A stretch of DNA of 64,000 bases from Clostridia bacterium (GTDB lineage Bacteria > Bacillota > Clostridia > Oscillospirales > CAG-272), in NCBI GenBank assembly GCA_017467105.1, contig JAFTSU010000028.1, forward strand, positions 15,217 to 79,216. The letters run 5' to 3'. The notes beneath the pieces are model-generated. The model worked only from the letters and a program-made list of their open reading frames with translations. It did not search any database and was not told where the DNA came from. A program made the position numbers and the translations under genes. Positions 1-64,000 of the stretch are shown in pieces. Every line of letters starts with the position of its first letter. Position 1 is the stretch's first letter.

Positions 1-348
1 TTTATCCTTCCCGGGAGCGCGCTTATAAAGGCTTTTTCCTCTTGCAAAGTAAACCTCTCCCGTCTCTGCATCAACGTATGGAGATGCGCCCTCGGCAATT
101 GAATCGTAGCATATAACGACCTCATCTGTCAGAAAATCAACGTAACCGAGGTTTCTGTCACGCGGTGAATAAACGGCGTTTGGAGTTGCGTGAAACCAAA
201 GATACCTGCCGTCGTTTGTCATTGAGTTATTTATAAAGTAAAATCCCTGCTGATATTCGGCGAGGCGAGTAGAAAGCACGTAATGCGCGGCACCGCTTTT
301 CTCGTCAACTATTTTTTTAAAGTGCTTTGAGGTCTTTGGTGTTTTCAT
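1..348 (-). CDS. 3'-truncated CDS (first 116 codons in window); beta-propeller protein resembling oligogalacturonide lyase (PL22-like)
   Basis: Absent from the ORF track because it runs off the left edge. The reverse strand reads ATG(348) MKTPKTSKHFKKIVDEKSGAAHYVLSTRLAEYQQGFYFINNSMTNDGRYLWFHATP... and stays open to position 1. The spacing of the SG..V..L, YF and NDG elements recalls Ogl-type N-termini (weak, from memory). Confidence 0.35.
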   Translation of the reverse strand, partial: MKTPKTSKHFKKIVDEKSGAAHYVLSTRLAEYQQGFYFINNSMTNDGRYLWFHATPNAVYSPRDRNLGYVDFLTDEVVICYDSIAEGASPYVDAETGEVYFARGKSLYKRAPGKDK

Positions 349-398
349 AATAAAATCCTTCTTTTTGTCATTATTCCCGTACGGTTTCAGCCTTTTTG

Positions 399-2741
399 TT
401 AAAGAACATATTTAGTAAAGCTTCCTTCCGAGCAAATAAAGGACTTTCCGCGGATCTTCAGAATCATCTCCATTCCCTTCGGGATCTCTGCGTAGAGCTT
501 GATCACATCTCCAAGGACGCTCCACTGAGCCTTCAGCTCACCGTATGGGGTCATAACCGAGCCCTTAGCCGACGTTATATCACCAAAATCTATTTCGGGC
601 GGAGCAAATTCAACAGCCTTCCAGCCGTCAAGCACCGGCTTTATTCCAAGCAGGTGCATAGGAAGAAGAAACGCGGGAGCTCCCGACCAACCGTGGCACA
701 TAGTATTGTTAACGCCGTTTTTGCGAAGCTCGGGTAGGGTTGGCAGGTCGTTAAACGGTTCCCAGACCTCACGAAGCACGCGAAGAGCTTCCTTATCAAA
801 GCCACATTCAAAAAGCGATCTGCACACGAACATCGCGCCGTACATACTTGATACGGGATTGATCTTCGCGGGATCGGGCTTGACCGCCCTTTCGCCGTTT
901 GACCATTCGCCAACCGCCATCTCTCCGAGATATTCCGGATCGAAAACAGCGCTTACGACCGCGCTTTTTAATTCCTCGGGACAAATTCCGCTCAATATTG
1001 CAAGGCAATTAGCCGTTTGGGAGCGAAGCGATCTTTCGCCGTCGGGACGAACAGCATCAAAGAAGGTTCCGCTTTCGGGATCGTAAAATATCTCAAAGCA
1101 TTTTCGTCTCAGCTCACCTATTTCTAAGTACAGTTTTTCGCTTATTAAAGAGGAGAAAAATGGGTGGGCGTGAAGACGTTCAACGGTATGAATAAAATAT
1201 GCGTTGCTCATAAGAAGCAAGCCCTCGTCCTCGGAAAAGCCCCAATCCCAGAAGCCGTCACCGCCTTTGGCGGTGTCTATAAGTCCCTGCTCGTTGCGCT
1301 GAGAGCAAAGGTAATTTATTAGCCTTTCGGCGGTTGGCAGGAGAGGACGAACCGAATTGGAGTCGCCCGAGAATAAAACGTAGTCGCATAACATATTGAG
1401 CCATAGCATATTATACGAGGTCATTAATATCCAATCAGGGGCAAGGTCGCTTGAGGTATAAGCCCGAAGAGAGCCGTTTGGCATCTGAGAATAGGCGTGC
1501 TGATAAATAGTGTCAAGCACAAGACCGCGATCAGGCTCGGAATAATAGGTTCCGAGGCAATCCATATATGCATCACCGAGCCAAAGCACTCGCTCGCGAG
1601 TGACGCAATCGGTAAAGCCGTCAATCGTGCAGATACGCTGTGTCCGTGCGCTTTGCTCAAAGATGTTATTTATTTTGGCATCGCTTGAAGCAAACGGACG
1701 GCGTTCGCTGTAAGGGTATTCTTCCTTCACGGCGGTTATCGCAGTGATCCTGCATTTGCCCGAAGCATCCGCCATAACGTAGCGAAAGCCTCTTGCCATA
1801 GCCGTAGTTACGCTGCCCGAGCCGCTCTTCAAAATAAATTTATCACTGAAGCCGAATGCGCGGCAATTGTCAATATAGCCGTCGGGATTGAGCATATCGT
1901 CGTAGGAAACTATAAGCTCGCAGCCGTCCTCGGCGTTTTCGTAGTGTATAACAGCCGTTCCCGAAAGGCTGACGCCAAAATCGGCAATAAGATAGGAGCC
2001 GTCTCCGTTTTCGGTGCCGTTTTTGCGCGTACGCTGTGGGACCTTATTCCAGAAGTCCTCTCTCTCGCAGTCCTTTTCGGTGAATGAGCCCTGCCCTACC
2101 ATTTGCCCTAAAAGTGCAACGTAATTAAACAGCTTCAAGGATCGTTTTTTATAATTTTTGTGAACCCCATCACAAACTGTGCCGAGTACTCTTGCGTTTT
2201 CCCAAGCGTCGTCGCAAAAATCAAGCTCTTGCCAGCCTGTTGGATAAAGCCGCATATCGCAGATCTCTCGAAATCCGAAGTGGGACATCGGCTCGGCTGA
2301 ATCAAGGTATCCGTCGCACTCTGCCGCCTTCCAGCTTTCATCTGTGACGACAACGCCCTCCGGAGTATCCATTTCGAGCCATAGCATCTTCTCGCCGAGA
2401 CGGTGAGTGGCACACTCAACGCCGATGTGATGAACAAGCACGGCTAAGAGGTGTTCTCCCTCGCCCAAAGCAACGGAAAGCTCGTCGTATTCATAAGAAA
2501 ACTCGGGGTGTCTGACAGGTCCGCGGTTAATGAAGTTACCGTCTATATACAAGTTGTAATAGGTATCCGCACTGATTTTCAAAGTGCATTCGGCAGAGCA
2601 AGAAAGCCTGATCTTTTTACGGAAAACAGTATAACTGTTTTTTGAGCGGCTTTCCCTCTTCGCCAAAATACGAAATGCCTTGAAGGTACATTCCGGGTTT
2701 TTAAATGATGTAACATTCATTTTGATATGATAATTCTCCAC
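399..2741 (-). CDS. GH78-like six-hairpin glycoside hydrolase (alpha-L-rhamnosidase family)
   Basis: 780-aa ORF. The N-terminal region (YYNLYIDGNFINRGP) is typical of the rhamnosidase N-domain and the central/C-terminal region looks like an (alpha/alpha)6 domain. The GTG start at 2741 lies only 8 nt after the upstream topoisomerase gene; an alternative ATG is at 2720. Confidence 0.55.
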   Translation of the reverse strand: MENYHIKMNVTSFKNPECTFKAFRILAKRESRSKNSYTVFRKKIRLSCSAECTLKISADTYYNLYIDGNFINRGPVRHPEFSYEYDELSVALGEGEHLLAVLVHHIGVECATHRLGEKMLWLEMDTPEGVVVTDESWKAAECDGYLDSAEPMSHFGFREICDMRLYPTGWQELDFCDDAWENARVLGTVCDGVHKNYKKRSLKLFNYVALLGQMVGQGSFTEKDCEREDFWNKVPQRTRKNGTENGDGSYLIADFGVSLSGTAVIHYENAEDGCELIVSYDDMLNPDGYIDNCRAFGFSDKFILKSGSGSVTTAMARGFRYVMADASGKCRITAITAVKEEYPYSERRPFASSDAKINNIFEQSARTQRICTIDGFTDCVTRERVLWLGDAYMDCLGTYYSEPDRGLVLDTIYQHAYSQMPNGSLRAYTSSDLAPDWILMTSYNMLWLNMLCDYVLFSGDSNSVRPLLPTAERLINYLCSQRNEQGLIDTAKGGDGFWDWGFSEDEGLLLMSNAYFIHTVERLHAHPFFSSLISEKLYLEIGELRRKCFEIFYDPESGTFFDAVRPDGERSLRSQTANCLAILSGICPEELKSAVVSAVFDPEYLGEMAVGEWSNGERAVKPDPAKINPVSSMYGAMFVCRSLFECGFDKEALRVLREVWEPFNDLPTLPELRKNGVNNTMCHGWSGAPAFLLPMHLLGIKPVLDGWKAVEFAPPEIDFGDITSAKGSVMTPYGELKAQWSVLGDVIKLYAEIPKGMEMILKIRGKSFICSEGSFTKYVL

Positions 2742-2749
2742 TGATGCGG

Positions 2750-4747
2750 TTAAATATCCGCATCTTTTATATAAAGGTGTCCGAATTCCGTGATAAATTT
2801 CTTTCTCTCTGCGAGAGCATCACCGAGGAGAACGTCGAACATTTTTGCGGTCTCCTCCGCATCTGAGGGAGTAACGGCGATAAGGCGACGGGTCTGAGGG
2901 CACATAGTGGTGCGCCACATCATATCGGGCTCGTTTTCGCCAAGTCCTTTGGAGCGCTGAATGGTGTACTTTTTATTGCCGAGCTTTGAAATAACTTCCG
3001 CCTTTTCCTGCTCGTTATAAGCAAAATAGGTTTCTCCGCCCGAGGTGATCTCGAAGAGAGGAGACTCGGCAATATAGATCTTTCCCTTCTCTATAAGCGT
3101 GGGGAGAAGTCGGTAGAACATAGTGAGGAGAAGAGTTCTGATCTGGAATCCGTCCTCGTCCGCATCCGTGCATATTATTATTTTATTCCACTTAAGCTTG
3201 TCGTAATCAAAGGTGGCGATATCGCCCTTCTTACCCTTGTCTACCTCAACGCCGCAGCCGATAACACGGAGAAGATCCACTATGATATCGCTGGCAAATA
3301 TCTTGTCGTTAGAGCTTTTCATACAGTTCAGCGTCTTACCTCTGACAGGCATGATCGCCTGGAACTCCGCATTTCTGCCAAGCTTACAGCTGCTCATAGC
3401 AGAGTCACCCTCTACTATGTACACCTCACGTACAGAGGGATCCTTAGAGCCACAGGGAACGAACTTCTCTACTCTGTTTGATACGTCCATAGAGCCTGCG
3501 AGCTTCTTCTTGATCTCGCGCGTGGTGATCTCCGCCTTTTCTCTGGCGCGCTTGTTGAGTAGCACCTGGGACACTATGGTATTAGCGTCACTCTTATGCT
3601 CCGTAAGATATATCTCCAGATTCTCCTTGATAAAATCGGTAAGCGCCTTCTGTATAAATGCGTTGGTTATCGCCTTCTTCGTCTGGTTCTCATAGGAGGT
3701 CTGAGTAGACGCGGAGTTCACAATGACTGAAAGGTTGTCCGAAATGTCAGCAAACGAGATCTTCGACTCATTTCTCGTGTATTTATTCTGCGCCTTTATG
3801 TACTTATCTATTGCGTACACGAAGGCGTTCTTCACAGCCTTGTCAGGCGCTCCGCCGTATTCGAGGAAGGAGGAATTGTGATAATACTCGGTCATTCCCG
3901 ACTTGGTAAAGCAAAAGGTGATCTCCGCCTTGAGCTTGTAATCAGGCATATCCTCTCTGTCACGGCCGCGAGTCTCAAGATTCCAAAGAACAGGCTTGGT
4001 GAGAGTGATGCCCTCCGTGATCTCGGTGATGTAGTCCGCTACGCCGCGCTCGTAATAAAACTCGGTCTTGTCGAACTTACCCTTGGCGTTCTCTACCTCA
4101 AGAATAAATCTGATGCCCGCGTTGACAAACGCCTGACGGCGAAGCGTTGCCGCAAGGAAGTCAACGGGAATATCTATTTCCTTAAATACCTTAAGATCGG
4201 GACGCCATCTAATGATTGTTCCGCGGCGCTTCATACCAGATATAATATCCTTGACTTCAAGCTCACCTACCGGGTTTCCCGCCTTGAAGTTCATAGCGGA
4301 GCAGGTCTTGCCGTTATAGGACTCGACACGCATATACTCCGATGAATACTGAGTTGCGGTAGCGCCGAGACCGTTAAGACCCAGCGAGAACTCGTAGGCG
4401 GAGTTGCCGTTATTATTGTCGTACTTACCGCCTGCGTAAAGCTCGCAGAATACGAGCTCCCAGTTCCATCTCTTCTCCTTCTCGTTATAGCCGAGAGGAA
4501 CTCCTCGTCCGAAGTCCTCCACCTCAATGGAAAGATCCTGATATTTCTTTATGTAAATTTTATCTCCGTAGCCCTCGCGAGCCTCGTCAACGGAGTTTGC
4601 AAGTATCTCTATAAATGAGTGCTGACATCCGATAAGATCGTCCGAGCCGAAAATAACAGCCGGTCTCTTCCTTACTCTGTCAGCGCCCTTAAGGCTCTTG
4701 ATGCTTTGGTCGCCGTACGCCTTTTTAGCAGTAGTCTTTACAGCCAC
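2750..4747 (-). CDS. Type IIA DNA topoisomerase subunit B (GyrB/ParE family, divergent)
   Basis: 665 aa. It has a GHKL N-terminus (RVRKRPAVIFGS, EILANSVDEA, GLNGLGAT), Toprim motifs (YIVEGDSA, CTDADEDG) and a C-terminal KGLGE. GTG start with GGAGGG SD. No A subunit is adjacent. Confidence 0.85.
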   Translation of the reverse strand: MAVKTTAKKAYGDQSIKSLKGADRVRKRPAVIFGSDDLIGCQHSFIEILANSVDEAREGYGDKIYIKKYQDLSIEVEDFGRGVPLGYNEKEKRWNWELVFCELYAGGKYDNNNGNSAYEFSLGLNGLGATATQYSSEYMRVESYNGKTCSAMNFKAGNPVGELEVKDIISGMKRRGTIIRWRPDLKVFKEIDIPVDFLAATLRRQAFVNAGIRFILEVENAKGKFDKTEFYYERGVADYITEITEGITLTKPVLWNLETRGRDREDMPDYKLKAEITFCFTKSGMTEYYHNSSFLEYGGAPDKAVKNAFVYAIDKYIKAQNKYTRNESKISFADISDNLSVIVNSASTQTSYENQTKKAITNAFIQKALTDFIKENLEIYLTEHKSDANTIVSQVLLNKRAREKAEITTREIKKKLAGSMDVSNRVEKFVPCGSKDPSVREVYIVEGDSAMSSCKLGRNAEFQAIMPVRGKTLNCMKSSNDKIFASDIIVDLLRVIGCGVEVDKGKKGDIATFDYDKLKWNKIIICTDADEDGFQIRTLLLTMFYRLLPTLIEKGKIYIAESPLFEITSGGETYFAYNEQEKAEVISKLGNKKYTIQRSKGLGENEPDMMWRTTMCPQTRRLIAVTPSDAEETAKMFDVLLGDALAERKKFITEFGHLYIKDADI

Positions 4748-4779
4748 TTTTATCCCTCCGAATTAATTTTCCACTCTAC

Positions 4780-4808
4780 ATTTTAACATATTTTTTTAAA
4801 AAAGTCAA
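4780..4808 (-). promoter_or_regulatory. sigma-A type promoter for the topoisomerase B gene
   Basis: On the reverse strand: TTGACT (4808-4803), 17-nt spacer, TAAAAT (4785-4780), about 30 nt upstream of the GTG start. Confidence 0.6.
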
Positions 4809-4900
4809 TGATGTAAATAATAGTTTTCGTTATGGTTTCGGAAAATAGCGAAACTTTTTCGTATTATCACGGTCATACGGTGTAAATAATTGTTTTCTTT

Positions 4901-6967
4901 TTAGTGCTGCCGAACGAGGATCATGGCGGAAGTCTTTCCGTTCGGGAGAGGTATTTCGTCGGTGTCTTCGTAGATCGTGCCACTGATAAGATCAAGGTAG
5001 CTATCACGCTCCTTAAGCTTCACCGAGCCGCCTTTTCCTCTGGAAAATACGCCGAGAAATCTGTTATCGCCATAAATAACGGCGTCATTTGCCTCCGTGT
5101 AGATCTGACAGCCCGCTCTCTTTGCCATAGCTCGTATCTCACTGCTCTTCATATAAGGCTCCGTAATCAGAATTCTCTTCGTATCACCTATCGGTTCTCC
5201 CTTAATCATCGGGAAATCGTACAAATCAGCGTTAAAGTTCGAGATTATTCTGTGACCTGTGAGCTTCTCTGACAATGATAGATCAAATCCGCCCTCTCCC
5301 CACGCGCCTGCGGCATAGGAGAACGCAACGGTGACCTCATCGGGAAGAGACGCTATAATGTCCCGAGTTTTATCATCAACGTAGAAATTCTGCGCAAAAA
5401 CTATAAGACGGTAGCCCGTAAGGTCGAGAGTATGCAAGTCACTTGCTCTATAAACGTCAAGAAGAACTCCCGAAAGATTGGCTTCGTTTATAAATTCCCG
5501 CAAAAAGCCCTTGTGCAGATCCTTGCTCTCGCGAGTGAACATCATTGATCGCTCGTCAAATACTATAAGCATATCGGAGATGCTCTCGTGCTTTTGGCAT
5601 CGCAGCAGATCGTTAACATGAACCATCCGGGAAACGAGTGACATAAGATCGGGCGAATCGAACCAACCTCCGCCAAGATCCATCCACCAGAATCCCGAAT
5701 CATGAGAAATATCCTTTGCAAGCTCTCTCCACATCACCCAAGCCGAATCGGAGTAGCAGGATGCAACCAAGCCATCCTTTATATCACTTTCGTTCTCAAC
5801 GGCGAGATAAGTCCTGTTATCAAGTTCATCAACGAAGAGCTTGGACAAATTAATAGATTGAGCGGGACAAATCTCCCCACCGGGCTCACCTATACCCGAT
5901 CGGGCATATGCCTTTGGAGAAGCAAAGAAATCAACGTAGTGAGAGTGAAGAAGTCTCTCTAACGCGAGATGCCCCGAGTATGCCGCATTATCAATATATA
6001 GAGAGTAGCCGTAGAATGCTCCTACAAGCTTCTGTGTTTTGTTTTTTACAATTTTAGCGAAATATTCGAGGGCAGAAGCATTCGTCTCGGAGACAAACTC
6101 ATCGTAATCAATGCATATCGCGTCCTCTCTACTTCCTCGCATAAAACACGTCAATGTATCTGCCTTGCCGGTTCTCTGCTCCGGTGTAGGAACGCAGAGG
6201 CTCTCTATTGTCAGCTCCGGCTGGCACCAGGCTTCTCTGAGCGCTTGAAGGCTCCCGTATTTTTTGAGACCGTAGTCAAAGAATGCACGGCGGTTGTTAA
6301 TGCCATAATCGCCGTAGCGCTTGTTGATTCTGCCCCAAGTGACAGTCTCGCCCGAGATGCCGTACGCAAGATGATAGCCAATGATCCTGTCGGCATATTT
6401 ACCGAATTCAAGTCGGTCGACAAGACGTGTCAGAGCTTCGCCGGCATCCACAAGCCACTTTTCAGATGAAAAGCTCTGACGTGCTATCATCCCTCCAACA
6501 TTTGCCCGCTTATCTACGTAGTCACCCGAGCGATAGTATCCGTTTGTAGCATCGTATCCGAAATAATCCTGCTTGTCGGTTCCAACCATTGAGGCGATCT
6601 CCTCCCTAGTCTGTGGACCTCCGTAATATACGAAAACGTCCTCCGGATTCTCCCTACACCAATCTATCGGTACGTTAAGCTTAATTCTGGGAATAAATAA
6701 AACGTCGTCACCCGCTGAAAAGACTGACTCGAGAACTCTGTCAGTCAATGAGTAATCGTATTCATTGACGCCCATCCACCCCAAGTGCAAAATACACGTG
6801 TGGATCTTTACGTCTCTGGATAAAAAATCGATGTGGTGCTTTACGTATTTTTCAAAATTTTCAGTAAAAACAAGAGGCTTTCCTTCTTCGTTTTTAAGTG
6901 GAGGATCGTAGCAAAATCCCAGCCTCGACCAGAAAACAGGATTACATTTTAAATATTCCGCGTTCAT
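4901..6967 (-). CDS. Putative glycoside hydrolase, GH42-like (beta-galactosidase-type TIM barrel)
   Basis: 688-aa cytoplasmic ORF. The N-terminal region (ILHLGWMGVNEYDYSLTDRVLESV...IPRIKLNVPIDW) resembles the GH42 barrel pattern. Assigned from memory only. Confidence 0.4.
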   Translation of the reverse strand: MNAEYLKCNPVFWSRLGFCYDPPLKNEEGKPLVFTENFEKYVKHHIDFLSRDVKIHTCILHLGWMGVNEYDYSLTDRVLESVFSAGDDVLFIPRIKLNVPIDWCRENPEDVFVYYGGPQTREEIASMVGTDKQDYFGYDATNGYYRSGDYVDKRANVGGMIARQSFSSEKWLVDAGEALTRLVDRLEFGKYADRIIGYHLAYGISGETVTWGRINKRYGDYGINNRRAFFDYGLKKYGSLQALREAWCQPELTIESLCVPTPEQRTGKADTLTCFMRGSREDAICIDYDEFVSETNASALEYFAKIVKNKTQKLVGAFYGYSLYIDNAAYSGHLALERLLHSHYVDFFASPKAYARSGIGEPGGEICPAQSINLSKLFVDELDNRTYLAVENESDIKDGLVASCYSDSAWVMWRELAKDISHDSGFWWMDLGGGWFDSPDLMSLVSRMVHVNDLLRCQKHESISDMLIVFDERSMMFTRESKDLHKGFLREFINEANLSGVLLDVYRASDLHTLDLTGYRLIVFAQNFYVDDKTRDIIASLPDEVTVAFSYAAGAWGEGGFDLSLSEKLTGHRIISNFNADLYDFPMIKGEPIGDTKRILITEPYMKSSEIRAMAKRAGCQIYTEANDAVIYGDNRFLGVFSRGKGGSVKLKERDSYLDLISGTIYEDTDEIPLPNGKTSAMILVRQH

Positions 6968-7150
6968 ATTTTAACCTCGAGAGAAGTATTTAAAACAATT
7001 ATAACACCGGGCACAAATGCTGTCAATAATAATTATCGCATTACAATTTATCATTTCGTCTCACGGTCCTTGACACAGAAAAGAAAAATTGATATAATTA
7101 CGATCGTGGCGGTTATTTAATTGAACTATTACTTTGGAACGGAGGAAAAC

Positions 7151-7987
7151 GTGAAGCAAATAGAATACAGAATAGACGAAGCGGATGACGGAATAACCGT
7201 AAAGGAGCTTTTGCTTCGCGAAAAGATCTCAAATAATCTACTAAAAAAAGCGAAAATGGGCGGTATATCCGTCTTTGGCGAAGCCGTTACGGTGCGTAGG
7301 ATTCTTCACGCAGGAGATATTCTGATCTTGAAGCTGCCGGAGAAGAAAAGCGATGGCATAGAGGCTATGGATATCCCTCTTGACATAGTATACGAGGACG
7401 ACTATCTGTTAGCGGTGAATAAGCCGCGAAATATGCCTACGCATCCGTCAAAGGGAAACAGTCTGCCCACGCTTGCTAACGGGGTCATGGGCTACTTCAA
7501 GGGGGATTTCGTCTTCAGATCAGTAAACAGACTTGACAGGGATACGTCGGGGATTGTGCTTATAGCAAAGGACCAGCTGACCGCAAATACGCTCTCGCAG
7601 GGAATGCGACGGGGCGATTTTGTTAAAAAATACAGATGTACGGTAGAGGGATCACCCTGCCCTGATCACCTTCTCATAGACGCGCCGATAAGACGGGAGA
7701 ACGAGGACTCGGTAAAGAGGATCGTCGCCCCCGACGGAAAGAGGGCGCTCACCGAGTACAGAGTAATAAAGGCTGACGGAAACGTAGCGGTGTGCGATAT
7801 TTCTCTATACACGGGAAGAACGCACCAAATAAGAGTACATATGGCTTATATCGGGCACCCTCTCGTTGGGGATTTTCTCTACGGTGACAGAGAGTCCGGA
7901 GACTTTGATCTGACGTGCGTGAGCATATCATTTACACATCCAATAACGCATAAAAGAACGGAAATATCAATAGAAGACAAATCATAA
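7151..7987 (+). CDS. RluA-family 23S rRNA pseudouridine synthase (RluD-like, S4 domain + catalytic domain)
   Basis: Catalytic motifs NRLDRDTSGIVL and GRTHQIRVHMAYIGHPLVGDFLYG. I prefer GTG 7151 because GGAGGA lies 4 nt upstream; the ORF track start is TTG 7121. Confidence 0.85.
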   Translation: MKQIEYRIDEADDGITVKELLLREKISNNLLKKAKMGGISVFGEAVTVRRILHAGDILILKLPEKKSDGIEAMDIPLDIVYEDDYLLAVNKPRNMPTHPSKGNSLPTLANGVMGYFKGDFVFRSVNRLDRDTSGIVLIAKDQLTANTLSQGMRRGDFVKKYRCTVEGSPCPDHLLIDAPIRRENEDSVKRIVAPDGKRALTEYRVIKADGNVAVCDISLYTGRTHQIRVHMAYIGHPLVGDFLYGDRESGDFDLTCVSISFTHPITHKRTEISIEDKS

Positions 7988-8040
7988 AACAGTCGATAAT
8001 ACAAGGTCTGCCCTGCATTATCGACTGTTTTATTTGTTTT
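7987..8040. terminator. Hairpin terminator between convergent rluD-like and ligA
   Basis: AAACAGTCGATAAT (7987-8000) pairs with ATTATCGACTGTTT (8017-8030), followed by a T-rich run. Confidence 0.7.
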
Positions 8041-8065
8041 GTGATTTGTATTAAGAATTAAGGAC

Positions 8066-10096
<2,031 letters not shown>

Positions 10097-10287
10097 TTAA
10101 CTTTTCATTGTTCCGGTATACCGATCGTTAATTGCGTATCGGTAACGCAAATTATCATCTGAAATATATAATTGCAGTCTGTCTTCTTAATTATATCATA
10201 AACAGTCTTTTTTTTCAAGAATTTAAAAAATATATGAGAGTATTTTTAAAAATAACCGTCAAAAGAGATTTTTCAGAAAAAAAAGTA

Positions 10288-10315
10288 TTGACTTATTATA
10301 ATAATATGATAAAAT
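10288..10315 (+). promoter_or_regulatory. Promoter of the YitT-family gene (extended -10)
   Basis: TTGACT (10288-10293), 16-nt spacer containing TG at 10307-10308, then TAAAAT (10310-10315). Confidence 0.5.
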
Positions 10316-10343
10316 ATTATTGTACTTTGTTCTGTACAATAAT
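10316..10343. promoter_or_regulatory. Perfect 10-bp inverted repeat over the predicted transcription start (operator or 5' hairpin)
   Basis: ATTATTGTAC (10316-10325), 8 nt, GTACAATAAT (10334-10343). Confidence 0.4.
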
Positions 10344-10369
10344 CAGTTTTAGGAGGTCGGAGATAAAAA

Positions 10370-11278
10370 ATGCACACGGTGGATTGTGAAGAAAAAAAGA
10401 AACGCATTGTCGGTGGCCTCCGGTATTTCGCTTTTCTGAATCTCGGAATATTGCTGATGACAGTCGGAATATTCTTTTTTAAGGCTCCTAACGGATTTGC
10501 CACAGGCGGTGTCAGCGGACTTTCAATAATACTTGCAAGGCTGTTACCCACATTCAGCCAAGCTACGTATATGCTGTTTATAAACCTTACGCTGCTGATC
10601 GTCGGCGTTATTGTTCTTGGCCGTGAGTGCGGAGGGTTGACGATATACTGCTCGCTGATGATGTCTCTTGAGAACAGGCTTTTCGAGTGTCTTATTCCCC
10701 TTAGCGAGCCATTGACTCACTATCCGCTCCTGGAGCTTATCTATGCTGTAGTTCTGACGGGGGTGGGCTCAGCAATTATATTCAAATGCAAGGCGTCATC
10801 CGGTGGCACGGATATTGTAGCCCTGATACTGAAAAGGAACACGTGCATGAACGTCGCCACCGCACTTTTATGCACGGACCTACTTATTGCGTGCTGCTCT
10901 TTCCTGGAATTTCTCGACACGGGGGTGGGCATAAACTTTGAGGTTGGCTTATTTTCTATAATGGGACTGTTTGCTAAGGTATTCATCGTAGACGATATTA
11001 TCGACTCGATCAATATGTGTAAATCCTTCACGATCATTACCCGGGAGGCTGATCTGATCATCAATTATATCACCGAGAATATGCATCACAGCGCAACGGT
11101 AGTTGATGGCAAGGGCGCGTTCAGCGGTGATGAGAGAACGATTATTATGACCGTTTGCAAGAGAGGTGAGGCAATAAGACTGAGGAAGCGAGTTTACGAA
11201 ATCGACCCACATTCCTTTATTATAATAACGAAAACCAGTGAGATTCTCGGAAAGGGCTTCAGAGATAACGTACAATAA
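10370..11278 (+). CDS. YitT-family membrane protein (DUF161 repeats + C-terminal DUF2179)
   Basis: 302 aa. Multiple TM helices with GFATGGVSGLSII and SSGGTDIVALIL motifs, and a soluble C-terminal domain. Confidence 0.8.
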   Translation: MHTVDCEEKKKRIVGGLRYFAFLNLGILLMTVGIFFFKAPNGFATGGVSGLSIILARLLPTFSQATYMLFINLTLLIVGVIVLGRECGGLTIYCSLMMSLENRLFECLIPLSEPLTHYPLLELIYAVVLTGVGSAIIFKCKASSGGTDIVALILKRNTCMNVATALLCTDLLIACCSFLEFLDTGVGINFEVGLFSIMGLFAKVFIVDDIIDSINMCKSFTIITREADLIINYITENMHHSATVVDGKGAFSGDERTIIMTVCKRGEAIRLRKRVYEIDPHSFIIITKTSEILGKGFRDNVQ

Positions 11279-11363
11279 TTCACTCACCGCCCAGGCTTCA
11301 CGACAAACCTAAAGCGCGGATAATCGGAAAGCATCTCACAAAAAGCTTCATTAATATGATAGA

Positions 11364-11392
11364 ATCCCCCCGAAACGCTGTCTCGGGGGGAT
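11364..11392. terminator. Hairpin between convergent genes (weak U-tract)
   Basis: ATCCCCCCGA (11364-11373) pairs with TCGGGGGGAT (11383-11392). Confidence 0.45.
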
Positions 11393-11426
11393 ATTATAAG
11401 ATATGACTAACAGCACTGCCTCAGGC

Positions 11427-12704
11427 TTATGCTAGAAGCAGCTTTTCTATAGCCGCAAGGCGCACCGCTACCGTAAGTATGGCTGTTGCTGTCCTTAGCT
11501 CGTCATTGGTGGGATAGGTTGGGGCAATACGAAGATTCTCGTCTCTCGGATCTACACCGTATGGGAAGGTTGCGCCAACAGACGTCAGAGTCACTCCTGC
11601 GTCCTTCATAAGCTCGAATACCCTACGCGCAGTACCGGGCATAACGTTCAGAGATACGAAATAACCGCCGCGCGGCTTAGTCCATTCCGCTATGCCAAGT
11701 CCGTCAAGGGTGTCAAGTGCGGAAAGGGTGATATTGAACTTCTCACCGATAAACTCAGCCAAACGCATCATATGCTTGTGCACTGCCGCGCCATCCTTGA
11801 AATACGCGGTGTGACGAAGCTGATTCAGCTTATCGTAGCCGATCGTCTGAACACCAAGATAGGTAGATATCTGCTTAAGGTTAGCCGGAGAAGCCGCCAT
11901 AAGAGCGACTCCGGCGCCCGGGAACGTGATCTTGGAGGTTGAGGAATAGTAGAATACGCGGTCGAGGTTGCCGTACTTCTCTGCCTCGGTAAAGATATCA
12001 AGGAGGTGGTCGCCCTCCTCACCGAGATCGTGTACGGCGTAGGCGTTATCCCACATTATACGGAAATCGGGCGCCGCGCACTTCATTGACGCGAGACGGC
12101 GTACCGTGTCATCGGAATAGGTGTTGCCCGTTGGATTGGAGTACTTGGGAACGCACCAGATACCCTTAACGGCAGGATCGAGAACAAGCTTCTCGACCAT
12201 ATCCATATCAGGTCCGGTTGAGGTCATAGGAACAGACAAAAGCTCAAAGCCGAGATACTCGGTCATCTTGAAATGTCTGTCATAGCCGGGCGTTATGCAG
12301 ATCCACTTAAGCTTCTCCTCCTTGCACCAGGGGCGAGGAGACCCCAGCACGCCGAAAAGCATAGCTCTGGTCAGCGTATCGTACATAAGCTGAAGTGAGG
12401 AGTTACCTCCTACCGCGATATATTCCTGCTTAAGCCCAAGCATATCAGCAAACAGGCGCTTCATCTCCGGGATACCGTCAAGAACTCCGTAGTTACGGCA
12501 ATCGACTCCGTTTTCTGAAAAGCACTTCTCTCTGGGACGCGCCTCAGACAATAGCGGAAGGCTGATATCCAGCTGATCGGAATTAGGCTTGCCGCGCGAT
12601 AGGTCTAAATTCAGCCCCTGACTCTTATATTCCTCGTAGGAACGAAGCACCGCTTCCTTTTCTTCCAGAAGCTCTGCCCTGCTCATTTCTGTATATTTTT
12701 TCAT
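11427..12704 (-). CDS. Class I/II PLP-dependent aminotransferase
   Basis: 425 aa with LDLSRGKP near the N-terminus and the candidate PLP-lysine region YSSTSKITFPGAG. Substrate not assignable. Confidence 0.75.
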   Translation of the reverse strand: MKKYTEMSRAELLEEKEAVLRSYEEYKSQGLNLDLSRGKPNSDQLDISLPLLSEARPREKCFSENGVDCRNYGVLDGIPEMKRLFADMLGLKQEYIAVGGNSSLQLMYDTLTRAMLFGVLGSPRPWCKEEKLKWICITPGYDRHFKMTEYLGFELLSVPMTSTGPDMDMVEKLVLDPAVKGIWCVPKYSNPTGNTYSDDTVRRLASMKCAAPDFRIMWDNAYAVHDLGEEGDHLLDIFTEAEKYGNLDRVFYYSSTSKITFPGAGVALMAASPANLKQISTYLGVQTIGYDKLNQLRHTAYFKDGAAVHKHMMRLAEFIGEKFNITLSALDTLDGLGIAEWTKPRGGYFVSLNVMPGTARRVFELMKDAGVTLTSVGATFPYGVDPRDENLRIAPTYPTNDELRTATAILTVAVRLAAIEKLLLA

Positions 12705-12943
12705 TTTCTTACCCTTTTATTGTCAAATTTGAATATTTGAGTGACAAAAAATTCATTTTATGTCAAAAACTCTTATATATTATAGTATATTCTGAATGTT
12801 TTTTCAAGTCCTATTGCAAAAATTCTCGGTTTATTAACAAATATTTTTGATTTATCCCTTTTAGCGTTTTTTTGACTTTGCTAAAGTATGCTCTTTTTCT
12901 ATACCACTTTAAACAAAAATACGCCTGTAGCTAACAAAACCGC

Positions 12944-12972
12944 TTGACAAAGCGTTAAAATTAGTATATAAT
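12944..12972 (+). promoter_or_regulatory. Consensus sigma-A promoter of proS
   Basis: TTGACA (12944-12949), 17 nt, TATAAT (12967-12972). The leader is only about 35 nt, so there is no room for a T-box. Confidence 0.75.
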
Positions 12973-13012
12973 TTATCCTGATATATTGTTTACGAAAGGA
13001 CATTTCACTATT

Positions 13013-14452
13013 ATGGCTAACGACAAGAAGCTTGTGGAGCAGATAACCTCTATGGATGAGGACTTCGCAAAGTGGTATACAGATATAGTTAAGAAGGCTG
13101 ACCTTATCGACTACTCAAGCGTTAAGGGCTGTATGATCATACGCCCCTACGGATATGCAATCTGGGAGAATATACAGAAGATCCTGGATGCAAGATTTAA
13201 GGCGACGGGTGTTGAGAACGTTTATATGCCTATGTTCATACCCGAGTCCCTTTTGAAAAAGGAAAAGGATCACGTGGAGGGCTTTGCGCCTGAGGTTGCA
13301 TGGGTAACTCACGGTGGTAATGAGAAGCTTGCCGAGAGACTTTGCGTTCGTCCTACTTCCGAGACTCTCTTCTGCGAGCATTACGCAAACATAATAAAAT
13401 CCTACAGAGATCTGCCCAAGGTATACAATCAGTGGTGCTCTGTCGTACGTTGGGAGAAGACTACCCGTCCCTTCCTTCGCTCCCGTGAATTCCTCTGGCA
13501 AGAGGGTCACACTATGCACAGAACCGCCGAGGAGGCCGAGGAGAGAACCGTTCAGATGCTGAACGTTTACGCAGATTTCTTTGAGAATGATCTGGGTATT
13601 CCCGTCGTTAAGGGACGTAAGACCGACAAGGAGAAGTTCGCGGGCGCTGAGGCTACGTACACCGTTGAGGCGCTTATGCACGACGGAAAGGCTCTGCAAG
13701 GCGGTACCTCCCACAACTTCGGTAACGGCTTTGCTAAGGCATTTGATATTCAGTTCCTCGACAGCGATAACACCCTTAAGTATGCGTACGAGACCTCTTG
13801 GGGCGTTTCTACACGTATAATCGGCGGTATTATTATGACTCACGGAGACGATTCCGGTCTGGTGCTGCCTCCAAGCGTTGCTCCTATTCAAGTCGTGGTT
13901 ATTCCCGTTCAGCAGCATAAGGAGGGCGTTCTGGACGCTGCAAGAGGTCTTGTTGAGACTCTCCAGGCGGCAGGTATCAGGGTCAAGATGGACGACTCCG
14001 ATCAATCTCCCGGATGGAAATTTGCTGAATACGAGATGAAGGGTGTTCCTCTCAGAGTTGAGATAGGACCCAGAGATCTCTCTGAAAAGAAGTGCGTTAT
14101 AGTTCGCCGCGACAACAGAGCGAAGTCCTTTGTGTCTATCGACAATCTTGTAGATGAGGTCAACGCGTCTCTCAAGGCGCTTCGCGACGCTCTCTACGAG
14201 AAGGCTCTGGCAAACAGAGACGCACGTACCTTTACCGCTACTACCCTTGACGAGCTTAAGGATATCGCATCCCGCGAGAATGGATATATCAAGGCTATGT
14301 GGTGCGGAGATCTGGAATGTGAGCTTAAGCTCAAGGAGGAGGCTGACGTTTCCTCCAGATGTATTCCCTTTGATGCGGAAGCCGTGGGTGACAGATGTGT
14401 ATGCTGCGGCAAGGAAGCAAAAAAGACAGTTCTCTGGGGTAAGGCATACTGA
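13013..14452 (+). CDS. proS: Prolyl-tRNA synthetase (archaeal/eukaryote-like class IIa, no insertion editing domain)
   Basis: About 480 aa. Class II motifs, the anticodon-binding domain and the C-terminal Zn-type domain ending ...WGKAY. ATG 13013 is preferred over the TTG 12986 track start, which would sit on the transcription start. Confidence 0.95.
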
Positions 14453-14485
14453 TATAAGTCTTTAAAACTATAAGGAGAAACGGAT

Positions 14486-15277
14486 ATGGCGGAAGGTGAT
14501 TTCAAGCTTTCAACGTTCAGAACGTCTGACGGAAGTAATATAAAATTTGAATATCACAGAGCGCTTTCATCCACCGTTCAGCTGGCGCGGAAGTACGCAA
14601 ACGAGGGCTATGATGACAGATACGTTATCTTCACGGATGCTCAGTCCGCCTCCCCCATTACAGCTACTAAGCTTCCGGACGGAGAATATGAAAGAGGAGT
14701 ATTTATGTCTATACTTCTGCGCCCCACATTCTTTCCTTCTCAAGCCAGCATGCTGGGACATCTCTCCGCTGTTGGACTGATCACTGCGTTGGAGGAGCAT
14801 ACTACTCTGCCGTTGGGACTTGGATGGGTAAGCGATATCTACTGCGACGGTCTGCGTATTGGCGGATGCGCCGTTGAGGGAAAGCTGAATTCCTTCTCCT
14901 CATACGAATATCTTATCGTTACTATGGCTGTTAAGCTCACCAAGGAAAGCTTTCCACCGAGGCTTTCCGATATGATACGAAAGGTTTTCGAGAGTGATAA
15001 CGCTCCGATATCTATGCTGATAGCACAGAACGTGCTGAACAAGTTCTTCGCCGCGTATACGAGCATAAGAAGCCCGGGTAAATATATGGATGCGTATTAC
15101 AGAAAATTTGCTCTGCGCGATAAAAAAATCAAGTATATCGACGGCGATAAAAAGCGCACCGGCAGAGTCGTGGACGTAGACCGTACCTCAGGCATGCTGC
15201 TTTTAGAGGTCAAGGGCGGACAGACCAGAGAGATAAGATCCCCCTCATCCGTAATAATGCCAAAAAAGATAAAATAA
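14486..15277 (+). CDS. Biotin protein ligase (BPL/LplA/LipB fold) homologue lacking the catalytic motifs
   Basis: 263 aa. BirA-like layout (..VIFTDAQS..., ILLRP, GLGWVSDIYCDGLRIGGCAVEG, C-terminal SH3-like GRVVDVD..G.LLLE). The GRGRxGRxW loop is absent, KWPND reads GWVSD, and the catalytic-Lys position (K-x-x-GIL) reads R-I-G-G. Confidence 0.6.
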   Translation: MAEGDFKLSTFRTSDGSNIKFEYHRALSSTVQLARKYANEGYDDRYVIFTDAQSASPITATKLPDGEYERGVFMSILLRPTFFPSQASMLGHLSAVGLITALEEHTTLPLGLGWVSDIYCDGLRIGGCAVEGKLNSFSSYEYLIVTMAVKLTKESFPPRLSDMIRKVFESDNAPISMLIAQNVLNKFFAAYTSIRSPGKYMDAYYRKFALRDKKIKYIDGDKKRTGRVVDVDRTSGMLLLEVKGGQTREIRSPSSVIMPKKIK

Positions 15278-15282
15278 AAGTG

Positions 15283-15340
15283 AAGCCTCTCAGAGCTGTT
15301 TACCATTTGGTAATTCAGACCTGAGAGGCTTTCATTTTTT
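15283..15340 (+). terminator. Terminator after the BPL-like gene
   Basis: AAGCCTCTCAG (15283-15293) pairs with CTGAGAGGCTT (15321-15331), followed by TCATTTTTT. Confidence 0.6.
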
Positions 15341-15493
15341 CTTATACTTTTAGAAACTCTTTTTTGCTGCTTTGATCTTTTTCCTTAACAAAGCTATTAT
15401 CCAAAAGGCAATCCTTTCTCACTAAAAATGCTGATAACAATCCGTTTTCAAGCCAAACGTTGATATGGATCTATTATTTCTAAACATACAAAA

Positions 15494-15517
15494 GGCAGGA
15501 CGGTCACCCGTCCTGCC
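15494..15517. terminator. Bidirectional GC-rich hairpin downstream of the LRR lipoprotein gene
   Basis: GGCAGGACGG (15494-15503), TCAC loop, CCGTCCTGCC (15508-15517). T-runs on both strands. Confidence 0.7.
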
Positions 15518-15551
15518 TCTATTTTTCTGAAGCATCAGAATATAACGTTAA

Positions 15552-18440
15552 TTATTCAGCAGCCTCTTCGTCACTACCCTGATAGATAGTGTAGGAACCG
15601 TCTTCGTTAATTTCGAAGCCGTAGAAGCCCTCGTCAACCTCAGGATTATAGACCATAAGACATACTTTAACGCCCTCAGGAAGAGTTACGCCTGCGGTAA
15701 GAGCCTTCCAGGTAACAGAAGCACTCTCGTAGTAGATAGTCTCTATAGCCTTACCTTCGAATACGTTTGCGTGAAGACCCTGAACGGTGCTGGGAATATA
15801 GAGTTCCTTAACAGCGGTGCAGCCGTCAAGCGCGCCCTCTGCAATCGCGATGGTGTAGAAGGGTACCTCGACGAACGCAGCGTCGGTCTTGGTCGCAAGA
15901 AGGTATTCGTTAATGATAAGAAGGCCCTTGCTATTGTAGGATGCGGTGTTTGCAAGAACGCCTGTACCTGCAAAAGCAGTCTTGGGAATTATACGAACGT
16001 CGCCACCCTTGAACTGAATAGACGTAACACCTGTATAGCCGTTAACAAGATTAGCGGATACGGAGGTAATATGTCCCTCTATAACAACAGAGGATATAGA
16101 ATCCTTAGCTGCGTACCAGGGAGCTTTATCTGCCGATTCGAAGTCGTACATTACAGCGGGACCGCCGAGAGTAAGAACGCCGTTATCAAGCTTCCAAGCA
16201 ACGATGGACTTGTTTGCGCCTTCCCACCAATAATTACCGGACTCAGCTGTAGGAGCCTCTGTCTTTGCATATACGGTAGCACGCATACCGGTGAACGCGT
16301 CATTTGAGGTAACGATCTTATCCGTTGCGACGCCTGATTTAACAACCGCACAGGAAGCGGCATCAGTACCTTTGAAGTATACAGAGGTCATAATTGAACA
16401 TCCGCTGAAAGCGGTAACGTCTATAGTCTTAACGCTTGCGGGGATCTGAATATCAGAAATAGAAACGAGGCCTGCAAACGCATAGCTTCCTATATGCTCG
16501 ATATAGCAATCCTCGGCAAATACAACTGCCTTAACCTTGCCGGCGTTAGAACGTCCGTTCGCCCACAGACCGCCTGTATCCTCGGGTGCCAGGTAATCCC
16601 AGATCTTGAATACGCCGAGAGCGGACTGATCAGCCGCGATCTTGGTGGCAAGATCAGCTACGGTCGCGCAGGATGCATAAGTAGCATCACCAACTGAGAA
16701 TGTCGCCATAAGGTTAGCTGCGAATTCATCAGCCTTATCTGCGGCGATCACATCGGAAATAGCGGTAGAAGCGTTAACGGTCTTGCTGTACTTAGAAGCG
16801 AAGAAGCTGATAACGTTCTCCTCAGTACCGCGCTTAGCAACAGTACCAATAGAAACAATACCGTCGCTGTAGGACCATCTGATACCGTTGTTCTTGCTGA
16901 GATAGCCGGAAGCCTTGCTACCCTTTATGTAAGAGCTGCAGGTTACCTTGATATCACCGGAGAATACTGTGCCCTCCTTGATAACCATCTCGACCTCTGC
17001 GCCGGTGCTCTTGTCGACGGGATAGTCGAAGCTTACGAACTCGAAGCCGTGATACTTAAGAGTCTTGGGATAAAGCTCGTTAGCCTTGGTAGCCGTTGCC
17101 TTAACTACCGCAACGGTCTCCTTATGGGTAACGGTCTCCTCTTCACCGGTCTCCTCGTTAACTATAATCTCCTCAACGTCAACCTCCTCGTAGGTAACGT
17201 CGGTCTTGAGGTAATCGAATGCGAAGGGTATCTTGGAGCCGTAGATCGAGGAGTCAAGCATATACTTAACGATGAAGTACTTTGGAACAGGCTCGCCTGT
17301 AGTCTCGTCGTATGACCAATACGGACCGGGTGTAGTCTCTACGAGAGAGAGATCCTCAGGTGTATAGTATACGGATGCAAGATCGCTGAACCAAGTGTTG
17401 CTTATGCCTATTTCAATAGAATTGAAGTGAGCCTCTGTACCTCTGGAATAAACCGTCTTAAGCTTAGACATATTCTCCGATCCGTTGGTTGAGCCGGGAT
17501 GGAAAGCGGATGCGCCTATAGACTTAAGAGATGCGGGAATAACGACGTAGGTCGCATTATTGGAGCCGTTGAACGCAGAACTTCCGATAGTCTCGAGACC
17601 GTCGTTCAGAACGATGCCCTTAAGAGCCGTGTTGTAGGAGAATGCGTTATCACCAAGGGTAACAAGATTCTCGGGAGTCTCGAGAAGCTTAAGCTTCTTA
17701 TTATTCTTGAACGCAGAATCGCGGATCTCAACAAGAGACTCGGGGAATACGATCTCGCTGACATTGGTCAGACCGTTGAAGGTATTCTTACCTATAACGG
17801 TAACGCCCTCTTCTATTACTATTCTGTGGATGGTCGTACGCACATCGTACCAAGGAACAGTAATAGGCTCTGCGTTCTCGTAGTCAAAGGTAGAGCCTGT
17901 ACCCTTAATGGTAAGGGTGTTGATCGCTTCCTTGCCCTCGCCCACAGTTGTGATTTTCCAGGAAACGTTGGTACCTGCAAGATCACCTCTGTCTGCATAG
18001 AACACAAGGTCCTTTGTAATAGCGCCGGTTGCCGAAGCAAAATCGTAAGCAGAGCCTGCTACAGCGTTGTTCTCGCTATCCCACTCGGAATACCAGCCTG
18101 CGAAGCCGTAGCCCTTGTAAAGAATAGCGTCTATCTTTGCCTTATGCTCAGCGGTAAAACCTGTATTGTTTACGGGGATCTCAATACGCTCAACGCGCTG
18201 GTTGTACTCCTTAACTTCCATTCTGTCGAAGTCGTTGATATAGGTAGTGGTATACCTGTATACGAAATCGACAAGATAAGTATCGATCGCAGGATCGGGA
18301 TTGGGAACAATAGTGATATCGGTACCACCTGCTCCGCCTCCTGCAGAGCCTGAGCCTTCGCCACCGTCACACGATACGCAAACAAAAATCAGTGTGAGAG
18401 CAAGAAGAGCGGCCAGGAGTAATTTCAAATAGCTTTTCAT
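15552..18440 (-). CDS. Large surface lipoprotein with BspA-type leucine-rich repeats
   Basis: 962 aa. Signal peptide with lipobox (LIFVCVS-C), a Gly-rich linker, and repeated I..IG..AF.G...L..I.IP motifs (e.g. IGKNTFNGLTNVSEIVFPESL, IGSYAFAGLVSISDIQIPASV). Confidence 0.7.
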   Translation of the reverse strand: MKSYLKLLLAALLALTLIFVCVSCDGGEGSGSAGGGAGGTDITIVPNPDPAIDTYLVDFVYRYTTTYINDFDRMEVKEYNQRVERIEIPVNNTGFTAEHKAKIDAILYKGYGFAGWYSEWDSENNAVAGSAYDFASATGAITKDLVFYADRGDLAGTNVSWKITTVGEGKEAINTLTIKGTGSTFDYENAEPITVPWYDVRTTIHRIVIEEGVTVIGKNTFNGLTNVSEIVFPESLVEIRDSAFKNNKKLKLLETPENLVTLGDNAFSYNTALKGIVLNDGLETIGSSAFNGSNNATYVVIPASLKSIGASAFHPGSTNGSENMSKLKTVYSRGTEAHFNSIEIGISNTWFSDLASVYYTPEDLSLVETTPGPYWSYDETTGEPVPKYFIVKYMLDSSIYGSKIPFAFDYLKTDVTYEEVDVEEIIVNEETGEEETVTHKETVAVVKATATKANELYPKTLKYHGFEFVSFDYPVDKSTGAEVEMVIKEGTVFSGDIKVTCSSYIKGSKASGYLSKNNGIRWSYSDGIVSIGTVAKRGTEENVISFFASKYSKTVNASTAISDVIAADKADEFAANLMATFSVGDATYASCATVADLATKIAADQSALGVFKIWDYLAPEDTGGLWANGRSNAGKVKAVVFAEDCYIEHIGSYAFAGLVSISDIQIPASVKTIDVTAFSGCSIMTSVYFKGTDAASCAVVKSGVATDKIVTSNDAFTGMRATVYAKTEAPTAESGNYWWEGANKSIVAWKLDNGVLTLGGPAVMYDFESADKAPWYAAKDSISSVVIEGHITSVSANLVNGYTGVTSIQFKGGDVRIIPKTAFAGTGVLANTASYNSKGLLIINEYLLATKTDAAFVEVPFYTIAIAEGALDGCTAVKELYIPSTVQGLHANVFEGKAIETIYYESASVTWKALTAGVTLPEGVKVCLMVYNPEVDEGFYGFEINEDGSYTIYQGSDEEAAE

Positions 18441-18573
18441 CTTTTTCTCCTTTTCGGGAATTTCCCTATTTTTATAGGTAATATAATTTTAACACAAAAC
18501 ATTTGTTATTTCAAGGAGTGTTTCGTGTTTTTTTCATTTTCTGCTTTTTGCACATTAAGAGAGGAGCTTTTTT

Positions 18574-19209
18574 ATGCATATTAACGAATTTTTAAGCAAA
18601 TTCAAGGGTTTTCTATGCTTTTTAGAAGGTACAACGGCTATATTTTTTTGGGTTCTCATCATATACGGCTTCGGCAGTCCCTTCGTTGCGGGGCTTACCC
18701 TAATATCCGTCCTTATTCACGAATGCGGACACGAGTGCTGCCTGCTGCTTATAAACGGAAGGGGAGGCCGAATACTCGGACACGCCAACGGCTTTAGGAT
18801 AAAAAACGAGGATACTCTTTCTTATTCAAAAGAGATTTGGCTCTACGCCTCAGGAGCCGTGGCTAATTTTGCGACCGCCTTACTTGCCCTGCTCCTTGGA
18901 ATCACATTCGAAATCCACGTTAATACCTTTATTATAGTTAACGTGATCACAGCCATCTCGAATCTTCTGCCTGTAAGAAACTACGACGGCTACGGTATTA
19001 TACGCTCGCTGATCGACAGATGCTGCGCGCCCTTGTGGGCGTACAGGACTCTGGACACTATTTCTCTCGCAGTATCCTCGTTTGCGGTGACGCTGTCTCT
19101 TTATTTGATGTGGAGCTTTGGGGAGGGATATTGGATATACGGCGTTTTTCTTATCTCCGTGATCTCTGAGCTTGATAATCTGTTCGGAAAGCAAAAAACG
19201 GGATTTTAG
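18574..19209 (+). CDS. Minimal site-2 protease (peptidase M50) family membrane protein
   Basis: 211 aa, polytopic. HExxH (LIHECGHE) inside a TM helix plus the second S2P motif NLLPVRNYDGYGI (NxxPxxxxDG). No PDZ or CBS domain. Confidence 0.6.
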   Translation: MHINEFLSKFKGFLCFLEGTTAIFFWVLIIYGFGSPFVAGLTLISVLIHECGHECCLLLINGRGGRILGHANGFRIKNEDTLSYSKEIWLYASGAVANFATALLALLLGITFEIHVNTFIIVNVITAISNLLPVRNYDGYGIIRSLIDRCCAPLWAYRTLDTISLAVSSFAVTLSLYLMWSFGEGYWIYGVFLISVISELDNLFGKQKTGF

Positions 19210-19247
19210 GAGATTTTGGGAGGTTTTGGGGGTTTTAGGGAGATTTG
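19201..19247 (+). repeat. G/T-rich tandem micro-repeat (about five units of RTTTTRGGR)
   Basis: GGATTTTAGGAGATTTTGGGAGGTTTTGGGGGTTTTAGGGAGATTTG spans the stop codon (19207-19209) of the M50 gene. Confidence 0.8.
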
Positions 19248-19334
19248 TAAAAAAATAGCTGAGATAATTACAGTCAAATACGTTAAATCACGGATAAACC
19301 TCAAAAAAAACAAAAAGAAAAATGTAGAAAACTA

Positions 19335-19363
19335 TTGCAAATTGCAAAGCTTTTTGTTATAAT
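19335..19363 (+). promoter_or_regulatory. sigma-A promoter of potABCD
   Basis: TTGCAA (19335-19340), 17 nt, TATAAT (19358-19363). About 85-nt leader. Confidence 0.7.
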
Positions 19364-19453
19364 ACACCTATTGATAGATCGACAAGTTTTTACAAGACGG
19401 TCTGCAAGAGTAAGGCGCTATGCGTCAGGGAAAGGATCTGAGATTTTAAGAAA

Positions 19454-20572
19454 ATGGCAAAGCTCATTGAGTTAAAGGGGATTTCAAAATCTTTTGATGG
19501 CGAAAAGGTACTTGATTCCATTAATCTTTATATCAAGGACGGCGAGTTTATTACTTTGCTCGGTCCATCCGGCTGTGGCAAGACCACTATGCTGAGGATC
19601 ATCGGCGGATTTGAAACCGCTGACGAGGGCGGACTTTATTTCGACGGCACGGAGATAAGCGACGTTCCCGCTCACAAAAGAAATATCAACACAGTTTTTC
19701 AGAAATACGCGCTGTTCCCTCACCTAAACGTGTATGAAAATATCGCATTTCCTCTCAGGCTGAAGAAGCTGGCTGAGGATACGATACGCGAGAGAGTAGA
19801 GGAAATGCTGAAGATGGTCAAGCTTGCCGGCTTTGAGAACAAGAGCGTCAGCACTTTGTCCGGAGGACAGCAGCAGCGTGTGGCTATCGCAAGAGCACTT
19901 ATCTCTCATCCTAAGGTTCTGTTGCTGGACGAGCCTCTCGGCGCTCTTGATCTGAAGTTGCGCAAGGATATGCAGAACGAGCTTAAGACAATACAACAGG
20001 CTATCGGCATCACGTTCATCTACGTTACACACGATCAGGAGGAGGCACTCTCTATGTCTGACACCATCGTGGTCATCGCAGAGGGCGAGATACAGCAGAT
20101 AGGAACTCCTACCGACATATATAATGAGCCGGAGAACGCCTTCGTCGCGGACTTTATCGGCGAGAGTAATATAATTGACGGAACTATGCTTGAGGACAAG
20201 CTCGTACGCTTCTCCGGTCACACCTTCGACTGCGTTGACGGCGGATTTGAAAAGAACGAGCCTATTGACGTTGTGATAAGACCCGAGGACGTTGACGTAG
20301 TTGCTCCGGAGGCAGGTATGCTGACGGGCAAGGTCACGAGCGTTACCTTCAAGGGCGTGCATTACGAAATTATAGTTGACATTCGCGGATTCAAATGGAT
20401 GATACAGACCACAGACTACGTATCTCCCGATGCTACTATCGGTCTGTATATAGAACCGGATGCGATCCATATTATGAAAAAATCCAAGTATTCGGGAATG
20501 TTCGGCGACTACTCATCCTTCTCCGACGAGATGGACAGACTATCCGACGCTGACGCTGCAGAGGAGTTCTGA
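19454..20572 (+). CDS. potA: Spermidine/putrescine ABC transporter ATP-binding protein
   Basis: Walker [10 protein letters not shown], signature [15 protein letters not shown], Walker B LLLDEP and a C-terminal TOBE-like domain. First gene of a four-gene pot operon. Confidence 0.9.
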
Positions 20573-20661
20573 CGGGGCTCACCCAAGCTGTTTTTTCACG
20601 GAGTATTATCACTGATACATAGCTCCGATAAATTTTTGTTATGTCGCTGAGAGGCGACGGA

Positions 20662-21483
20662 ATGGAAATTAAGATGAAGAAAAAGAATTCGATAATGCGG
20701 TCGATCGCGGCAGCTCCACATATTTTTTGGGCTATATTATTCATTGTTCTGCCGCTGATTATCGTACTATATTACGCTTTTACAGATTCCGAAGGCTCGT
20801 TTTCCTTTGAGAATATCGTGTCACTTGGAGACTATGCTCCAATATTCACTTTGTCCGTTGAGTTATCCGTAATAGCTACCTTCGTATGCCTGATCATCGG
20901 TTACCCGCTGGCATACATAATCGCTAAGGCAAAGCCGGAGAAGCAGAGGCTGTACGTTATGCTTCTGATGCTTCCGATGTGGACGAATCTGTTGATTCGT
21001 ACTTACTCTATTATGGCGATACTTGACGACGGAGGATTTCTTAATACTCTGCTCGGCACCACTATGCATATAGTAGGAACGAAGGGCGCCGTCATATTCG
21101 GTATGGTTTACGATTTCCTGCCCTATATGGTTCTGCCCATTTACACCTGCGTATCAAAGATAGATAAGCATATGTGGGAGGCGGCAAGCGACCTTGGCTG
21201 CAAGCCTATTCAGGTCATGACAAGAGTTATACTTCCCCTCTCTATGTCCGGTATTATATCCGGAGTAACTATGGTTCTCGTACCTTCTATCAGCACGTTC
21301 TACATTTCTCAGAAGCTGGGTGGAGGAACCTTTGAGCTGATAGGTGATACCATCGAGAGACAGTTCGTCACCGGCGCTCTGAATACGGGAGCCGCAATAT
21401 CGCTGGTTATGATGGTGCTGATAATTATTTCCCTTACCATAATGAACCGTTTCTCTGACGAGGAAGGGGGTATTATCGTATGA
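20662..21483 (+). CDS. potB: Spermidine/putrescine ABC transporter permease
   Basis: Six-TM ABC permease with an EAA-like loop (EAASDLGCKPIQVMTRVILP). ATG 20662 is preferred because GAGG lies upstream; the track start is 20641. Confidence 0.85.
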   Translation: MEIKMKKKNSIMRSIAAAPHIFWAILFIVLPLIIVLYYAFTDSEGSFSFENIVSLGDYAPIFTLSVELSVIATFVCLIIGYPLAYIIAKAKPEKQRLYVMLLMLPMWTNLLIRTYSIMAILDDGGFLNTLLGTTMHIVGTKGAVIFGMVYDFLPYMVLPIYTCVSKIDKHMWEAASDLGCKPIQVMTRVILPLSMSGIISGVTMVLVPSISTFYISQKLGGGTFELIGDTIERQFVTGALNTGAAISLVMMVLIIISLTIMNRFSDEEGGIIV

Positions 21484-22298
21484 AGATCGCATCAAAAATC
21501 TACTTATTCCTCATTTTTGGTATATTGTATATACCAATTCTAACCTTGATCTTCTTCTCGTTCAACTCTTCGAACAGCACTGCCGTATTTACCGGCTTCA
21601 GCTTCAGATGGTACGTGGAGCTTTTCAATTCTCCGGAGACCTTCGTTGCTCTTCGCAATACTCTGATACTTGCCGTGCTGTCCGCGCTTATTTCGACCGT
21701 TATCGGTACTGCGGCGGCTGAGGGAATATACAGAATGAGAAGCAAGCTGCTACAGACTGCGATCAATTCTGTTACAAATATTCCAATGATGAATCCGGAT
21801 ATAGTTACGGGTATGTCGATGATGCTATTCTTCGTCGCCCTTGCCGGTATACTCGGAATCACGTATGAGGATATGGGCTTTACAGCTATGCTGATATCTC
21901 ACGTTACCTTCTGTCTGCCCTACGTTATTCTCTCTGTTCTGCCAAGGATAAACGAGCTTGGAGATTCACTCTCCGAGGCTGCTCTTGATCTTGGCTGTAC
22001 GCCCCTGCAGGCGTTCTTCAAGGTAAAGCTGCCGAACATTATGCCCGGAGTTCTTTCCGGAATGGTTATGGCGTTCACTATGTCACTTGACGATTTCGTT
22101 ATTTCGTATTTCGTAGGATCGTCCAATTTCCAGACCCTGCCTCTGCTTATATATTCGATGACCAAGAAAAAGGTCACGCCCGATATGTACGCGCTCTCCA
22201 CCCTTATCGTCATAGTCATATTCGTTATGCTTCTGATATCAAACTTCAAGAGTGGCAAGAAGGTTGAGAAAAAGAGAAAGGCAGGTGGCGTAAAATGA
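21480..22298 (+). CDS. potC: Spermidine/putrescine ABC transporter permease
   Basis: ATGA overlap with potB. EAA loop EAALDLGCTPLQAFFKVKLP. Confidence 0.85.
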   Translation: MKIASKIYLFLIFGILYIPILTLIFFSFNSSNSTAVFTGFSFRWYVELFNSPETFVALRNTLILAVLSALISTVIGTAAAEGIYRMRSKLLQTAINSVTNIPMMNPDIVTGMSMMLFFVALAGILGITYEDMGFTAMLISHVTFCLPYVILSVLPRINELGDSLSEAALDLGCTPLQAFFKVKLPNIMPGVLSGMVMAFTMSLDDFVISYFVGSSNFQTLPLLIYSMTKKKVTPDMYALSTLIVIVIFVMLLISNFKSGKKVEKKRKAGGVK

Positions 22299-23614
22299 CA
22301 AAAAAGCTTGTTTTAGCCATTTTTCTCTTGGCAGTATTGACATTTTCACTGTTTTCCTGCGATGATAACAGCGACGGGGGCCCTGCTGTTTCCGGTAACG
22401 TTGTAACTCTGAATGTATACAACTGGGGCGAATATATCTCTGACGGCTTTGAGGGATCTCTGGATACCAATGCGGCATTTGAGGAGTACTTCAATACGCA
22501 CCTCGCCTCGAAATACGGCTACTCCATCAAGGTAAATTACACTACCTACGCAACAAACGAGGATATGTACTTCAAACTTGCAAGTGAGGCGGGCAATTAC
22601 GACGTTATTATTCCCTCCGACTATATGATCGAGAAAATGATCAACGAGGGAATGCTTGCTGAGCTTGACTACTCAATTATAACGAACTTTGAGTATATTG
22701 ACGACGGATTTAAGGGCGACGCCGCTTATTACGATCCTGACAACAAGCACTCGGTTCCCTATACCTACGGTATGCTTGGCGTTATTTATAACACGGCGCT
22801 GGTTGACGAGGAAGATTACCTGGAAGAGAGCTGGGGGTTGCTCTGGAACCCTAAATACAGAGGAAAAATCCTCCAGTTCAACAATCCCCGCGACGCATTC
22901 GGCTCGGCTATGTACTATATGAATATGGACATAAACTCGACCGATCCTGCAGTTTGGGACTCTGCGCTTGCAAAGTTAGTTCAACAGAAGGAATATCTGC
23001 AGGGCTACGTCAACGACGAGATATTCAACAAGATGACAACGGCTTCCGCAGCCATAGCTCCCTATTTTGCCGGCGACTTTCTCACCATGGCGTATCAGAA
23101 CGAGGACCTTGCCTTCTACTATCCTATAGAGGGCACTAACTACTTCGTAGACGCTATGTGCATTCCTAAGAACTCAAGAAACAAGGATGCGGCAAACGAG
23201 TACATCAACTTTATGCTATCGGAGGAGGTAGCTGTTGCCAATGCCCTATACATAGGATACGCCTCTCCTAACACCTTGGTATTGGACAACGAGGAATATT
23301 CCGAGGGTATGGCTGAGCTTCACGACGACTGGTGGGATATTCTGTACGGAAAGACACCTGCCGAGGCTAACGAGGAGTATGACTACTCGCCCGGATACAA
23401 GAGCTTTTCTCCTGAGATCCAGGCTCACGTCAACGCTCTGTGGGAAAGTCTGAAGACAGAAAACGCAACTGAGCCATGGGTTCACATAACGAGCATTACG
23501 ATCATCGTAGCGGTTATCGCTTTGGCGGTATATACCGTATATATCAGAAAAAAGAGATCCCGCCACTACAGATTGCGTGATAGAGAAAACGCACTGAAAA
23601 AGATCGGAAAATAA
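22295..23614 (+). CDS. potD: Polyamine-binding lipoprotein (PotD family) with an extra C-terminal TM helix
   Basis: ATGA overlap with potC. Lipobox LFS-C. PotD-like body (NWGEYI, IIPSDYM). The C-terminus ITSITIIVAVIALAVYTVYI is followed by an RKKRSRHYR basic tail. Confidence 0.8.
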   Translation: MTKKLVLAIFLLAVLTFSLFSCDDNSDGGPAVSGNVVTLNVYNWGEYISDGFEGSLDTNAAFEEYFNTHLASKYGYSIKVNYTTYATNEDMYFKLASEAGNYDVIIPSDYMIEKMINEGMLAELDYSIITNFEYIDDGFKGDAAYYDPDNKHSVPYTYGMLGVIYNTALVDEEDYLEESWGLLWNPKYRGKILQFNNPRDAFGSAMYYMNMDINSTDPAVWDSALAKLVQQKEYLQGYVNDEIFNKMTTASAAIAPYFAGDFLTMAYQNEDLAFYYPIEGTNYFVDAMCIPKNSRNKDAANEYINFMLSEEVAVANALYIGYASPNTLVLDNEEYSEGMAELHDDWWDILYGKTPAEANEEYDYSPGYKSFSPEIQAHVNALWESLKTENATEPWVHITSITIIVAVIALAVYTVYIRKKRSRHYRLRDRENALKKIGK

Positions 23615-23617
23615 TAA

Positions 23618-23660
23618 AATAGCGCGTCGGCGGAGTATATCCGTAGACGCGCTATTTGCG
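23618..23660 (+). terminator. Terminator of the pot operon
   Basis: AATAGCGCGTC (23618-23628) pairs with GACGCGCTATT (23646-23656), then TGCGTTT. Confidence 0.7.
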
Positions 23661-23758
23661 TTTACCATGGGGGCGTGTCAAATTTTCGACTAAAATTCGA
23701 CTTATTATCTTGTTTTTTATCAGCGTGGCGTATAGCATAAGCTGGGCGCCTCAGACGA

Positions 23759-24652
23759 TTACAATACTCCTGCACCGTCGAAGTCGGGAATAAAGCTCTC
23801 TACGGCAGCCGTGCGCTCCTGAGTGTATCCGTGCTTCACTCCCAGCCTAGATGCGTAATCGCAAAGCTCTCTATACTCGTCCTGCGTCACACGTCGATCT
23901 AAAGGAGATCTAACTCCGGGTATGGGTGTATATTGGCTCATAAGACTGATGCATATTTTATCTCCGTACGTTCCGTAGAGATACTTGAGTGACAGCTTTG
24001 CCTCGGCAACCTTTCCCGGAAGCAGAAGAATACGGACTATCGTTCCCCTCTTCATTAATCCATCCGGAGTATATGACGGCTCACCCGTCTGTCTGACCAT
24101 CTCCTTGATTGCGGCAGCTGCAGCCTCCGGATAATCGGGTGCGTCAGACAGAGCAGCTGCTGTTTTCGGTGTGTAATACTTAAAATCGGCAAGGTATATA
24201 TCAACGTAGCCCTCCAGCATTCTGAGAGCTTCCACGCTGTCATAGCTTCCTGTGTTATATACGATGGGAACGGTAAGTCCCTTTCCTCTCGCTTGCTCTA
24301 CCGTCTCTCTGACTGACGGCGCATAATGGGTCGGAGTAACAAAATTTATATTGTGTGCTCCCTTTGACTGAAGCTCGAGAATTATCTCGGTCAGCCGGCC
24401 TACCGTTACTTCCGTACCGGTTATACCCCTTGAGATCGCTCTGTTCTGACAGTAAATACAGCCAAGAGAGCAGCCCGAAAAGAAAACTGTACCGGATCCG
24501 CGAGTGCCGGATATTGAAGGCTCCTCCCACATATGCAAAGATGCACGTGAGATATAAATTTTATCGGGCATAGAGCAATATCCATAGGATGTGCGACGAT
24601 CAGCACCGCATTTCCTCGCGCATAAAGTGCAGCTTGAATACTCCTTTGACAC
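23759..24652 (-). CDS. Radical SAM protein, PflX-like (pyruvate formate-lyase activase-related)
   Basis: 297 aa. CSLGCIYCQN (CxxxCxxC) cluster motif and an N-terminal Cys-rich segment CTLCARKC. GTG start with GGAG SD. Confidence 0.75.
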   Translation of the reverse strand: MSKEYSSCTLCARKCGADRRTSYGYCSMPDKIYISRASLHMWEEPSISGTRGSGTVFFSGCSLGCIYCQNRAISRGITGTEVTVGRLTEIILELQSKGAHNINFVTPTHYAPSVRETVEQARGKGLTVPIVYNTGSYDSVEALRMLEGYVDIYLADFKYYTPKTAAALSDAPDYPEAAAAAIKEMVRQTGEPSYTPDGLMKRGTIVRILLLPGKVAEAKLSLKYLYGTYGDKICISLMSQYTPIPGVRSPLDRRVTQDEYRELCDYASRLGVKHGYTQERTAAVESFIPDFDGAGVL

Positions 24653-24749
24653 AGTAACTCCTCTCTTCGCCGCTACTTATAAAAATCGGTTGACAATAGG
24701 GCGGTTTTATGTTAAAATTATTTTATACTAATGCTTCGGGGTGATGATT

Positions 24750-25238
24750 ATGGATAAAAGACAGGATTATATCAGCTGGGATGACTACTTCATGGGTGTT
24801 GCGCTTCTGGCTGCGCAGAGATCAAAGGATCCAAGTACCCAGGTCGGCGCTTGCATCGTAGACGAGCACAACAGAATTCTCTCCACGGGATATAACGGGT
24901 TCCCTCAGGGCTGCTCTGACGATGAGTATCCGTGGAACAGAGACGAGACAAAGGGAGAAACAAAATATCAGTTCGTGGTCCACGCGGAGCTGAACGCGAT
25001 CCTTAACGCAAGCGGAAAGTCTCTGCTTGGCTCTAAGGTGTACGTTGCTCTCTTCCCCTGCCACGAATGCGCAAAGGCAATAATACAGTCGGGTGTCAAG
25101 GAGGTAGTTTACCTCTCGGACAAGTATCACGACACTCCTTCTACCGAAGCATCCAGAAGAATGATGTGCGACGCAGGCGTAAAGCTGACCCAGTTTAAGC
25201 CTACCAAGGCGCAGATAGTTCTTGGCTTCAATACTTAA
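24750..25238 (+). CDS. dCMP deaminase (ComEB-type cytidine/deoxycytidylate deaminase)
   Basis: Zinc motifs HAELNAI and PCHECAKAI. N-terminus MDKRQDYISWDDYFM. The track start (24741, GTG) is 3 codons upstream. Confidence 0.9.
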   Translation: MDKRQDYISWDDYFMGVALLAAQRSKDPSTQVGACIVDEHNRILSTGYNGFPQGCSDDEYPWNRDETKGETKYQFVVHAELNAILNASGKSLLGSKVYVALFPCHECAKAIIQSGVKEVVYLSDKYHDTPSTEASRRMMCDAGVKLTQFKPTKAQIVLGFNT

Positions 25239-25262
25239 TAATATTGAATAAATTTTATCACA

Positions 25263-25298
25263 GGGCTCTTTCTTTGTCAAGAAAGAGTCTTATTTTTA
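25263..25298 (+). terminator. Terminator after the dCMP deaminase gene
   Basis: GGGCTCTTTCTT / AAGAAAGAGTCT hairpin with a TGTC loop, followed by TATTTTTA. Confidence 0.75.
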
Positions 25299-25398
25299 TA
25301 AATATTAAATATTCTACTATTCAGCAGAGCTTTTTTAAAAATTAAAATTTGCGTTTTTCAATCATAATCAGGTAATAATTGGAATTTCAAAAAAGGTA

Positions 25399-25427
25399 TT
25401 GACAATCCCATATGTATTGAGTATAAT
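25399..25427 (+). promoter_or_regulatory. Consensus sigma-A promoter driving the T-box leader
   Basis: TTGACA (25399-25404), 17 nt, TATAAT (25422-25427). Confidence 0.8.
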
Positions 25428-25435
25428 ATACCTAA

Positions 25436-25698
25436 CAAGCAGTGACGCGGAAAAAGTAACGCAAATGACGCATTTACAGAGAAGAGAGATTAGGTGCGAG
25501 CTCTCAATGATAATTTGCGCGAAGCAGTCCGCCAGCACAGGACGAGAAAGGTATCATAAGTCCTGCGGGGTGCCCGTTACAGCACAGGGTGATGGTAGTC
25601 ACCTACAGAGGAATATTCCGTGAGGAATATTCAAAATACGGTGGTAACACGCATATGCGTCCGTAGCATACCAATATTGGTGTGGTGCGGACTTTTTT
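25436..25698 (+). promoter_or_regulatory. T-box riboswitch leader, apparent Ala (GCA) specifier
   Basis: Stem I elements: AGUA (25455-25458), AG bulge AGAGAAGAGAG (25478-25488), distal loop GGUGCGA (25493-25499). The 3' side of the specifier loop reads C-GAA-GCA-G (25520-25527). It is flanked by helices GCGGA/UCCGC and CGCAAAU/AUUUGCG. F-box CCGUUA (25574-25579). T-box GGUGGUAACACGC (25640-25652). Terminator hairpin 25659-25692 plus U6. Confidence 0.8.
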
Positions 25699-25857
25699 GT
25701 TTTCTTTTGCGCCGGATGTCTGGACATTGGCAAATCCGATGAACGCAAAAGCGCAATCGGTGTGAAAGAGTTCGATACATGTTAATATCATCTGTCCTTA
25801 CAGATCCAAAAAGCAATATAAGCTTAAAAATAAAAAACATATTCGGAGGAATCAAAA

Positions 25858-26340
25858 ATGAACACTAAAATTCTGAAGCTTATTGAAAACAACGCACGCC
25901 TTGAAGCACGGGATATAGCCGCGGCTCTTGCCATAGAAGAGGATGACGTAAAAAGAGAGATAGCCGCCATGGAGCGAGCAGGTATTATCAGAGGATATAA
26001 GAGCATTATAGACTGGGGAGAGGCTGACCGAAATGAAGTATCAGCTCTTATAGAGCTGAAGGTCGTTCCCGTCGCGGGACTAGGCTTCGAGGAGGTGGCT
26101 GAAAGGATAGCAAAATATCCGTCTGTGGAGTCGGTTTCGCTGATGTCGGGAGTATGCGATCTGCTGGTTACTGTGAAAGGAAAAAGCTTTCAGGAGGTCT
26201 GCTCCTTCGTGGCAAACGAGCTGGCGGTAATAGAGGGTGTGTCATCCACCTCGACACAGTTCGTTATGCGTAAATACAAGGAGTGGGGCGTGGAGCTTCT
26301 GGGCAATGAGGATGACGGAAGGAGTAAGATCTCGCTATGA
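25858..26340 (+). CDS. Lrp/AsnC-family transcriptional regulator (AlaR-like)
   Basis: 160 aa with an N-terminal HTH (LKLIENNARLEARDIAAALAIEEDDVKREIAAMERAGII) and a C-terminal RAM/ligand domain. It overlaps the next gene (ATGA). Confidence 0.8.
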   Translation: MNTKILKLIENNARLEARDIAAALAIEEDDVKREIAAMERAGIIRGYKSIIDWGEADRNEVSALIELKVVPVAGLGFEEVAERIAKYPSVESVSLMSGVCDLLVTVKGKSFQEVCSFVANELAVIEGVSSTSTQFVMRKYKEWGVELLGNEDDGRSKISL

Positions 26341-27524
26341 TAGATTACGGCAGGATGCTCTCGGATGCTGTGCGTGAGATAAAGCCGTCCGGCATCCGCA
26401 AATTTTTCGATATCGCTAATACTATGGAGGACGTTATCTCCTTGGGAGTCGGAGAGCCGGATTTTCGAACACCATGGCAGATCCGATCCGCAGGAATACG
26501 CTCGCTTGAAAGGGCAAGCACAAGATACACCGCTAACCGAGGGTTGAGCAAGCTGCGTGAGAGCATCGCGGATTATACCGAAAGGCACATCGGAGTAAGA
26601 TACGATCCGGAAAAGGAAATACTTGTCACAGTTGGTGGAAGCGAGGCTATAGATATGGCCATCAGAGCTCTTGTGAACCCCGGTGACGAGGTGATCATCC
26701 CCCAGCCGTCCTACGTTTGCTACGAGCCGATCACAAGGCTCTCCGGCGGAGTGCCCGTTATAATCAGAACGAAGGAGGAAAACGGATTCAAGGTAACGCG
26801 GGAGGAGCTTTCCGATAAGATCACGGACAAGACGAAGGTGCTGATCCTTCCCTACCCCTCAAATCCTACGGGCGCTATAATGGAAAGAGAGGATCTTGAG
26901 GCAATTGAGGAGGTTCTCGGAGACACCAACGTTACGGTCATATCCGACGAGATATACTCAGAGCTTACCTATGGTAAAAGACACGTTTCCCCCGCTGAGA
27001 TCGAGGGACTTCGCGAAAGATGCATCGTTGTAAACGGCTTCTCCAAGGCATTCTCAATGACCGGCTGGCGTCTTGGCTACGCTATGGGTCCAAGAGAGCT
27101 TATCGGCGCTATTACCAAGATCCATCAGTTTGCGATAATGTGCGCTCCAACCACTTCTCAATACGCGGCAGTTGAGGCACTCACGTCCTGTGAGGAGAAC
27201 GTACGGGAGATGGTAAAGGAATACGACACTAGACGAAGATTTATTGTTGACGGCTTTAACAAGCTGGGGTTGGAATGCAGAGAGCCCCTTGGCGCGTTCT
27301 ACGCCTTTCCGTCTATCAGATCAACGGGAATGTCCTCTGATGAGTTTTGCGAGAAGCTACTCTATTCAAAGGGAGTTGCGCTTGTACCGGGAACCGCCTT
27401 CGGCGAGGGCGGAGAGGGCTACGTCCGAGCGTCTTATTGCTATTCCTTTATGCATATCAAGGAGGCTCTTCGGCGTGTCGGCGAGTTTCTGTCTGAGCTT
27501 CGAAAAAATAAACAACGTGAATAA
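26337..27524 (+). CDS. Class I PLP aminotransferase (AlaT/YugH-like, probable alanine aminotransferase)
   Basis: 395 aa. Motifs GVGEPDF, NPTG and NGFSKAFSMTGWRLGY (PLP lysine). The context with an Lrp regulator and an Ala-type T-box matches Bacillus subtilis alaR-alaT. Confidence 0.75.
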   Translation: MIDYGRMLSDAVREIKPSGIRKFFDIANTMEDVISLGVGEPDFRTPWQIRSAGIRSLERASTRYTANRGLSKLRESIADYTERHIGVRYDPEKEILVTVGGSEAIDMAIRALVNPGDEVIIPQPSYVCYEPITRLSGGVPVIIRTKEENGFKVTREELSDKITDKTKVLILPYPSNPTGAIMEREDLEAIEEVLGDTNVTVISDEIYSELTYGKRHVSPAEIEGLRERCIVVNGFSKAFSMTGWRLGYAMGPRELIGAITKIHQFAIMCAPTTSQYAAVEALTSCEENVREMVKEYDTRRRFIVDGFNKLGLECREPLGAFYAFPSIRSTGMSSDEFCEKLLYSKGVALVPGTAFGEGGEGYVRASYCYSFMHIKEALRRVGEFLSELRKNKQRE

Positions 27525-27577
27525 AAGTCAAGCACCCCGACAATAATGTTGACACAAAACAAAAAAGGAGATACGTT

Positions 27578-28153
27578 ATGAAGGGATTTTTAGAGGGGTG
27601 CTTCGCCCTGCTTATCGCTACGCTGTTAATCGCAGTGGTGCCTACGGATGCGGAGGCTGATATTTACGAGGATACGATCAGATTACATATTCTGGCGGAG
27701 TCGGACGGTGAAGAAGATCAGGCGGTGAAGCTTGCAATCAGAGACAGGCTGCTTCTGAGCTACGGTGAAATGCTATCAGGCTACGGCAGTGTCGAAGAGG
27801 CAGAGCGTGCGCTTTGTTCTGTGATTTTGCAGATAGACAGTGACGTTGATCTTTGGCTTAAGGAGCTTGGATCGAATGCATCTGCAGAGGTAACGCTTAC
27901 ACGCGAGTGGTACGAGCGGCGTGAGTATGAGGATAACACGCTTCCCGCAGGGGAATATCTTTCGCTGAGAATAATAATAGGAAGCGGTGAAGGAAAAAAC
28001 TGGTGGTGCGTAATGTATCCGCCGTTGTGTCTGGACGTGGCGCTGGGAGATTATTCGGGTTATACCGATGATGAAAGCAGACTCATCAGGGTGGGAAAAT
28101 ACAATCTGAAAATGAAAATACTTGAGATATGCTCCGCTACGTTTAAAAAATAG
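27578..28153 (+). CDS. spoIIR: Stage II sporulation protein R
   Basis: Signal/TM N-terminus. IRLHILAESDGEEDQAVKLAIRDRLL and NWWCVMYPPLCL are hallmark SpoIIR motifs. Confidence 0.85.
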   Translation: MKGFLEGCFALLIATLLIAVVPTDAEADIYEDTIRLHILAESDGEEDQAVKLAIRDRLLLSYGEMLSGYGSVEEAERALCSVILQIDSDVDLWLKELGSNASAEVTLTREWYERREYEDNTLPAGEYLSLRIIIGSGEGKNWWCVMYPPLCLDVALGDYSGYTDDESRLIRVGKYNLKMKILEICSATFKK

Positions 28154-28288
28154 TTGATTTTATCATTGAAATGTGTTAGAATAGTAGTCGATAAATCTCC
28201 GTGACGCTGGCACGTACAGTTTTTAAAATATCCAGGTATACAGATTCGGGTCGGTGGCACGGGTGCGAAACGGATAAGTGGAGACAAT

Positions 28289-28750
28289 ATGGCTAAAACA
28301 GACGGAAAAACTATAGCAGATAACCGAAAGGCAAGGCACGATTACTTCGTTATAGAGACATACGAGGCGGGCATCGAGCTATTCGGCACAGAGGTGAAGT
28401 CGCTGAGAGCTGGTACCGTTAACCTGAAGGATGCTTACTGTGAGATCGATGGGGGTGAGCTGTTCGCTCTGGGTGTACATATCAGCCCTTACGAGCAGGG
28501 TAATATTTTCAACAGAGATCCGCTTCGGCCGAAAAAGCTGCTTATGCACAAGAGAGAAATAATGAAGCTTGCGGGACTCGTTTCCCGTGAGGGATATACC
28601 TTAGTACCTTTATCCCTATACTTCAAGGGCTCTAACGTCAAGATGTGTCTTGGCCTCTGTAAAGGTAAGAAGCTCTACGATAAGCGAGACGACGCGGCTA
28701 AGAGAGATGCTGACAGAACTATTGAGAAGCATATGAAAAACAGATTTTAA
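28289..28750 (+). CDS. smpB: SsrA-binding protein
   Basis: 153 aa. IADNRKARHDYFV..., GTEVKSLR, and the C-terminal basic tail KRDADRTIEK. Confidence 0.95.
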   Translation: MAKTDGKTIADNRKARHDYFVIETYEAGIELFGTEVKSLRAGTVNLKDAYCEIDGGELFALGVHISPYEQGNIFNRDPLRPKKLLMHKREIMKLAGLVSREGYTLVPLSLYFKGSNVKMCLGLCKGKKLYDKRDDAAKRDADRTIEKHMKNRF

Positions 28751-28753
28751 ATA

Positions 28754-28800
28754 AAAACGCGAGGGCTGAGATTTTCAGCTCTCGCGTTTTATTTTGTTTT
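28754..28800 (+). terminator. smpB terminator
   Basis: 12-bp stem CGCGAGGGCTGA / TCAGCTCTCGCG followed by TTTTATTTTGTTTT. Confidence 0.85.
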
Positions 28801-28907
28801 TCTCCGTCAGCTACGCTGATATCTCTTCTGATAGGAGCGGCTTTTATACTCACAGGGAACTGTACTTTAGGAGCAACATAATAAACTGACGTTTTTGAAA
28901 AATTAAC

Positions 28908-29876
28908 TTATTCCTTATCTAAAAAGTCAAAAATCTTCTGCCATAGCTCCATATCCTGCTCTGTCATTCTGTAAAAATCATAGGATGAAACAAAAGCTGA
29001 TTTCTGCTCGTCACTCTGAAGCTTTTTCTTTTTCTTACGGTAGGTGAGATCACGGAAAAACTCGTTCTTATATTTCACAGCATCAATTGTATAATTGGGA
29101 TTATGATCCTTGCCCTCGACTGTTAAAAACGAAACGTTCGCGTTGCGAGAAAGCGCCTGACGTAGCTTCTCAAAATGCATAGTGTATGATGCAGTGGAAT
29201 CGTCTGTTGAGTGAATAAACAATACACGGGTGGAGGTATCCTTCAAGTTTTCCGTTGCCAAAGCTCCGAAGTGATCAGGGTTCATATCTGCCTCAACCTG
29301 AAGAGCGGAAGATCTCCAGGGCGCTAAAAATTTCGGGAATACCTGACGAAGCATTTCGGAAACGGAAGAAAAGCCGGACATTGCGACCACAGCCTTGACT
29401 GATGGGTGGTACGCAGGGATATTCATAGCCGAAAAGGCTCCCCAGCTGTGCCCTACCACGTAAATATCCAGATCCGAGAAAGCCTCTGTCGATTTGATCG
29501 CTGAGATACAGGCGTCAAGATCATAGAGGGAGCCTGATAGTCCCCTTATCCCCTGCCCCTCGGAGCTGTTGCAGCCTGTGTGATCGTAGGACAGTACTCT
29601 GTAGCCGTGACGGCACAGGGTCTCTATCTCACGCATATAAGCGCGGTGTCCGTTGCCCATACCGTGATCAAAGACGACGAGCTTACCCGGAACGAAATCC
29701 CGATAATAGTATATATTTCCTTTGAGGAGGTCTGAGGCAGGAGTGGTGAAGCTAAAGGGTTCGGCGCTTAGTCCATCGAAGTCCTTGTGTAAAAAATAAT
29801 ATACCGATCCGTCGGGATCCTGACGGTTAAACAGAGTTCTTTTATAGAAATTTCCTATCTGCTTTGAAAAGATCAT
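28908..29876 (-). CDS. Alpha/beta-fold hydrolase
   Basis: 322 aa. Nucleophile elbow GHSWGA and an HGMGNGH oxyanion region. Confidence 0.7.
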   Translation of the reverse strand: MIFSKQIGNFYKRTLFNRQDPDGSVYYFLHKDFDGLSAEPFSFTTPASDLLKGNIYYYRDFVPGKLVVFDHGMGNGHRAYMREIETLCRHGYRVLSYDHTGCNSSEGQGIRGLSGSLYDLDACISAIKSTEAFSDLDIYVVGHSWGAFSAMNIPAYHPSVKAVVAMSGFSSVSEMLRQVFPKFLAPWRSSALQVEADMNPDHFGALATENLKDTSTRVLFIHSTDDSTASYTMHFEKLRQALSRNANVSFLTVEGKDHNPNYTIDAVKYKNEFFRDLTYRKKKKKLQSDEQKSAFVSSYDFYRMTEQDMELWQKIFDFLDKE

Positions 29877-29936
29877 AATACACTGCCTTTCAACGTGCTG
29901 ATTATATTCTATTCTTTGCTAATGAATCAAGAAGCA

Positions 29937-31079
29937 TCAGTCAGCGCGGCGTTCAGCGAGAGAATTGTGATAAGTACGGTAGAATTCCTCATATCTTCCC
30001 TCGTCCAAAGCGTCACGTATCTTCTGCATAAGCTCATTGTAGAAATACAGATTGTGAAGCACCGCAAGCCGCATACCAAGCGCCTCGCGCGCCTTGAAGA
30101 GATGGCGTATATAAGAGCGTGAATAGTGACGGCAAGCTGGGCAGGAGCATTCCTCCGCTATAGGACGGGGGTCCTCCGCATATTTCTCATTCAGCAAGTT
30201 TATCTTGCCGCGCCAGGTGAACAGATTGCCATGACGGGCATTACGGGACGGCATAACGCAATCGAAGAAATCAACACCGCGATATACAGCCTCCACGATA
30301 TTTTGAGGTGTTCCAACACCCATAAGGTAACGGGGCTTGTCCTCAGGCATATACGGCTCTACGGTCTCTATGATATGATACATAACGTCCGCCTCCTCGC
30401 CTACGGCAAGACCGCCGATGGCGTAGCCGTCACACTCTACCTCGCGTATCGCCTGCATATTGCGGATACGGAGATCCTCATAGGTGCCGCCCTGGTTAAT
30501 TCCAAAGAGAAGCTGATGGGGATTGACCGTTCCCTCTGCGGCGTTGAGCTTATCAAGCTCCGCTCTGCAGCGCTTCAGCCAACGAACCGTGCGTTCCTCG
30601 GACGCCTTAACGTAATTATAGGGCGCCGGATTTTCTACGCACTCATCGAACGCCATAGCAATAGTAGAGCCGAGATGGGACTGAATACGCATAGATTCCT
30701 CCGGACCCATAAAAATGCGTTTACCATCCATATGCGAGTTGAAGGCAACGCCCTCCTCGGTTATCTTGCGCAGCTTGGCAAGAGAAAATACCTGAAATCC
30801 ACCGGAATCGGTGAGTATAGGCTTATCCCAATTAAAGAATTTATGCAAGCCGCCCATACGGTAAATAAGGTCGTCACCGGGACGAATGTGGAGATGGTAC
30901 GTGTTGGAAAGCTCAACCTGACAGTTAACATCCAGAAGATCCCTCGTGGATATGCCGCCCTTAATAGCGGCGGAGGTGCCAACGTTCATAAATACGGGGG
31001 TCTCTATGGTGCCATGAACGGTCTCAAAGCGACCGCGTCGAGCCTTGCCCTCCCGCTTGAGAAGTGTATATTTTGCCAT
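29937..31079 (-). CDS. tgt: Queuine tRNA-ribosyltransferase
   Basis: 380 aa. TDSGGFQVFSL, the Zn site CSCPACRHYSRSYIRHL, and LHNLYFY. Confidence 0.95.
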   Translation of the reverse strand: MAKYTLLKREGKARRGRFETVHGTIETPVFMNVGTSAAIKGGISTRDLLDVNCQVELSNTYHLHIRPGDDLIYRMGGLHKFFNWDKPILTDSGGFQVFSLAKLRKITEEGVAFNSHMDGKRIFMGPEESMRIQSHLGSTIAMAFDECVENPAPYNYVKASEERTVRWLKRCRAELDKLNAAEGTVNPHQLLFGINQGGTYEDLRIRNMQAIREVECDGYAIGGLAVGEEADVMYHIIETVEPYMPEDKPRYLMGVGTPQNIVEAVYRGVDFFDCVMPSRNARHGNLFTWRGKINLLNEKYAEDPRPIAEECSCPACRHYSRSYIRHLFKAREALGMRLAVLHNLYFYNELMQKIRDALDEGRYEEFYRTYHNSLAERRAD

Positions 31080-31136
31080 TTATATAACCTTTCGGAATTT
31101 TCGTTCATAGTTTTATAGCTTGACGCTTCAAAGGCG

Positions 31137-33116
31137 TTACTTTATACGGTCAAACTGACGGTCGAGCTCGCCCTTCTTCAGCTTGATAGCTACGGGTCTG
31201 CCGTGTGGACATACCGTAATGTCGGGAATGGAAAGCAGCTTCGAGATAAGCCAATTAAGTATAGAGTCGTCGTAGTGCCTGCCACCCTTGATAGCCGCCT
31301 TACACGCTACCTGATAAAGCGCCTTTTCTCTGCGTATCTGATCGGTGACGGCAGGATTTCCTCTGCCCTCGATAAGCTCGTCGAGCATAGTGACGAATAG
31401 CGACTCCGCATCTGATACGCTGACGGTATCGGGAGTAGCCGTTAGATTTGCGTGCTTGTCGAAAAGCTCAAAATCAAAGCCTACCGATGAAAGATCTGTG
31501 GAAAATTCGGCTGCGGCTGACAGCTCGTCGGGTGACAGAATAACGCTGATCGGCAGCAAAAGCTGCTGAGAGGTGACTCGCATATCCTTTTTCTGCATAT
31601 CGAGAAGCTCCTCAAATATCACCCGCTCGTGAGCGGCGTGCTTATCGATAATGAGAAGCTCACCCTCGTATTCAACGAAGAGATAACAGTCGTACGCCTC
31701 GCCTATAAATCTGTAGCTGACAGAGGGCGTCTCGTCCTCATTGGTATTATATCCGGACTGACTCAAGGAGGGCTCCGGATAGGATTTCGGAGTGTAGTCC
31801 GATGGGTTGGAATCCGCGTATTTGCGAAGGAGAGAAAGAGACTCATCGGAGGTCATTCTCGGAGCATAATCCTCACCTGCACCGCTTCCAGCCCTGAGGG
31901 ACGAGTGAGAGTGTATATACGCCTCTTTTGCGTAGCTTCCACGTGATGTCGCATTCTCTGACGAGTTGACGCGAGAAGTCATATTACGGGTTATGGCCGG
32001 GGGCGTGTCAAATTTAGTAGTGTGACCAAGGGATATTTGTTCCCCCCTCGTGTCCGCTCCTATCGGCACAAAGGCACCGAGAGGATTGCGCTCTGAGGAT
32101 TGCTTCAGCGTCATACCAGGGCGGTATTCTTCCTTCTCGATAGCGGCTCTTACCGTGTGATAAATCGCCTCGAAAACAGGCTGCTCGCCCGCAAACTTCA
32201 CCTCAAGCTTTGCAGGATGTACGTTAACGTCGACCATTTCGGGATTCATATCTATAAAGAGAACGCATACGGGAAAGCCCTCCGGCGCGATATAGGAGGT
32301 GTACGCCTTTTCTATAGCCGCCTGAGCTGTAAGGCTCTTCACGTATCTGCCGTTAATAAATACGTTCTCGTAGTTGCGGTTTCTGCGTGTATTGTCGCTT
32401 CTGCCTATATATCCGCTTACTCTGATGCCGTTCGCTGTACCTTCGGCGCGGATCATTTTCTCGGCAAATTGCTTGCCGAAAACCGAGTATATAGCATTGT
32501 AGAGATCACCGTCTCCCCGGGTCGCAAACCTTTCCTCGCCGTCGACAAGCAAGCGTATCGCGATGTGAGGCTTGGACAGCGCCACCTTCTCTACGAGAGC
32601 GGCAACGTTCATAGCCTCCGTAGAATCCTTCTTCAAAAATTTACGTCTGGCTGGAACGTTTCCAAAAAGATCCTCAACGACCACGGTAGTTCCGTCTGAT
32701 GCTCCGACCTCGGAGATATCCAGCACCTTGCCGTCCTCTGAGGTCAGCATAGTACCGCACTCCGCTTCCTTGGTTTTGGTTATTATGGTAACGGACGAAA
32801 CCGCTGATATTGCCGCAAGCGCCTCACCCCTGAAGCCAAGCGTAGTTATTCCGTCAAGATCCTCGCGAGTGCGTATCTTGCTGGTTGCGTGTCTTTTAAG
32901 CGCAACAGGCAGATCCTCCGCCGTCATACCGCAGCCGTTATCGGTCACGCGAATGAGCGAAACACCGCCGCGCTTGATCTCGGCTGTGATCTCTGTAGCT
33001 CCGGAATCTATTGAGTTTTCTATTAGCTCCTTGATAACCGATGATGGACGTTCTACCACCTCGCCTGCAGCTATAAGGTTAGCTATTTCAAAATCAAGTA
33101 CGTTTATCCTACCCAT
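31137..33116 (-). CDS. mutL: DNA mismatch repair protein MutL
   Basis: N-terminal GHKL motifs (IAAGEVVERPSSVIKELIENSIDSGAT, DNGCGM) and the C-terminal endonuclease region (DKHAAHERV, CPHGRP). Confidence 0.95.
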   Translation of the reverse strand: MGRINVLDFEIANLIAAGEVVERPSSVIKELIENSIDSGATEITAEIKRGGVSLIRVTDNGCGMTAEDLPVALKRHATSKIRTREDLDGITTLGFRGEALAAISAVSSVTIITKTKEAECGTMLTSEDGKVLDISEVGASDGTTVVVEDLFGNVPARRKFLKKDSTEAMNVAALVEKVALSKPHIAIRLLVDGEERFATRGDGDLYNAIYSVFGKQFAEKMIRAEGTANGIRVSGYIGRSDNTRRNRNYENVFINGRYVKSLTAQAAIEKAYTSYIAPEGFPVCVLFIDMNPEMVDVNVHPAKLEVKFAGEQPVFEAIYHTVRAAIEKEEYRPGMTLKQSSERNPLGAFVPIGADTRGEQISLGHTTKFDTPPAITRNMTSRVNSSENATSRGSYAKEAYIHSHSSLRAGSGAGEDYAPRMTSDESLSLLRKYADSNPSDYTPKSYPEPSLSQSGYNTNEDETPSVSYRFIGEAYDCYLFVEYEGELLIIDKHAAHERVIFEELLDMQKKDMRVTSQQLLLPISVILSPDELSAAAEFSTDLSSVGFDFELFDKHANLTATPDTVSVSDAESLFVTMLDELIEGRGNPAVTDQIRREKALYQVACKAAIKGGRHYDDSILNWLISKLLSIPDITVCPHGRPVAIKLKKGELDRQFDRIK

Positions 33117-33271
33117 AATACTCCTAAATCAAATAGAAATTATAAAAAATGTGTTCTCCGTGTACAGCAAGCAACGAATTAAACGAATTCACACTTAAGC
33201 CAAATGACAATACGAGGCAGAGATAGCGAAAATGCGATTCGTCGGAAATTGACGGTGCATTTATTTCACTG

Positions 33272-35905
33272 TCAGTCCGAGAGAAGCTTCTTCAGCTCAT
33301 ATAGCGTGGTTATAGCCTCTATCGGCGTAATTGTATTTATATCGAGGGCGCGTATTTTATCAGCAACCTCGGTGTCCTTGGACGCCATAATATTGCTGAA
33401 GAGATCAATAGGAGCCTCCTCTCGCGTAGGCACGGACTTGGCACGAGGCTCGTCTGCCTCGATGCCGGCAAGTATCTCCTTGGCGCGCTTGACCACCTCG
33501 CCCGGTACTCCCGCGAGCTTGGCAACCTCTATACCGTAGGAATCGTCGGTGCCTCCCCTTACGATCTTGCGAAGGAAGATAATTCCGTCGCCTCTCTTCT
33601 TGGCAGCAATATTGTAGTTAACTATGCCGGGGAAATCGTTCTCCATATCCGTCAGCTCGTGATAGTGGGTTGCAAAGAGGGTCTTAGCTCCTATTCGTTT
33701 TGAATGAGTATACTCTACTACGGCGCGTGCTATAGACATACCGTCGTACGTGCTGGTTCCTCTGCCGACCTCGTCATATATAATTAGAGAACGGGACGTG
33801 GCGTTTTTAAGAATAGCCGCGACCTCGCTCATCTCCAGCATAAAGGTGGACTGACCTGCAGCAAGATCGTCTGACGCGCCAACACGTGTAAACAGCTTGT
33901 CAACAACGCCGATCCGTGCTTCTCTGGCAGGAACGAAGGAGCCTATCTGCGCCATAACGGTGATGATCGCCACCTGGCGCATATACGTGGATTTACCTGC
34001 CATATTAGGTCCTGTGATTATAATTACCTTATTTGAGGACGTGTCAAGTCTGGTATCATTTGGAACGAAATAGGTATCGGTCACGAACTTCTCTACTACG
34101 GGATGGCGGCCGTCCTTTACGAATATTTCAGTTGAAAGATCTATCTCGGGAGCCACGTAGGAATTCTTTGCCGCTACCTCGCCAAGTGAGCGGTATACGT
34201 CTATCTCGGCAACGAGATTTGCCGCATCGCGAATGCGCTGAGAATTATCTACGATCAGCTGACGAAGCTCTGAGAACAGCTGATACTCAAGCTCGGCAAG
34301 CCTCTCCTCCGCGCTGAAGATGGCGGTTTCCATCTTCTTCAGCTCGTCCGTAATATATCTCTCGCAGTTTACGAGAGTTTGCTTGCGAACATAACGGGCA
34401 GGCACCTGTTCGGAAAACGACTTGGTGACCTCTATGTAGTAGCCGAAAACCTTGTTGTAGTCGACCTTTAACGTCTTGATGCCCGTTTCTTCCCTCTCAC
34501 GCTCTTCTATAGACGCCATAATATCCTTACCGCCGTTCTTTATGGAGCGGTAATAATCCACGTCCGGATTATAGCCCTCGCGTATCATACCTCCCTCGCG
34601 TATGCTGAAGGGTGGGTTATCAACAAGGGCAATATCAAGACGGTGGCAAACGTCGTCCATGGTGTCGAGCGCCTTGACGATATTCTTGTGAGAGGATGAC
34701 GGCAGCGTTGCCACAAGCGACTTGATTTCCGGCAGAACGGAAAGGCTCTGACAGATAGCGCGTAAATCCTTCGCACCGGCAGTACCGTACACCGCCTTAG
34801 CCGTGAGTCGCTCAAGATCCAGCATACCCGAGAGCAGTTCTGAAAGCTCCTCCCGCTCTCTTGGGCGGGTAACGTAATCGGATACTGCGCTCTGACGGTG
34901 GGTTATAGCGGCAACGTCGACCAAGGGACGAAGCACCCAGGATCTGAGAAGTCTGGCTCCCATAGCGGTCTTGGTTTTATCAAGCACCCATAAAAGCGAG
35001 CCTCTCTTTTCCTTATTGCGCATCGACTCGGTAAGCTCGAGGTTGCGTCTGGTATTTATATCCATCTCCAGATACTGTCCTCTGGAGTATATATTCAGTT
35101 CTCTGACGAAAGTCTGCTCCGTCTTCTGAGTATGCTCTATGTACGCGAGAAGCGCGCCTACAGCCATAAACATCTCCGGCGCGTTGAGTCTGTCCGCCCC
35201 GTCACCGTATACGCGGTTGACCTGGGAGCGCGCTCTGTCGTATGCGAAAAGCTTATCTACGTCGTCGAGTATCAGAGAGGAGAACCTGTCACGAGCAAAT
35301 TTAACTACGTCGGGATACTCTGACAAAGGTCTGTTAATTATGATCTCCGAGGGCTGATACGCGCCGATCTCGCTCTTCAGAACGGTGAGATAATCAGGAC
35401 TTGACAGATAGGTGCAGGACACCTCACCCGTAGAGATATCGGCAGCCGCAACAGCGGCAGACTCCCCAGCAAAGCACACGGACATAAGAAAGTTGTTTCT
35501 TCCGTCTGTGAGAAGGGTCGCGTCTGTGACTGTGCCCGGAGTGACCACACGGGTAACCTCTCTCTTTACAAGACCCTGAGCAGCCTTCGGATCGCCTATC
35601 TGCTCGCATATTGCAACTCTGAAGCCGCGCTCCACGAGCTTGCCGACATAGACGTCAGATTTGTGGAAGGGAACGCCGCACATAGCACCCCGCTTGCCGT
35701 CTCCGCAATCTCTGGCGGTAAGAGTAAGCTCCAGTTCACGCGAGGCGATAACCGCGTCCTCAAAGAAGCACTCGTAGAAATCCCCGAGTCTGTACATAAG
35801 AATGTGGTCGGGATATTGCTCCTTTACCTCAAGATACTGGGACATCATCGGAGTGACTGTTTTTAAATTTTTTCTGTCGTAAATTACTTCTGCAGCTGAA
35901 GCCAT
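33272..35905 (-). CDS. mutS: DNA mismatch repair protein MutS
   Basis: 877 aa. TPMMSQYLEVK and GDFYE mismatch-binding motifs, Walker A GPNMAGKST, and STF...E. Confidence 0.95.
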   Translation of the reverse strand: MASAAEVIYDRKNLKTVTPMMSQYLEVKEQYPDHILMYRLGDFYECFFEDAVIASRELELTLTARDCGDGKRGAMCGVPFHKSDVYVGKLVERGFRVAICEQIGDPKAAQGLVKREVTRVVTPGTVTDATLLTDGRNNFLMSVCFAGESAAVAAADISTGEVSCTYLSSPDYLTVLKSEIGAYQPSEIIINRPLSEYPDVVKFARDRFSSLILDDVDKLFAYDRARSQVNRVYGDGADRLNAPEMFMAVGALLAYIEHTQKTEQTFVRELNIYSRGQYLEMDINTRRNLELTESMRNKEKRGSLLWVLDKTKTAMGARLLRSWVLRPLVDVAAITHRQSAVSDYVTRPREREELSELLSGMLDLERLTAKAVYGTAGAKDLRAICQSLSVLPEIKSLVATLPSSSHKNIVKALDTMDDVCHRLDIALVDNPPFSIREGGMIREGYNPDVDYYRSIKNGGKDIMASIEEREREETGIKTLKVDYNKVFGYYIEVTKSFSEQVPARYVRKQTLVNCERYITDELKKMETAIFSAEERLAELEYQLFSELRQLIVDNSQRIRDAANLVAEIDVYRSLGEVAAKNSYVAPEIDLSTEIFVKDGRHPVVEKFVTDTYFVPNDTRLDTSSNKVIIITGPNMAGKSTYMRQVAIITVMAQIGSFVPAREARIGVVDKLFTRVGASDDLAAGQSTFMLEMSEVAAILKNATSRSLIIYDEVGRGTSTYDGMSIARAVVEYTHSKRIGAKTLFATHYHELTDMENDFPGIVNYNIAAKKRGDGIIFLRKIVRGGTDDSYGIEVAKLAGVPGEVVKRAKEILAGIEADEPRAKSVPTREEAPIDLFSNIMASKDTEVADKIRALDINTITPIEAITTLYELKKLLSD

Positions 35906-36067
35906 TTTACTACCTCTTTTTTCTGTTTTGATCTGCCCGTGGCAGAGAAATAATGCATTTCGGTCGGATGAGTGCGAACTGACGGCTCATCCGTTTTGAG
36001 AGACGGATCGCTATGCCGCAAAGACGGCACTCTTCTCCTGCGAAAAAATCATATTACGGACCGATTA

Positions 36068-36463
36068 TCAGTGACAGCCCTTGCAGGTGGAGCAATCGTG
36101 AGTGCATTCCGTGGGGCGCTCACCCGTGATGCAGAACTTGATCTCCTCGTTTACGGATTGCATTATTGCGTTTACTGCCTTCTGCGCCTCTGCAAAGGCT
36201 GCGTAATTTGAATTAGCGGTTATCTCCGCCGAGAGCTCCTGCATTCTGGCTCTGATGTCGGCTATAGCGCGCTGGTCGGCTTCGCCCGGATCCTTGGAGA
36301 ACTCCTGACCGAGAGCCAGCTGATCAGCCTCGTATTCACGCATCTTCGCCTGAAGTGCGTCGTCAGCGGAAAATGCTATTTTGGTTTCCTCAAGCCTCTT
36401 CATTTCTGCGCTTGCGGCGATCTCCTCGCCAAGCGCGTGCGCAAGTTCAATAATTTTAGACAT
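36068..36463 (-). CDS. YlbF/YmcA (RicF/RicA)-family protein with Cys-rich C-terminal tail
   Basis: 131-aa helical protein in the conserved miaB-ylbF-mutS position. The tail reads CTHDCSTCKGCH. The Bacillus Ric complex is reported to bind Fe-S clusters. Confidence 0.65.
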   Translation of the reverse strand: MSKIIELAHALGEEIAASAEMKRLEETKIAFSADDALQAKMREYEADQLALGQEFSKDPGEADQRAIADIRARMQELSAEITANSNYAAFAEAQKAVNAIMQSVNEEIKFCITGERPTECTHDCSTCKGCH

Positions 36464-36468
36464 TTTTG

Positions 36469-37857
36469 TTATCCTCTCTTTTCCGCGCCTATCAAATCAA
36501 AGGCGCCTGTTTTTTCTATAATAACTTCGGTGAATTCACCGATTTTAACGTTTTCACCTGTAAAATGGACCAGCTTGTTGGAGCTTGTCCTGCCGGTGTA
36601 AACCGTTCTGCCGTCTCTCTCCTCCGCGGAGTCTGTGAGAACGCGCTGAGCGGTACCGAGATATCCGAGATTCGCCTCGTAGGATATAGGGTCCTGCATA
36701 CGAAGGAGAATGTCAAGCCGGCGCGACGCAATCTCTCGCGGTACCTTATCGGAAAGCTCTACAGCAAGCGTGCCCTTTCTCTCCGAATAGATAAACGCGT
36801 ATACCATATCAAACTTTACGTCGCGAAGGACCTGCAGAGTATGGGAAAAGTCCTCTTCACTCTCTCCCGGGAACCCGACGATAACGTCGGTGGAAAGGGC
36901 GATTCCGGGTATCTCCGCTCTTAGTCTCTCTGCTATTTCAACAAATCTCTCGCGGGTGTAGGTCCTGTTCATTCTTCGAAGAACGGAGTTGCTGCCCGAT
37001 TGAAGCGGAAGATGAAAATATGGGGCGATCTTTTCCTTATACCTTGCCATTGTGGATATGAGGGAATCCGACGTGTCCTTCGGGTGACTTGTCATAAAGC
37101 GGATAAGGAAATCGCCGGGGAGCTCGGCAATTTTGGAAAGAAGACCTGAAAAATCTGTATCGGAGAAATAGGAATTGACGTTCTGACCAAGGAGAGTTAT
37201 ATCCTTGACGCCTTCACTTATCAGGGCTCTGCACTCCTCTATAATCGCCTCTGAAGGACGGCTGCGCTCTCTACCGCGAACGTATGGCACGATACAGTAT
37301 GAGCAGAAATTGTTGCAGCCATACATTATGCTGACCCAAGCTCTGTGACTCGAGGTGCGGACCGTTGGCAAGCCCTCTACGATATCCCAGCCGTCCTCAC
37401 CGAATACGAAGCTTCGGCGGCGATCAACCAGCGAATGATAGACCAGCTCGGGAAAGCGGTGAATCATACCCGGCTCGAGAGTAAAGCTGACGTAATGGAA
37501 ATCCCGCTTCAGCTTTTCTGCCATATGGGGCTCGGCTGACATACAGCCGCAAACTCCAACGATCAGCTCGGGGCGCAGCTTCTTATACGCCTTAAAGCTG
37601 CCGAGAAGGGATAAAACCTTCATCTCCGCGTGCTCACGAATGGCACAGGTATTCACCACGATGATATCAGCCTCGTCGGCACTCTCTGCCCTGGCGTAGC
37701 CCATCTCCTCCGCCATGCCCCTAAGCTTCTCGCTGTCCGCTTCGTTTTGCTGACAGCCGAATGTGAAAACAAAATAGCGTCTCGGAGAGTCAATATTCAG
37801 TTTTTTAACCTCTTCGGCGTATCCGAATACGCCTATCTTCTCTGCATCAAGAACCAT
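36469..37857 (-). CDS. miaB: tRNA-2-methylthio-N6-dimethylallyladenosine synthase
   Basis: UPF0004 N-domain (FGCQQNEADSE, NTCAIRE), radical SAM CNNFCSYCIVP, and a TRAM C-terminus. Confidence 0.9.
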   Translation of the reverse strand: MVLDAEKIGVFGYAEEVKKLNIDSPRRYFVFTFGCQQNEADSEKLRGMAEEMGYARAESADEADIIVVNTCAIREHAEMKVLSLLGSFKAYKKLRPELIVGVCGCMSAEPHMAEKLKRDFHYVSFTLEPGMIHRFPELVYHSLVDRRRSFVFGEDGWDIVEGLPTVRTSSHRAWVSIMYGCNNFCSYCIVPYVRGRERSRPSEAIIEECRALISEGVKDITLLGQNVNSYFSDTDFSGLLSKIAELPGDFLIRFMTSHPKDTSDSLISTMARYKEKIAPYFHLPLQSGSNSVLRRMNRTYTRERFVEIAERLRAEIPGIALSTDVIVGFPGESEEDFSHTLQVLRDVKFDMVYAFIYSERKGTLAVELSDKVPREIASRRLDILLRMQDPISYEANLGYLGTAQRVLTDSAEERDGRTVYTGRTSSNKLVHFTGENVKIGEFTEVIIEKTGAFDLIGAEKRG

Positions 37858-38022
37858 AAAGCCTCAAGGCAACCTCTCGCGTAAATATTATATCAATATA
37901 TTTTAACATAAATTTTAATTATTTTCAAGTAAAAACAAATATTTTGTCGACTATTTATCGTTGAGTCGACGAGTCGGGTCTTACAAGCTAATAATATAAT
38001 TATCCAAAAGGAGTTAAACGTA

Positions 38023-38051
38023 TTGACTTTTCAAAAATTTAGGAATATAAT
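38023..38051 (+). promoter_or_regulatory. Consensus sigma-A promoter of the MATE gene
   Basis: TTGACT (38023-38028), 17 nt, TATAAT (38046-38051). Confidence 0.7.
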
Positions 38052-38083
38052 GAAGTGCAGAATGGTATAAGGAGATTTCCCAA

Positions 38084-39463
38084 GTGACTTCCGCAATTAA
38101 AAAGACCAGGATCAAAGAGGTAGATATGCTAAGTGGTCCGGTGCTGCCTTCACTCATAAAATTTGCGATCCCTATTTTTCTAACCAACCTTCTGCAACAG
38201 TTATACAGCACTGCTGACACACTTGTAGTGGGTGCAATGGGCGGCAAGGAATCGCTTGCGGCAATAGGCGCAACAGCCTCTGTCATTAATATGCTGATCG
38301 TCGTTTTCAACAACGTTTTCGTTGGAACAAACATCCTCGTAGCAAGAGCAAGAGGAAACGGGGACGATACGCTTATGCGTAAAATTGTGTCAACGACGTA
38401 CGTAATGAGCATTATCTTTGGTGTTGGGCTCTTTTCAATAGGCGAGTTTCTGTCCGTCCCAATGCTTGAGATCACCGGGTGTCCTGAGCACATAATAAAC
38501 GATTCTGCAAAATATCTGAGAATATATTTTTTGGCAATGCCTGCAGCCATGCTGATGAACTGCGGAGCTTCGATAATACGAAGCGCAGGAAATTCCAGAT
38601 CACCGTTTATTTACATGAGCATATCAGGACTTATAAACGTAGTTTGCAACGTTATATTCGTTCTCTTGTTCGGGGATCCCGTAGCCTCGGTTGCCTGGGC
38701 TACCGTGCTATCTCATTACGTAGCTGCAATTCTCTTTATCATAAATATGATCAGGGACAAAAGCGCTATCGGTCTGAACCCCTTCAATTTCTTGTTTTAC
38801 GGTGACATTTTCGCAAAAACTATAAAATACGGAATTCCCGCATCAATATCCTCAATGACCTTCTCGATCACAAATTTCATAATCCAGCCCACAATTAACT
38901 CGTACGGTGACGTAGGTATATCGGGTATTGCTGCAGGAGCAGCAATCAACGCATATATTTCCACCATAACTGGAGCGCTGAGTGCTGCTGTAACCACCTT
39001 CGTTGGTCAAAACGTCGGGGCAAACCGCAGGCCAAGGGTCAAGGAAGCGATTATAAAATCATATGCATTGGGCATTGTGGCACTCAGTATATATACCATT
39101 TTTATTTTCATATTTGGAAAAACGTTGGTTGGATTTTTCATTCCCGGAGAAACCGAAGCGATCGACTTCGGCTATCTGTATCTTCAACTAATAACCGCTG
39201 CTTCGATATTCTACGTTGTAATAATCGTGTCCTCGGCTATTATACAGGCATACGGCTATGCTATGCTGCAAATGATATCCAACGTAACCGGAGTTTGCGT
39301 TTTTCGCCTTATCTGGATGTGGCTGATCTATCCTCTGGACAGAACACCTCTCAATTTCCTCATTTGTTACCCAGTCTCATACATACTGACGGCAATTGAG
39401 CTTGTTATAGTAGCAATCATACTTACGAAAAAATATCTTGGCGGTAAGGATTTCAAACTTTAA
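38084..39463 (+). CDS. MATE-family efflux transporter
   Basis: 459 aa, 12 TM. N-terminal GPVLPSLIKFAIPIFLTNLLQQLY is typical of the family. GTG start with AAGGAG SD; an alternative ATG is at 38126. Confidence 0.85.
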   Translation: MTSAIKKTRIKEVDMLSGPVLPSLIKFAIPIFLTNLLQQLYSTADTLVVGAMGGKESLAAIGATASVINMLIVVFNNVFVGTNILVARARGNGDDTLMRKIVSTTYVMSIIFGVGLFSIGEFLSVPMLEITGCPEHIINDSAKYLRIYFLAMPAAMLMNCGASIIRSAGNSRSPFIYMSISGLINVVCNVIFVLLFGDPVASVAWATVLSHYVAAILFIINMIRDKSAIGLNPFNFLFYGDIFAKTIKYGIPASISSMTFSITNFIIQPTINSYGDVGISGIAAGAAINAYISTITGALSAAVTTFVGQNVGANRRPRVKEAIIKSYALGIVALSIYTIFIFIFGKTLVGFFIPGETEAIDFGYLYLQLITAASIFYVVIIVSSAIIQAYGYAMLQMISNVTGVCVFRLIWMWLIYPLDRTPLNFLICYPVSYILTAIELVIVAIILTKKYLGGKDFKL

Positions 39464-39468
39464 AAAAG

Positions 39469-39508
39469 AGACCCGACATCTACTCAATAGAGTGAGAGTG
39501 TCGGGTCT
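39469..39508. terminator. Hairpin between the convergent MATE and TPM genes
   Basis: AGACCCGACA (39469-39478) pairs with TGTCGGGTCT (39499-39508). Confidence 0.65.
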
Positions 39509-39514
39509 ATACTT

Positions 39515-40234
39515 TTATCTTCTGCCCCTGGATCCGCCGCTTCTGCCACCGGATCTGCCTGAGGAAGAACTGATCCTGGTTCTGACAACGTTGGATCCGA
39601 GGAATGCGTCATTGGAATAGGTAAGATTCATATTGGCATATCTGGACAGAGGATATGAGGGAGATTTAAGCTTCTTCTTATATCTCACAACAACCACGGT
39701 AACGGCAATTCCGCCGCTGATCAAGGCGATAACGATAGGCCAAACAATAGCGCTGATACGGGCGGCATTACGAGCGGAGATAAGCACCTCCTCCGTAACG
39801 GAGGTAAATGCGAGAATACCCTCGGCAAGATTGCCGGACTTGATATTGTAGTATACCTCATCCGTATCAAGAATGTAATCGGCATCAGAATCGCTGATGA
39901 GACTGTAGGCATCACCGTACGTATAGAGCTCGTAATAGTAGATGGAGTGATCCAGCTCTATCTCTAAAAGCACCACGTCATCCGAATCACTGACACCGAA
40001 TTCTGAAAGCATGGTGTACTCGGATGCATATCCATCGGAGTGAATATACACGAAAAACTCGACACGGGTAGCCTCTTTAGCACTATTCAGAGCAGATTCG
40101 ATAGTCTGAGTATCACTGCTAAGGAGACTGTCACCGTCGTAGATGGGGGACTGACGCGAGGCGGATGAAGTGATAATCAAGGCAGGGAGAAGCGCACTAA
40201 AGATCAGTAAAGCAAGCACTAAACGTTTCATCAT
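39515..40234 (-). CDS. TPM-domain membrane protein (YgcG/YdjH-like) with Gly/Ser/Arg tail
   Basis: Signal peptide MMKRLVLALLIFSALL. TPM-like core (IYDGDSLLS..., VEFFVYI, VVLLEIELD..YYYELYTYGD.., GNLAEGILAF). TM helix ISAIVWPIVIALISGGIAVTVVVV. Tail SSSSGRSGGRSGGSRGRR. ATG 40234 is preferred (GGGGGA SD); the track start is 40246. Confidence 0.6.
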   Translation of the reverse strand: MMKRLVLALLIFSALLPALIITSSASRQSPIYDGDSLLSSDTQTIESALNSAKEATRVEFFVYIHSDGYASEYTMLSEFGVSDSDDVVLLEIELDHSIYYYELYTYGDAYSLISDSDADYILDTDEVYYNIKSGNLAEGILAFTSVTEEVLISARNAARISAIVWPIVIALISGGIAVTVVVVRYKKKLKSPSYPLSRYANMNLTYSNDAFLGSNVVRTRISSSSGRSGGRSGGSRGRR

Positions 40235-41280
40235 AGCATCCCCCATCCTATAAGAAATGACACGATACCGACGGCAAGTGAAACCAGGCCTCCGAGAATC
40301 GCAAGCTTTGGAATGCTGACGGGTAGCTCGCCGTAGATTTTGCCTGTGGAACCATTCATAGCGTAAAGATAATTTTTACCCTTGCGCATGTAGTTAAGTA
40401 TCCATATCGGTGTAAGAGCATACTCCCAGTGGCTCTTCTCTACAGAGACGGAGGTGGACTTGGAGTCCACGGAGGAATAGCCCACGACGGTGGATGAAAG
40501 AAGGGACTCGGCGTAGCTCGTCATCTTACCGCGCACGTCCTCTGTGAGATCCTCTCTGGAAAGGTCACGCTTTTTCGCCTGATAGCCCTGAAGATAGGGT
40601 ATGCTGAAATCAAGATACTCATCGGTAGGATACGGCAGAATACCCTCCAGCATTGCCTTATCCTCCGTGGATATGGCGGAGGAGGAAATATCCTCAAAGT
40701 GGATATTGGCGCGACGGGTTATTGCGTAATGGGAGGTCTCCGTGTATCTGTAATTTCCCTGTCTCCACGAGCGCACCTTACGTGCCTTGGCATTCATACC
40801 TGCACTGCTGTCTGCATCAACAACCCAGAAGGGATAGTAAATACCGCAAATCTTGTCGGAATGCTCGGGAGAAAAGTAATCCTTGGGCAGAAACCACTTT
40901 TTCTTGCAATAATCGCGGAAAATCTTCTTTGCCTCATCCTTATCAAATTTAAAGGGTATGATCTTGGTGGGACGGAAAGCGCCCGAGACTCTGTCGGAAA
41001 GAACTATGGGGTTATGGCAATAGTAGCAGAAATCTGCAACGGTGGATTTGTCTGTCAGGATCTCTGCACCGCAGCTATCGCAATGGTACTCGCGAAGCTC
41101 GGAGCGAAATTCGTCCTCCGCCCGTTCTGCCTCCTCGGCACGCTTGTCTGCACCGCTTAAGCGAAGCTCGTCCTCGGTAAAGGAGGATATGCAGAAGTCA
41201 CAGCTGAAGCTTTGCTTCTCTGCATCAAAAACCAAGCCTGCGCCGCAATTCGGGCATTTATAAGTAACTGTAGCGCTCAT
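40231..41280 (-). CDS. Zinc-ribbon membrane protein (YdjG-like)
   Basis: 349 aa. Two ribbons: CPNCGA..17..CDFC and CDSCGA..13..CYYC. About 230 aa of soluble domain, then a C-terminal TM helix LAILGGLVSLAVGIVSFLIGW. Confidence 0.55.
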   Translation of the reverse strand: MSATVTYKCPNCGAGLVFDAEKQSFSCDFCISSFTEDELRLSGADKRAEEAERAEDEFRSELREYHCDSCGAEILTDKSTVADFCYYCHNPIVLSDRVSGAFRPTKIIPFKFDKDEAKKIFRDYCKKKWFLPKDYFSPEHSDKICGIYYPFWVVDADSSAGMNAKARKVRSWRQGNYRYTETSHYAITRRANIHFEDISSSAISTEDKAMLEGILPYPTDEYLDFSIPYLQGYQAKKRDLSREDLTEDVRGKMTSYAESLLSSTVVGYSSVDSKSTSVSVEKSHWEYALTPIWILNYMRKGKNYLYAMNGSTGKIYGELPVSIPKLAILGGLVSLAVGIVSFLIGWGML

Positions 41281-41301
41281 ATTGTTAGCCCTTTTGTTTA
41301 A

Positions 41302-42564
41302 TTATTTTTTGTGTCCGCACTCAGAGCAGAATTTAGAGGAAGCGGTATTCTCCTTGCCGCACTCGGTACAGAACCAAGAGGAGGCGGGCTTGGAGGCACC
41401 GCACTCGGAGCAGAATTTGCCTGTACATACGTTACCGCAGGAGCAGGTCCAGCTGTCAGAGGTGGGCTTTTTCGCTCCGCATTCAGCACAGAACTTACCC
41501 TCGTTAACGACTCCGCAGGAGCAGGTCCAGCCATTTTTCTTTGCCTGCTTATCTGCTCTGTCCATTTCCATCTGTCTGCGGTTGGTTTCCGACGCGCCTG
41601 CCATAAATCCGCCGCCCGCGTTCATGCCGAAGCCCATACCCATAAATGCCTGGGACGCGCCTGCGCTGTTGGAGCCTGCCGCCTCAAAGCCACGGGCGAT
41701 AGATCCCTGAACGTATCCCTCGCGTACGGTGGCGTCGCCAAGCATCGCGCCCTTGTTGCGCATATTAATAAGCTCCTTGGACTCGTCATCGTAGGAAACG
41801 CTGGCAACGCCTACGGACTGAACCTCGAAGCCGCGAGCGTTACGCCAGGACTCGTCAAGCTCCGTCGCCATATACTGCGACAGCTCTCTGGATTTTGAGG
41901 CTACGTGTGAAATACGGATGCCGTCAACGCTCATCTTATTGATAGCGGCAGTTAATGCCTCCAGAAACTCGGAAAGATACTGCTCGTTGATCTCTGTGAT
42001 GTCAACTCTGTCAGAATTCTTGGGTATTGCCTCTGTGTAGAACTTTATCGGGTCGGTAATCTTGATAGAATAGGTTCCGTGGGCGCGAAGGAAAAGCTCT
42101 GCGTTGTAGAAGGAGTCGAAATAATTAACGGGGGTTCTGGTACCGAACTTAATGCCCTTGATCTCCTGGAGATTTATGAAGTACGCCTTCTGCGAATACG
42201 AGGGGGTTCCGCCAAATTTTATACGGCGAAAAGCATCCTTGATAGCCTCTCCAAACTGACCTGCGAAGAGAGAGGGCGTTGCGCTGTTATCTACCTTATA
42301 GTAGCCCTCCTCTGCGGTAAAGTCGATGACCTTGCCGCCCTCAACAAGCAACATAAACTGACCGGGATAAACGTGAATGACCGAGCCGTTGGATATGGTA
42401 TCCTCCGTGCCTTTTTTATTAGATGAACGCTTGTCTGACGCGCGAACCTTCACGCCCCGTGTGAATACGGTGGTATCGCCCATTTCATCTGCTTCTATTA
42501 CCTCAAGCCACTGATCTGCAAGCGCGCCGCCGATAGCCGAGAAGGTCGCTCTGATAATTCCCAT
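41302..42564 (-). CDS. SPFH/Band-7 'virion-core-like' protein (YdjI/COG4260-like) with three C-terminal zinc ribbons
   Basis: 420 aa. N-terminus MGIIRATFSAIGGALADQWLEVIE... and the SPFH body are typical of the YdjI family. A Gly/Met-rich linker is followed by WTCSCG..KFCAECG, WTCSCG..KFCSECG and WFCTECG..KFCSECG. Confidence 0.7.
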   Translation of the reverse strand: MGIIRATFSAIGGALADQWLEVIEADEMGDTTVFTRGVKVRASDKRSSNKKGTEDTISNGSVIHVYPGQFMLLVEGGKVIDFTAEEGYYKVDNSATPSLFAGQFGEAIKDAFRRIKFGGTPSYSQKAYFINLQEIKGIKFGTRTPVNYFDSFYNAELFLRAHGTYSIKITDPIKFYTEAIPKNSDRVDITEINEQYLSEFLEALTAAINKMSVDGIRISHVASKSRELSQYMATELDESWRNARGFEVQSVGVASVSYDDESKELINMRNKGAMLGDATVREGYVQGSIARGFEAAGSNSAGASQAFMGMGFGMNAGGGFMAGASETNRRQMEMDRADKQAKKNGWTCSCGVVNEGKFCAECGAKKPTSDSWTCSCGNVCTGKFCSECGASKPASSWFCTECGKENTASSKFCSECGHKK

Positions 42565-42567
42565 ATT

Positions 42568-43419
42568 TTAAACTCCTTTTGATTTTTCTTTTATTATACT
42601 ATGCTGATTTTTACTTGTCAAGTGATTTTTCTTGTACTTATACGGGGTCTGTCCGTATTTTTCCCTGAAGAGCCTTATGAAATAGCTGGTGTCCTCAAAG
42701 CCTGATTCAAGAGCGATCTCGGTAACCGGCATATCGGTGCTCCGAAGAAGCTTTTCCGCACAAAGAAGCTTGAGATCGTTACAGTACGCGCGAAGCGATC
42801 TGCCGGTCTTTTTTTTAAAAAGGTGGCTTACGTAGGAGTTGCTTCTGCCGAGCTTTCGCGCAATTTTCTCAAGAGAAACGTCTATTGGAGAATTGGAAAT
42901 GTACTTTAACATATCGTTTATCTCTCCCCGCTCGTCTTCCTGCTCGGGGAGCACCTTCTCGAGCATCAGACAAAGTGGAGGAATAAGCGTATCCGTCAGG
43001 CGAAGGGGAATCTCGTCTGAGGAAAGTGCATCCGTCCAAAGGATTCCGTCATAGCGTTCGCCCTCGCCGCCCTTATAGCCGCTTACGCTGACAAAGCCTA
43101 CCGCCTCTCCGTTATGACGTAAGGGGTAAGCAACCTCCGTTGCGGCGGCGTAGCAGGTATGTACCACCCTGTCCTTATCACGAAGCTCTCTCATAATCTG
43201 ACGGTTATTCTCCTTGCACCTCTCGTGCAGCAGGGGGTTGGAGCAGTGGATAGATCGGCAATAGGGATTGTTGTGAGAGCGATACGGCAAAAGAGCCGCC
43301 AGAGTATCCTCGTTTGCAAGCTCGTACATTTTCTCGGAAAGATGAACGAAAACGTAAAGCCCTTCCCTTTCTATAAGATGATCCATATATGCGGTGACTT
43401 TTTCTATGTATTTTCCCAT
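42568..43419 (-). CDS. AraC-family regulator with N-terminal PocR-type sensor domain
   Basis: The C-terminal double HTH includes SNSYVSHLFKKKTGRSLRAYCNDLKL..A..LL..T...V.EIALESGFEDTSYFIRLFREKYG.TP. The N-terminal Cys/His-rich region (HTCYAAATEVAYPLRHNGEAVGFVSVSGY) looks like PocR. ATG 43419 is preferred because the track start 43476 sits on the predicted transcription start. Confidence 0.75.
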   Translation of the reverse strand: MGKYIEKVTAYMDHLIEREGLYVFVHLSEKMYELANEDTLAALLPYRSHNNPYCRSIHCSNPLLHERCKENNRQIMRELRDKDRVVHTCYAAATEVAYPLRHNGEAVGFVSVSGYKGGEGERYDGILWTDALSSDEIPLRLTDTLIPPLCLMLEKVLPEQEDERGEINDMLKYISNSPIDVSLEKIARKLGRSNSYVSHLFKKKTGRSLRAYCNDLKLLCAEKLLRSTDMPVTEIALESGFEDTSYFIRLFREKYGQTPYKYKKNHLTSKNQHSIIKEKSKGV

Positions 43420-43478
43420 TTTGCATTTTCTTTCTATTTTCAAGCATTTTATTACTAGAAAATGTTGTTTACCCATAG

Positions 43479-43511
43479 TATAATTATAACGAAAAGGCTT
43501 AAATTTGTCAA
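43479..43511. promoter_or_regulatory. Back-to-back divergent promoters (araC operon / FAD-oxidoreductase operon)
   Basis: Minus strand: TTGACA (43511-43506), 17 nt, TATAAT (43488-43483). Plus strand: TATAAT (43479-43484) with a weak -35 TAGAAA (43456-43461). The two -10 boxes overlap by 2 bp. Confidence 0.6.
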
Positions 43512-43523
43512 TAGGAGAATACT

Positions 43524-45278
43524 ATGCTTGAAAGAAAAGAGATACGATGCGACCTTTGCGTTATCGGAGGCGGAATTGCGGGAATTTGCGCTGCGGTTTC
43601 GGCGGCAAGAGAAGGCTCGACAGTCGTTCTTATGCACGAGCGACCCGTGCTTGGCGGAAACGCATCATCCGAAATAAGAATGTGGATCTGCGGAGCGCGC
43701 GGAAAGGATAACAAGGAGACGGGTATTCTTGAAGAAATATTCCTGGAGAACGCTTACAGAAATCCCACTAAGAATTTTGCTATCTGGGACACCGTCCTTT
43801 ACGAGATCGTAAAGCGCGAGAGGAATATTACTCTATTACTTAACTGCACCTGTATGGATGCGGTGACAGAGGAGGGTGATTTTGCCGACGGGCGAACCGT
43901 CAGAATCAAGAGTGTTTGCGGATATCAGATGACGACGCAGAAATTCTTCGACGTTACGGCAGACTTCTTTGCCGACTGCTCGGGCGACAGTATTCTCGCG
44001 CCTCTTACAGGCGCAAGCTTCAGGATAGGAAGAGAGTCGAAGCAGGAGTTTGGAGAGAACATTCGCCTTGAAGAGTCAGACTCGATGACGATGGGTATGT
44101 CCTGCCTTATTCAGGGCAGAGAGACACACGGGGAGGTTGAGTATACTCCGCCCGCCTTTGCTACGCCACTTACAGCGGAGAACTTCATCGGTCGCGACCC
44201 CGACCTATACAAGGAAACCGAAAACTTCTGGTATCTTGAGCTTGGGGGCGACAGAGACTCTGTCGGTGACACCGAAGAGATACGGGACGAGCTTGTAAGT
44301 CTTGCGGCGGGTACTTGGGACTACGTTAAGAATAAGAGCGACGGAAAGGCGGCGAACTGGGATCTTGATTTCCTCGGATTCCTTCCCGGAAAGCGTGAAT
44401 CAAGACGAATGATGGGCGAATATATCGTCACCGAAAGAGATATTTCGGCAAACAGGGTCTTTGAGGACGAGGTAGCATACGGCGGTTGGCCATTAGACGA
44501 TCATCTCCCCGGCGGATTCTTCATCAAGGGCGCTTACTGGTCGAGCCTTGAGGTCGATCCTCCCTATTCTATTCCCTATCGGGCACTATATTCAAAGAAC
44601 GTGGAAAACCTGTTCTTTGCGGGAAGGAATATCAGTATGACTCACACGGCAATGAGCAGTATGCGGGTCATGGCTACCTGCGGTCTCCTCGGCGAGGCGG
44701 TTGGAAGGGCGGCAACACTCTGCGTAAAATACCGTCTTGCTCCTCACGGTGTATACAAGGAAAGGCTTACGGAGCTTCAGGAAAGCCTCCTTAAGGGTGA
44801 CTGCTTCTTACCCTCGAAGAAGAGGAAGATCGGGGCGGCGTGTCTTGCGTCAGAGCTTAACGCTCCCGACCTTCTCCGCAACGGAGAGGACAGAGCCCAC
44901 AGGATATACGGCACAACCGACGAGAGCGCGCAGTATATTGCAAAGGAGGGAGAGGAGATAATTTACCGTTTCGATAAAGGAAGAGTGAATGAGGTTCATA
45001 TTGTATTTTCAAGCGACCTCGCTAACAGACCTCTTGCCACGAGAGCCAACGTAAGGCTGGACGCTCCACTTCATCATCTGCCGACTACCCTCGTAAAGGA
45101 CTTCGCCGTTTACGGTGAGCTTGAAGGCAAAAGAAAAGAGCTTCTCTCGGTGGAAAACAACCGAAAAAGATGCCACCATATAAACGTAGGAGAGGAATTC
45201 GACTCGCTTATTCTCGTTCCGAAAAAAGGAAGAAGCGATGATCGTTCCATTCCCGTAATTTCCTTTGATTTTGTTTAA
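43524..45278 (+). CDS. FAD-dependent oxidoreductase (FAD_oxidored family, CAZyme-associated type)
   Basis: 584 aa. N-terminal Rossmann motif CDLCVIGGGIAGICAAVSAAREG and the downstream LGGNASSE motif. Confidence 0.7.
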   Translation: MLERKEIRCDLCVIGGGIAGICAAVSAAREGSTVVLMHERPVLGGNASSEIRMWICGARGKDNKETGILEEIFLENAYRNPTKNFAIWDTVLYEIVKRERNITLLLNCTCMDAVTEEGDFADGRTVRIKSVCGYQMTTQKFFDVTADFFADCSGDSILAPLTGASFRIGRESKQEFGENIRLEESDSMTMGMSCLIQGRETHGEVEYTPPAFATPLTAENFIGRDPDLYKETENFWYLELGGDRDSVGDTEEIRDELVSLAAGTWDYVKNKSDGKAANWDLDFLGFLPGKRESRRMMGEYIVTERDISANRVFEDEVAYGGWPLDDHLPGGFFIKGAYWSSLEVDPPYSIPYRALYSKNVENLFFAGRNISMTHTAMSSMRVMATCGLLGEAVGRAATLCVKYRLAPHGVYKERLTELQESLLKGDCFLPSKKRKIGAACLASELNAPDLLRNGEDRAHRIYGTTDESAQYIAKEGEEIIYRFDKGRVNEVHIVFSSDLANRPLATRANVRLDAPLHHLPTTLVKDFAVYGELEGKRKELLSVENNRKRCHHINVGEEFDSLILVPKKGRSDDRSIPVISFDFV

Positions 45279-45321
45279 TATTAAAACTATACTTTACATT
45301 TGTTTTTATAAGAGGTGCTTT

Positions 45322-47274
45322 ATGCTTAAAATTAACAAGATCTCAAGCGGTTCGGCGATTGATTTTGCCGCAGAGGAATTGAAGAAATATCTGCGTATGA
45401 TGATGCCCGAGGAGAATGACGTTGAGATTGATTTCAATCCTTTAGCAACCGACGGTTTCAGGCTCGGTCTGTTTTCCGATCTCAGAATTTCGGGCGAGGT
45501 AGAGGACGAGAAATTCGACGATTATCTTTACGCGGAGTGCGACGGGCGCGGCGGCGTTATTGCGGGAATCAACGCAAGAAGCGTGCTTCTTTCCGTTTAC
45601 GAATATTTAAGGCAAAACGGGCTTCGTTGGCTCTTCCCCGGCCCCGACGGCGAGTACATACCCGTCAAAGAAATCAATGCGGTAAGCTTTAAGATCAAGC
45701 CCTCCTGCCGTTACAGAGGATTTGCAAACACTACCGCGGCTTCCTACCAAAACAACCTCGATCTTATCGACTTCCTTCCCAAGATCGGAATGAACACCTT
45801 TATGGTAGAATTCCGCGTTCCCGTCTTTTATACCAACAATTACTACGAGCATAAAAGGAATGCGAAAAACAGAGCACCCGAAAAGCCTACCAACACCACT
45901 ATTCTTCAGTGGAAGAGAGGCACCGAGTGCGAGGCGGCAAAGAGAGGTCTCGTTTTCCATGACGTAGGACACGGCTTCTGCATTGATTCCTTCGGGATTG
46001 ACTCTTGCCATTCCTGGAATCTTACCGACGAGTCGGCTATCCCCGAAGAGGCTAGAAAATACCTTGCAGAGGTTGGAGGCAAGAAGGGCTTCTTTCAGGG
46101 AGTACCCATCAACACTAACTTCTGCATGTCAAACCCCGAGGCAAGAGGAATGGTGGCAAAATACGTTGCGGATTACGCCGAGGGACATAAGAACGTTGAC
46201 GTTCTTCACGTTTGGCTCTCCGACGGCACTAACAACCACTGCGAGTGCGTAAGCTGCCAAAAAAAGACCGCCTCAGACTGGTACGTTGACCTTCTCAACA
46301 ATATCGACGAGGTAATGACGGGAAGAAATATTGATACGAAAATCGTTTTCCTCTCCTACGTTGACACCTCTTGGGCGCCTACCGAGTCGAAGATAAAAAA
46401 TCAGGACAGATTCGTATTTATGCTCGCACCCTTTACCCGCTCCTACTACGACAGTATTCCTAAAGGCGAAATTCCCGAAACCTCCTCGAGGTACGAGAGA
46501 AACAAGGTTTACCTCGCAAGAACACTAGAGGAATTCTTAGGCTTCTATAACGATTGGCGAGAAGATTTCAAGGGTCCCGCCTTCGCCTTTGAATATCACT
46601 TCTGCTGGAACGAATACGACGACCTTTCCCGCTTCAAGCACGCAAAGCTTATCCACGACGAGATCTGCCTTTATCACAAAATGGGTATCAGCGGCGTGGT
46701 CGAGGACGGAGATATGAGAGCCTTTCTTCCGAACGGCTTACAGATGTATACTCTCGGAAGAACTCTCTTCGATACCGCCCTTTCCGCCGAGGAGATAGCA
46801 GAGGATTACTTCCGCCACGCATACGGCAAGGAATATGATAAATTTGCAGATTTCTTAAAAAAGCTTGAAGAGGTAATCCCCTTCGCTTACCTTGCTAAAA
46901 GGGCTTCGGCAAACCCCAAGGTCTCGGTCTACTATAATCCGGAGATTGCCGAAAGGATAGAAAAGGAGCTTGACGGTGTTCTCAGAGATGGTGAGCAGCT
47001 TGTTAAGAGCCGTTACAACAGTGATGTAAGAATTGAAACGGTGTCGGTAAGACTGCTTGAGCATTACATTGAGCTTGTAAGATGGTTTGGCAGACTTATT
47101 GCAAAGAAGGCGGTGGGAAACGAAGAGGAGGCGAAGGCTATCTACAATGAATTTGAAGAATACTTCGGCAAAAGGGAGTGCGAAATTGAAAGATACTTCA
47201 ATCATTGCTTCTTCTTCAGTTTCTTACATTATATCGTTTTTGACAACACGACGAATCTTGAATTCGTCCTTTAA
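45322..47274 (+). CDS. DUF4838-like protein (GH20/GH67-related fold, putative glycosidase)
   Basis: About 650 aa. The N-terminal SAIDFAAEELKKYLRMM signature recalls DUF4838. ATG 45322 with AGAGGTG SD is preferred over track start 45265, which overlaps the upstream gene. Confidence 0.45.
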   Translation: MLKINKISSGSAIDFAAEELKKYLRMMMPEENDVEIDFNPLATDGFRLGLFSDLRISGEVEDEKFDDYLYAECDGRGGVIAGINARSVLLSVYEYLRQNGLRWLFPGPDGEYIPVKEINAVSFKIKPSCRYRGFANTTAASYQNNLDLIDFLPKIGMNTFMVEFRVPVFYTNNYYEHKRNAKNRAPEKPTNTTILQWKRGTECEAAKRGLVFHDVGHGFCIDSFGIDSCHSWNLTDESAIPEEARKYLAEVGGKKGFFQGVPINTNFCMSNPEARGMVAKYVADYAEGHKNVDVLHVWLSDGTNNHCECVSCQKKTASDWYVDLLNNIDEVMTGRNIDTKIVFLSYVDTSWAPTESKIKNQDRFVFMLAPFTRSYYDSIPKGEIPETSSRYERNKVYLARTLEEFLGFYNDWREDFKGPAFAFEYHFCWNEYDDLSRFKHAKLIHDEICLYHKMGISGVVEDGDMRAFLPNGLQMYTLGRTLFDTALSAEEIAEDYFRHAYGKEYDKFADFLKKLEEVIPFAYLAKRASANPKVSVYYNPEIAERIEKELDGVLRDGEQLVKSRYNSDVRIETVSVRLLEHYIELVRWFGRLIAKKAVGNEEEAKAIYNEFEEYFGKRECEIERYFNHCFFFSFLHYIVFDNTTNLEFVL

Positions 47275-47291
47275 GGGTAAGGAGCAGAGAT

Positions 47292-48872
47292 ATGAAGGAT
47301 TTTAACGCTCGCGACTACGTTCTTTCGCTTACCGACGAGGAACTTTGCGGCGAGGTGCTTTCCTGGGAATTTACTCAAAGCACTACGAACGAGGAGCTGC
47401 TGAGGACGGTTAAGGAGAGTAAGATATCAAGCTTTTTTGCCAACAATCTTACTACAGAACAGATAGAATTTCTAAAAAAGGCTATAAAGGAAAATACCAA
47501 GTCGCCATGCCTTATTACGGCGGACGTGGAGAGAGGACCTATCCTCTTCCCCGCTCTTAAGGACTTTTCCACAAGTATGATGAGCCTTGGAGCGGCAGAC
47601 GACAAGGAGCTTGCCTTTGAGGTAGGAAAATATACCGCAAGGCTTTCAAGAGCTATAGGAATAGGTCTGACCCTTTCGCCCGTAATAGACGTTAATTATA
47701 ACGCTAACAACCCCGTAACCAACACGAGAGCCGCATCCGACGATCCTGAAACGGTGCTTAACTCCGCTTGCGAGTACGGGAGAGGCATGCGCAGCGAGGG
47801 CAACCTTGCTATTACATTAAAGCACTTCCCCGGCGACGGACTTGACGATAAAAACCAGCACTTCTCTACCACGGTAAACTCCAAGAGCTTCGAGGATTGG
47901 AAGGCAACTTACGGAAGACTCTATAAGACGATGATAGCCGAGGGGGCTGAGGCAATTATGTCGGCGCATATTGCGCTTCCCTGCTACGACGGTAGCTGCG
48001 ACGAGCTTGGGTATATGCCCGCATCCCTCTCGAAAACTCTGATGACCGATCTTCTTAAGGGTGAGCTTTCGTTTGACGGCTGTATAATTTCCGACGCTAT
48101 GAGCATGGTGGGTACGGCAGCAAGAGTTCCCGTGGAAAGGCTTTCGGTTGAATTCCTCCGAGCGGGGGGCGACCTGGTTCTATTCCCGGAAAAAAACGAC
48201 CACAGGAGAATTCTCGAGGCTCTTCATTCGGGATATCTTGAAAGAGAAAGGCTTCTTGACGCGGCACAGAGAGTCGTAAGGCTTAAGTACAAGCTCGGAC
48301 TCTTTGACGGAGCGAATTATAATCTCACCGACGAGGACGTTGACCGTATGAAATCACTCCTTTCCGAGGTGGCAAGAAGGAGCCTGACGCTTGTCAGGGA
48401 TATTGATAATATCCTTCCTTTAAATCTCAAGAATGGAGCGAAGGCTCTCGTGATTACGCTTTCTCCGAGGGAGAAAGGCTACTCCGGAGACGATTTCCCC
48501 TTCTTTGCGGATGAGCTTGAGAAAAGAGGCTACGAGGTAATAAGGCTGACTAATCCTACCCACTACCTCATCGACATGCTTATTGAAAAGGTTGACGCGG
48601 TGTTCGTCAATTCGATCATCGATACCTCAAACTGCTCGGGCAACAGCCTGAGGCTTGGATGGAACAACATGATGACCTTCTGGAGGGGATATATCTTCAA
48701 AAATAAAAACCTTGTATTCACCTCCTTTGGCGACCCATACAAGCTGACCGAGCTTCCCTTCCTTAAGTGCTATATCAATGCCTATATTAAGTCGGGCGCC
48801 GCAGCAAGGGCGGTTGTTGACGCAGTCCTTGGGAAAAATGAGTTCGTGGGCAAAAGCCCTGTTAGACTATAA
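47292..48872 (+). CDS. Glycoside hydrolase family 3 (NagZ/beta-hexosaminidase-like, two domains)
   Basis: 526 aa. KHFPGDG motif and nucleophile region GCIISDAMSM. Confidence 0.8.
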   Translation: MKDFNARDYVLSLTDEELCGEVLSWEFTQSTTNEELLRTVKESKISSFFANNLTTEQIEFLKKAIKENTKSPCLITADVERGPILFPALKDFSTSMMSLGAADDKELAFEVGKYTARLSRAIGIGLTLSPVIDVNYNANNPVTNTRAASDDPETVLNSACEYGRGMRSEGNLAITLKHFPGDGLDDKNQHFSTTVNSKSFEDWKATYGRLYKTMIAEGAEAIMSAHIALPCYDGSCDELGYMPASLSKTLMTDLLKGELSFDGCIISDAMSMVGTAARVPVERLSVEFLRAGGDLVLFPEKNDHRRILEALHSGYLERERLLDAAQRVVRLKYKLGLFDGANYNLTDEDVDRMKSLLSEVARRSLTLVRDIDNILPLNLKNGAKALVITLSPREKGYSGDDFPFFADELEKRGYEVIRLTNPTHYLIDMLIEKVDAVFVNSIIDTSNCSGNSLRLGWNNMMTFWRGYIFKNKNLVFTSFGDPYKLTELPFLKCYINAYIKSGAAARAVVDAVLGKNEFVGKSPVRL

Positions 48873-49124
48873 AGTAAAGCACCGAAGAATTCTATTAACG
48901 TTTGTTTGTCACAGCATCACATCAACCGGCTCATTAAGCAGGATACGGGAAAGACTCTGACCGAGTATATTCGCGGAGCGAGGATAAAATAAGCCAAGGC
49001 ATTGATGGCCGAGGCGACTATTCCAGAGACTCAAATAGCCGAGGAGCTTGGCTACTACGATTACAGCCATTTCTACAAGGCTTTAGTCAGCGAGACCGGC
49101 AAGTCGCCCTCAGGCATTCCGTAA
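48873..49124 (+). pseudogene. Decayed C-terminal fragment of an AraC-family regulator (HTH only, internal stop)
   Basis: In the frame that continues from the GH3 stop codon it reads ..NVCLSQHHINRLIKQDTGKTLTEYIRGARIK*AKALMAEATIPETQIAEELGYYDYSHFYKALVSETGKSPSGIP*. This is the typical AraC HTH2 region, interrupted by TAA at 48990-48992. It has no start codon and no N-terminal domain. Confidence 0.6.
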
Positions 49125-49133
49125 AAAAGTGAA

Positions 49134-49179
49134 AAATAAGCCCCATCCTTGCCAAACCCGGCTCGGACAGGGCTTATTT
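49134..49179. terminator. Bidirectional hairpin between the GH3 cluster and yebC
   Basis: AAATAAGCCC (49134-49143) pairs with GGGCTTATTT (49170-49179). T-runs on both strands. Confidence 0.6.
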
Positions 49180-49196
49180 TTATTTGCGGATCACTG

Positions 49197-49922
49197 TTAA
49201 TTATCCCAGTTAGTGAATACCGCGTTAACGTCGTCATCCTCGTTGAACTTATCGAGCATCTTCTCCATATTCTCGATATCGTCCTCTGAGGTGAGCTCAA
49301 CGTACGTAGAGGGAACCTTGGCAAGATCGGCTGTGTTGATCTTGTAGCCGAGAGCGATAATGGCATCACGGACGGAATCAAGATCCTGAGGATCGGTGTA
49401 GATAGAGTACTCACCCTCGTCGGAGCGGATATCCTCTGCGCCGCACTCGAGAGCATCCTCCATTATCTTATCCTCGTCTATCTCCTCATCCTCGTCTACG
49501 ATAGTTATAACGCCCTTCTCCTCGAAAAGATAGCCTACGCATCCGTTCTGTCCCAGGTTGCCGCCGTACTTGGAGAATGCGGCGCGAACGTTACCTGCGG
49601 TACGGTTGCGGTTGTCGGTAGATGTCTCTACGATGATGGCTACACCTGATGGACCGTAGCCCTCGTACACTATCTCCTCGTAGTTTATATCACTGTTGTC
49701 CGTGAACTTTTTGATAGTGCGCTGAATGTTGTCGTTGGGAACGTTGTTCGCCTTTGCCTTTGCTATCAGATCGCGAAGCTTGGAGTTGTTATTTGGGTCC
49801 GGTCCTCCCGCCTTGATAGCTACTGCCATCTCCTTACCTATCTTAGTAAAGATCTTCGCCTTGGCAGCGTCGGATTTCTCCTTCTTGTGCTTGATGTTAT
49901 TCCACTTGGAATGTCCTGACAT
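49197..49922 (-). CDS. yebC: YebC/PmpR-family transcriptional regulator
   Basis: 241 aa with the hallmark N-terminus MSGHSKWNNIKHKK. Confidence 0.9.
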   Translation of the reverse strand: MSGHSKWNNIKHKKEKSDAAKAKIFTKIGKEMAVAIKAGGPDPNNNSKLRDLIAKAKANNVPNDNIQRTIKKFTDNSDINYEEIVYEGYGPSGVAIIVETSTDNRNRTAGNVRAAFSKYGGNLGQNGCVGYLFEEKGVITIVDEDEEIDEDKIMEDALECGAEDIRSDEGEYSIYTDPQDLDSVRDAIIALGYKINTADLAKVPSTYVELTSEDDIENMEKMLDKFNEDDDVNAVFTNWDN

Positions 49923-50083
49923 AGTTTTTACGTGGGTCCTCAGAGGAAGACCGTATCTCCTTTTTTATTTATTAACTGGAACGTGGTGAAAGAGATGCAG
50001 GTAAGCCGTTTTGCCCGCATTCATCGGATAAAGGTCCTGCTCATAAGGTAAAACGTTTTATGAAACAGGTGAGGAGAAGCAGA

Positions 50084-51838
50084 TCAAATCTTCTCCGGGC
50101 TCTGCATACAGATAAGGTGAAGAGCCGTTTTCAGAACCTGATTGGTTGCTGCGGTGAGCGCTATTCTGCTCTGCTTTAAGTCATTATTTTCGCAATTTGC
50201 TATGCTGCACTCGTGATAGAAGCGATTGAATGCGGCACAAAGATCAAGTATATATCTGGTAACCACGGAGGGCTCGTAATCCGCGAGCGCCTGAATGATC
50301 CTTTCCGGGAATGCGGCGAGAGTTTTGGCAAGCGCGCTCTCGTGCTCGCCAAGAGGGGCATCGGTCATAGCCGCATCTCTGCCCACCTTCTCAAGAACCG
50401 AGCAGGTTCTGGCGTAGGTGTACTGAGCGTATGGACCCGTATTACCGTCGAAGGAAAGGGCATCCTCCATCATAAAGTTGATGTCACGCATACGGTTGTT
50501 GGAGAGATAATAGAAGACAATAGCTCCAACGCCAACCGACTCCGCAATGCGTCTGCACTGCTCCTCGTCGGGATTCTTCTCTTTTGCAATCTCCATAACT
50601 CTGGCTATTGCCTCGCTGAATAGGTCCTTCAGTAGAATAACGTTACCCGTTCTGGTAGCCAGCTTTGCTCCGTTGATGCTGACCGTACCGTAGGGCACGT
50701 GAACAAGCTTATCGTACCAATCATAGCCCATAAGCTCAACCACCTTGAACCACTGAGCGAAGTGAAGAGACTGCGCCGCGCTGGTCACGTAGATAGCCTT
50801 ATCGAAGCCGTACTCTCCCTTTCGATATACGGCGGCGGCAATATCACGGGTGGGATAGAGTGTGGAGCCGTCACGCTTAAGAATAAGGCATACGGGCATA
50901 TTCCACTTATCAAGATTTACGATAGACGCGCCGTCGTCGATCTCCAGAAGCCCCATATTACGAAGCTTTTCTACCTGGGCGGGCATTTTGTCAGTGTAGA
51001 AGGACTCGCCCTTATAGCTGTCAAACTCTATGCCAAGAAGCTTATAGGTCTTCTGATATTCCTCAAGGCTTACGTCAACGAACCAGCGCCAGAGAGCAAG
51101 ATTTTCCTCGTCTCCCTGCTCAAGCTTGGAAAACTCCTTACGCGATGCGTCGCCAAGCTCGGAATGCTTCGGAGTACCCTCGGGCTTATCCTGAACGGAG
51201 GTATCCTCCTCCGCCTTGATCTCGTTATTTATCTTAACGTAAAGCTTAACCAGCTCGTCAACTCCACCCTTCTCTATGGTGGATCTATCGCCCCAGAGCT
51301 TATACGCGACTATAAGCTTACCAAACTGAGTTCCCCAATCGCCAAGATAGTTGATGCCAACACACTTGTAGCCGGCGAACTCGTGAAGCAGCTTCAGGGA
51401 GTGACCTATTACGGTAGTGCCGAGATGTCCTATATGAAATGGCTTTGCAACGTTGGGAGAGGAGTAATCCAGAACCACTGTTTTGCCCTCTCCGGTATGA
51501 GGAGAGCCGTAACTGTCAGCCTGAGACTGTATGTCGCTTACTACCCTCTTAGCGAAGGAGGTAGGCTCGGTCTTAATATTAAGATAGCCGTTTACGGCGG
51601 CAACCTCGGAAAGCTCGCTATCGGAGATCGCGCCGGCAAGTGTGTCAGCGATCTGGACGGGTGAGCGACGGAGGCTGCGTGAAAGCTTGAAGCAAGGAAG
51701 AGCGAGATCTCCCATCGCCTTATCCGGAGGATATTCGAGCATAGCGGCAAGCTCTGCCGCGGTAAGTATGTCTGAGCCGAAATTGTCGGCTATGGCGCCT
51801 GCTATAAGGGAGGCAACCTTATTCTTTAGAGTTAGCAT
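50084..51838 (-). CDS. argS: Arginyl-tRNA synthetase
   Basis: Class I HIGH-type motif (PNVAKPFHIGH) and the DALR anticodon-binding C-terminus. ATG 51838 (GAGG SD, MLTLKNKV...) is preferred over the TTG track start at 51853. Confidence 0.95.
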   Translation of the reverse strand: MLTLKNKVASLIAGAIADNFGSDILTAAELAAMLEYPPDKAMGDLALPCFKLSRSLRRSPVQIADTLAGAISDSELSEVAAVNGYLNIKTEPTSFAKRVVSDIQSQADSYGSPHTGEGKTVVLDYSSPNVAKPFHIGHLGTTVIGHSLKLLHEFAGYKCVGINYLGDWGTQFGKLIVAYKLWGDRSTIEKGGVDELVKLYVKINNEIKAEEDTSVQDKPEGTPKHSELGDASRKEFSKLEQGDEENLALWRWFVDVSLEEYQKTYKLLGIEFDSYKGESFYTDKMPAQVEKLRNMGLLEIDDGASIVNLDKWNMPVCLILKRDGSTLYPTRDIAAAVYRKGEYGFDKAIYVTSAAQSLHFAQWFKVVELMGYDWYDKLVHVPYGTVSINGAKLATRTGNVILLKDLFSEAIARVMEIAKEKNPDEEQCRRIAESVGVGAIVFYYLSNNRMRDINFMMEDALSFDGNTGPYAQYTYARTCSVLEKVGRDAAMTDAPLGEHESALAKTLAAFPERIIQALADYEPSVVTRYILDLCAAFNRFYHECSIANCENNDLKQSRIALTAATNQVLKTALHLICMQSPEKI

Positions 51839-51849
51839 ATTTACCTCTG

Positions 51850-52671
51850 TCAAAGAGAATTTTTCATTTTTACGAAGCTTTTCACGTCTATCTCAGCAGG
51901 AGAAAGCACGCAAGGCACGTAGGTGTTCATATTAAAGGCGTATGCCAGAGCTGACTCAACCCCACCCGTCACGTAGAACTCGCCGTCCCTCTCGGTAACG
52001 GTAACGGCAGGTATAGCCTCTCCGGACTCGAGAGCCGCGGAATACGAGCCAACCGTCTGACTGTCTGCCTCGTCGTCGGGATAATTTAATCTATCAGGGG
52101 AGATAAACGCCGCCCTGAAGGACTTGTCCTCCTGCCAGCTGAGGAATGAGGATATTATACACTCGGCAACCTGATCGGGTGTGGCGTATGTGGTATCCAC
52201 TATAAGAGAATAGTTGCCGAGGTTCTTGATATCCACCCCATACTGCTCCATATATCGCTTCTGCTCGCTGGCGCGACGGGCGCGTGTATCACTGACCGTG
52301 TCCTCGAGGGTCGATGCGTGCTCGCCCTGTCTGTTGGCGTTCATAATGCGGAGAGCGCTGGTCTCTATGTCCGTGGAAAGATAAACGGAGAAGGTTCCCT
52401 TGGTAAAATGCCACGCCATACGGGAATCAATAACTAGTAGCTTGTCCACCTCGCCAAGCGCACGAAGACCGTCGTCTATCTCGTGATCTATCTCGGGATG
52501 GGTCTCCATATAGTGATTAAGCTCAACCACCGTCATGCCTCTGCGATCCGCAATGGAGCGAACTATAGCTCCCGTGGAGTAGTACTCTGCTCCAAGACGG
52601 GAAATTAGTATCTTGGATACCGTGCTTTTACCGCTTCCAAGATCGCCTGCCAGAGAAATTTTATCCTGCAA
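51850..52671 (-). CDS. Cytidylate-kinase-like P-loop kinase fused to a C-terminal ParB/sulfiredoxin-like domain
   Basis: 273 aa. P-loop GDLGSGKST at residues 9-17. The Cmk-like-family body includes VIDSRMAWH, YLSTDIETSALRI and LIVDTT. The last 85 aa or so (ISPDRLNYPDD...AIPAVTVTERDGEFYVTGGVESALAYAFNMNTYVPCVL) match the Srx/ParB pattern P.V.V...G..Y...GG.....A......VP..L. TTG start. Confidence 0.6.
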   Translation of the reverse strand: MQDKISLAGDLGSGKSTVSKILISRLGAEYYSTGAIVRSIADRRGMTVVELNHYMETHPEIDHEIDDGLRALGEVDKLLVIDSRMAWHFTKGTFSVYLSTDIETSALRIMNANRQGEHASTLEDTVSDTRARRASEQKRYMEQYGVDIKNLGNYSLIVDTTYATPDQVAECIISSFLSWQEDKSFRAAFISPDRLNYPDDEADSQTVGSYSAALESGEAIPAVTVTERDGEFYVTGGVESALAYAFNMNTYVPCVLSPAEIDVKSFVKMKNSL

Positions 52672-52725
52672 GGTCTGCCGCCTTTCCGCCCTGGTTTACA
52701 CGGGCATTTTTTCTTTAACTGAATT

Positions 52726-52754
52726 ATTATAATATATTTTTTAGCGGTTGTCAA
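52726..52754 (-). promoter_or_regulatory. Consensus sigma-A promoter of the cmk-like/argS operon
   Basis: Reverse strand: TTGACA (52754-52749), 17 nt, TATAAT (52731-52726). Confidence 0.75.
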
Positions 52755-53032
52755 CCGATTTCGGACAAGTTTATGGCTTTTTGTGCTTTTTATCCGCCCT
52801 CCAAGCGCATAAAAGCGAACGTCCGAATATCAAAACAACACGGGATCTCCTCAGTCTGATGTCGCTTACGTGTATTCTTTATTGATCTTCAGTGGCTGTG
52901 ATACTGAGGTGATATCTGATTATCTGCGGTAGAGGCGGAAAAAAGTTTTCTGATTTTTTCTTTTGTCGGAATATTTTTCAATTTAGGGGCAACAATACCA
53001 TCACCCAAAGTGATCAGGAAAGGAAATAAAAA

Positions 53033-53698
53033 ATGGACAAGAAATTCAACTTTAAGGAACAGCCCACCAAGGTCAAGATCCTGTACGGTGTTACCGTGGC
53101 TATTCTGTGCGTGACGGCAATCGTCATAGGCATCGTATCCGCCGCATCTAAAAAGGATGAGGTGGGCGGAGGCGAGGTACTTCCTCCCGTAAATGAAGGC
53201 GGTGAGAACGTAGGCGACGAGGGCGGTGAGAAGCCCGAGGAGCCCAAGGAAACAGTCTATATCGCTCCTACGGTTGGCGTGGTTTCCAAGTCTCACAGCG
53301 TTGAAACACCCGTTTTCTCCAATACTCTCGGAGAGTGGAGAATACACACGGGAATCGATATCTCGGCTGCTGAGGGCACCGAGGTAAGAGCTGTGGCGGA
53401 CGGCACGGTAAGCCGCGTATACAATCACCCGCTGCACGGCAAAACGGTGGAGATCACACATAACGGCGACGTTGTGAGCGTGTACTCCAATCTCTCGAGC
53501 GAGGGAATCACCGTAAAGGAGGGGGACAATATAAGCTGCGGCGCTAAGATCGGCGTGATCGGTGACACGTCGCTTACAGAGCTGGCGGACGAGTCCCACC
53601 TTCATTTTGAAATGAAGCTGAAGGGTGTAAGCGTTAATCCTCTGGATTATATTGAAGAGGAATCAAAAGCCGCATCTCTCGTAACGAGCGGCAACTAA
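53033..53698 (+). CDS. Membrane-anchored M23 (LytM) metallopeptidase; SpoIIQ-like architecture
   Basis: 221 aa. N-terminal TM ILYGVTVAILCVTAIVIGIV, a Gly/Glu-rich linker, and intact Zn motifs HTGIDI (HxxxD) and SHLHFEM (HxH). Confidence 0.8.
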   Translation: MDKKFNFKEQPTKVKILYGVTVAILCVTAIVIGIVSAASKKDEVGGGEVLPPVNEGGENVGDEGGEKPEEPKETVYIAPTVGVVSKSHSVETPVFSNTLGEWRIHTGIDISAAEGTEVRAVADGTVSRVYNHPLHGKTVEITHNGDVVSVYSNLSSEGITVKEGDNISCGAKIGVIGDTSLTELADESHLHFEMKLKGVSVNPLDYIEEESKAASLVTSGN

Positions 53699-53784
53699 GA
53701 AACCGATCAAAAGAGTCTGACTTATATGCGCGGCGGAAAACGGGAGGAAAAAGCTCCGAAAAGTCACAGCAGAGTGTAAAAGTA

Positions 53785-53813
53785 TTGACATTCTCTCTCT
53801 TATGTGCTATAAT
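53785..53813 (+). promoter_or_regulatory. Consensus sigma-A promoter of hom
   Basis: TTGACA (53785-53790), 17 nt ending in TGC, TATAAT (53808-53813). Confidence 0.75.
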
Positions 53814-53899
53814 TAGACAAAAACATCGGTATGGTAAAAACGACTGTCCCGAGCTATCGGGGCAGTCTGACTTATTATTCTAACGGGGGATCTCGTCTT

Positions 53900-55108
53900 A
53901 TGATCAATATTGCAATACTCGGCTTCGGTGTGGTTGGCGGCGGAGTTGCGGACCTTATCACCAACAACAAAAAGGAAGTAGAAGAGCTTGGCGGCGACTC
54001 TATTAATATAAAGTACATACTCGATCTGCGCGATTTTCCCGACTCTCCCTTCGCTGACAGGGTTATCCACGATTACAGCGTTATCGCGAACGACCCGGAG
54101 ATAGATACGGTCATTGAGGTGATGGGCGGCTCACACCCTGCCTACGAGTTTACGGTGGAGGCGCTTCGCAAAGGAAAGAACGTTATCTCCTCTAATAAGG
54201 AGGTAGTGGCAAACTTCGGTGACGAGTTTATGCGTATTGCCGAGGAGGCGGGAGTATGCTATCGCTTCGAGGCCGCGGTTGGCGGCGGTATTCCCGTGCT
54301 GTCCCCTATCATCAGCTGTGTAAGACAGAATAAGATAACAGAGGTCAGAGGAATACTAAACGGTACTACAAACTATATTCTGACTAAGATGTTCACCTTT
54401 GGCGACAGCTTTGACAACGCTCTGGCTGATGCTCAGGCAAGAGGCTACGCAGAGAGAAATCCAGATGCTGATATTCTTGGAATCGACGCCTGCCGTAAGA
54501 TCGCTATTCTGGGCGCTCTGGTAAGCGGAAGGCTCGTTCCGACGGACAAGATACACACCGAGGGTATAACCAAGGTGCGCCACGAGGACGTTATCGCGGC
54601 GGAAAAGCTGGGTATGAAGATAAAGCTGCTCGGCAGATGCGTGGTAACTCCGGACGGACTGTATATTATGGTTGCCCCCTTCATGCTCACATCCGACAGC
54701 GCGCTCTCCTGCGTAAGCGGTGTTTATAACGCGGTAGAGGTGGTTGGAGAGCCTATAAAGAGCGTAATGTTCTACGGTCCCGGCGCAGGAGCAGGACCTA
54801 CCGCATCGGCGGTTGTGGGTGACCTCATGGAGATCATGCGCTCGGGCAGAAATTGTGCTATTCCCGTTATGGTAAAGGATGAGGGATCTGCCCTGTCCTT
54901 TGACGGCTTCAAATGCCGTACGTACATCGCTATGAAGGGCGGCTGTATGGGCTGCGTAGCAGATGCGTTTGGCGAGGCGAAGGCTATTTCTGCAGATGGT
55001 GAAATCGCATTCCTCACCGAAGAGATGAGCGAGGCGGAAATAAATGCCGCTGTCTCAAAGCTCGAGAGCAAGGGAATAGAGATACTCTCAAGAATCAGAC
55101 TACTCTGA
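53900..55108 (+). CDS. hom: Homoserine dehydrogenase
   Basis: N-terminal Rossmann motif MINIAILGFGVVGGGV, the catalytic region NGTTNYILTKM and a C-terminal ACT domain. ATG 53900 (GGGGGA SD) is preferred over track start 53831. Confidence 0.9.
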   Translation: MINIAILGFGVVGGGVADLITNNKKEVEELGGDSINIKYILDLRDFPDSPFADRVIHDYSVIANDPEIDTVIEVMGGSHPAYEFTVEALRKGKNVISSNKEVVANFGDEFMRIAEEAGVCYRFEAAVGGGIPVLSPIISCVRQNKITEVRGILNGTTNYILTKMFTFGDSFDNALADAQARGYAERNPDADILGIDACRKIAILGALVSGRLVPTDKIHTEGITKVRHEDVIAAEKLGMKIKLLGRCVVTPDGLYIMVAPFMLTSDSALSCVSGVYNAVEVVGEPIKSVMFYGPGAGAGPTASAVVGDLMEIMRSGRNCAIPVMVKDEGSALSFDGFKCRTYIAMKGGCMGCVADAFGEAKAISADGEIAFLTEEMSEAEINAAVSKLESKGIEILSRIRLL

Positions 55109-55177
55109 TATTCTTGCTTTAGTAAAAGCATATTATTGATAAAAAAACCGGTTATATTATCGGGCAGAAAACAAAAC

Positions 55178-55236
55178 CCCACGGTTAGTATTTCGCTACT
55201 TGTGAAGAAAGCGATCTAGCCGTGGGATTGTTTTTT
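55178..55236 (+). terminator. hom terminator
   Basis: CCCACGGTTAG (55178-55188) pairs with CTAGCCGTGGG (55216-55226), then ATTGTTTTTT. Confidence 0.65.
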
Positions 55237-55261
55237 ATCTGAATTATGATAAAGCGGTGGT

Positions 55262-55744
55262 TCAGAACAAAAATTTATCGAGTATGGCGTAAATAAAGAA
55301 TATGCCGAAAATAGCGAACGTAACGATGGACGCTATGTTGAAGATCTTATCAAACCTTTTGTTTTTCTCCGCCTCTTTCTCGTCAAGGAGAACGTCCTCC
55401 GGATCCTCGCGCAGCTCCTCCGGAAGCTCGTCGGGCTCGTCAGACTCCCTCTCGTCAAGGGAGAAATCGTAGGTGCCGTCCTTAATGGCAACGGCTCGCT
55501 CGCCTGCATCCTTAAGTATATCCGACACAGTCTTCACTGTAATGGCGTCCGGGTCGCTGTCGGTCATTTTTTTGCTTATTCTATCCACCGCGAGTGAGAT
55601 CTCGTCAAAGCTCTCAGCCCCCGTGGCTATGTCAAAATCCCCGGCGCATTCGTCGCATAGGCAACGAGGCGTGCCGTATGCGCCTACCGTAAGGACGTGA
55701 GGATTCTCGTTCTCTATATGAACGCTGCAGATAGCACACTTCAT
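55262..55744 (-). CDS. Hypothetical tail-anchored zinc-ribbon protein
   Basis: 160 aa. CAIC...CLCDEC ribbon, an acidic linker (ERESDEPDELPEELREDPED) and a C-terminal TM IASIVTFAIFGIFFIYAIL. 4-nt overlap with the upstream gene. Confidence 0.5.
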   Translation of the reverse strand: MKCAICSVHIENENPHVLTVGAYGTPRCLCDECAGDFDIATGAESFDEISLAVDRISKKMTDSDPDAITVKTVSDILKDAGERAVAIKDGTYDFSLDERESDEPDELPEELREDPEDVLLDEKEAEKNKRFDKIFNIASIVTFAIFGIFFIYAILDKFLF

Positions 55745-55902
55745 TTTTCCGTCTCCTTTGCTTCTCCGCGCAGTGCCGCGCGAAACTCTCTCATATATTC
55801 CTCGCGGAGCAGTTTTCTCTCCTCCGTCTCCTCCGGAGTAAGCTCCCTCTCTTTAGCAATTCTGCCAAGCTCGTTTATACGGTCAACCTTAATTTTCTCC
55901 AT
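55741..55902 (-). CDS. DUF896 (YnzC/UPF0291) small protein
   Basis: 53 aa: MEKIKVDRINELGRIAKERELTPEETEERKLLREEYMREFRAALRGE. This matches the RINELA..LT.EE..E...LR.EYL..FR pattern. The 101-aa track ORF is an upstream over-extension into sdaA. Confidence 0.6.
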   Translation of the reverse strand: MEKIKVDRINELGRIAKERELTPEETEERKLLREEYMREFRAALRGEAKETEK

Positions 55903-57109
55903 TTGGCTCTGCCTTTCTGTAAAGCTTAGCAAGTCCTCCGATAGAGGTCTCGCGATAGTGGTGAGAAAGGTCCTTACCCGTCTCGTACATCGTGGCAATG
56001 ACCTGGTCGAGAGATATCTTACGCGAGCCGAAAAGGAAGTTGGCAAGGCTCACCGCGTTGATAGCGCGCATTGCGGCAACCGCGTTACGCTCTATGCAGG
56101 GTATCTGAACCAAGCCGCAGATCGGGTCACATGTTAGACCCAGATGATGCTCGAAGGCTATCTCCGCTGCGTATTCTATCTGGTCGATACCCATCTCGAA
56201 AAGCTCAGCTAAGGCGGCAGACGCCATAGAGCAGGCTGTGCCGATCTCTGCCTGGCAGCCGCATTCCGCTCCGCTGATGGATGCGTTTCTCTTAACGAGA
56301 GTGCCTATGAGTCCTGCAACAGCAAGGGCGCGGAATATCTGTATATCCTTAAAGCCGTGCTTCTCCTGCATATACTTGAGAACGGATGGCAAAACTGCGC
56401 AGGAGCCGCAGGTCGGTGCCGTGACTATGGTTCCGTTATCCGCATTCTGCTCGCTGACGGCGTAGGCGTAGGCACAGACTATTCTGTTCTCACGGGTGGT
56501 GGGAGTCTCGTCCATATGACGCTGATTGAAAAGGTGCTGAGCCTTGCGCTCCACCTCCAGACCTCCCGGAAGAATTCCCGAGGTGGTCAGACCGTCGTGA
56601 ATCGCGTTCTCCATAGTCTCCCATACGGTGTAAAGGAAGGTGAATATTTCCTCGCCCTCCCGCAGCACGACGTAATCGGAGAGTCTGATACCGTGACTCT
56701 TACAGTACGAGGAGATCTCCGCAAAGGTGTTTTCGGGATAAATATCGTCTATCCCGGAGTCCTCTCTGCCCTGTATCTCGATATCGCCTCCGCCAACGCT
56801 CATAACACGCATAGGCTCACCGTATCTTTTGCCATCTCTTATCTCGTATATATCCATAGTATTCTCGTGAGGAAGATCTCTGTCAACCCTGTTGAGAATA
56901 ATTTTGACAGGCTTTCCCGCCATCATCTCGATAGCCTTGCCCGTGCCGTGTCCCTCACCGGTGTCCGCAAGGGAGCCGTACAGTATTACCTCAAAGCTCT
57001 CCGCATCCGGATGCTCGGAAACGAATATTCCCATAGCCTTCGCGGGACCCATAGTGTGAGAGCTGGACGGTCCTTTACCGATTTTATATATATCTCTGAT
57101 CGATTTCAT
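55889..57109 (-). CDS. sdaA: L-serine dehydratase, iron-sulfur dependent, single-chain form
   Basis: 406 aa. N-terminus MKSIRDIYKIGKGPSSSHTMGP and an alpha-domain region with Cys residues (TAPTCGSCAVLP). Confidence 0.85.
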   Translation of the reverse strand: MKSIRDIYKIGKGPSSSHTMGPAKAMGIFVSEHPDAESFEVILYGSLADTGEGHGTGKAIEMMAGKPVKIILNRVDRDLPHENTMDIYEIRDGKRYGEPMRVMSVGGGDIEIQGREDSGIDDIYPENTFAEISSYCKSHGIRLSDYVVLREGEEIFTFLYTVWETMENAIHDGLTTSGILPGGLEVERKAQHLFNQRHMDETPTTRENRIVCAYAYAVSEQNADNGTIVTAPTCGSCAVLPSVLKYMQEKHGFKDIQIFRALAVAGLIGTLVKRNASISGAECGCQAEIGTACSMASAALAELFEMGIDQIEYAAEIAFEHHLGLTCDPICGLVQIPCIERNAVAAMRAINAVSLANFLFGSRKISLDQVIATMYETGKDLSHHYRETSIGGLAKLYRKAEPNGEN

Positions 57110-57157
57110 AGCTTTGCCCCTTATTGTTTGTAATCAGTAAATGCTTGCGCCAAACAT

Positions 57158-57186
57158 ATTCTAACACATATAAATTTAACTTTCAA
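57158..57186 (-). promoter_or_regulatory. Promoter of the sdaA operon
   Basis: Reverse strand: TTGAAA (57186-57181), 17 nt, TAGAAT (57163-57158). Confidence 0.6.
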
Positions 57187-57217
57187 GTCTTTTGATTAAG
57201 TTTCGCGGGAGTTTTAT

Positions 57218-58108
57218 TCACCTGTCTGCCTTGTTGGTAATCGCAACCTCGCTTTCCTCGCGGAAGGTGGAACGGAGAATGTCGAGAAACGCTCGCTCAG
57301 CCCTGGATATTTCCCTGCCCCTGTAGGTGTAGAGATAAATATCGCGTCTGCAGTCCCCGACGTCAATAAAGACTGTGTTTTCAGAAAACATTCCTCTCCA
57401 TGAGATGCCCGGCACTAAGGCGATACCAAGTCCGATATCAACGTATTTTCTGACGTAGTATGGGTCCTCCGCGCTGATGACGACCTTAGGAGTGAAGCCT
57501 GCGGCTCTGCAGAGGGATTCTGAAAGCTCGGTAAGTCTGGATGAGCGAGACATTGCAACGAAATTCTCGTCGGAGAGCTCGCTAAGGCTGACCGCTCTTT
57601 TACTCGCAAGATGGTGTGTTACGGGAACAGCAAGCACTATCTTTTCTGTCATAAGATGCTCTCTGTCATATCCCTCTCTCTTCTCCGCGCCGTCTGATAT
57701 TATAAAGCTGTAGCTTGAATAGACCGTATCCGTGTCGTGCTTTATGATGATCTGAACACCCGGATAAAGCCTTTTGAAGCGCTCGATCGCAAGGGTGGTG
57801 GTTCGCCTGTGCGCTCGTATAAGCAGCTTTATCTCTCCGTTTGCCTCTGCGGAGAGATCCTCTAAGCTGGCTTTGGCGCTATCAAGCGCTACCAGCGCGC
57901 GTTTCACTCCCTCGTAAAACACCTTGCCCTCATCCGATAGGGTGATCCTGTTTGCTCCTCTAAGGAAAAGCTTGACGCCAAGCTCCTTCTCCAGACGCTT
58001 GACCGTCTGTGATATGTTGGAGGTCGGTACTCCGTTTTTTTCCGCGGTATGCGAGAAATTCTCACACTCTGCCGCCTCGCAGAAATATCTAAGCTGCAAA
58101 AGCTCCAT
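57218..58108 (-). CDS. LysR-family transcriptional regulator
   Basis: N-terminal HTH MELLQLRYFCEAAECENFSHTAEKNGVPTSNISQTVKRLEKELGVKLF. ATG 58108 with AGGAG SD; the track start 58198 is an over-extension. Divergent from the 58333-62053 cluster. Confidence 0.85.
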   Translation of the reverse strand: MELLQLRYFCEAAECENFSHTAEKNGVPTSNISQTVKRLEKELGVKLFLRGANRITLSDEGKVFYEGVKRALVALDSAKASLEDLSAEANGEIKLLIRAHRRTTTLAIERFKRLYPGVQIIIKHDTDTVYSSYSFIISDGAEKREGYDREHLMTEKIVLAVPVTHHLASKRAVSLSELSDENFVAMSRSSRLTELSESLCRAAGFTPKVVISAEDPYYVRKYVDIGLGIALVPGISWRGMFSENTVFIDVGDCRRDIYLYTYRGREISRAERAFLDILRSTFREESEVAITNKADR

Positions 58109-58332
58109 ATTTTCTCCTACGTCATTATATGTTGATGTGAAGGATATCTTCATATCTATTGTAACAAATAAAAGATAGTATGTCAAGTTACTATACAAAA
58201 TGAGTTATAGCAGGATAACACGATTTCGTAATTTACACGGCAAGGGATATATAGTATAATAATTTTGGTGACGGACAGATTTATGAAGATTTAAAGCGCT
58301 GCTGGGCCGTCCAAGAAAAAGGAGAAAATAAT

Positions 58333-58656
58333 ATGGTAAACTTAGCTGAAATTCTGGAAATCATTATGATAGTAAGCTTCGGCGCATCATGGCCTGCTAA
58401 CGTTCTGAAATCCTACAGAGCAAGGACTACAAAGGGAAAGAGCCTGATGTTTCTGTGTCTTATATTTTTCGGATACATAGCCGGCATCATTTCCAAGCTG
58501 GTTAACGAGGCTTATATGGCTGCTTTTGCAAGTAAATGGTACGTGCTAATATTCTACGTGCTTAATCTTATTATGGTTGGCTTGGATCTGTGTCTCTACT
58601 ACAGAAACTATCTGCTTGACAAAAAAGCGGCAGAGTGCAAGAGCGAAGGAAGATAA
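58333..58656 (+). CDS. Three-TM PQ-loop/SemiSWEET-like small membrane protein
   Basis: 107 aa with 3 predicted TM helices. TM1 ends ..SWPANVLKSYRARTTKGKSLMF, which resembles the PQ-loop motif (PQ..K.y..kst.g.S) with PA in place of PQ. Confidence 0.4.
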   Translation: MVNLAEILEIIMIVSFGASWPANVLKSYRARTTKGKSLMFLCLIFFGYIAGIISKLVNEAYMAAFASKWYVLIFYVLNLIMVGLDLCLYYRNYLLDKKAAECKSEGR

Positions 58657-58661
58657 CCGAG

Positions 58662-60491
58662 ATGCAGAAAACAAACAAAATATTACTTATACTTCTGCTC
58701 GTTTTGTCCGCTATAATGCTTATGGCATGCGGAAATGAGAATACGGCAGACGGCGGCTCAGGCTCTGCGGGCGGATCGGGAGGCAGCTCAGACACAGGAT
58801 CTGAGAATGGCGGAGACGAGGAGACGGGAGCGCTAAGCATTCTCGCGATCGGAGATATATCCATAACCGAATGCACAGAGCATTTATATGACGTACTGAA
58901 GGCAGCCGGAAAAGAAAAAATAACTCTGGCTACTCTTACCCACAACTACACGTCCGGCGCGTCGCTTGACGCTCACTACAATAATCTTACGAAGGACCGA
59001 GCCGCCTATAACTTAGAAATCATATCTGACGGAAAATCCGATCTGAAGTTTTCTCAGAGGCTCGGCGAGGTGCTTGCCTCTCGAAAGTGGGACTACGTAA
59101 TTATCGGCCAGGCTGTACAGCTTGCAGGAATTAACGAAAGTTACGACAAACTGCCCGAAATTATCAGTTATATTCGTGAAAATATGTCGAATGAAAGCGG
59201 CAAGGTTCTGTGGAATATGACCTGGGCGTTTGACGAAGGATCTACTCACGAGGGATTTGATACGTACGGTAAGGATCAGGAGAAAATGTACGCGGATATA
59301 ACTGATGCCGTAAGGAACAACGTAGAATCAGCGGAAGGTATTGACGGTATTATTCCTTTTGGAACCGCGATTCAGAATTTGAGGCTTACACTGGGAGAAA
59401 GGATACAACTTGGCTCCGGTATCAGACTGAAGGGAGAGTACGGTGAGCTGCCCTCCTACGCCGCGGCGATCGCCCTATGCTACGTGATCGGGGGAAATGC
59501 TCCGGAGGCTGACGTATGGCTTCCTACCGATACATCGGATATACAGCTCATCAATGAATACAAGCTTGCTATGGAGTGCGTTATGAATGCTTTTGACAAT
59601 AAATATGAGGCAGAAGCTACAGAAATCAAAAGTATAAAGCTTCTGATATTCGGCAACAGCTACGGCAACGACGCTACTGCCTATCTCGGTAAAATGCTTG
59701 CCGAGGGCGGTTACGTAAACGTCGTGATCGGTCACGTAGGCGAAAGCACTATGGCGATAAACGATCATTACCATAATATTGACGATGACCCTACGAACGA
59801 TTTTATTTATGCTGCCAGCGGAAAGCCCTTCTCTGTCCATTATAAGACCGTAAACGGTGAGCGTGTGGAGATGGAGGCGGACTACAAAAAGATAGTGGCT
59901 GATGAGGACTGGGATCATATTATCTTCTATCAGGGACCTAACTCCATAGACACCCTGATAAACGAACAGTACTACTCAGAGCTTGACAAATTTGTAGCTG
60001 CGCTGAGAGCTAATATGACGAATCCCGACGGCAAGATAATCTACTATATGCCTTGGATACACGGTGAAAACAACACGGCAGGCTACTATAAGGAGCTTGC
60101 GGCTCTGACGGAGAGGCTGTTTCTAAATAACGAAAAAATTGACGCAATAATTCCCGCAGGTACGATGATACAGAATCTGCGCACCTCATATCTTGACGCA
60201 TCCGCTACAAATCAGAAATGGGGCGATATTAACAGAGACTGGGGTCATCTTAACTACGGTGTGGGCAGATACTCGCTGTCGCTTCTCTTCTATCTGTGCC
60301 TTACGGATGGAGAGATCGGCGATATCAGCTATATTCCCACGGTTGACGATCTGGGAGATCCTTCGCTTAAGCCGAAGTTTACCGAGGTTGAGAGCAATCT
60401 TGACGTAATACGCGAGGCTGTACGCAACGCGCTTGAAAAGCCTCTTGAAATTACGGAATCAGTTTATAAGGATAAGCCCATAAAGGAGTAA
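58662..60491 (+). CDS. Lipoprotein with two tandem DUF4886 (SGNH-like) domains
   Basis: Lipobox LMA-C and a Gly/Ser linker. Domain starts LSILAIGDISITE.. and IKLLIFGNSYGNDATAYL. ATG 58662 is preferred over 58635. Confidence 0.55.
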   Translation: MQKTNKILLILLLVLSAIMLMACGNENTADGGSGSAGGSGGSSDTGSENGGDEETGALSILAIGDISITECTEHLYDVLKAAGKEKITLATLTHNYTSGASLDAHYNNLTKDRAAYNLEIISDGKSDLKFSQRLGEVLASRKWDYVIIGQAVQLAGINESYDKLPEIISYIRENMSNESGKVLWNMTWAFDEGSTHEGFDTYGKDQEKMYADITDAVRNNVESAEGIDGIIPFGTAIQNLRLTLGERIQLGSGIRLKGEYGELPSYAAAIALCYVIGGNAPEADVWLPTDTSDIQLINEYKLAMECVMNAFDNKYEAEATEIKSIKLLIFGNSYGNDATAYLGKMLAEGGYVNVVIGHVGESTMAINDHYHNIDDDPTNDFIYAASGKPFSVHYKTVNGERVEMEADYKKIVADEDWDHIIFYQGPNSIDTLINEQYYSELDKFVAALRANMTNPDGKIIYYMPWIHGENNTAGYYKELAALTERLFLNNEKIDAIIPAGTMIQNLRTSYLDASATNQKWGDINRDWGHLNYGVGRYSLSLLFYLCLTDGEIGDISYIPTVDDLGDPSLKPKFTEVESNLDVIREAVRNALEKPLEITESVYKDKPIKE

Positions 60492-60493
60492 TT

Positions 60494-61261
60494 ATGAAGG
60501 TTTATACGGATATACCCTATACCAAGGATGCTGAAGAGGCAAGAAGACTGGATATATATCTGCCTGAGGGGAAGAGCTTCCCTACTCTACTGTTTTTCCA
60601 CGGGGGCGGTTTTAAAAACTGCGACAAGGGGGATAAGGAATTCCCTATGCTTGCAGAGTATTTTACCTCTCGCGGTATCGCGTTTGTTTCAGCTAATTAC
60701 AGAATGTACCCTGAAGCTAAATTCCCCGACTTTATTGAGGACGGCGCAGCTGCCACGGCTTACGTAATGAAGCATATAGGAGAGTACGGAGGTAACGGAC
60801 GTGTCATCGTGGGAGGAAGCTCTGCGGGCGGACACATCTCTATGCAGCTGTGCTATGACAAAAAATACCTTGGTGCGCACGGAATATCATGTATGGACGT
60901 AGCTGCGTTTATTCACGATGCCGGTCAGCCTACCACCCACTTCAACGTGCTTGCCGAGGATGAAATTCCCAGGTACAGATGTATCGTAGGTGAAAAAGCG
61001 CCTCTCTACTACGTAGGAATGGAAAAGGAATATCCGCCGCAGCAGTTCTTCGCAGCCGAGAAGGATATTCCCGCAAGATATGAGGAGATAAAGCTGCTTA
61101 TTGCAACTATGAAGGCTCTTCGCTATGATATGAGCCGCGTGAGGCTGGAGTATATGGAGGGATATACTCATACAGGTTATCTCGGAGAAAAAGATAGCGA
61201 GGGGGTAAGCGTATTCGGAAAGAGGGTTACCGCGTTTCTCTCCGATATGGGAATAATATAA
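60494..61261 (+). CDS. Alpha/beta hydrolase-fold-3 esterase
   Basis: 255 aa. Oxyanion HGGGF and nucleophile GGSSAGG. It starts 2 nt after the upstream stop and has an AAGGAG SD. Confidence 0.75.
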   Translation: MKVYTDIPYTKDAEEARRLDIYLPEGKSFPTLLFFHGGGFKNCDKGDKEFPMLAEYFTSRGIAFVSANYRMYPEAKFPDFIEDGAAATAYVMKHIGEYGGNGRVIVGGSSAGGHISMQLCYDKKYLGAHGISCMDVAAFIHDAGQPTTHFNVLAEDEIPRYRCIVGEKAPLYYVGMEKEYPPQQFFAAEKDIPARYEEIKLLIATMKALRYDMSRVRLEYMEGYTHTGYLGEKDSEGVSVFGKRVTAFLSDMGII

Positions 61262-61333
61262 TTTCAATCAGCTATCTCACTCTCAAAACAATATTTAACT
61301 AAACGATATACAGTCGGAAAAAGGAGACAGGCT

Positions 61334-62053
61334 ATGAAAATTCTTTCTATTGGAAACAGTTTTTCAGAGGATGCTCAGGCGTATCTTAAGGGAGTGTGCG
61401 ACGCAGAGGGACTTGATCTGACCTGCGCAAACCTTTATATCGGCGGCTGCACGCTGATAAGACACTGCGAAAACATCAAAAGAGGAGTTAAGGATTACGT
61501 TTATTTCGTAAACGGCGCTAAGGTAAATGACAGAGTTTCCGTGGAAGAAATACTCACAAGCGAGGACTTTGACGTTATTACTCTGCAGGAAAGCTCATAC
61601 AGATCCTGTGAGCTTTGCCACTTTGAGCCATATCTTCACGAGCTGATAGAATACGTAAAGGAGCACTGTCCTAACGCGAAAGTAGCCTTGCATATGACCT
61701 GGGGCTACGGAAAGCAGATGACGGAAAGAATGAAGCACGTGGGACTTTTCTCCACCGAGGAGATGTTCGAGAAGGTTATAGATAACTATACAAAGCTTGC
61801 CGAAAAAGAAAAGGTTGACTTCATTATTCCTTCCGGAAAGGTACTCTACCGACTGTTCCTTGAAGGATATAACATTCATAGGGACGCACAGCATGCAAGC
61901 CTTGGTATCGGCAGATACGCATTGGCTCTCACCTGGATGAGAAAGCTGTTCGGTGTCAGTGTTGCGAATAACTCGTTCCGCGATTTCGAGGTGTTCGTAA
62001 GCCGCGAGGAGATAGCGGCAGCGCAGCGCGCTGTAGATGATATAGTTATATAA
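61334..62053 (+). CDS. DUF4886-domain protein (SGNH-like putative esterase), cytoplasmic
   Basis: 239 aa. N-terminus MKILSIGNSFSEDAQAYL..GGCTL..H is typical of DUF4886. Confidence 0.55.
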   Translation: MKILSIGNSFSEDAQAYLKGVCDAEGLDLTCANLYIGGCTLIRHCENIKRGVKDYVYFVNGAKVNDRVSVEEILTSEDFDVITLQESSYRSCELCHFEPYLHELIEYVKEHCPNAKVALHMTWGYGKQMTERMKHVGLFSTEEMFEKVIDNYTKLAEKEKVDFIIPSGKVLYRLFLEGYNIHRDAQHASLGIGRYALALTWMRKLFGVSVANNSFRDFEVFVSREEIAAAQRAVDDIVI

Positions 62054-62148
62054 GCTGAAGAGGCAGTATAGATAATCGCAGCTCTATTAACAAGCGTAAA
62101 GCTCTCTCGTAACGATAATTTATCTTCATACAACTAACAAATATAGCA

Positions 62149-62192
62149 AAATACTCACCCCTAGGCATTATACCTCGGGGTGAGTATTTTTT
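62149..62192. terminator. Bidirectional terminator between the DUF4886 gene and nfnB
   Basis: AATACTCACCCC / GGGGTGAGTATT hairpin followed by TTTTTT. Confidence 0.8.
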
Positions 62193-62259
62193 ATAAGTAT
62201 CATTGACCGTATCTAAGTGCTCTACCGTATCTTATAGCTTGATCGGCTTTATAACAGTG

Positions 62260-63678
62260 TCACTTAGAGGAGAGGTACTCGTCTATTGCCTTGGCGGCAA
62301 TTTTGCCTGCGCCCATAGCGGAGATGACCGTTGCCGCGCCGGTTACGGCGTCACCGCCTGCGAATACGCCCTCTCTGGAGGTTGCTCCATCCTCAGTAAC
62401 GATGATTCCGCCGCGGGAATTGACCTCAAGTCCCTCAGTGGTTGACTTGATAAGAGGATTTGGGGACGTACCGATAGACATAACTACGGTGTCCACGTCA
62501 AGCGTGAACTCGCTGTTGGGTATTTCAACGGGACGGCGTCTGCCGCGCTCGTCGGGCTCGCCAAGCTCCATTCTGATGCATCTGATTCCCGTAACGAAGC
62601 CATTGCGCGAATCTCTTCTGTCATCGGGATTCTCGTAGCCGAGGATCTCGATAGGATTGCACAGCAGGCGGAATTCTATTCCCTCCTCCTCTGCGTGCTC
62701 AACCTCCTCGCGTCTGGCGGGAAGCTCGTCCATAGAGCGACGGTAGACTATATACACCTTCTCTGCGCCCAGGCGAAGCGCTGTTCTGGCAGCATCCATA
62801 GCGACGTTACCGCCTCCGACCACTGCCACTCTGCCGCCCTTCATAATAGGTGTGTCGGTGGCGCTTCTGTACGCCTTCATCAGATTGCTTCTGGTGAGGA
62901 ACTCGTTAGCGGAATACACGCCCTTATACGCCTCGCCGGGAATTCCCATAAAGTTGGGGAGACCTGCGCCTGAGCCGATAAACACAGCCTCGTAGCCCAT
63001 ACCGAACAGCTCGTCGACGGTAAGGGTCTTTCCGATTACTACGTTAGTGGCAATGTCAACGCCCATTGCTTTGAGGTTTTCTACCTCTTTTGCGACGATA
63101 TCTTTCGGCAGACGGAACTCCGGAATGCCGTAAACAAGCACGCCGCCTGCGGTATGAAGAGCCTCGAAAACGGTTACCCAGTAGCCTGCCTTAGCCAGAT
63201 CACCGGCACATGTGAGGCCGGAGGGTCCGGATCCGACTACGGCAACCTTATGCCCGTTTGACACGGGAGGCGTGGGTATAGAAGCTGCGTGAGAATTATG
63301 CCAATCGGCAACGAAGCGCTCAAGTCTGCCGATACCGACGGACTCACCCTTGATGCCTCTGACGCACTTTGACTCGCACTGCGTCTCCTGGGGGCAGACT
63401 CTGCCGCACACAGCGGGAAGACTTGACGATTTCGTTATTATCTGATATGCGCCCTCGAAATCGCACTCCTTAATACGAGCTATAAACTCGGGGATACGAA
63501 TATTTACGGGACAGCCGGATACGCAAGGCATATTCTTGCAGGACAGACAGCGAAGAGCCTCGTCTATTGCCATCTCCTCCGTGTAGCCGATAGCTACCTC
63601 GTCAAAGTTGTGCGCCCTGACGGACGGATCCTGAGTAGGCATAGGGTTGCGCTTTGGATTCATATTAGGCTTCTGCAT
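62260..63678 (-). CDS. nfnB: GltD-like NADPH-dependent FAD/Fe-S oxidoreductase (NfnB / glutamate synthase small-subunit family)
   Basis: 472 aa. N-terminal 2x[4Fe-4S] Cys motifs (CLSCKNMPC..GCP, CGRVCPQETQCE..C) and two Rossmann motifs (VAVVGSGPSGL, VAVVGGGNVAMD). Confidence 0.75.
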   Translation of the reverse strand: MQKPNMNPKRNPMPTQDPSVRAHNFDEVAIGYTEEMAIDEALRCLSCKNMPCVSGCPVNIRIPEFIARIKECDFEGAYQIITKSSSLPAVCGRVCPQETQCESKCVRGIKGESVGIGRLERFVADWHNSHAASIPTPPVSNGHKVAVVGSGPSGLTCAGDLAKAGYWVTVFEALHTAGGVLVYGIPEFRLPKDIVAKEVENLKAMGVDIATNVVIGKTLTVDELFGMGYEAVFIGSGAGLPNFMGIPGEAYKGVYSANEFLTRSNLMKAYRSATDTPIMKGGRVAVVGGGNVAMDAARTALRLGAEKVYIVYRRSMDELPARREEVEHAEEEGIEFRLLCNPIEILGYENPDDRRDSRNGFVTGIRCIRMELGEPDERGRRRPVEIPNSEFTLDVDTVVMSIGTSPNPLIKSTTEGLEVNSRGGIIVTEDGATSREGVFAGGDAVTGAATVISAMGAGKIAAKAIDEYLSSK

Positions 63679-63679
63679 A

Positions 63680-64000
63680 TCACCTTACCTCCTTCGAGAA
63701 AAGATTGCAGGCGCTCTCGTATGCGTGACGCTCGAAGTCGCGGTACATGGAGGAGCGAGACATAGCCTCGTCAAAATCTACCTCGTAGCCATTGAAATCG
63801 GGACCGTCAACGCAGGCGAATTTCGTAACTCGCTTGCCGTCTATGTTAAGGGTAAGCCGGCAGCCGCCGCACATACCCGTGCCGTCTATCATAATCGGAT
63901 TCATGGAAACGTCGCAGGGAATGCCCGTGGGACGAGTTGCCTCTACGACGAACTTCATCATAACGAGAGGTCCGATGGTGATGACCTTATCAAAGCTCTT
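63680..64000 (-). CDS. nfnA: 5'-truncated CDS: PyrK-like FAD/NAD(P)-binding [2Fe-2S] subunit (NfnA-like), C-terminal part only
   Basis: The frame is open to the window edge (..KSFDKVITIGPLVMMKFV..). Cluster motif CGGC..C; ends 1 nt before nfnB. Confidence 0.7.
   Translation of the reverse strand, partial: KSFDKVITIGPLVMMKFVVEATRPTGIPCDVSMNPIMIDGTGMCGGCRLTLNIDGKRVTKFACVDGPDFNGYEVDFDEAMSRSSMYRDFERHAYESACNLFSKEVR

Follow-up and report, generated by a model that had tools for sequence, protein, structure and literature searches.

Four tightly packed genes lie on the minus strand of the window, by which we mean the whole 64 kb of DNA analysed. They encode, in order, a PocR-type AraC-family regulator of 283 aa (araC; 42568–43419), a soluble, YdjI/SamI-like SPFH protein of 420 aa with three zinc ribbons (41302–42564), a tail-anchored, YdjG/SamG-like protein of 349 aa with two zinc ribbons and a TM segment (ZnR; 40231–41280) and a YdjH/SamH-like TPM-domain membrane protein of 239 aa (TPM; 39515–40234). 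The araC stop codon TAA (42570–42568) is followed after 3 nt by the SPFH ATG (42564), and the Shine-Dalgarno sequence of the SPFH gene (AAAGGAG, 42579–42573) lies inside the final araC codons. The SPFH and ZnR genes are 21 nt apart, and the ZnR and TPM genes overlap by 4 nt (ATGA), the TPM start codon overlapping the ZnR stop codon. The trio of SPFH, ZnR and TPM genes ends at a minus-strand hairpin (39469–39508), the stem of which is followed by a U-run, UCUUUUUU. RNA folding bears out the proposal that this hairpin closes the unit (−26.1 kcal/mol; z = −6.6 versus 200 shuffles). The TPM and MatE genes converge on it, and it may also end MatE transcripts. No terminator was found in the interval between the araC and SPFH genes.

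The four-gene anatomy, the strong terminator and the lack of PspA in 64 kb had been described in the first-pass annotation and were confirmed by open reading frames, junctions, domain scans and folding. The annotation had further read the four genes as a single, translationally coupled transcript by which the trio is wired to a metabolite sensor, and this part is not supported, as set out below.

Domains and topology of the trio proteins

The SPFH protein consists of a Band_7_1 domain (Pfam, 1e-17), a G/A/M-rich low-complexity linker and three C-terminal zinc ribbons of the CxC/CxxC type at residues 348–416 (Zn_Ribbon_1, 5e-7). Topology analysis of its sequence revealed no TM segment. More than 8000 homologues were found, with 3554 representatives at 50% clustering.

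The ZnR protein carries two N-terminal CxxC..CxxC ribbons (residues 9–30 and 67–88), a beta-rich middle domain and one C-terminal TM segment (319–349); its Pfam Zn_Ribbon_TF match is weak and under the cut-off (4e-5). Homologues numbered 1403 at E ≤ 1e-5. The beta-rich core is well predicted in an AF2 model (pLDDT 69.8), for which no fold match was found in the PDB.

In the TPM protein (Pfam TPM_phosphatase, 9e-9), hydrophobic segments at residues 1–27 (N-terminal signal or anchor) and 157–186 (second TM) accompany a predicted extracytoplasmic TPM domain and a cytoplasmic G/S/R-rich tail. The Pfam scan recovered the anticipated Band_7_1, TPM_phosphatase, PocR and HTH_18 domains, and the three architectures match literature descriptions of SamI, SamG and SamH, in keeping with the YdjI/YdjG/YdjH-like nature first assigned to the trio.

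The regulator and its divergent control region

The regulator was recognised by HTH_18 (1e-23) and PocR (2.5e-7), the latter match being partial (profile positions 37–100 of 162) and scoring 31 bits where the cut-off is 23.9. Its start codon at 43419 is conserved in the alignment of AraC orthologues (alignment A6). These are 262–293 aa long and cover 93–95% of the query; the last ~19 residues of the regulator are a non-conserved read-on over the trio promoter, a tail that the orthologues do not cover.

As first proposed, the regulator gene is divergent from a plus-strand operon (43524–48872) encoding FAD_oxidored (43524–45278), DUF4838 (45322–47274) and GH3 (Glyco_hydro_3; 47292–48872) proteins, all identified by Pfam. 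Back-to-back promoters occupy 43456–43511. On the plus strand, the FAD-oxidoreductase promoter reads TAGAAA-17-TATAAT (43456–43484) with a weak −35 box, and on the minus strand the araC promoter is a perfect consensus, TTGACA-17-TATAAT (43511–43483). The two −10 boxes (43479–43484 and 43483–43488, respectively) do overlap, by 2 nt. A candidate AraC operator is found just upstream of the weak −35 box, within the araC leader (43423–43450): a direct repeat of AAAATGC, in minus-strand reading, with 21-nt spacing (repeat family D4). As a pair, the pattern occurs nowhere else in the window, where 0.03 occurrences are expected, and no copy of the repeat was found in the vicinity of the SPFH promoter. 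AraC would bind at 43423–43450. The divergent control region is conserved in the loci of AraC orthologues, including those that have no trio.

The AraC orthologues, down to 36% identity, are invariably partnered by the divergent FAD_oxidored gene. It is retained with orthologues of 42% and 36% identity, which have MatE or beta-lactamase downstream instead of the trio; pairing with the trio is seen only in a patchy subclade. Together with araC, the FAD_oxidored/DUF4838/GH3 genes form an accessory cassette between yebC and the trio.

Promoter, neighbours and distribution of the trio

A separate promoter lies between the araC and SPFH genes, a finding at odds with the proposed single transcript and one that the first-pass annotation had itself named as refuting it. 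It is a sigma-70-type sequence, TTGACA-17-TATAAT, matching the consensus at 12 of 12 positions (42621–42593, minus strand) within the last 19 araC codons, between the region encoding the HTH domain and the SPFH start, with 28 nt separating the end of its −10 box from the SPFH ATG. Perfect sigma-70 consensus sites number eight in the window, versus 0 expected, and all eight are located 13–64 nt ahead of either a start codon on the same strand or the T-box leader RNA. The trio promoter is kept in position in related loci L005, L007, L008, L039 and L040, and also in L043, L044 and L050; in six lineages, some with araC and others with yebC as the preceding gene, the TTGAC and GTAnAnT elements 5′ of the SPFH gene are invariant. 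The yebC gene of L008 is followed by a terminator hairpin. A promoter matching at least 10 of 12 positions was found in 26 of 86 surveyed upstream regions as compared with 2.5% of random control segments. On sequence grounds, the trio promoter is predicted to be active.

The tight araC–SPFH junction, first taken as a sign of coupling, is species-specific: the gap in araC-bearing loci is 3 nt here and 49, 42 and 122 nt elsewhere, that is 42–122 nt in orthologues, and the araC tail that narrows it is not conserved.

Housekeeping genes (cmk-like, argS and yebC; 49197–52671, minus strand) lie beyond the cassette. Synteny of cmk/argS/yebC with the trio was observed in L005, L008, L009, L043 and L044. 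The cassette occupies the same yebC–trio junction in L007, L039 and L040; L005, L008, L009 and L044 lack it, and there the trio comes immediately after cmk-argS-yebC. Lineages with and without the cassette are intermingled in the SPFH tree, so that the distribution appears patchy in this single-protein NJ tree without support values. Adjacency of araC to the trio is nevertheless not the one-off that would have counted against the first-pass annotation, as it recurs in at least four lineages. The SPFH-ZnR-TPM order itself is kept in 75 of 80 loci.

PspA was searched for in several ways. E. coli PspA gave no phmmer match in the window at E ≤ 10; a three-sequence PspA HMM run without filters returned a best E of 0.12 at 7 bits (359 bits for the Paenibacillus positive control); and Pfam scans of 20 mid-sized ORFs of the window showed no PspA_IM30. 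The reported absence of pspA from the 64 kb stands, yet it does not set this trio apart, since none of ~90 surveyed related loci from Clostridia, Lactobacillales and Bacillaceae has pspA within 10 kb. In this orthologous group, trios normally lack an adjacent PspA.

Interpretation and comparison with known systems

The locus probably holds two independent functional units, an autonomous SamGHI-like trio and a sugar cassette, that happen to abut, and the apparent new wiring of araC to the trio is most likely ordinary gene adjacency. The first unit would be an SPFH-ZnR-TPM operon (42564–39515) running from its own sigma-A-type promoter (42621–42593) to the terminator (39508–39469). By analogy with B. 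subtilis, the tail-anchored ZnR protein would pair with the TPM membrane protein in a membrane complex, and the complex would recruit the anchor-less SPFH protein, which would then oligomerise and restrain or scaffold the complex in envelope-stress sensing and membrane homeostasis. The second unit would be an accessory carbohydrate cassette, in which the PocR-type regulator most likely binds the 21-nt-spaced repeat beside the weak −35 box, activating the divergent FAD-oxidoreductase/DUF4838/GH3 operon and regulating its own gene. The trio most likely adjoins an AraC-type regulator only because some relatives, patchily distributed, carry the cassette beside it, in the interval from yebC to the trio promoter; the araC frame of this species runs on across that promoter, ending 3 nt before the SPFH ATG.

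As no terminator separates the araC and SPFH genes, read-through from the strong araC promoter into the trio is expected, and some regulator-linked expression is possible. The trio might accordingly be constitutive from its own promoter and boosted by read-through from an auto-regulated araC promoter. Both promoters are perfect consensus sequences on the same strand, and occupancy of the candidate operator in the araC leader could modulate the read-through, but the patchy adjacency in the clade, the 122 nt between araC and SPFH genes in L040 and the lack of any sign in the sequence of selection for coupling make such mixed control unlikely. Under mixed control, the trio would respond slightly and fortuitously to induction of the cassette, without selected function, which is likewise doubtful. 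Least probable, and quite improbable in itself, is one operon of araC and trio, transcribed from ~43476 and translationally coupled, in which a small-molecule or carbohydrate sensor replaces envelope-stress control of the PspA/sigma-W type: the 3-nt gap, the Shine-Dalgarno sequence within araC, the uninterrupted interval, the perfect araC promoter and the same adjacency in L007, L039 and L040 speak for it, but the gap is peculiar to this species, a perfect and conserved promoter directly precedes the SPFH gene, the candidate operator is confined to the divergent region, the regulator's conserved partner is FAD_oxidored even in trio-less loci, and in relatives that are just as close yebC is immediately followed by the trio.

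AraC/XylS regulators such as the AraC-pBAD, RhaS/RhaR and PocR types are divergent from their own catabolic operons. The regulator described here resembles them in its C-terminal double HTH and PocR-like N-terminal ligand domain, in its divergent promoters and direct repeats at 21-nt spacing next to a weak −35 box (the candidate operator) and in its target, probably a glycan-utilisation operon. It is not the PocR equivalog (NCBIfam 84 bits versus a cut-off of 500), and its PocR match is partial.

Among the trio's closest counterparts are stand-alone trios of Clostridia, Lactobacillales and Bacillaceae, which have the same gene order and spacing, no pspA and variable housekeeping neighbours; examples are those of Enterococcus gallinarum (trio annotated as PML87_RS12925-12935), Hungatella hathewayi and Halalkalibacterium halodurans. 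Its SPFH protein is 55–80% identical to those of this group. Only the upstream neighbour differs, the araC/FAD-oxidoreductase/DUF4838/GH3 cassette lying here between yebC and the trio promoter. By architecture, the trio is one more, unremarkable example of a SamGHI-like type of module that is autonomous and widespread.

Another close counterpart is the pspA-ydjGHI (pspA-samGHI) operon of Bacillus subtilis (Scholz et al., 2021, PMC8581546; Ravi et al., 2024, PMC11237479; Baur et al., 2026, preprint, 10.64898/2026.02.06.704340), the kinship being judged by Pfam family and architecture rather than direct alignment. The SPFH protein and YdjI are both anchor-less Band-7/SPFH proteins with a low-complexity linker and C-terminal zinc ribbon(s), three of them here; the ZnR protein and YdjG are both membrane proteins in which two N-terminal zinc ribbons accompany a middle domain and a single TM segment; and the TPM protein and YdjH are both TPM-domain membrane proteins with a low-complexity tail. 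The operons differ in that pspA is missing here from the operon and the surrounding 64 kb, that the gene order is I-G-H instead of G-H-I, and that the promoter is of the consensus sigma-A type, whereas that of B. subtilis is sigma-W dependent. In B. subtilis PspA is dispensable for the samI phenotype, and by analogy the trio proteins would function without an adjacent PspA. The mechanism, a membrane pair that recruits the SPFH protein, is presumably common to both.

The four minus-strand genes and the promoter of the trio

The four minus-strand open reading frames, their junctions and the 3' terminator hairpin were found as described in the first-pass annotation, and profile searches recovered the expected SPFH, TPM, PocR and HTH_18 domains, the match to PocR being partial. 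An AraC-type regulator gene (araC) is followed by three genes, here called the trio. The SPFH protein (41302-42564, minus strand) matches the Pfam families Band_7_1 (1e-17) and Zn_Ribbon_1 (5e-7); it has no TM segment, and a G/A/M-rich linker leads to three zinc ribbons. The 349-aa zinc-ribbon protein ZnR (40231-41280, minus strand) contains four CxxC motifs, which make up two N-terminal ribbons, and a single C-terminal TM segment (residues 319-349); its match to Pfam Zn_Ribbon_TF is weak. The TPM protein (39515-40234, minus strand; Pfam TPM_phosphatase, 9e-9) carries two hydrophobic segments, a signal/anchor and a second TM segment, followed by a G/S/R tail. The TAA of araC and the ATG of the SPFH gene are separated by 3 nt and the SPFH Shine-Dalgarno sequence sits within araC. 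A gap of 21 nt lies between the SPFH and ZnR genes, the ZnR and TPM genes overlap (ATGA), and the hairpin (-26.1 kcal/mol, z = -6.6), with a U-run after the stem, makes a strong terminator. A sequence search of the PDB with the SPFH protein returned no matches. The defence-system models of PADLOC gave no significant match with any of the four proteins, the only hit being a weak one (1.5e-4, 18.8 bits) to the candidate PDC-S64 that involved the zinc ribbon part alone.

The first-pass annotation had placed araC and the trio in a single, translationally coupled operon. Against this speaks a conserved promoter that separates the SPFH gene from araC (42593-42621, minus strand), which reads TTGACA-17-TATAAT and thus agrees with the sigma-70 consensus in all 12 positions. 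The site comes after the HTH domain, which stops at residue 264 of 283, and 28 nt separate the end of the -10 box from the SPFH ATG. Eight such perfect sites are present in the 64-kb window, none appeared in dinucleotide shuffles, and on the gene map each of the eight precedes a start codon or leader RNA of its own strand by 13-64 nt. Because of this excess and this placement, perfect sites in this genome act like real promoters, and the organism seems to use unusually canonical ones. Besides that of the trio, they are the araC promoter (43483-43511) and the sites at 6998-7026 and 52726-52754 on the minus strand, and those at 7070-7098, 12944-12972, 25399-25427 and 53785-53813 on the plus strand.

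The site at 25399-25427 precedes by 6 nt a T-box leader (25433-25667, plus strand; Rfam RF00230, 97 bits), which is followed by an AsnC/Lrp-type regulator gene (25858-26340) and, overlapping it, a gene for a 395-aa protein (26337-27524). A T-box ahead of a transcription-factor gene is uncommon. Elsewhere in the window, ORFs of 107-263 aa at 14486-15277 and 58333-58656 (plus strand) and at 52889-53605 and 55262-55744 (minus strand) had no Pfam match at E ≤ 0.001.

In an alignment of six lineages, TTGAC and GTAnAnT are invariant upstream of the SPFH gene. The promoter is kept both where araC is the upstream gene (the window and the related loci L007, L039 and L040) and where it is yebC (L005 and L008); in L008, yebC is followed by a terminator hairpin and then by the trio promoter. 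The araC frame of L007 has its stop codon within the promoter spacer, whereas that of the window continues past it. This araC tail is not conserved, since the AraC orthologues cover 93-95% of the query. A promoter with at least 10 of 12 consensus positions was found no more than 150 nt from the SPFH ATG in 26 of 86 related loci, as against 2.5% of random control segments; each of the nine closest relatives whose upstream region is free is among the 26. Judged by sequence and conservation, the promoter at 42593-42621 is predicted to be the trio's own and not that of araC.

An 11-nt identity, CATAGTATAAT, between the -10 regions of the SPFH gene and of the FAD_oxidored (FAD-ox) gene divergent from araC was weighed as a regulatory element common to both and discarded, because it consists mostly of -10 consensus and is apparently not conserved in L007, as seen in the alignment of AraC orthologue control regions.

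The regulator, its divergent cassette and the junction with the trio

The AraC regulator (42568-43419, minus strand) combines a C-terminal double HTH (HTH_18, 1e-23) with an N-terminal PocR domain that is matched in part (31.1 bits, cut-off 23.9). It is not the PocR equivalog, for which it scored 84 bits against a cut-off of 500. About 63 full-length orthologues were collected (30-81% identity, 262-293 aa), and the divergent FAD_oxidored gene is the one neighbour that never varies among them. In L041 (42% identity) and L042 (36%) the AraC gene is divergent from FAD_oxidored and the trio is missing, MatE or beta-lactamase/GDPD genes being found downstream of AraC instead. A scan of JGI metagenomes with AraC yielded distant relatives matching in the HTH alone (at most 43% identity over about 85 residues), which were uninformative on neighbourhoods.

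The divergent araC/FAD_oxidored control region is conserved across L039, L040, L041 and L042. In the window the two promoters occupy 43456-43511 on both strands, with the overlapping -10 boxes noted before. A direct repeat of AAAATGC with 21-nt spacing (43423-43450) is a candidate AraC operator; the pair is unique in the window (0.03 expected), adjoins the weak FAD-ox -35 box (TAGAAA) and lies within the araC leader, while no copy was found near the SPFH promoter. Its placement is the classic geometry of an AraC-family activator and auto-regulator, and AraC would bind there. The regulator belongs with the sugar cassette, i.e. the FAD_oxidored/DUF4838/GH3 genes (43524-48872, plus strand), and not with the trio. 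This cassette is an uncharacterised, probably glycan-related accessory unit.

The survey of neighbourhoods showed that the adjacency of araC and trio is not a one-off, as it occurs in the window, L007, L039 and L040, but also that it is patchy among relatives and not conserved among orthologues. In relatives with an SPFH protein 76-82% identical (L005, L008, L009/L010, L044) the trio directly follows cmk-argS-yebC, genes which in the window are located just past the cassette (49197-52671). L039 and L040 (AraC 50% identical) show the order argS-yebC, further genes, GH3-DUF4838-FAD_oxidored divergent from AraC, and then the trio. Nor is the tight junction conserved: the araC-SPFH gap of 3 nt in the window is 49 nt in L007, 42 nt in L039 and 122 nt in L040. 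In a neighbour-joining tree of the SPFH protein, a weak tree built from a single protein, cassette-bearing and cassette-free lineages interleave. From synteny and this tree the cassette resembles an accessory island of patchy occurrence whose junction is fixed, and it may have arisen by one gain with losses or by several gains. L050 was rejected as a fifth araC-bearing lineage, its AraC gene matching in the HTH alone at 32% identity. In L009 and L010 a 165-aa ORF without a Pfam match (6502-6999 in both) separates yebC from the SPFH gene and ends 1 nt before the SPFH ATG, and the conserved promoter is missing there; it may be an extra component of the module or another insertion at that junction.

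The evidence thus points to a coincidental adjacency, and the wiring of a membrane-scaffold module to a metabolite sensor, a regulatory connection that would have been new, is not supported. No terminator was found between araC and the SPFH gene, and some residual read-through from araC into the trio may therefore occur. Transcripts that run on from the auto-regulated araC promoter, together with ribosomes handed over at the 3-nt junction, would couple a SamGHI-like envelope module to a glycan-utilisation operon, and the supply of carbohydrate would then set the level of membrane scaffolding. That insertion of the cassette and read-on from araC have in this way created ligand-dependent co-expression of the trio is, in our estimate, improbable.

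PspA and the wider family

The proposal that a sensor had taken the place of PspA was correct in so far as the 64-kb window lacks pspA. E. coli PspA gave no match, a three-sequence PspA profile run with filters off reached a best E of 0.12, and a Pfam scan of 20 mid-sized window ORFs contained no PspA_IM30; as a positive control, the PspA seed found two Paenibacillus paralogues (E = 9e-18 and 8e-8). However, pspA is likewise absent within 10 kb of the trio in all of the approximately 90 surveyed loci (Clostridia, Lactobacillales, Bacillaceae), and when 72 upstream neighbours were scanned with Pfam, PspA_IM30 was absent among the recurrent families. The best 80 loci in a genome scan with a 9-sequence SPFH alignment as query (55-80% identity) came from Oscillospiraceae, Lachnospiraceae, Hungatella, Bacillaceae, Enterococcus, Lactococcus and Tetragenococcus. 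When these were pooled with the relatives already collected and with two annotated plasmid loci, the order SPFH-ZnR-TPM was kept in 75 of the 80 loci with enough downstream sequence. In Enterococcus gallinarum (RefSeq) an SPFH/hypothetical/TPM unit stands alone between dnaX and a PLP enzyme gene. In this orthologous group a trio without pspA is the normal case, and the linkage to pspA in B. subtilis may therefore be the exception and not the rule.

The commonest family among the 72 upstream neighbours is a Tim44-like membrane protein with a zinc ribbon. With the ribbon C-terminal, it is the protein most often encoded directly upstream of SPFH-ZnR homologues, and was seen in L059 (1091-1870), L061, L069, L071, L085, L090, L095, L098, L096, L103 and Monoglobus L126 (4999-5985, annotated 'TIM44-like domain-containing protein'). 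Its occurrence without the ZnR/TPM pair in L096, L103 and L126 suggests that it is an alternative membrane anchor of this SPFH family. The distant SPFH variants P0174 and P0237 have other small partner genes and TerC nearby, and their neighbourhoods contain neither PspA nor an operon of the B. subtilis type. Another partner arrangement for this SPFH subfamily is seen in L127 (2627-4122) and L128 (1136-2631). There a distant relative of 359 aa (37% identity) with Band_7_1, for which the locus annotation gives no Zn_Ribbon family, is encoded by a gene that overlaps by 4 nt that of an upstream 139-aa protein without family assignment; two TerC genes come next.

Comparison with the SamGHI proteins of B. 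subtilis

In B. subtilis, YdjI/SamI lacks a membrane anchor and has a low-complexity linker as well as a C-terminal zinc finger, YdjG/SamG has two zinc ribbons, an NTF2-like (YpeB-related) middle domain and a single TM segment, and YdjH/SamH combines a TPM domain with a low-complexity tail. YdjG and YdjH bring YdjI to the membrane and YdjI brings PspA, and SamGH has been modelled as a stress sensor held back by SamI (PMC8581546; PMC11237479; 10.64898/2026.02.06.704340).

No named B. subtilis entry was among the best 80 genome loci or the top-150 SPFH representatives, the cluster names of ten shorter SPFH representatives gave no lead to YdjI, and the proteins were compared by description. The SPFH protein resembles SamI/YdjI in having no TM segment, a low-complexity linker and C-terminal ribbons, ZnR resembles SamG/YdjG in its two N-terminal ribbons and single TM segment, and the TPM protein resembles SamH/YdjH in its two hydrophobic segments and G/S/R tail. 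The operons differ in that the trio of the window has the order I-G-H and a sigma-A consensus promoter without pspA, whereas that of B. subtilis includes pspA under a sigma-W promoter. The PspA-centred Psp envelope stress system has PspA/IM30 in its locus, unlike the locus studied here. By architecture, then, the trio appears to be an ordinary instance of a widespread SamGHI-like module with a promoter of its own. For the SPFH/Psp field, the surveyed loci support viewing such trios as a self-standing envelope module, autonomous and separately promoted.
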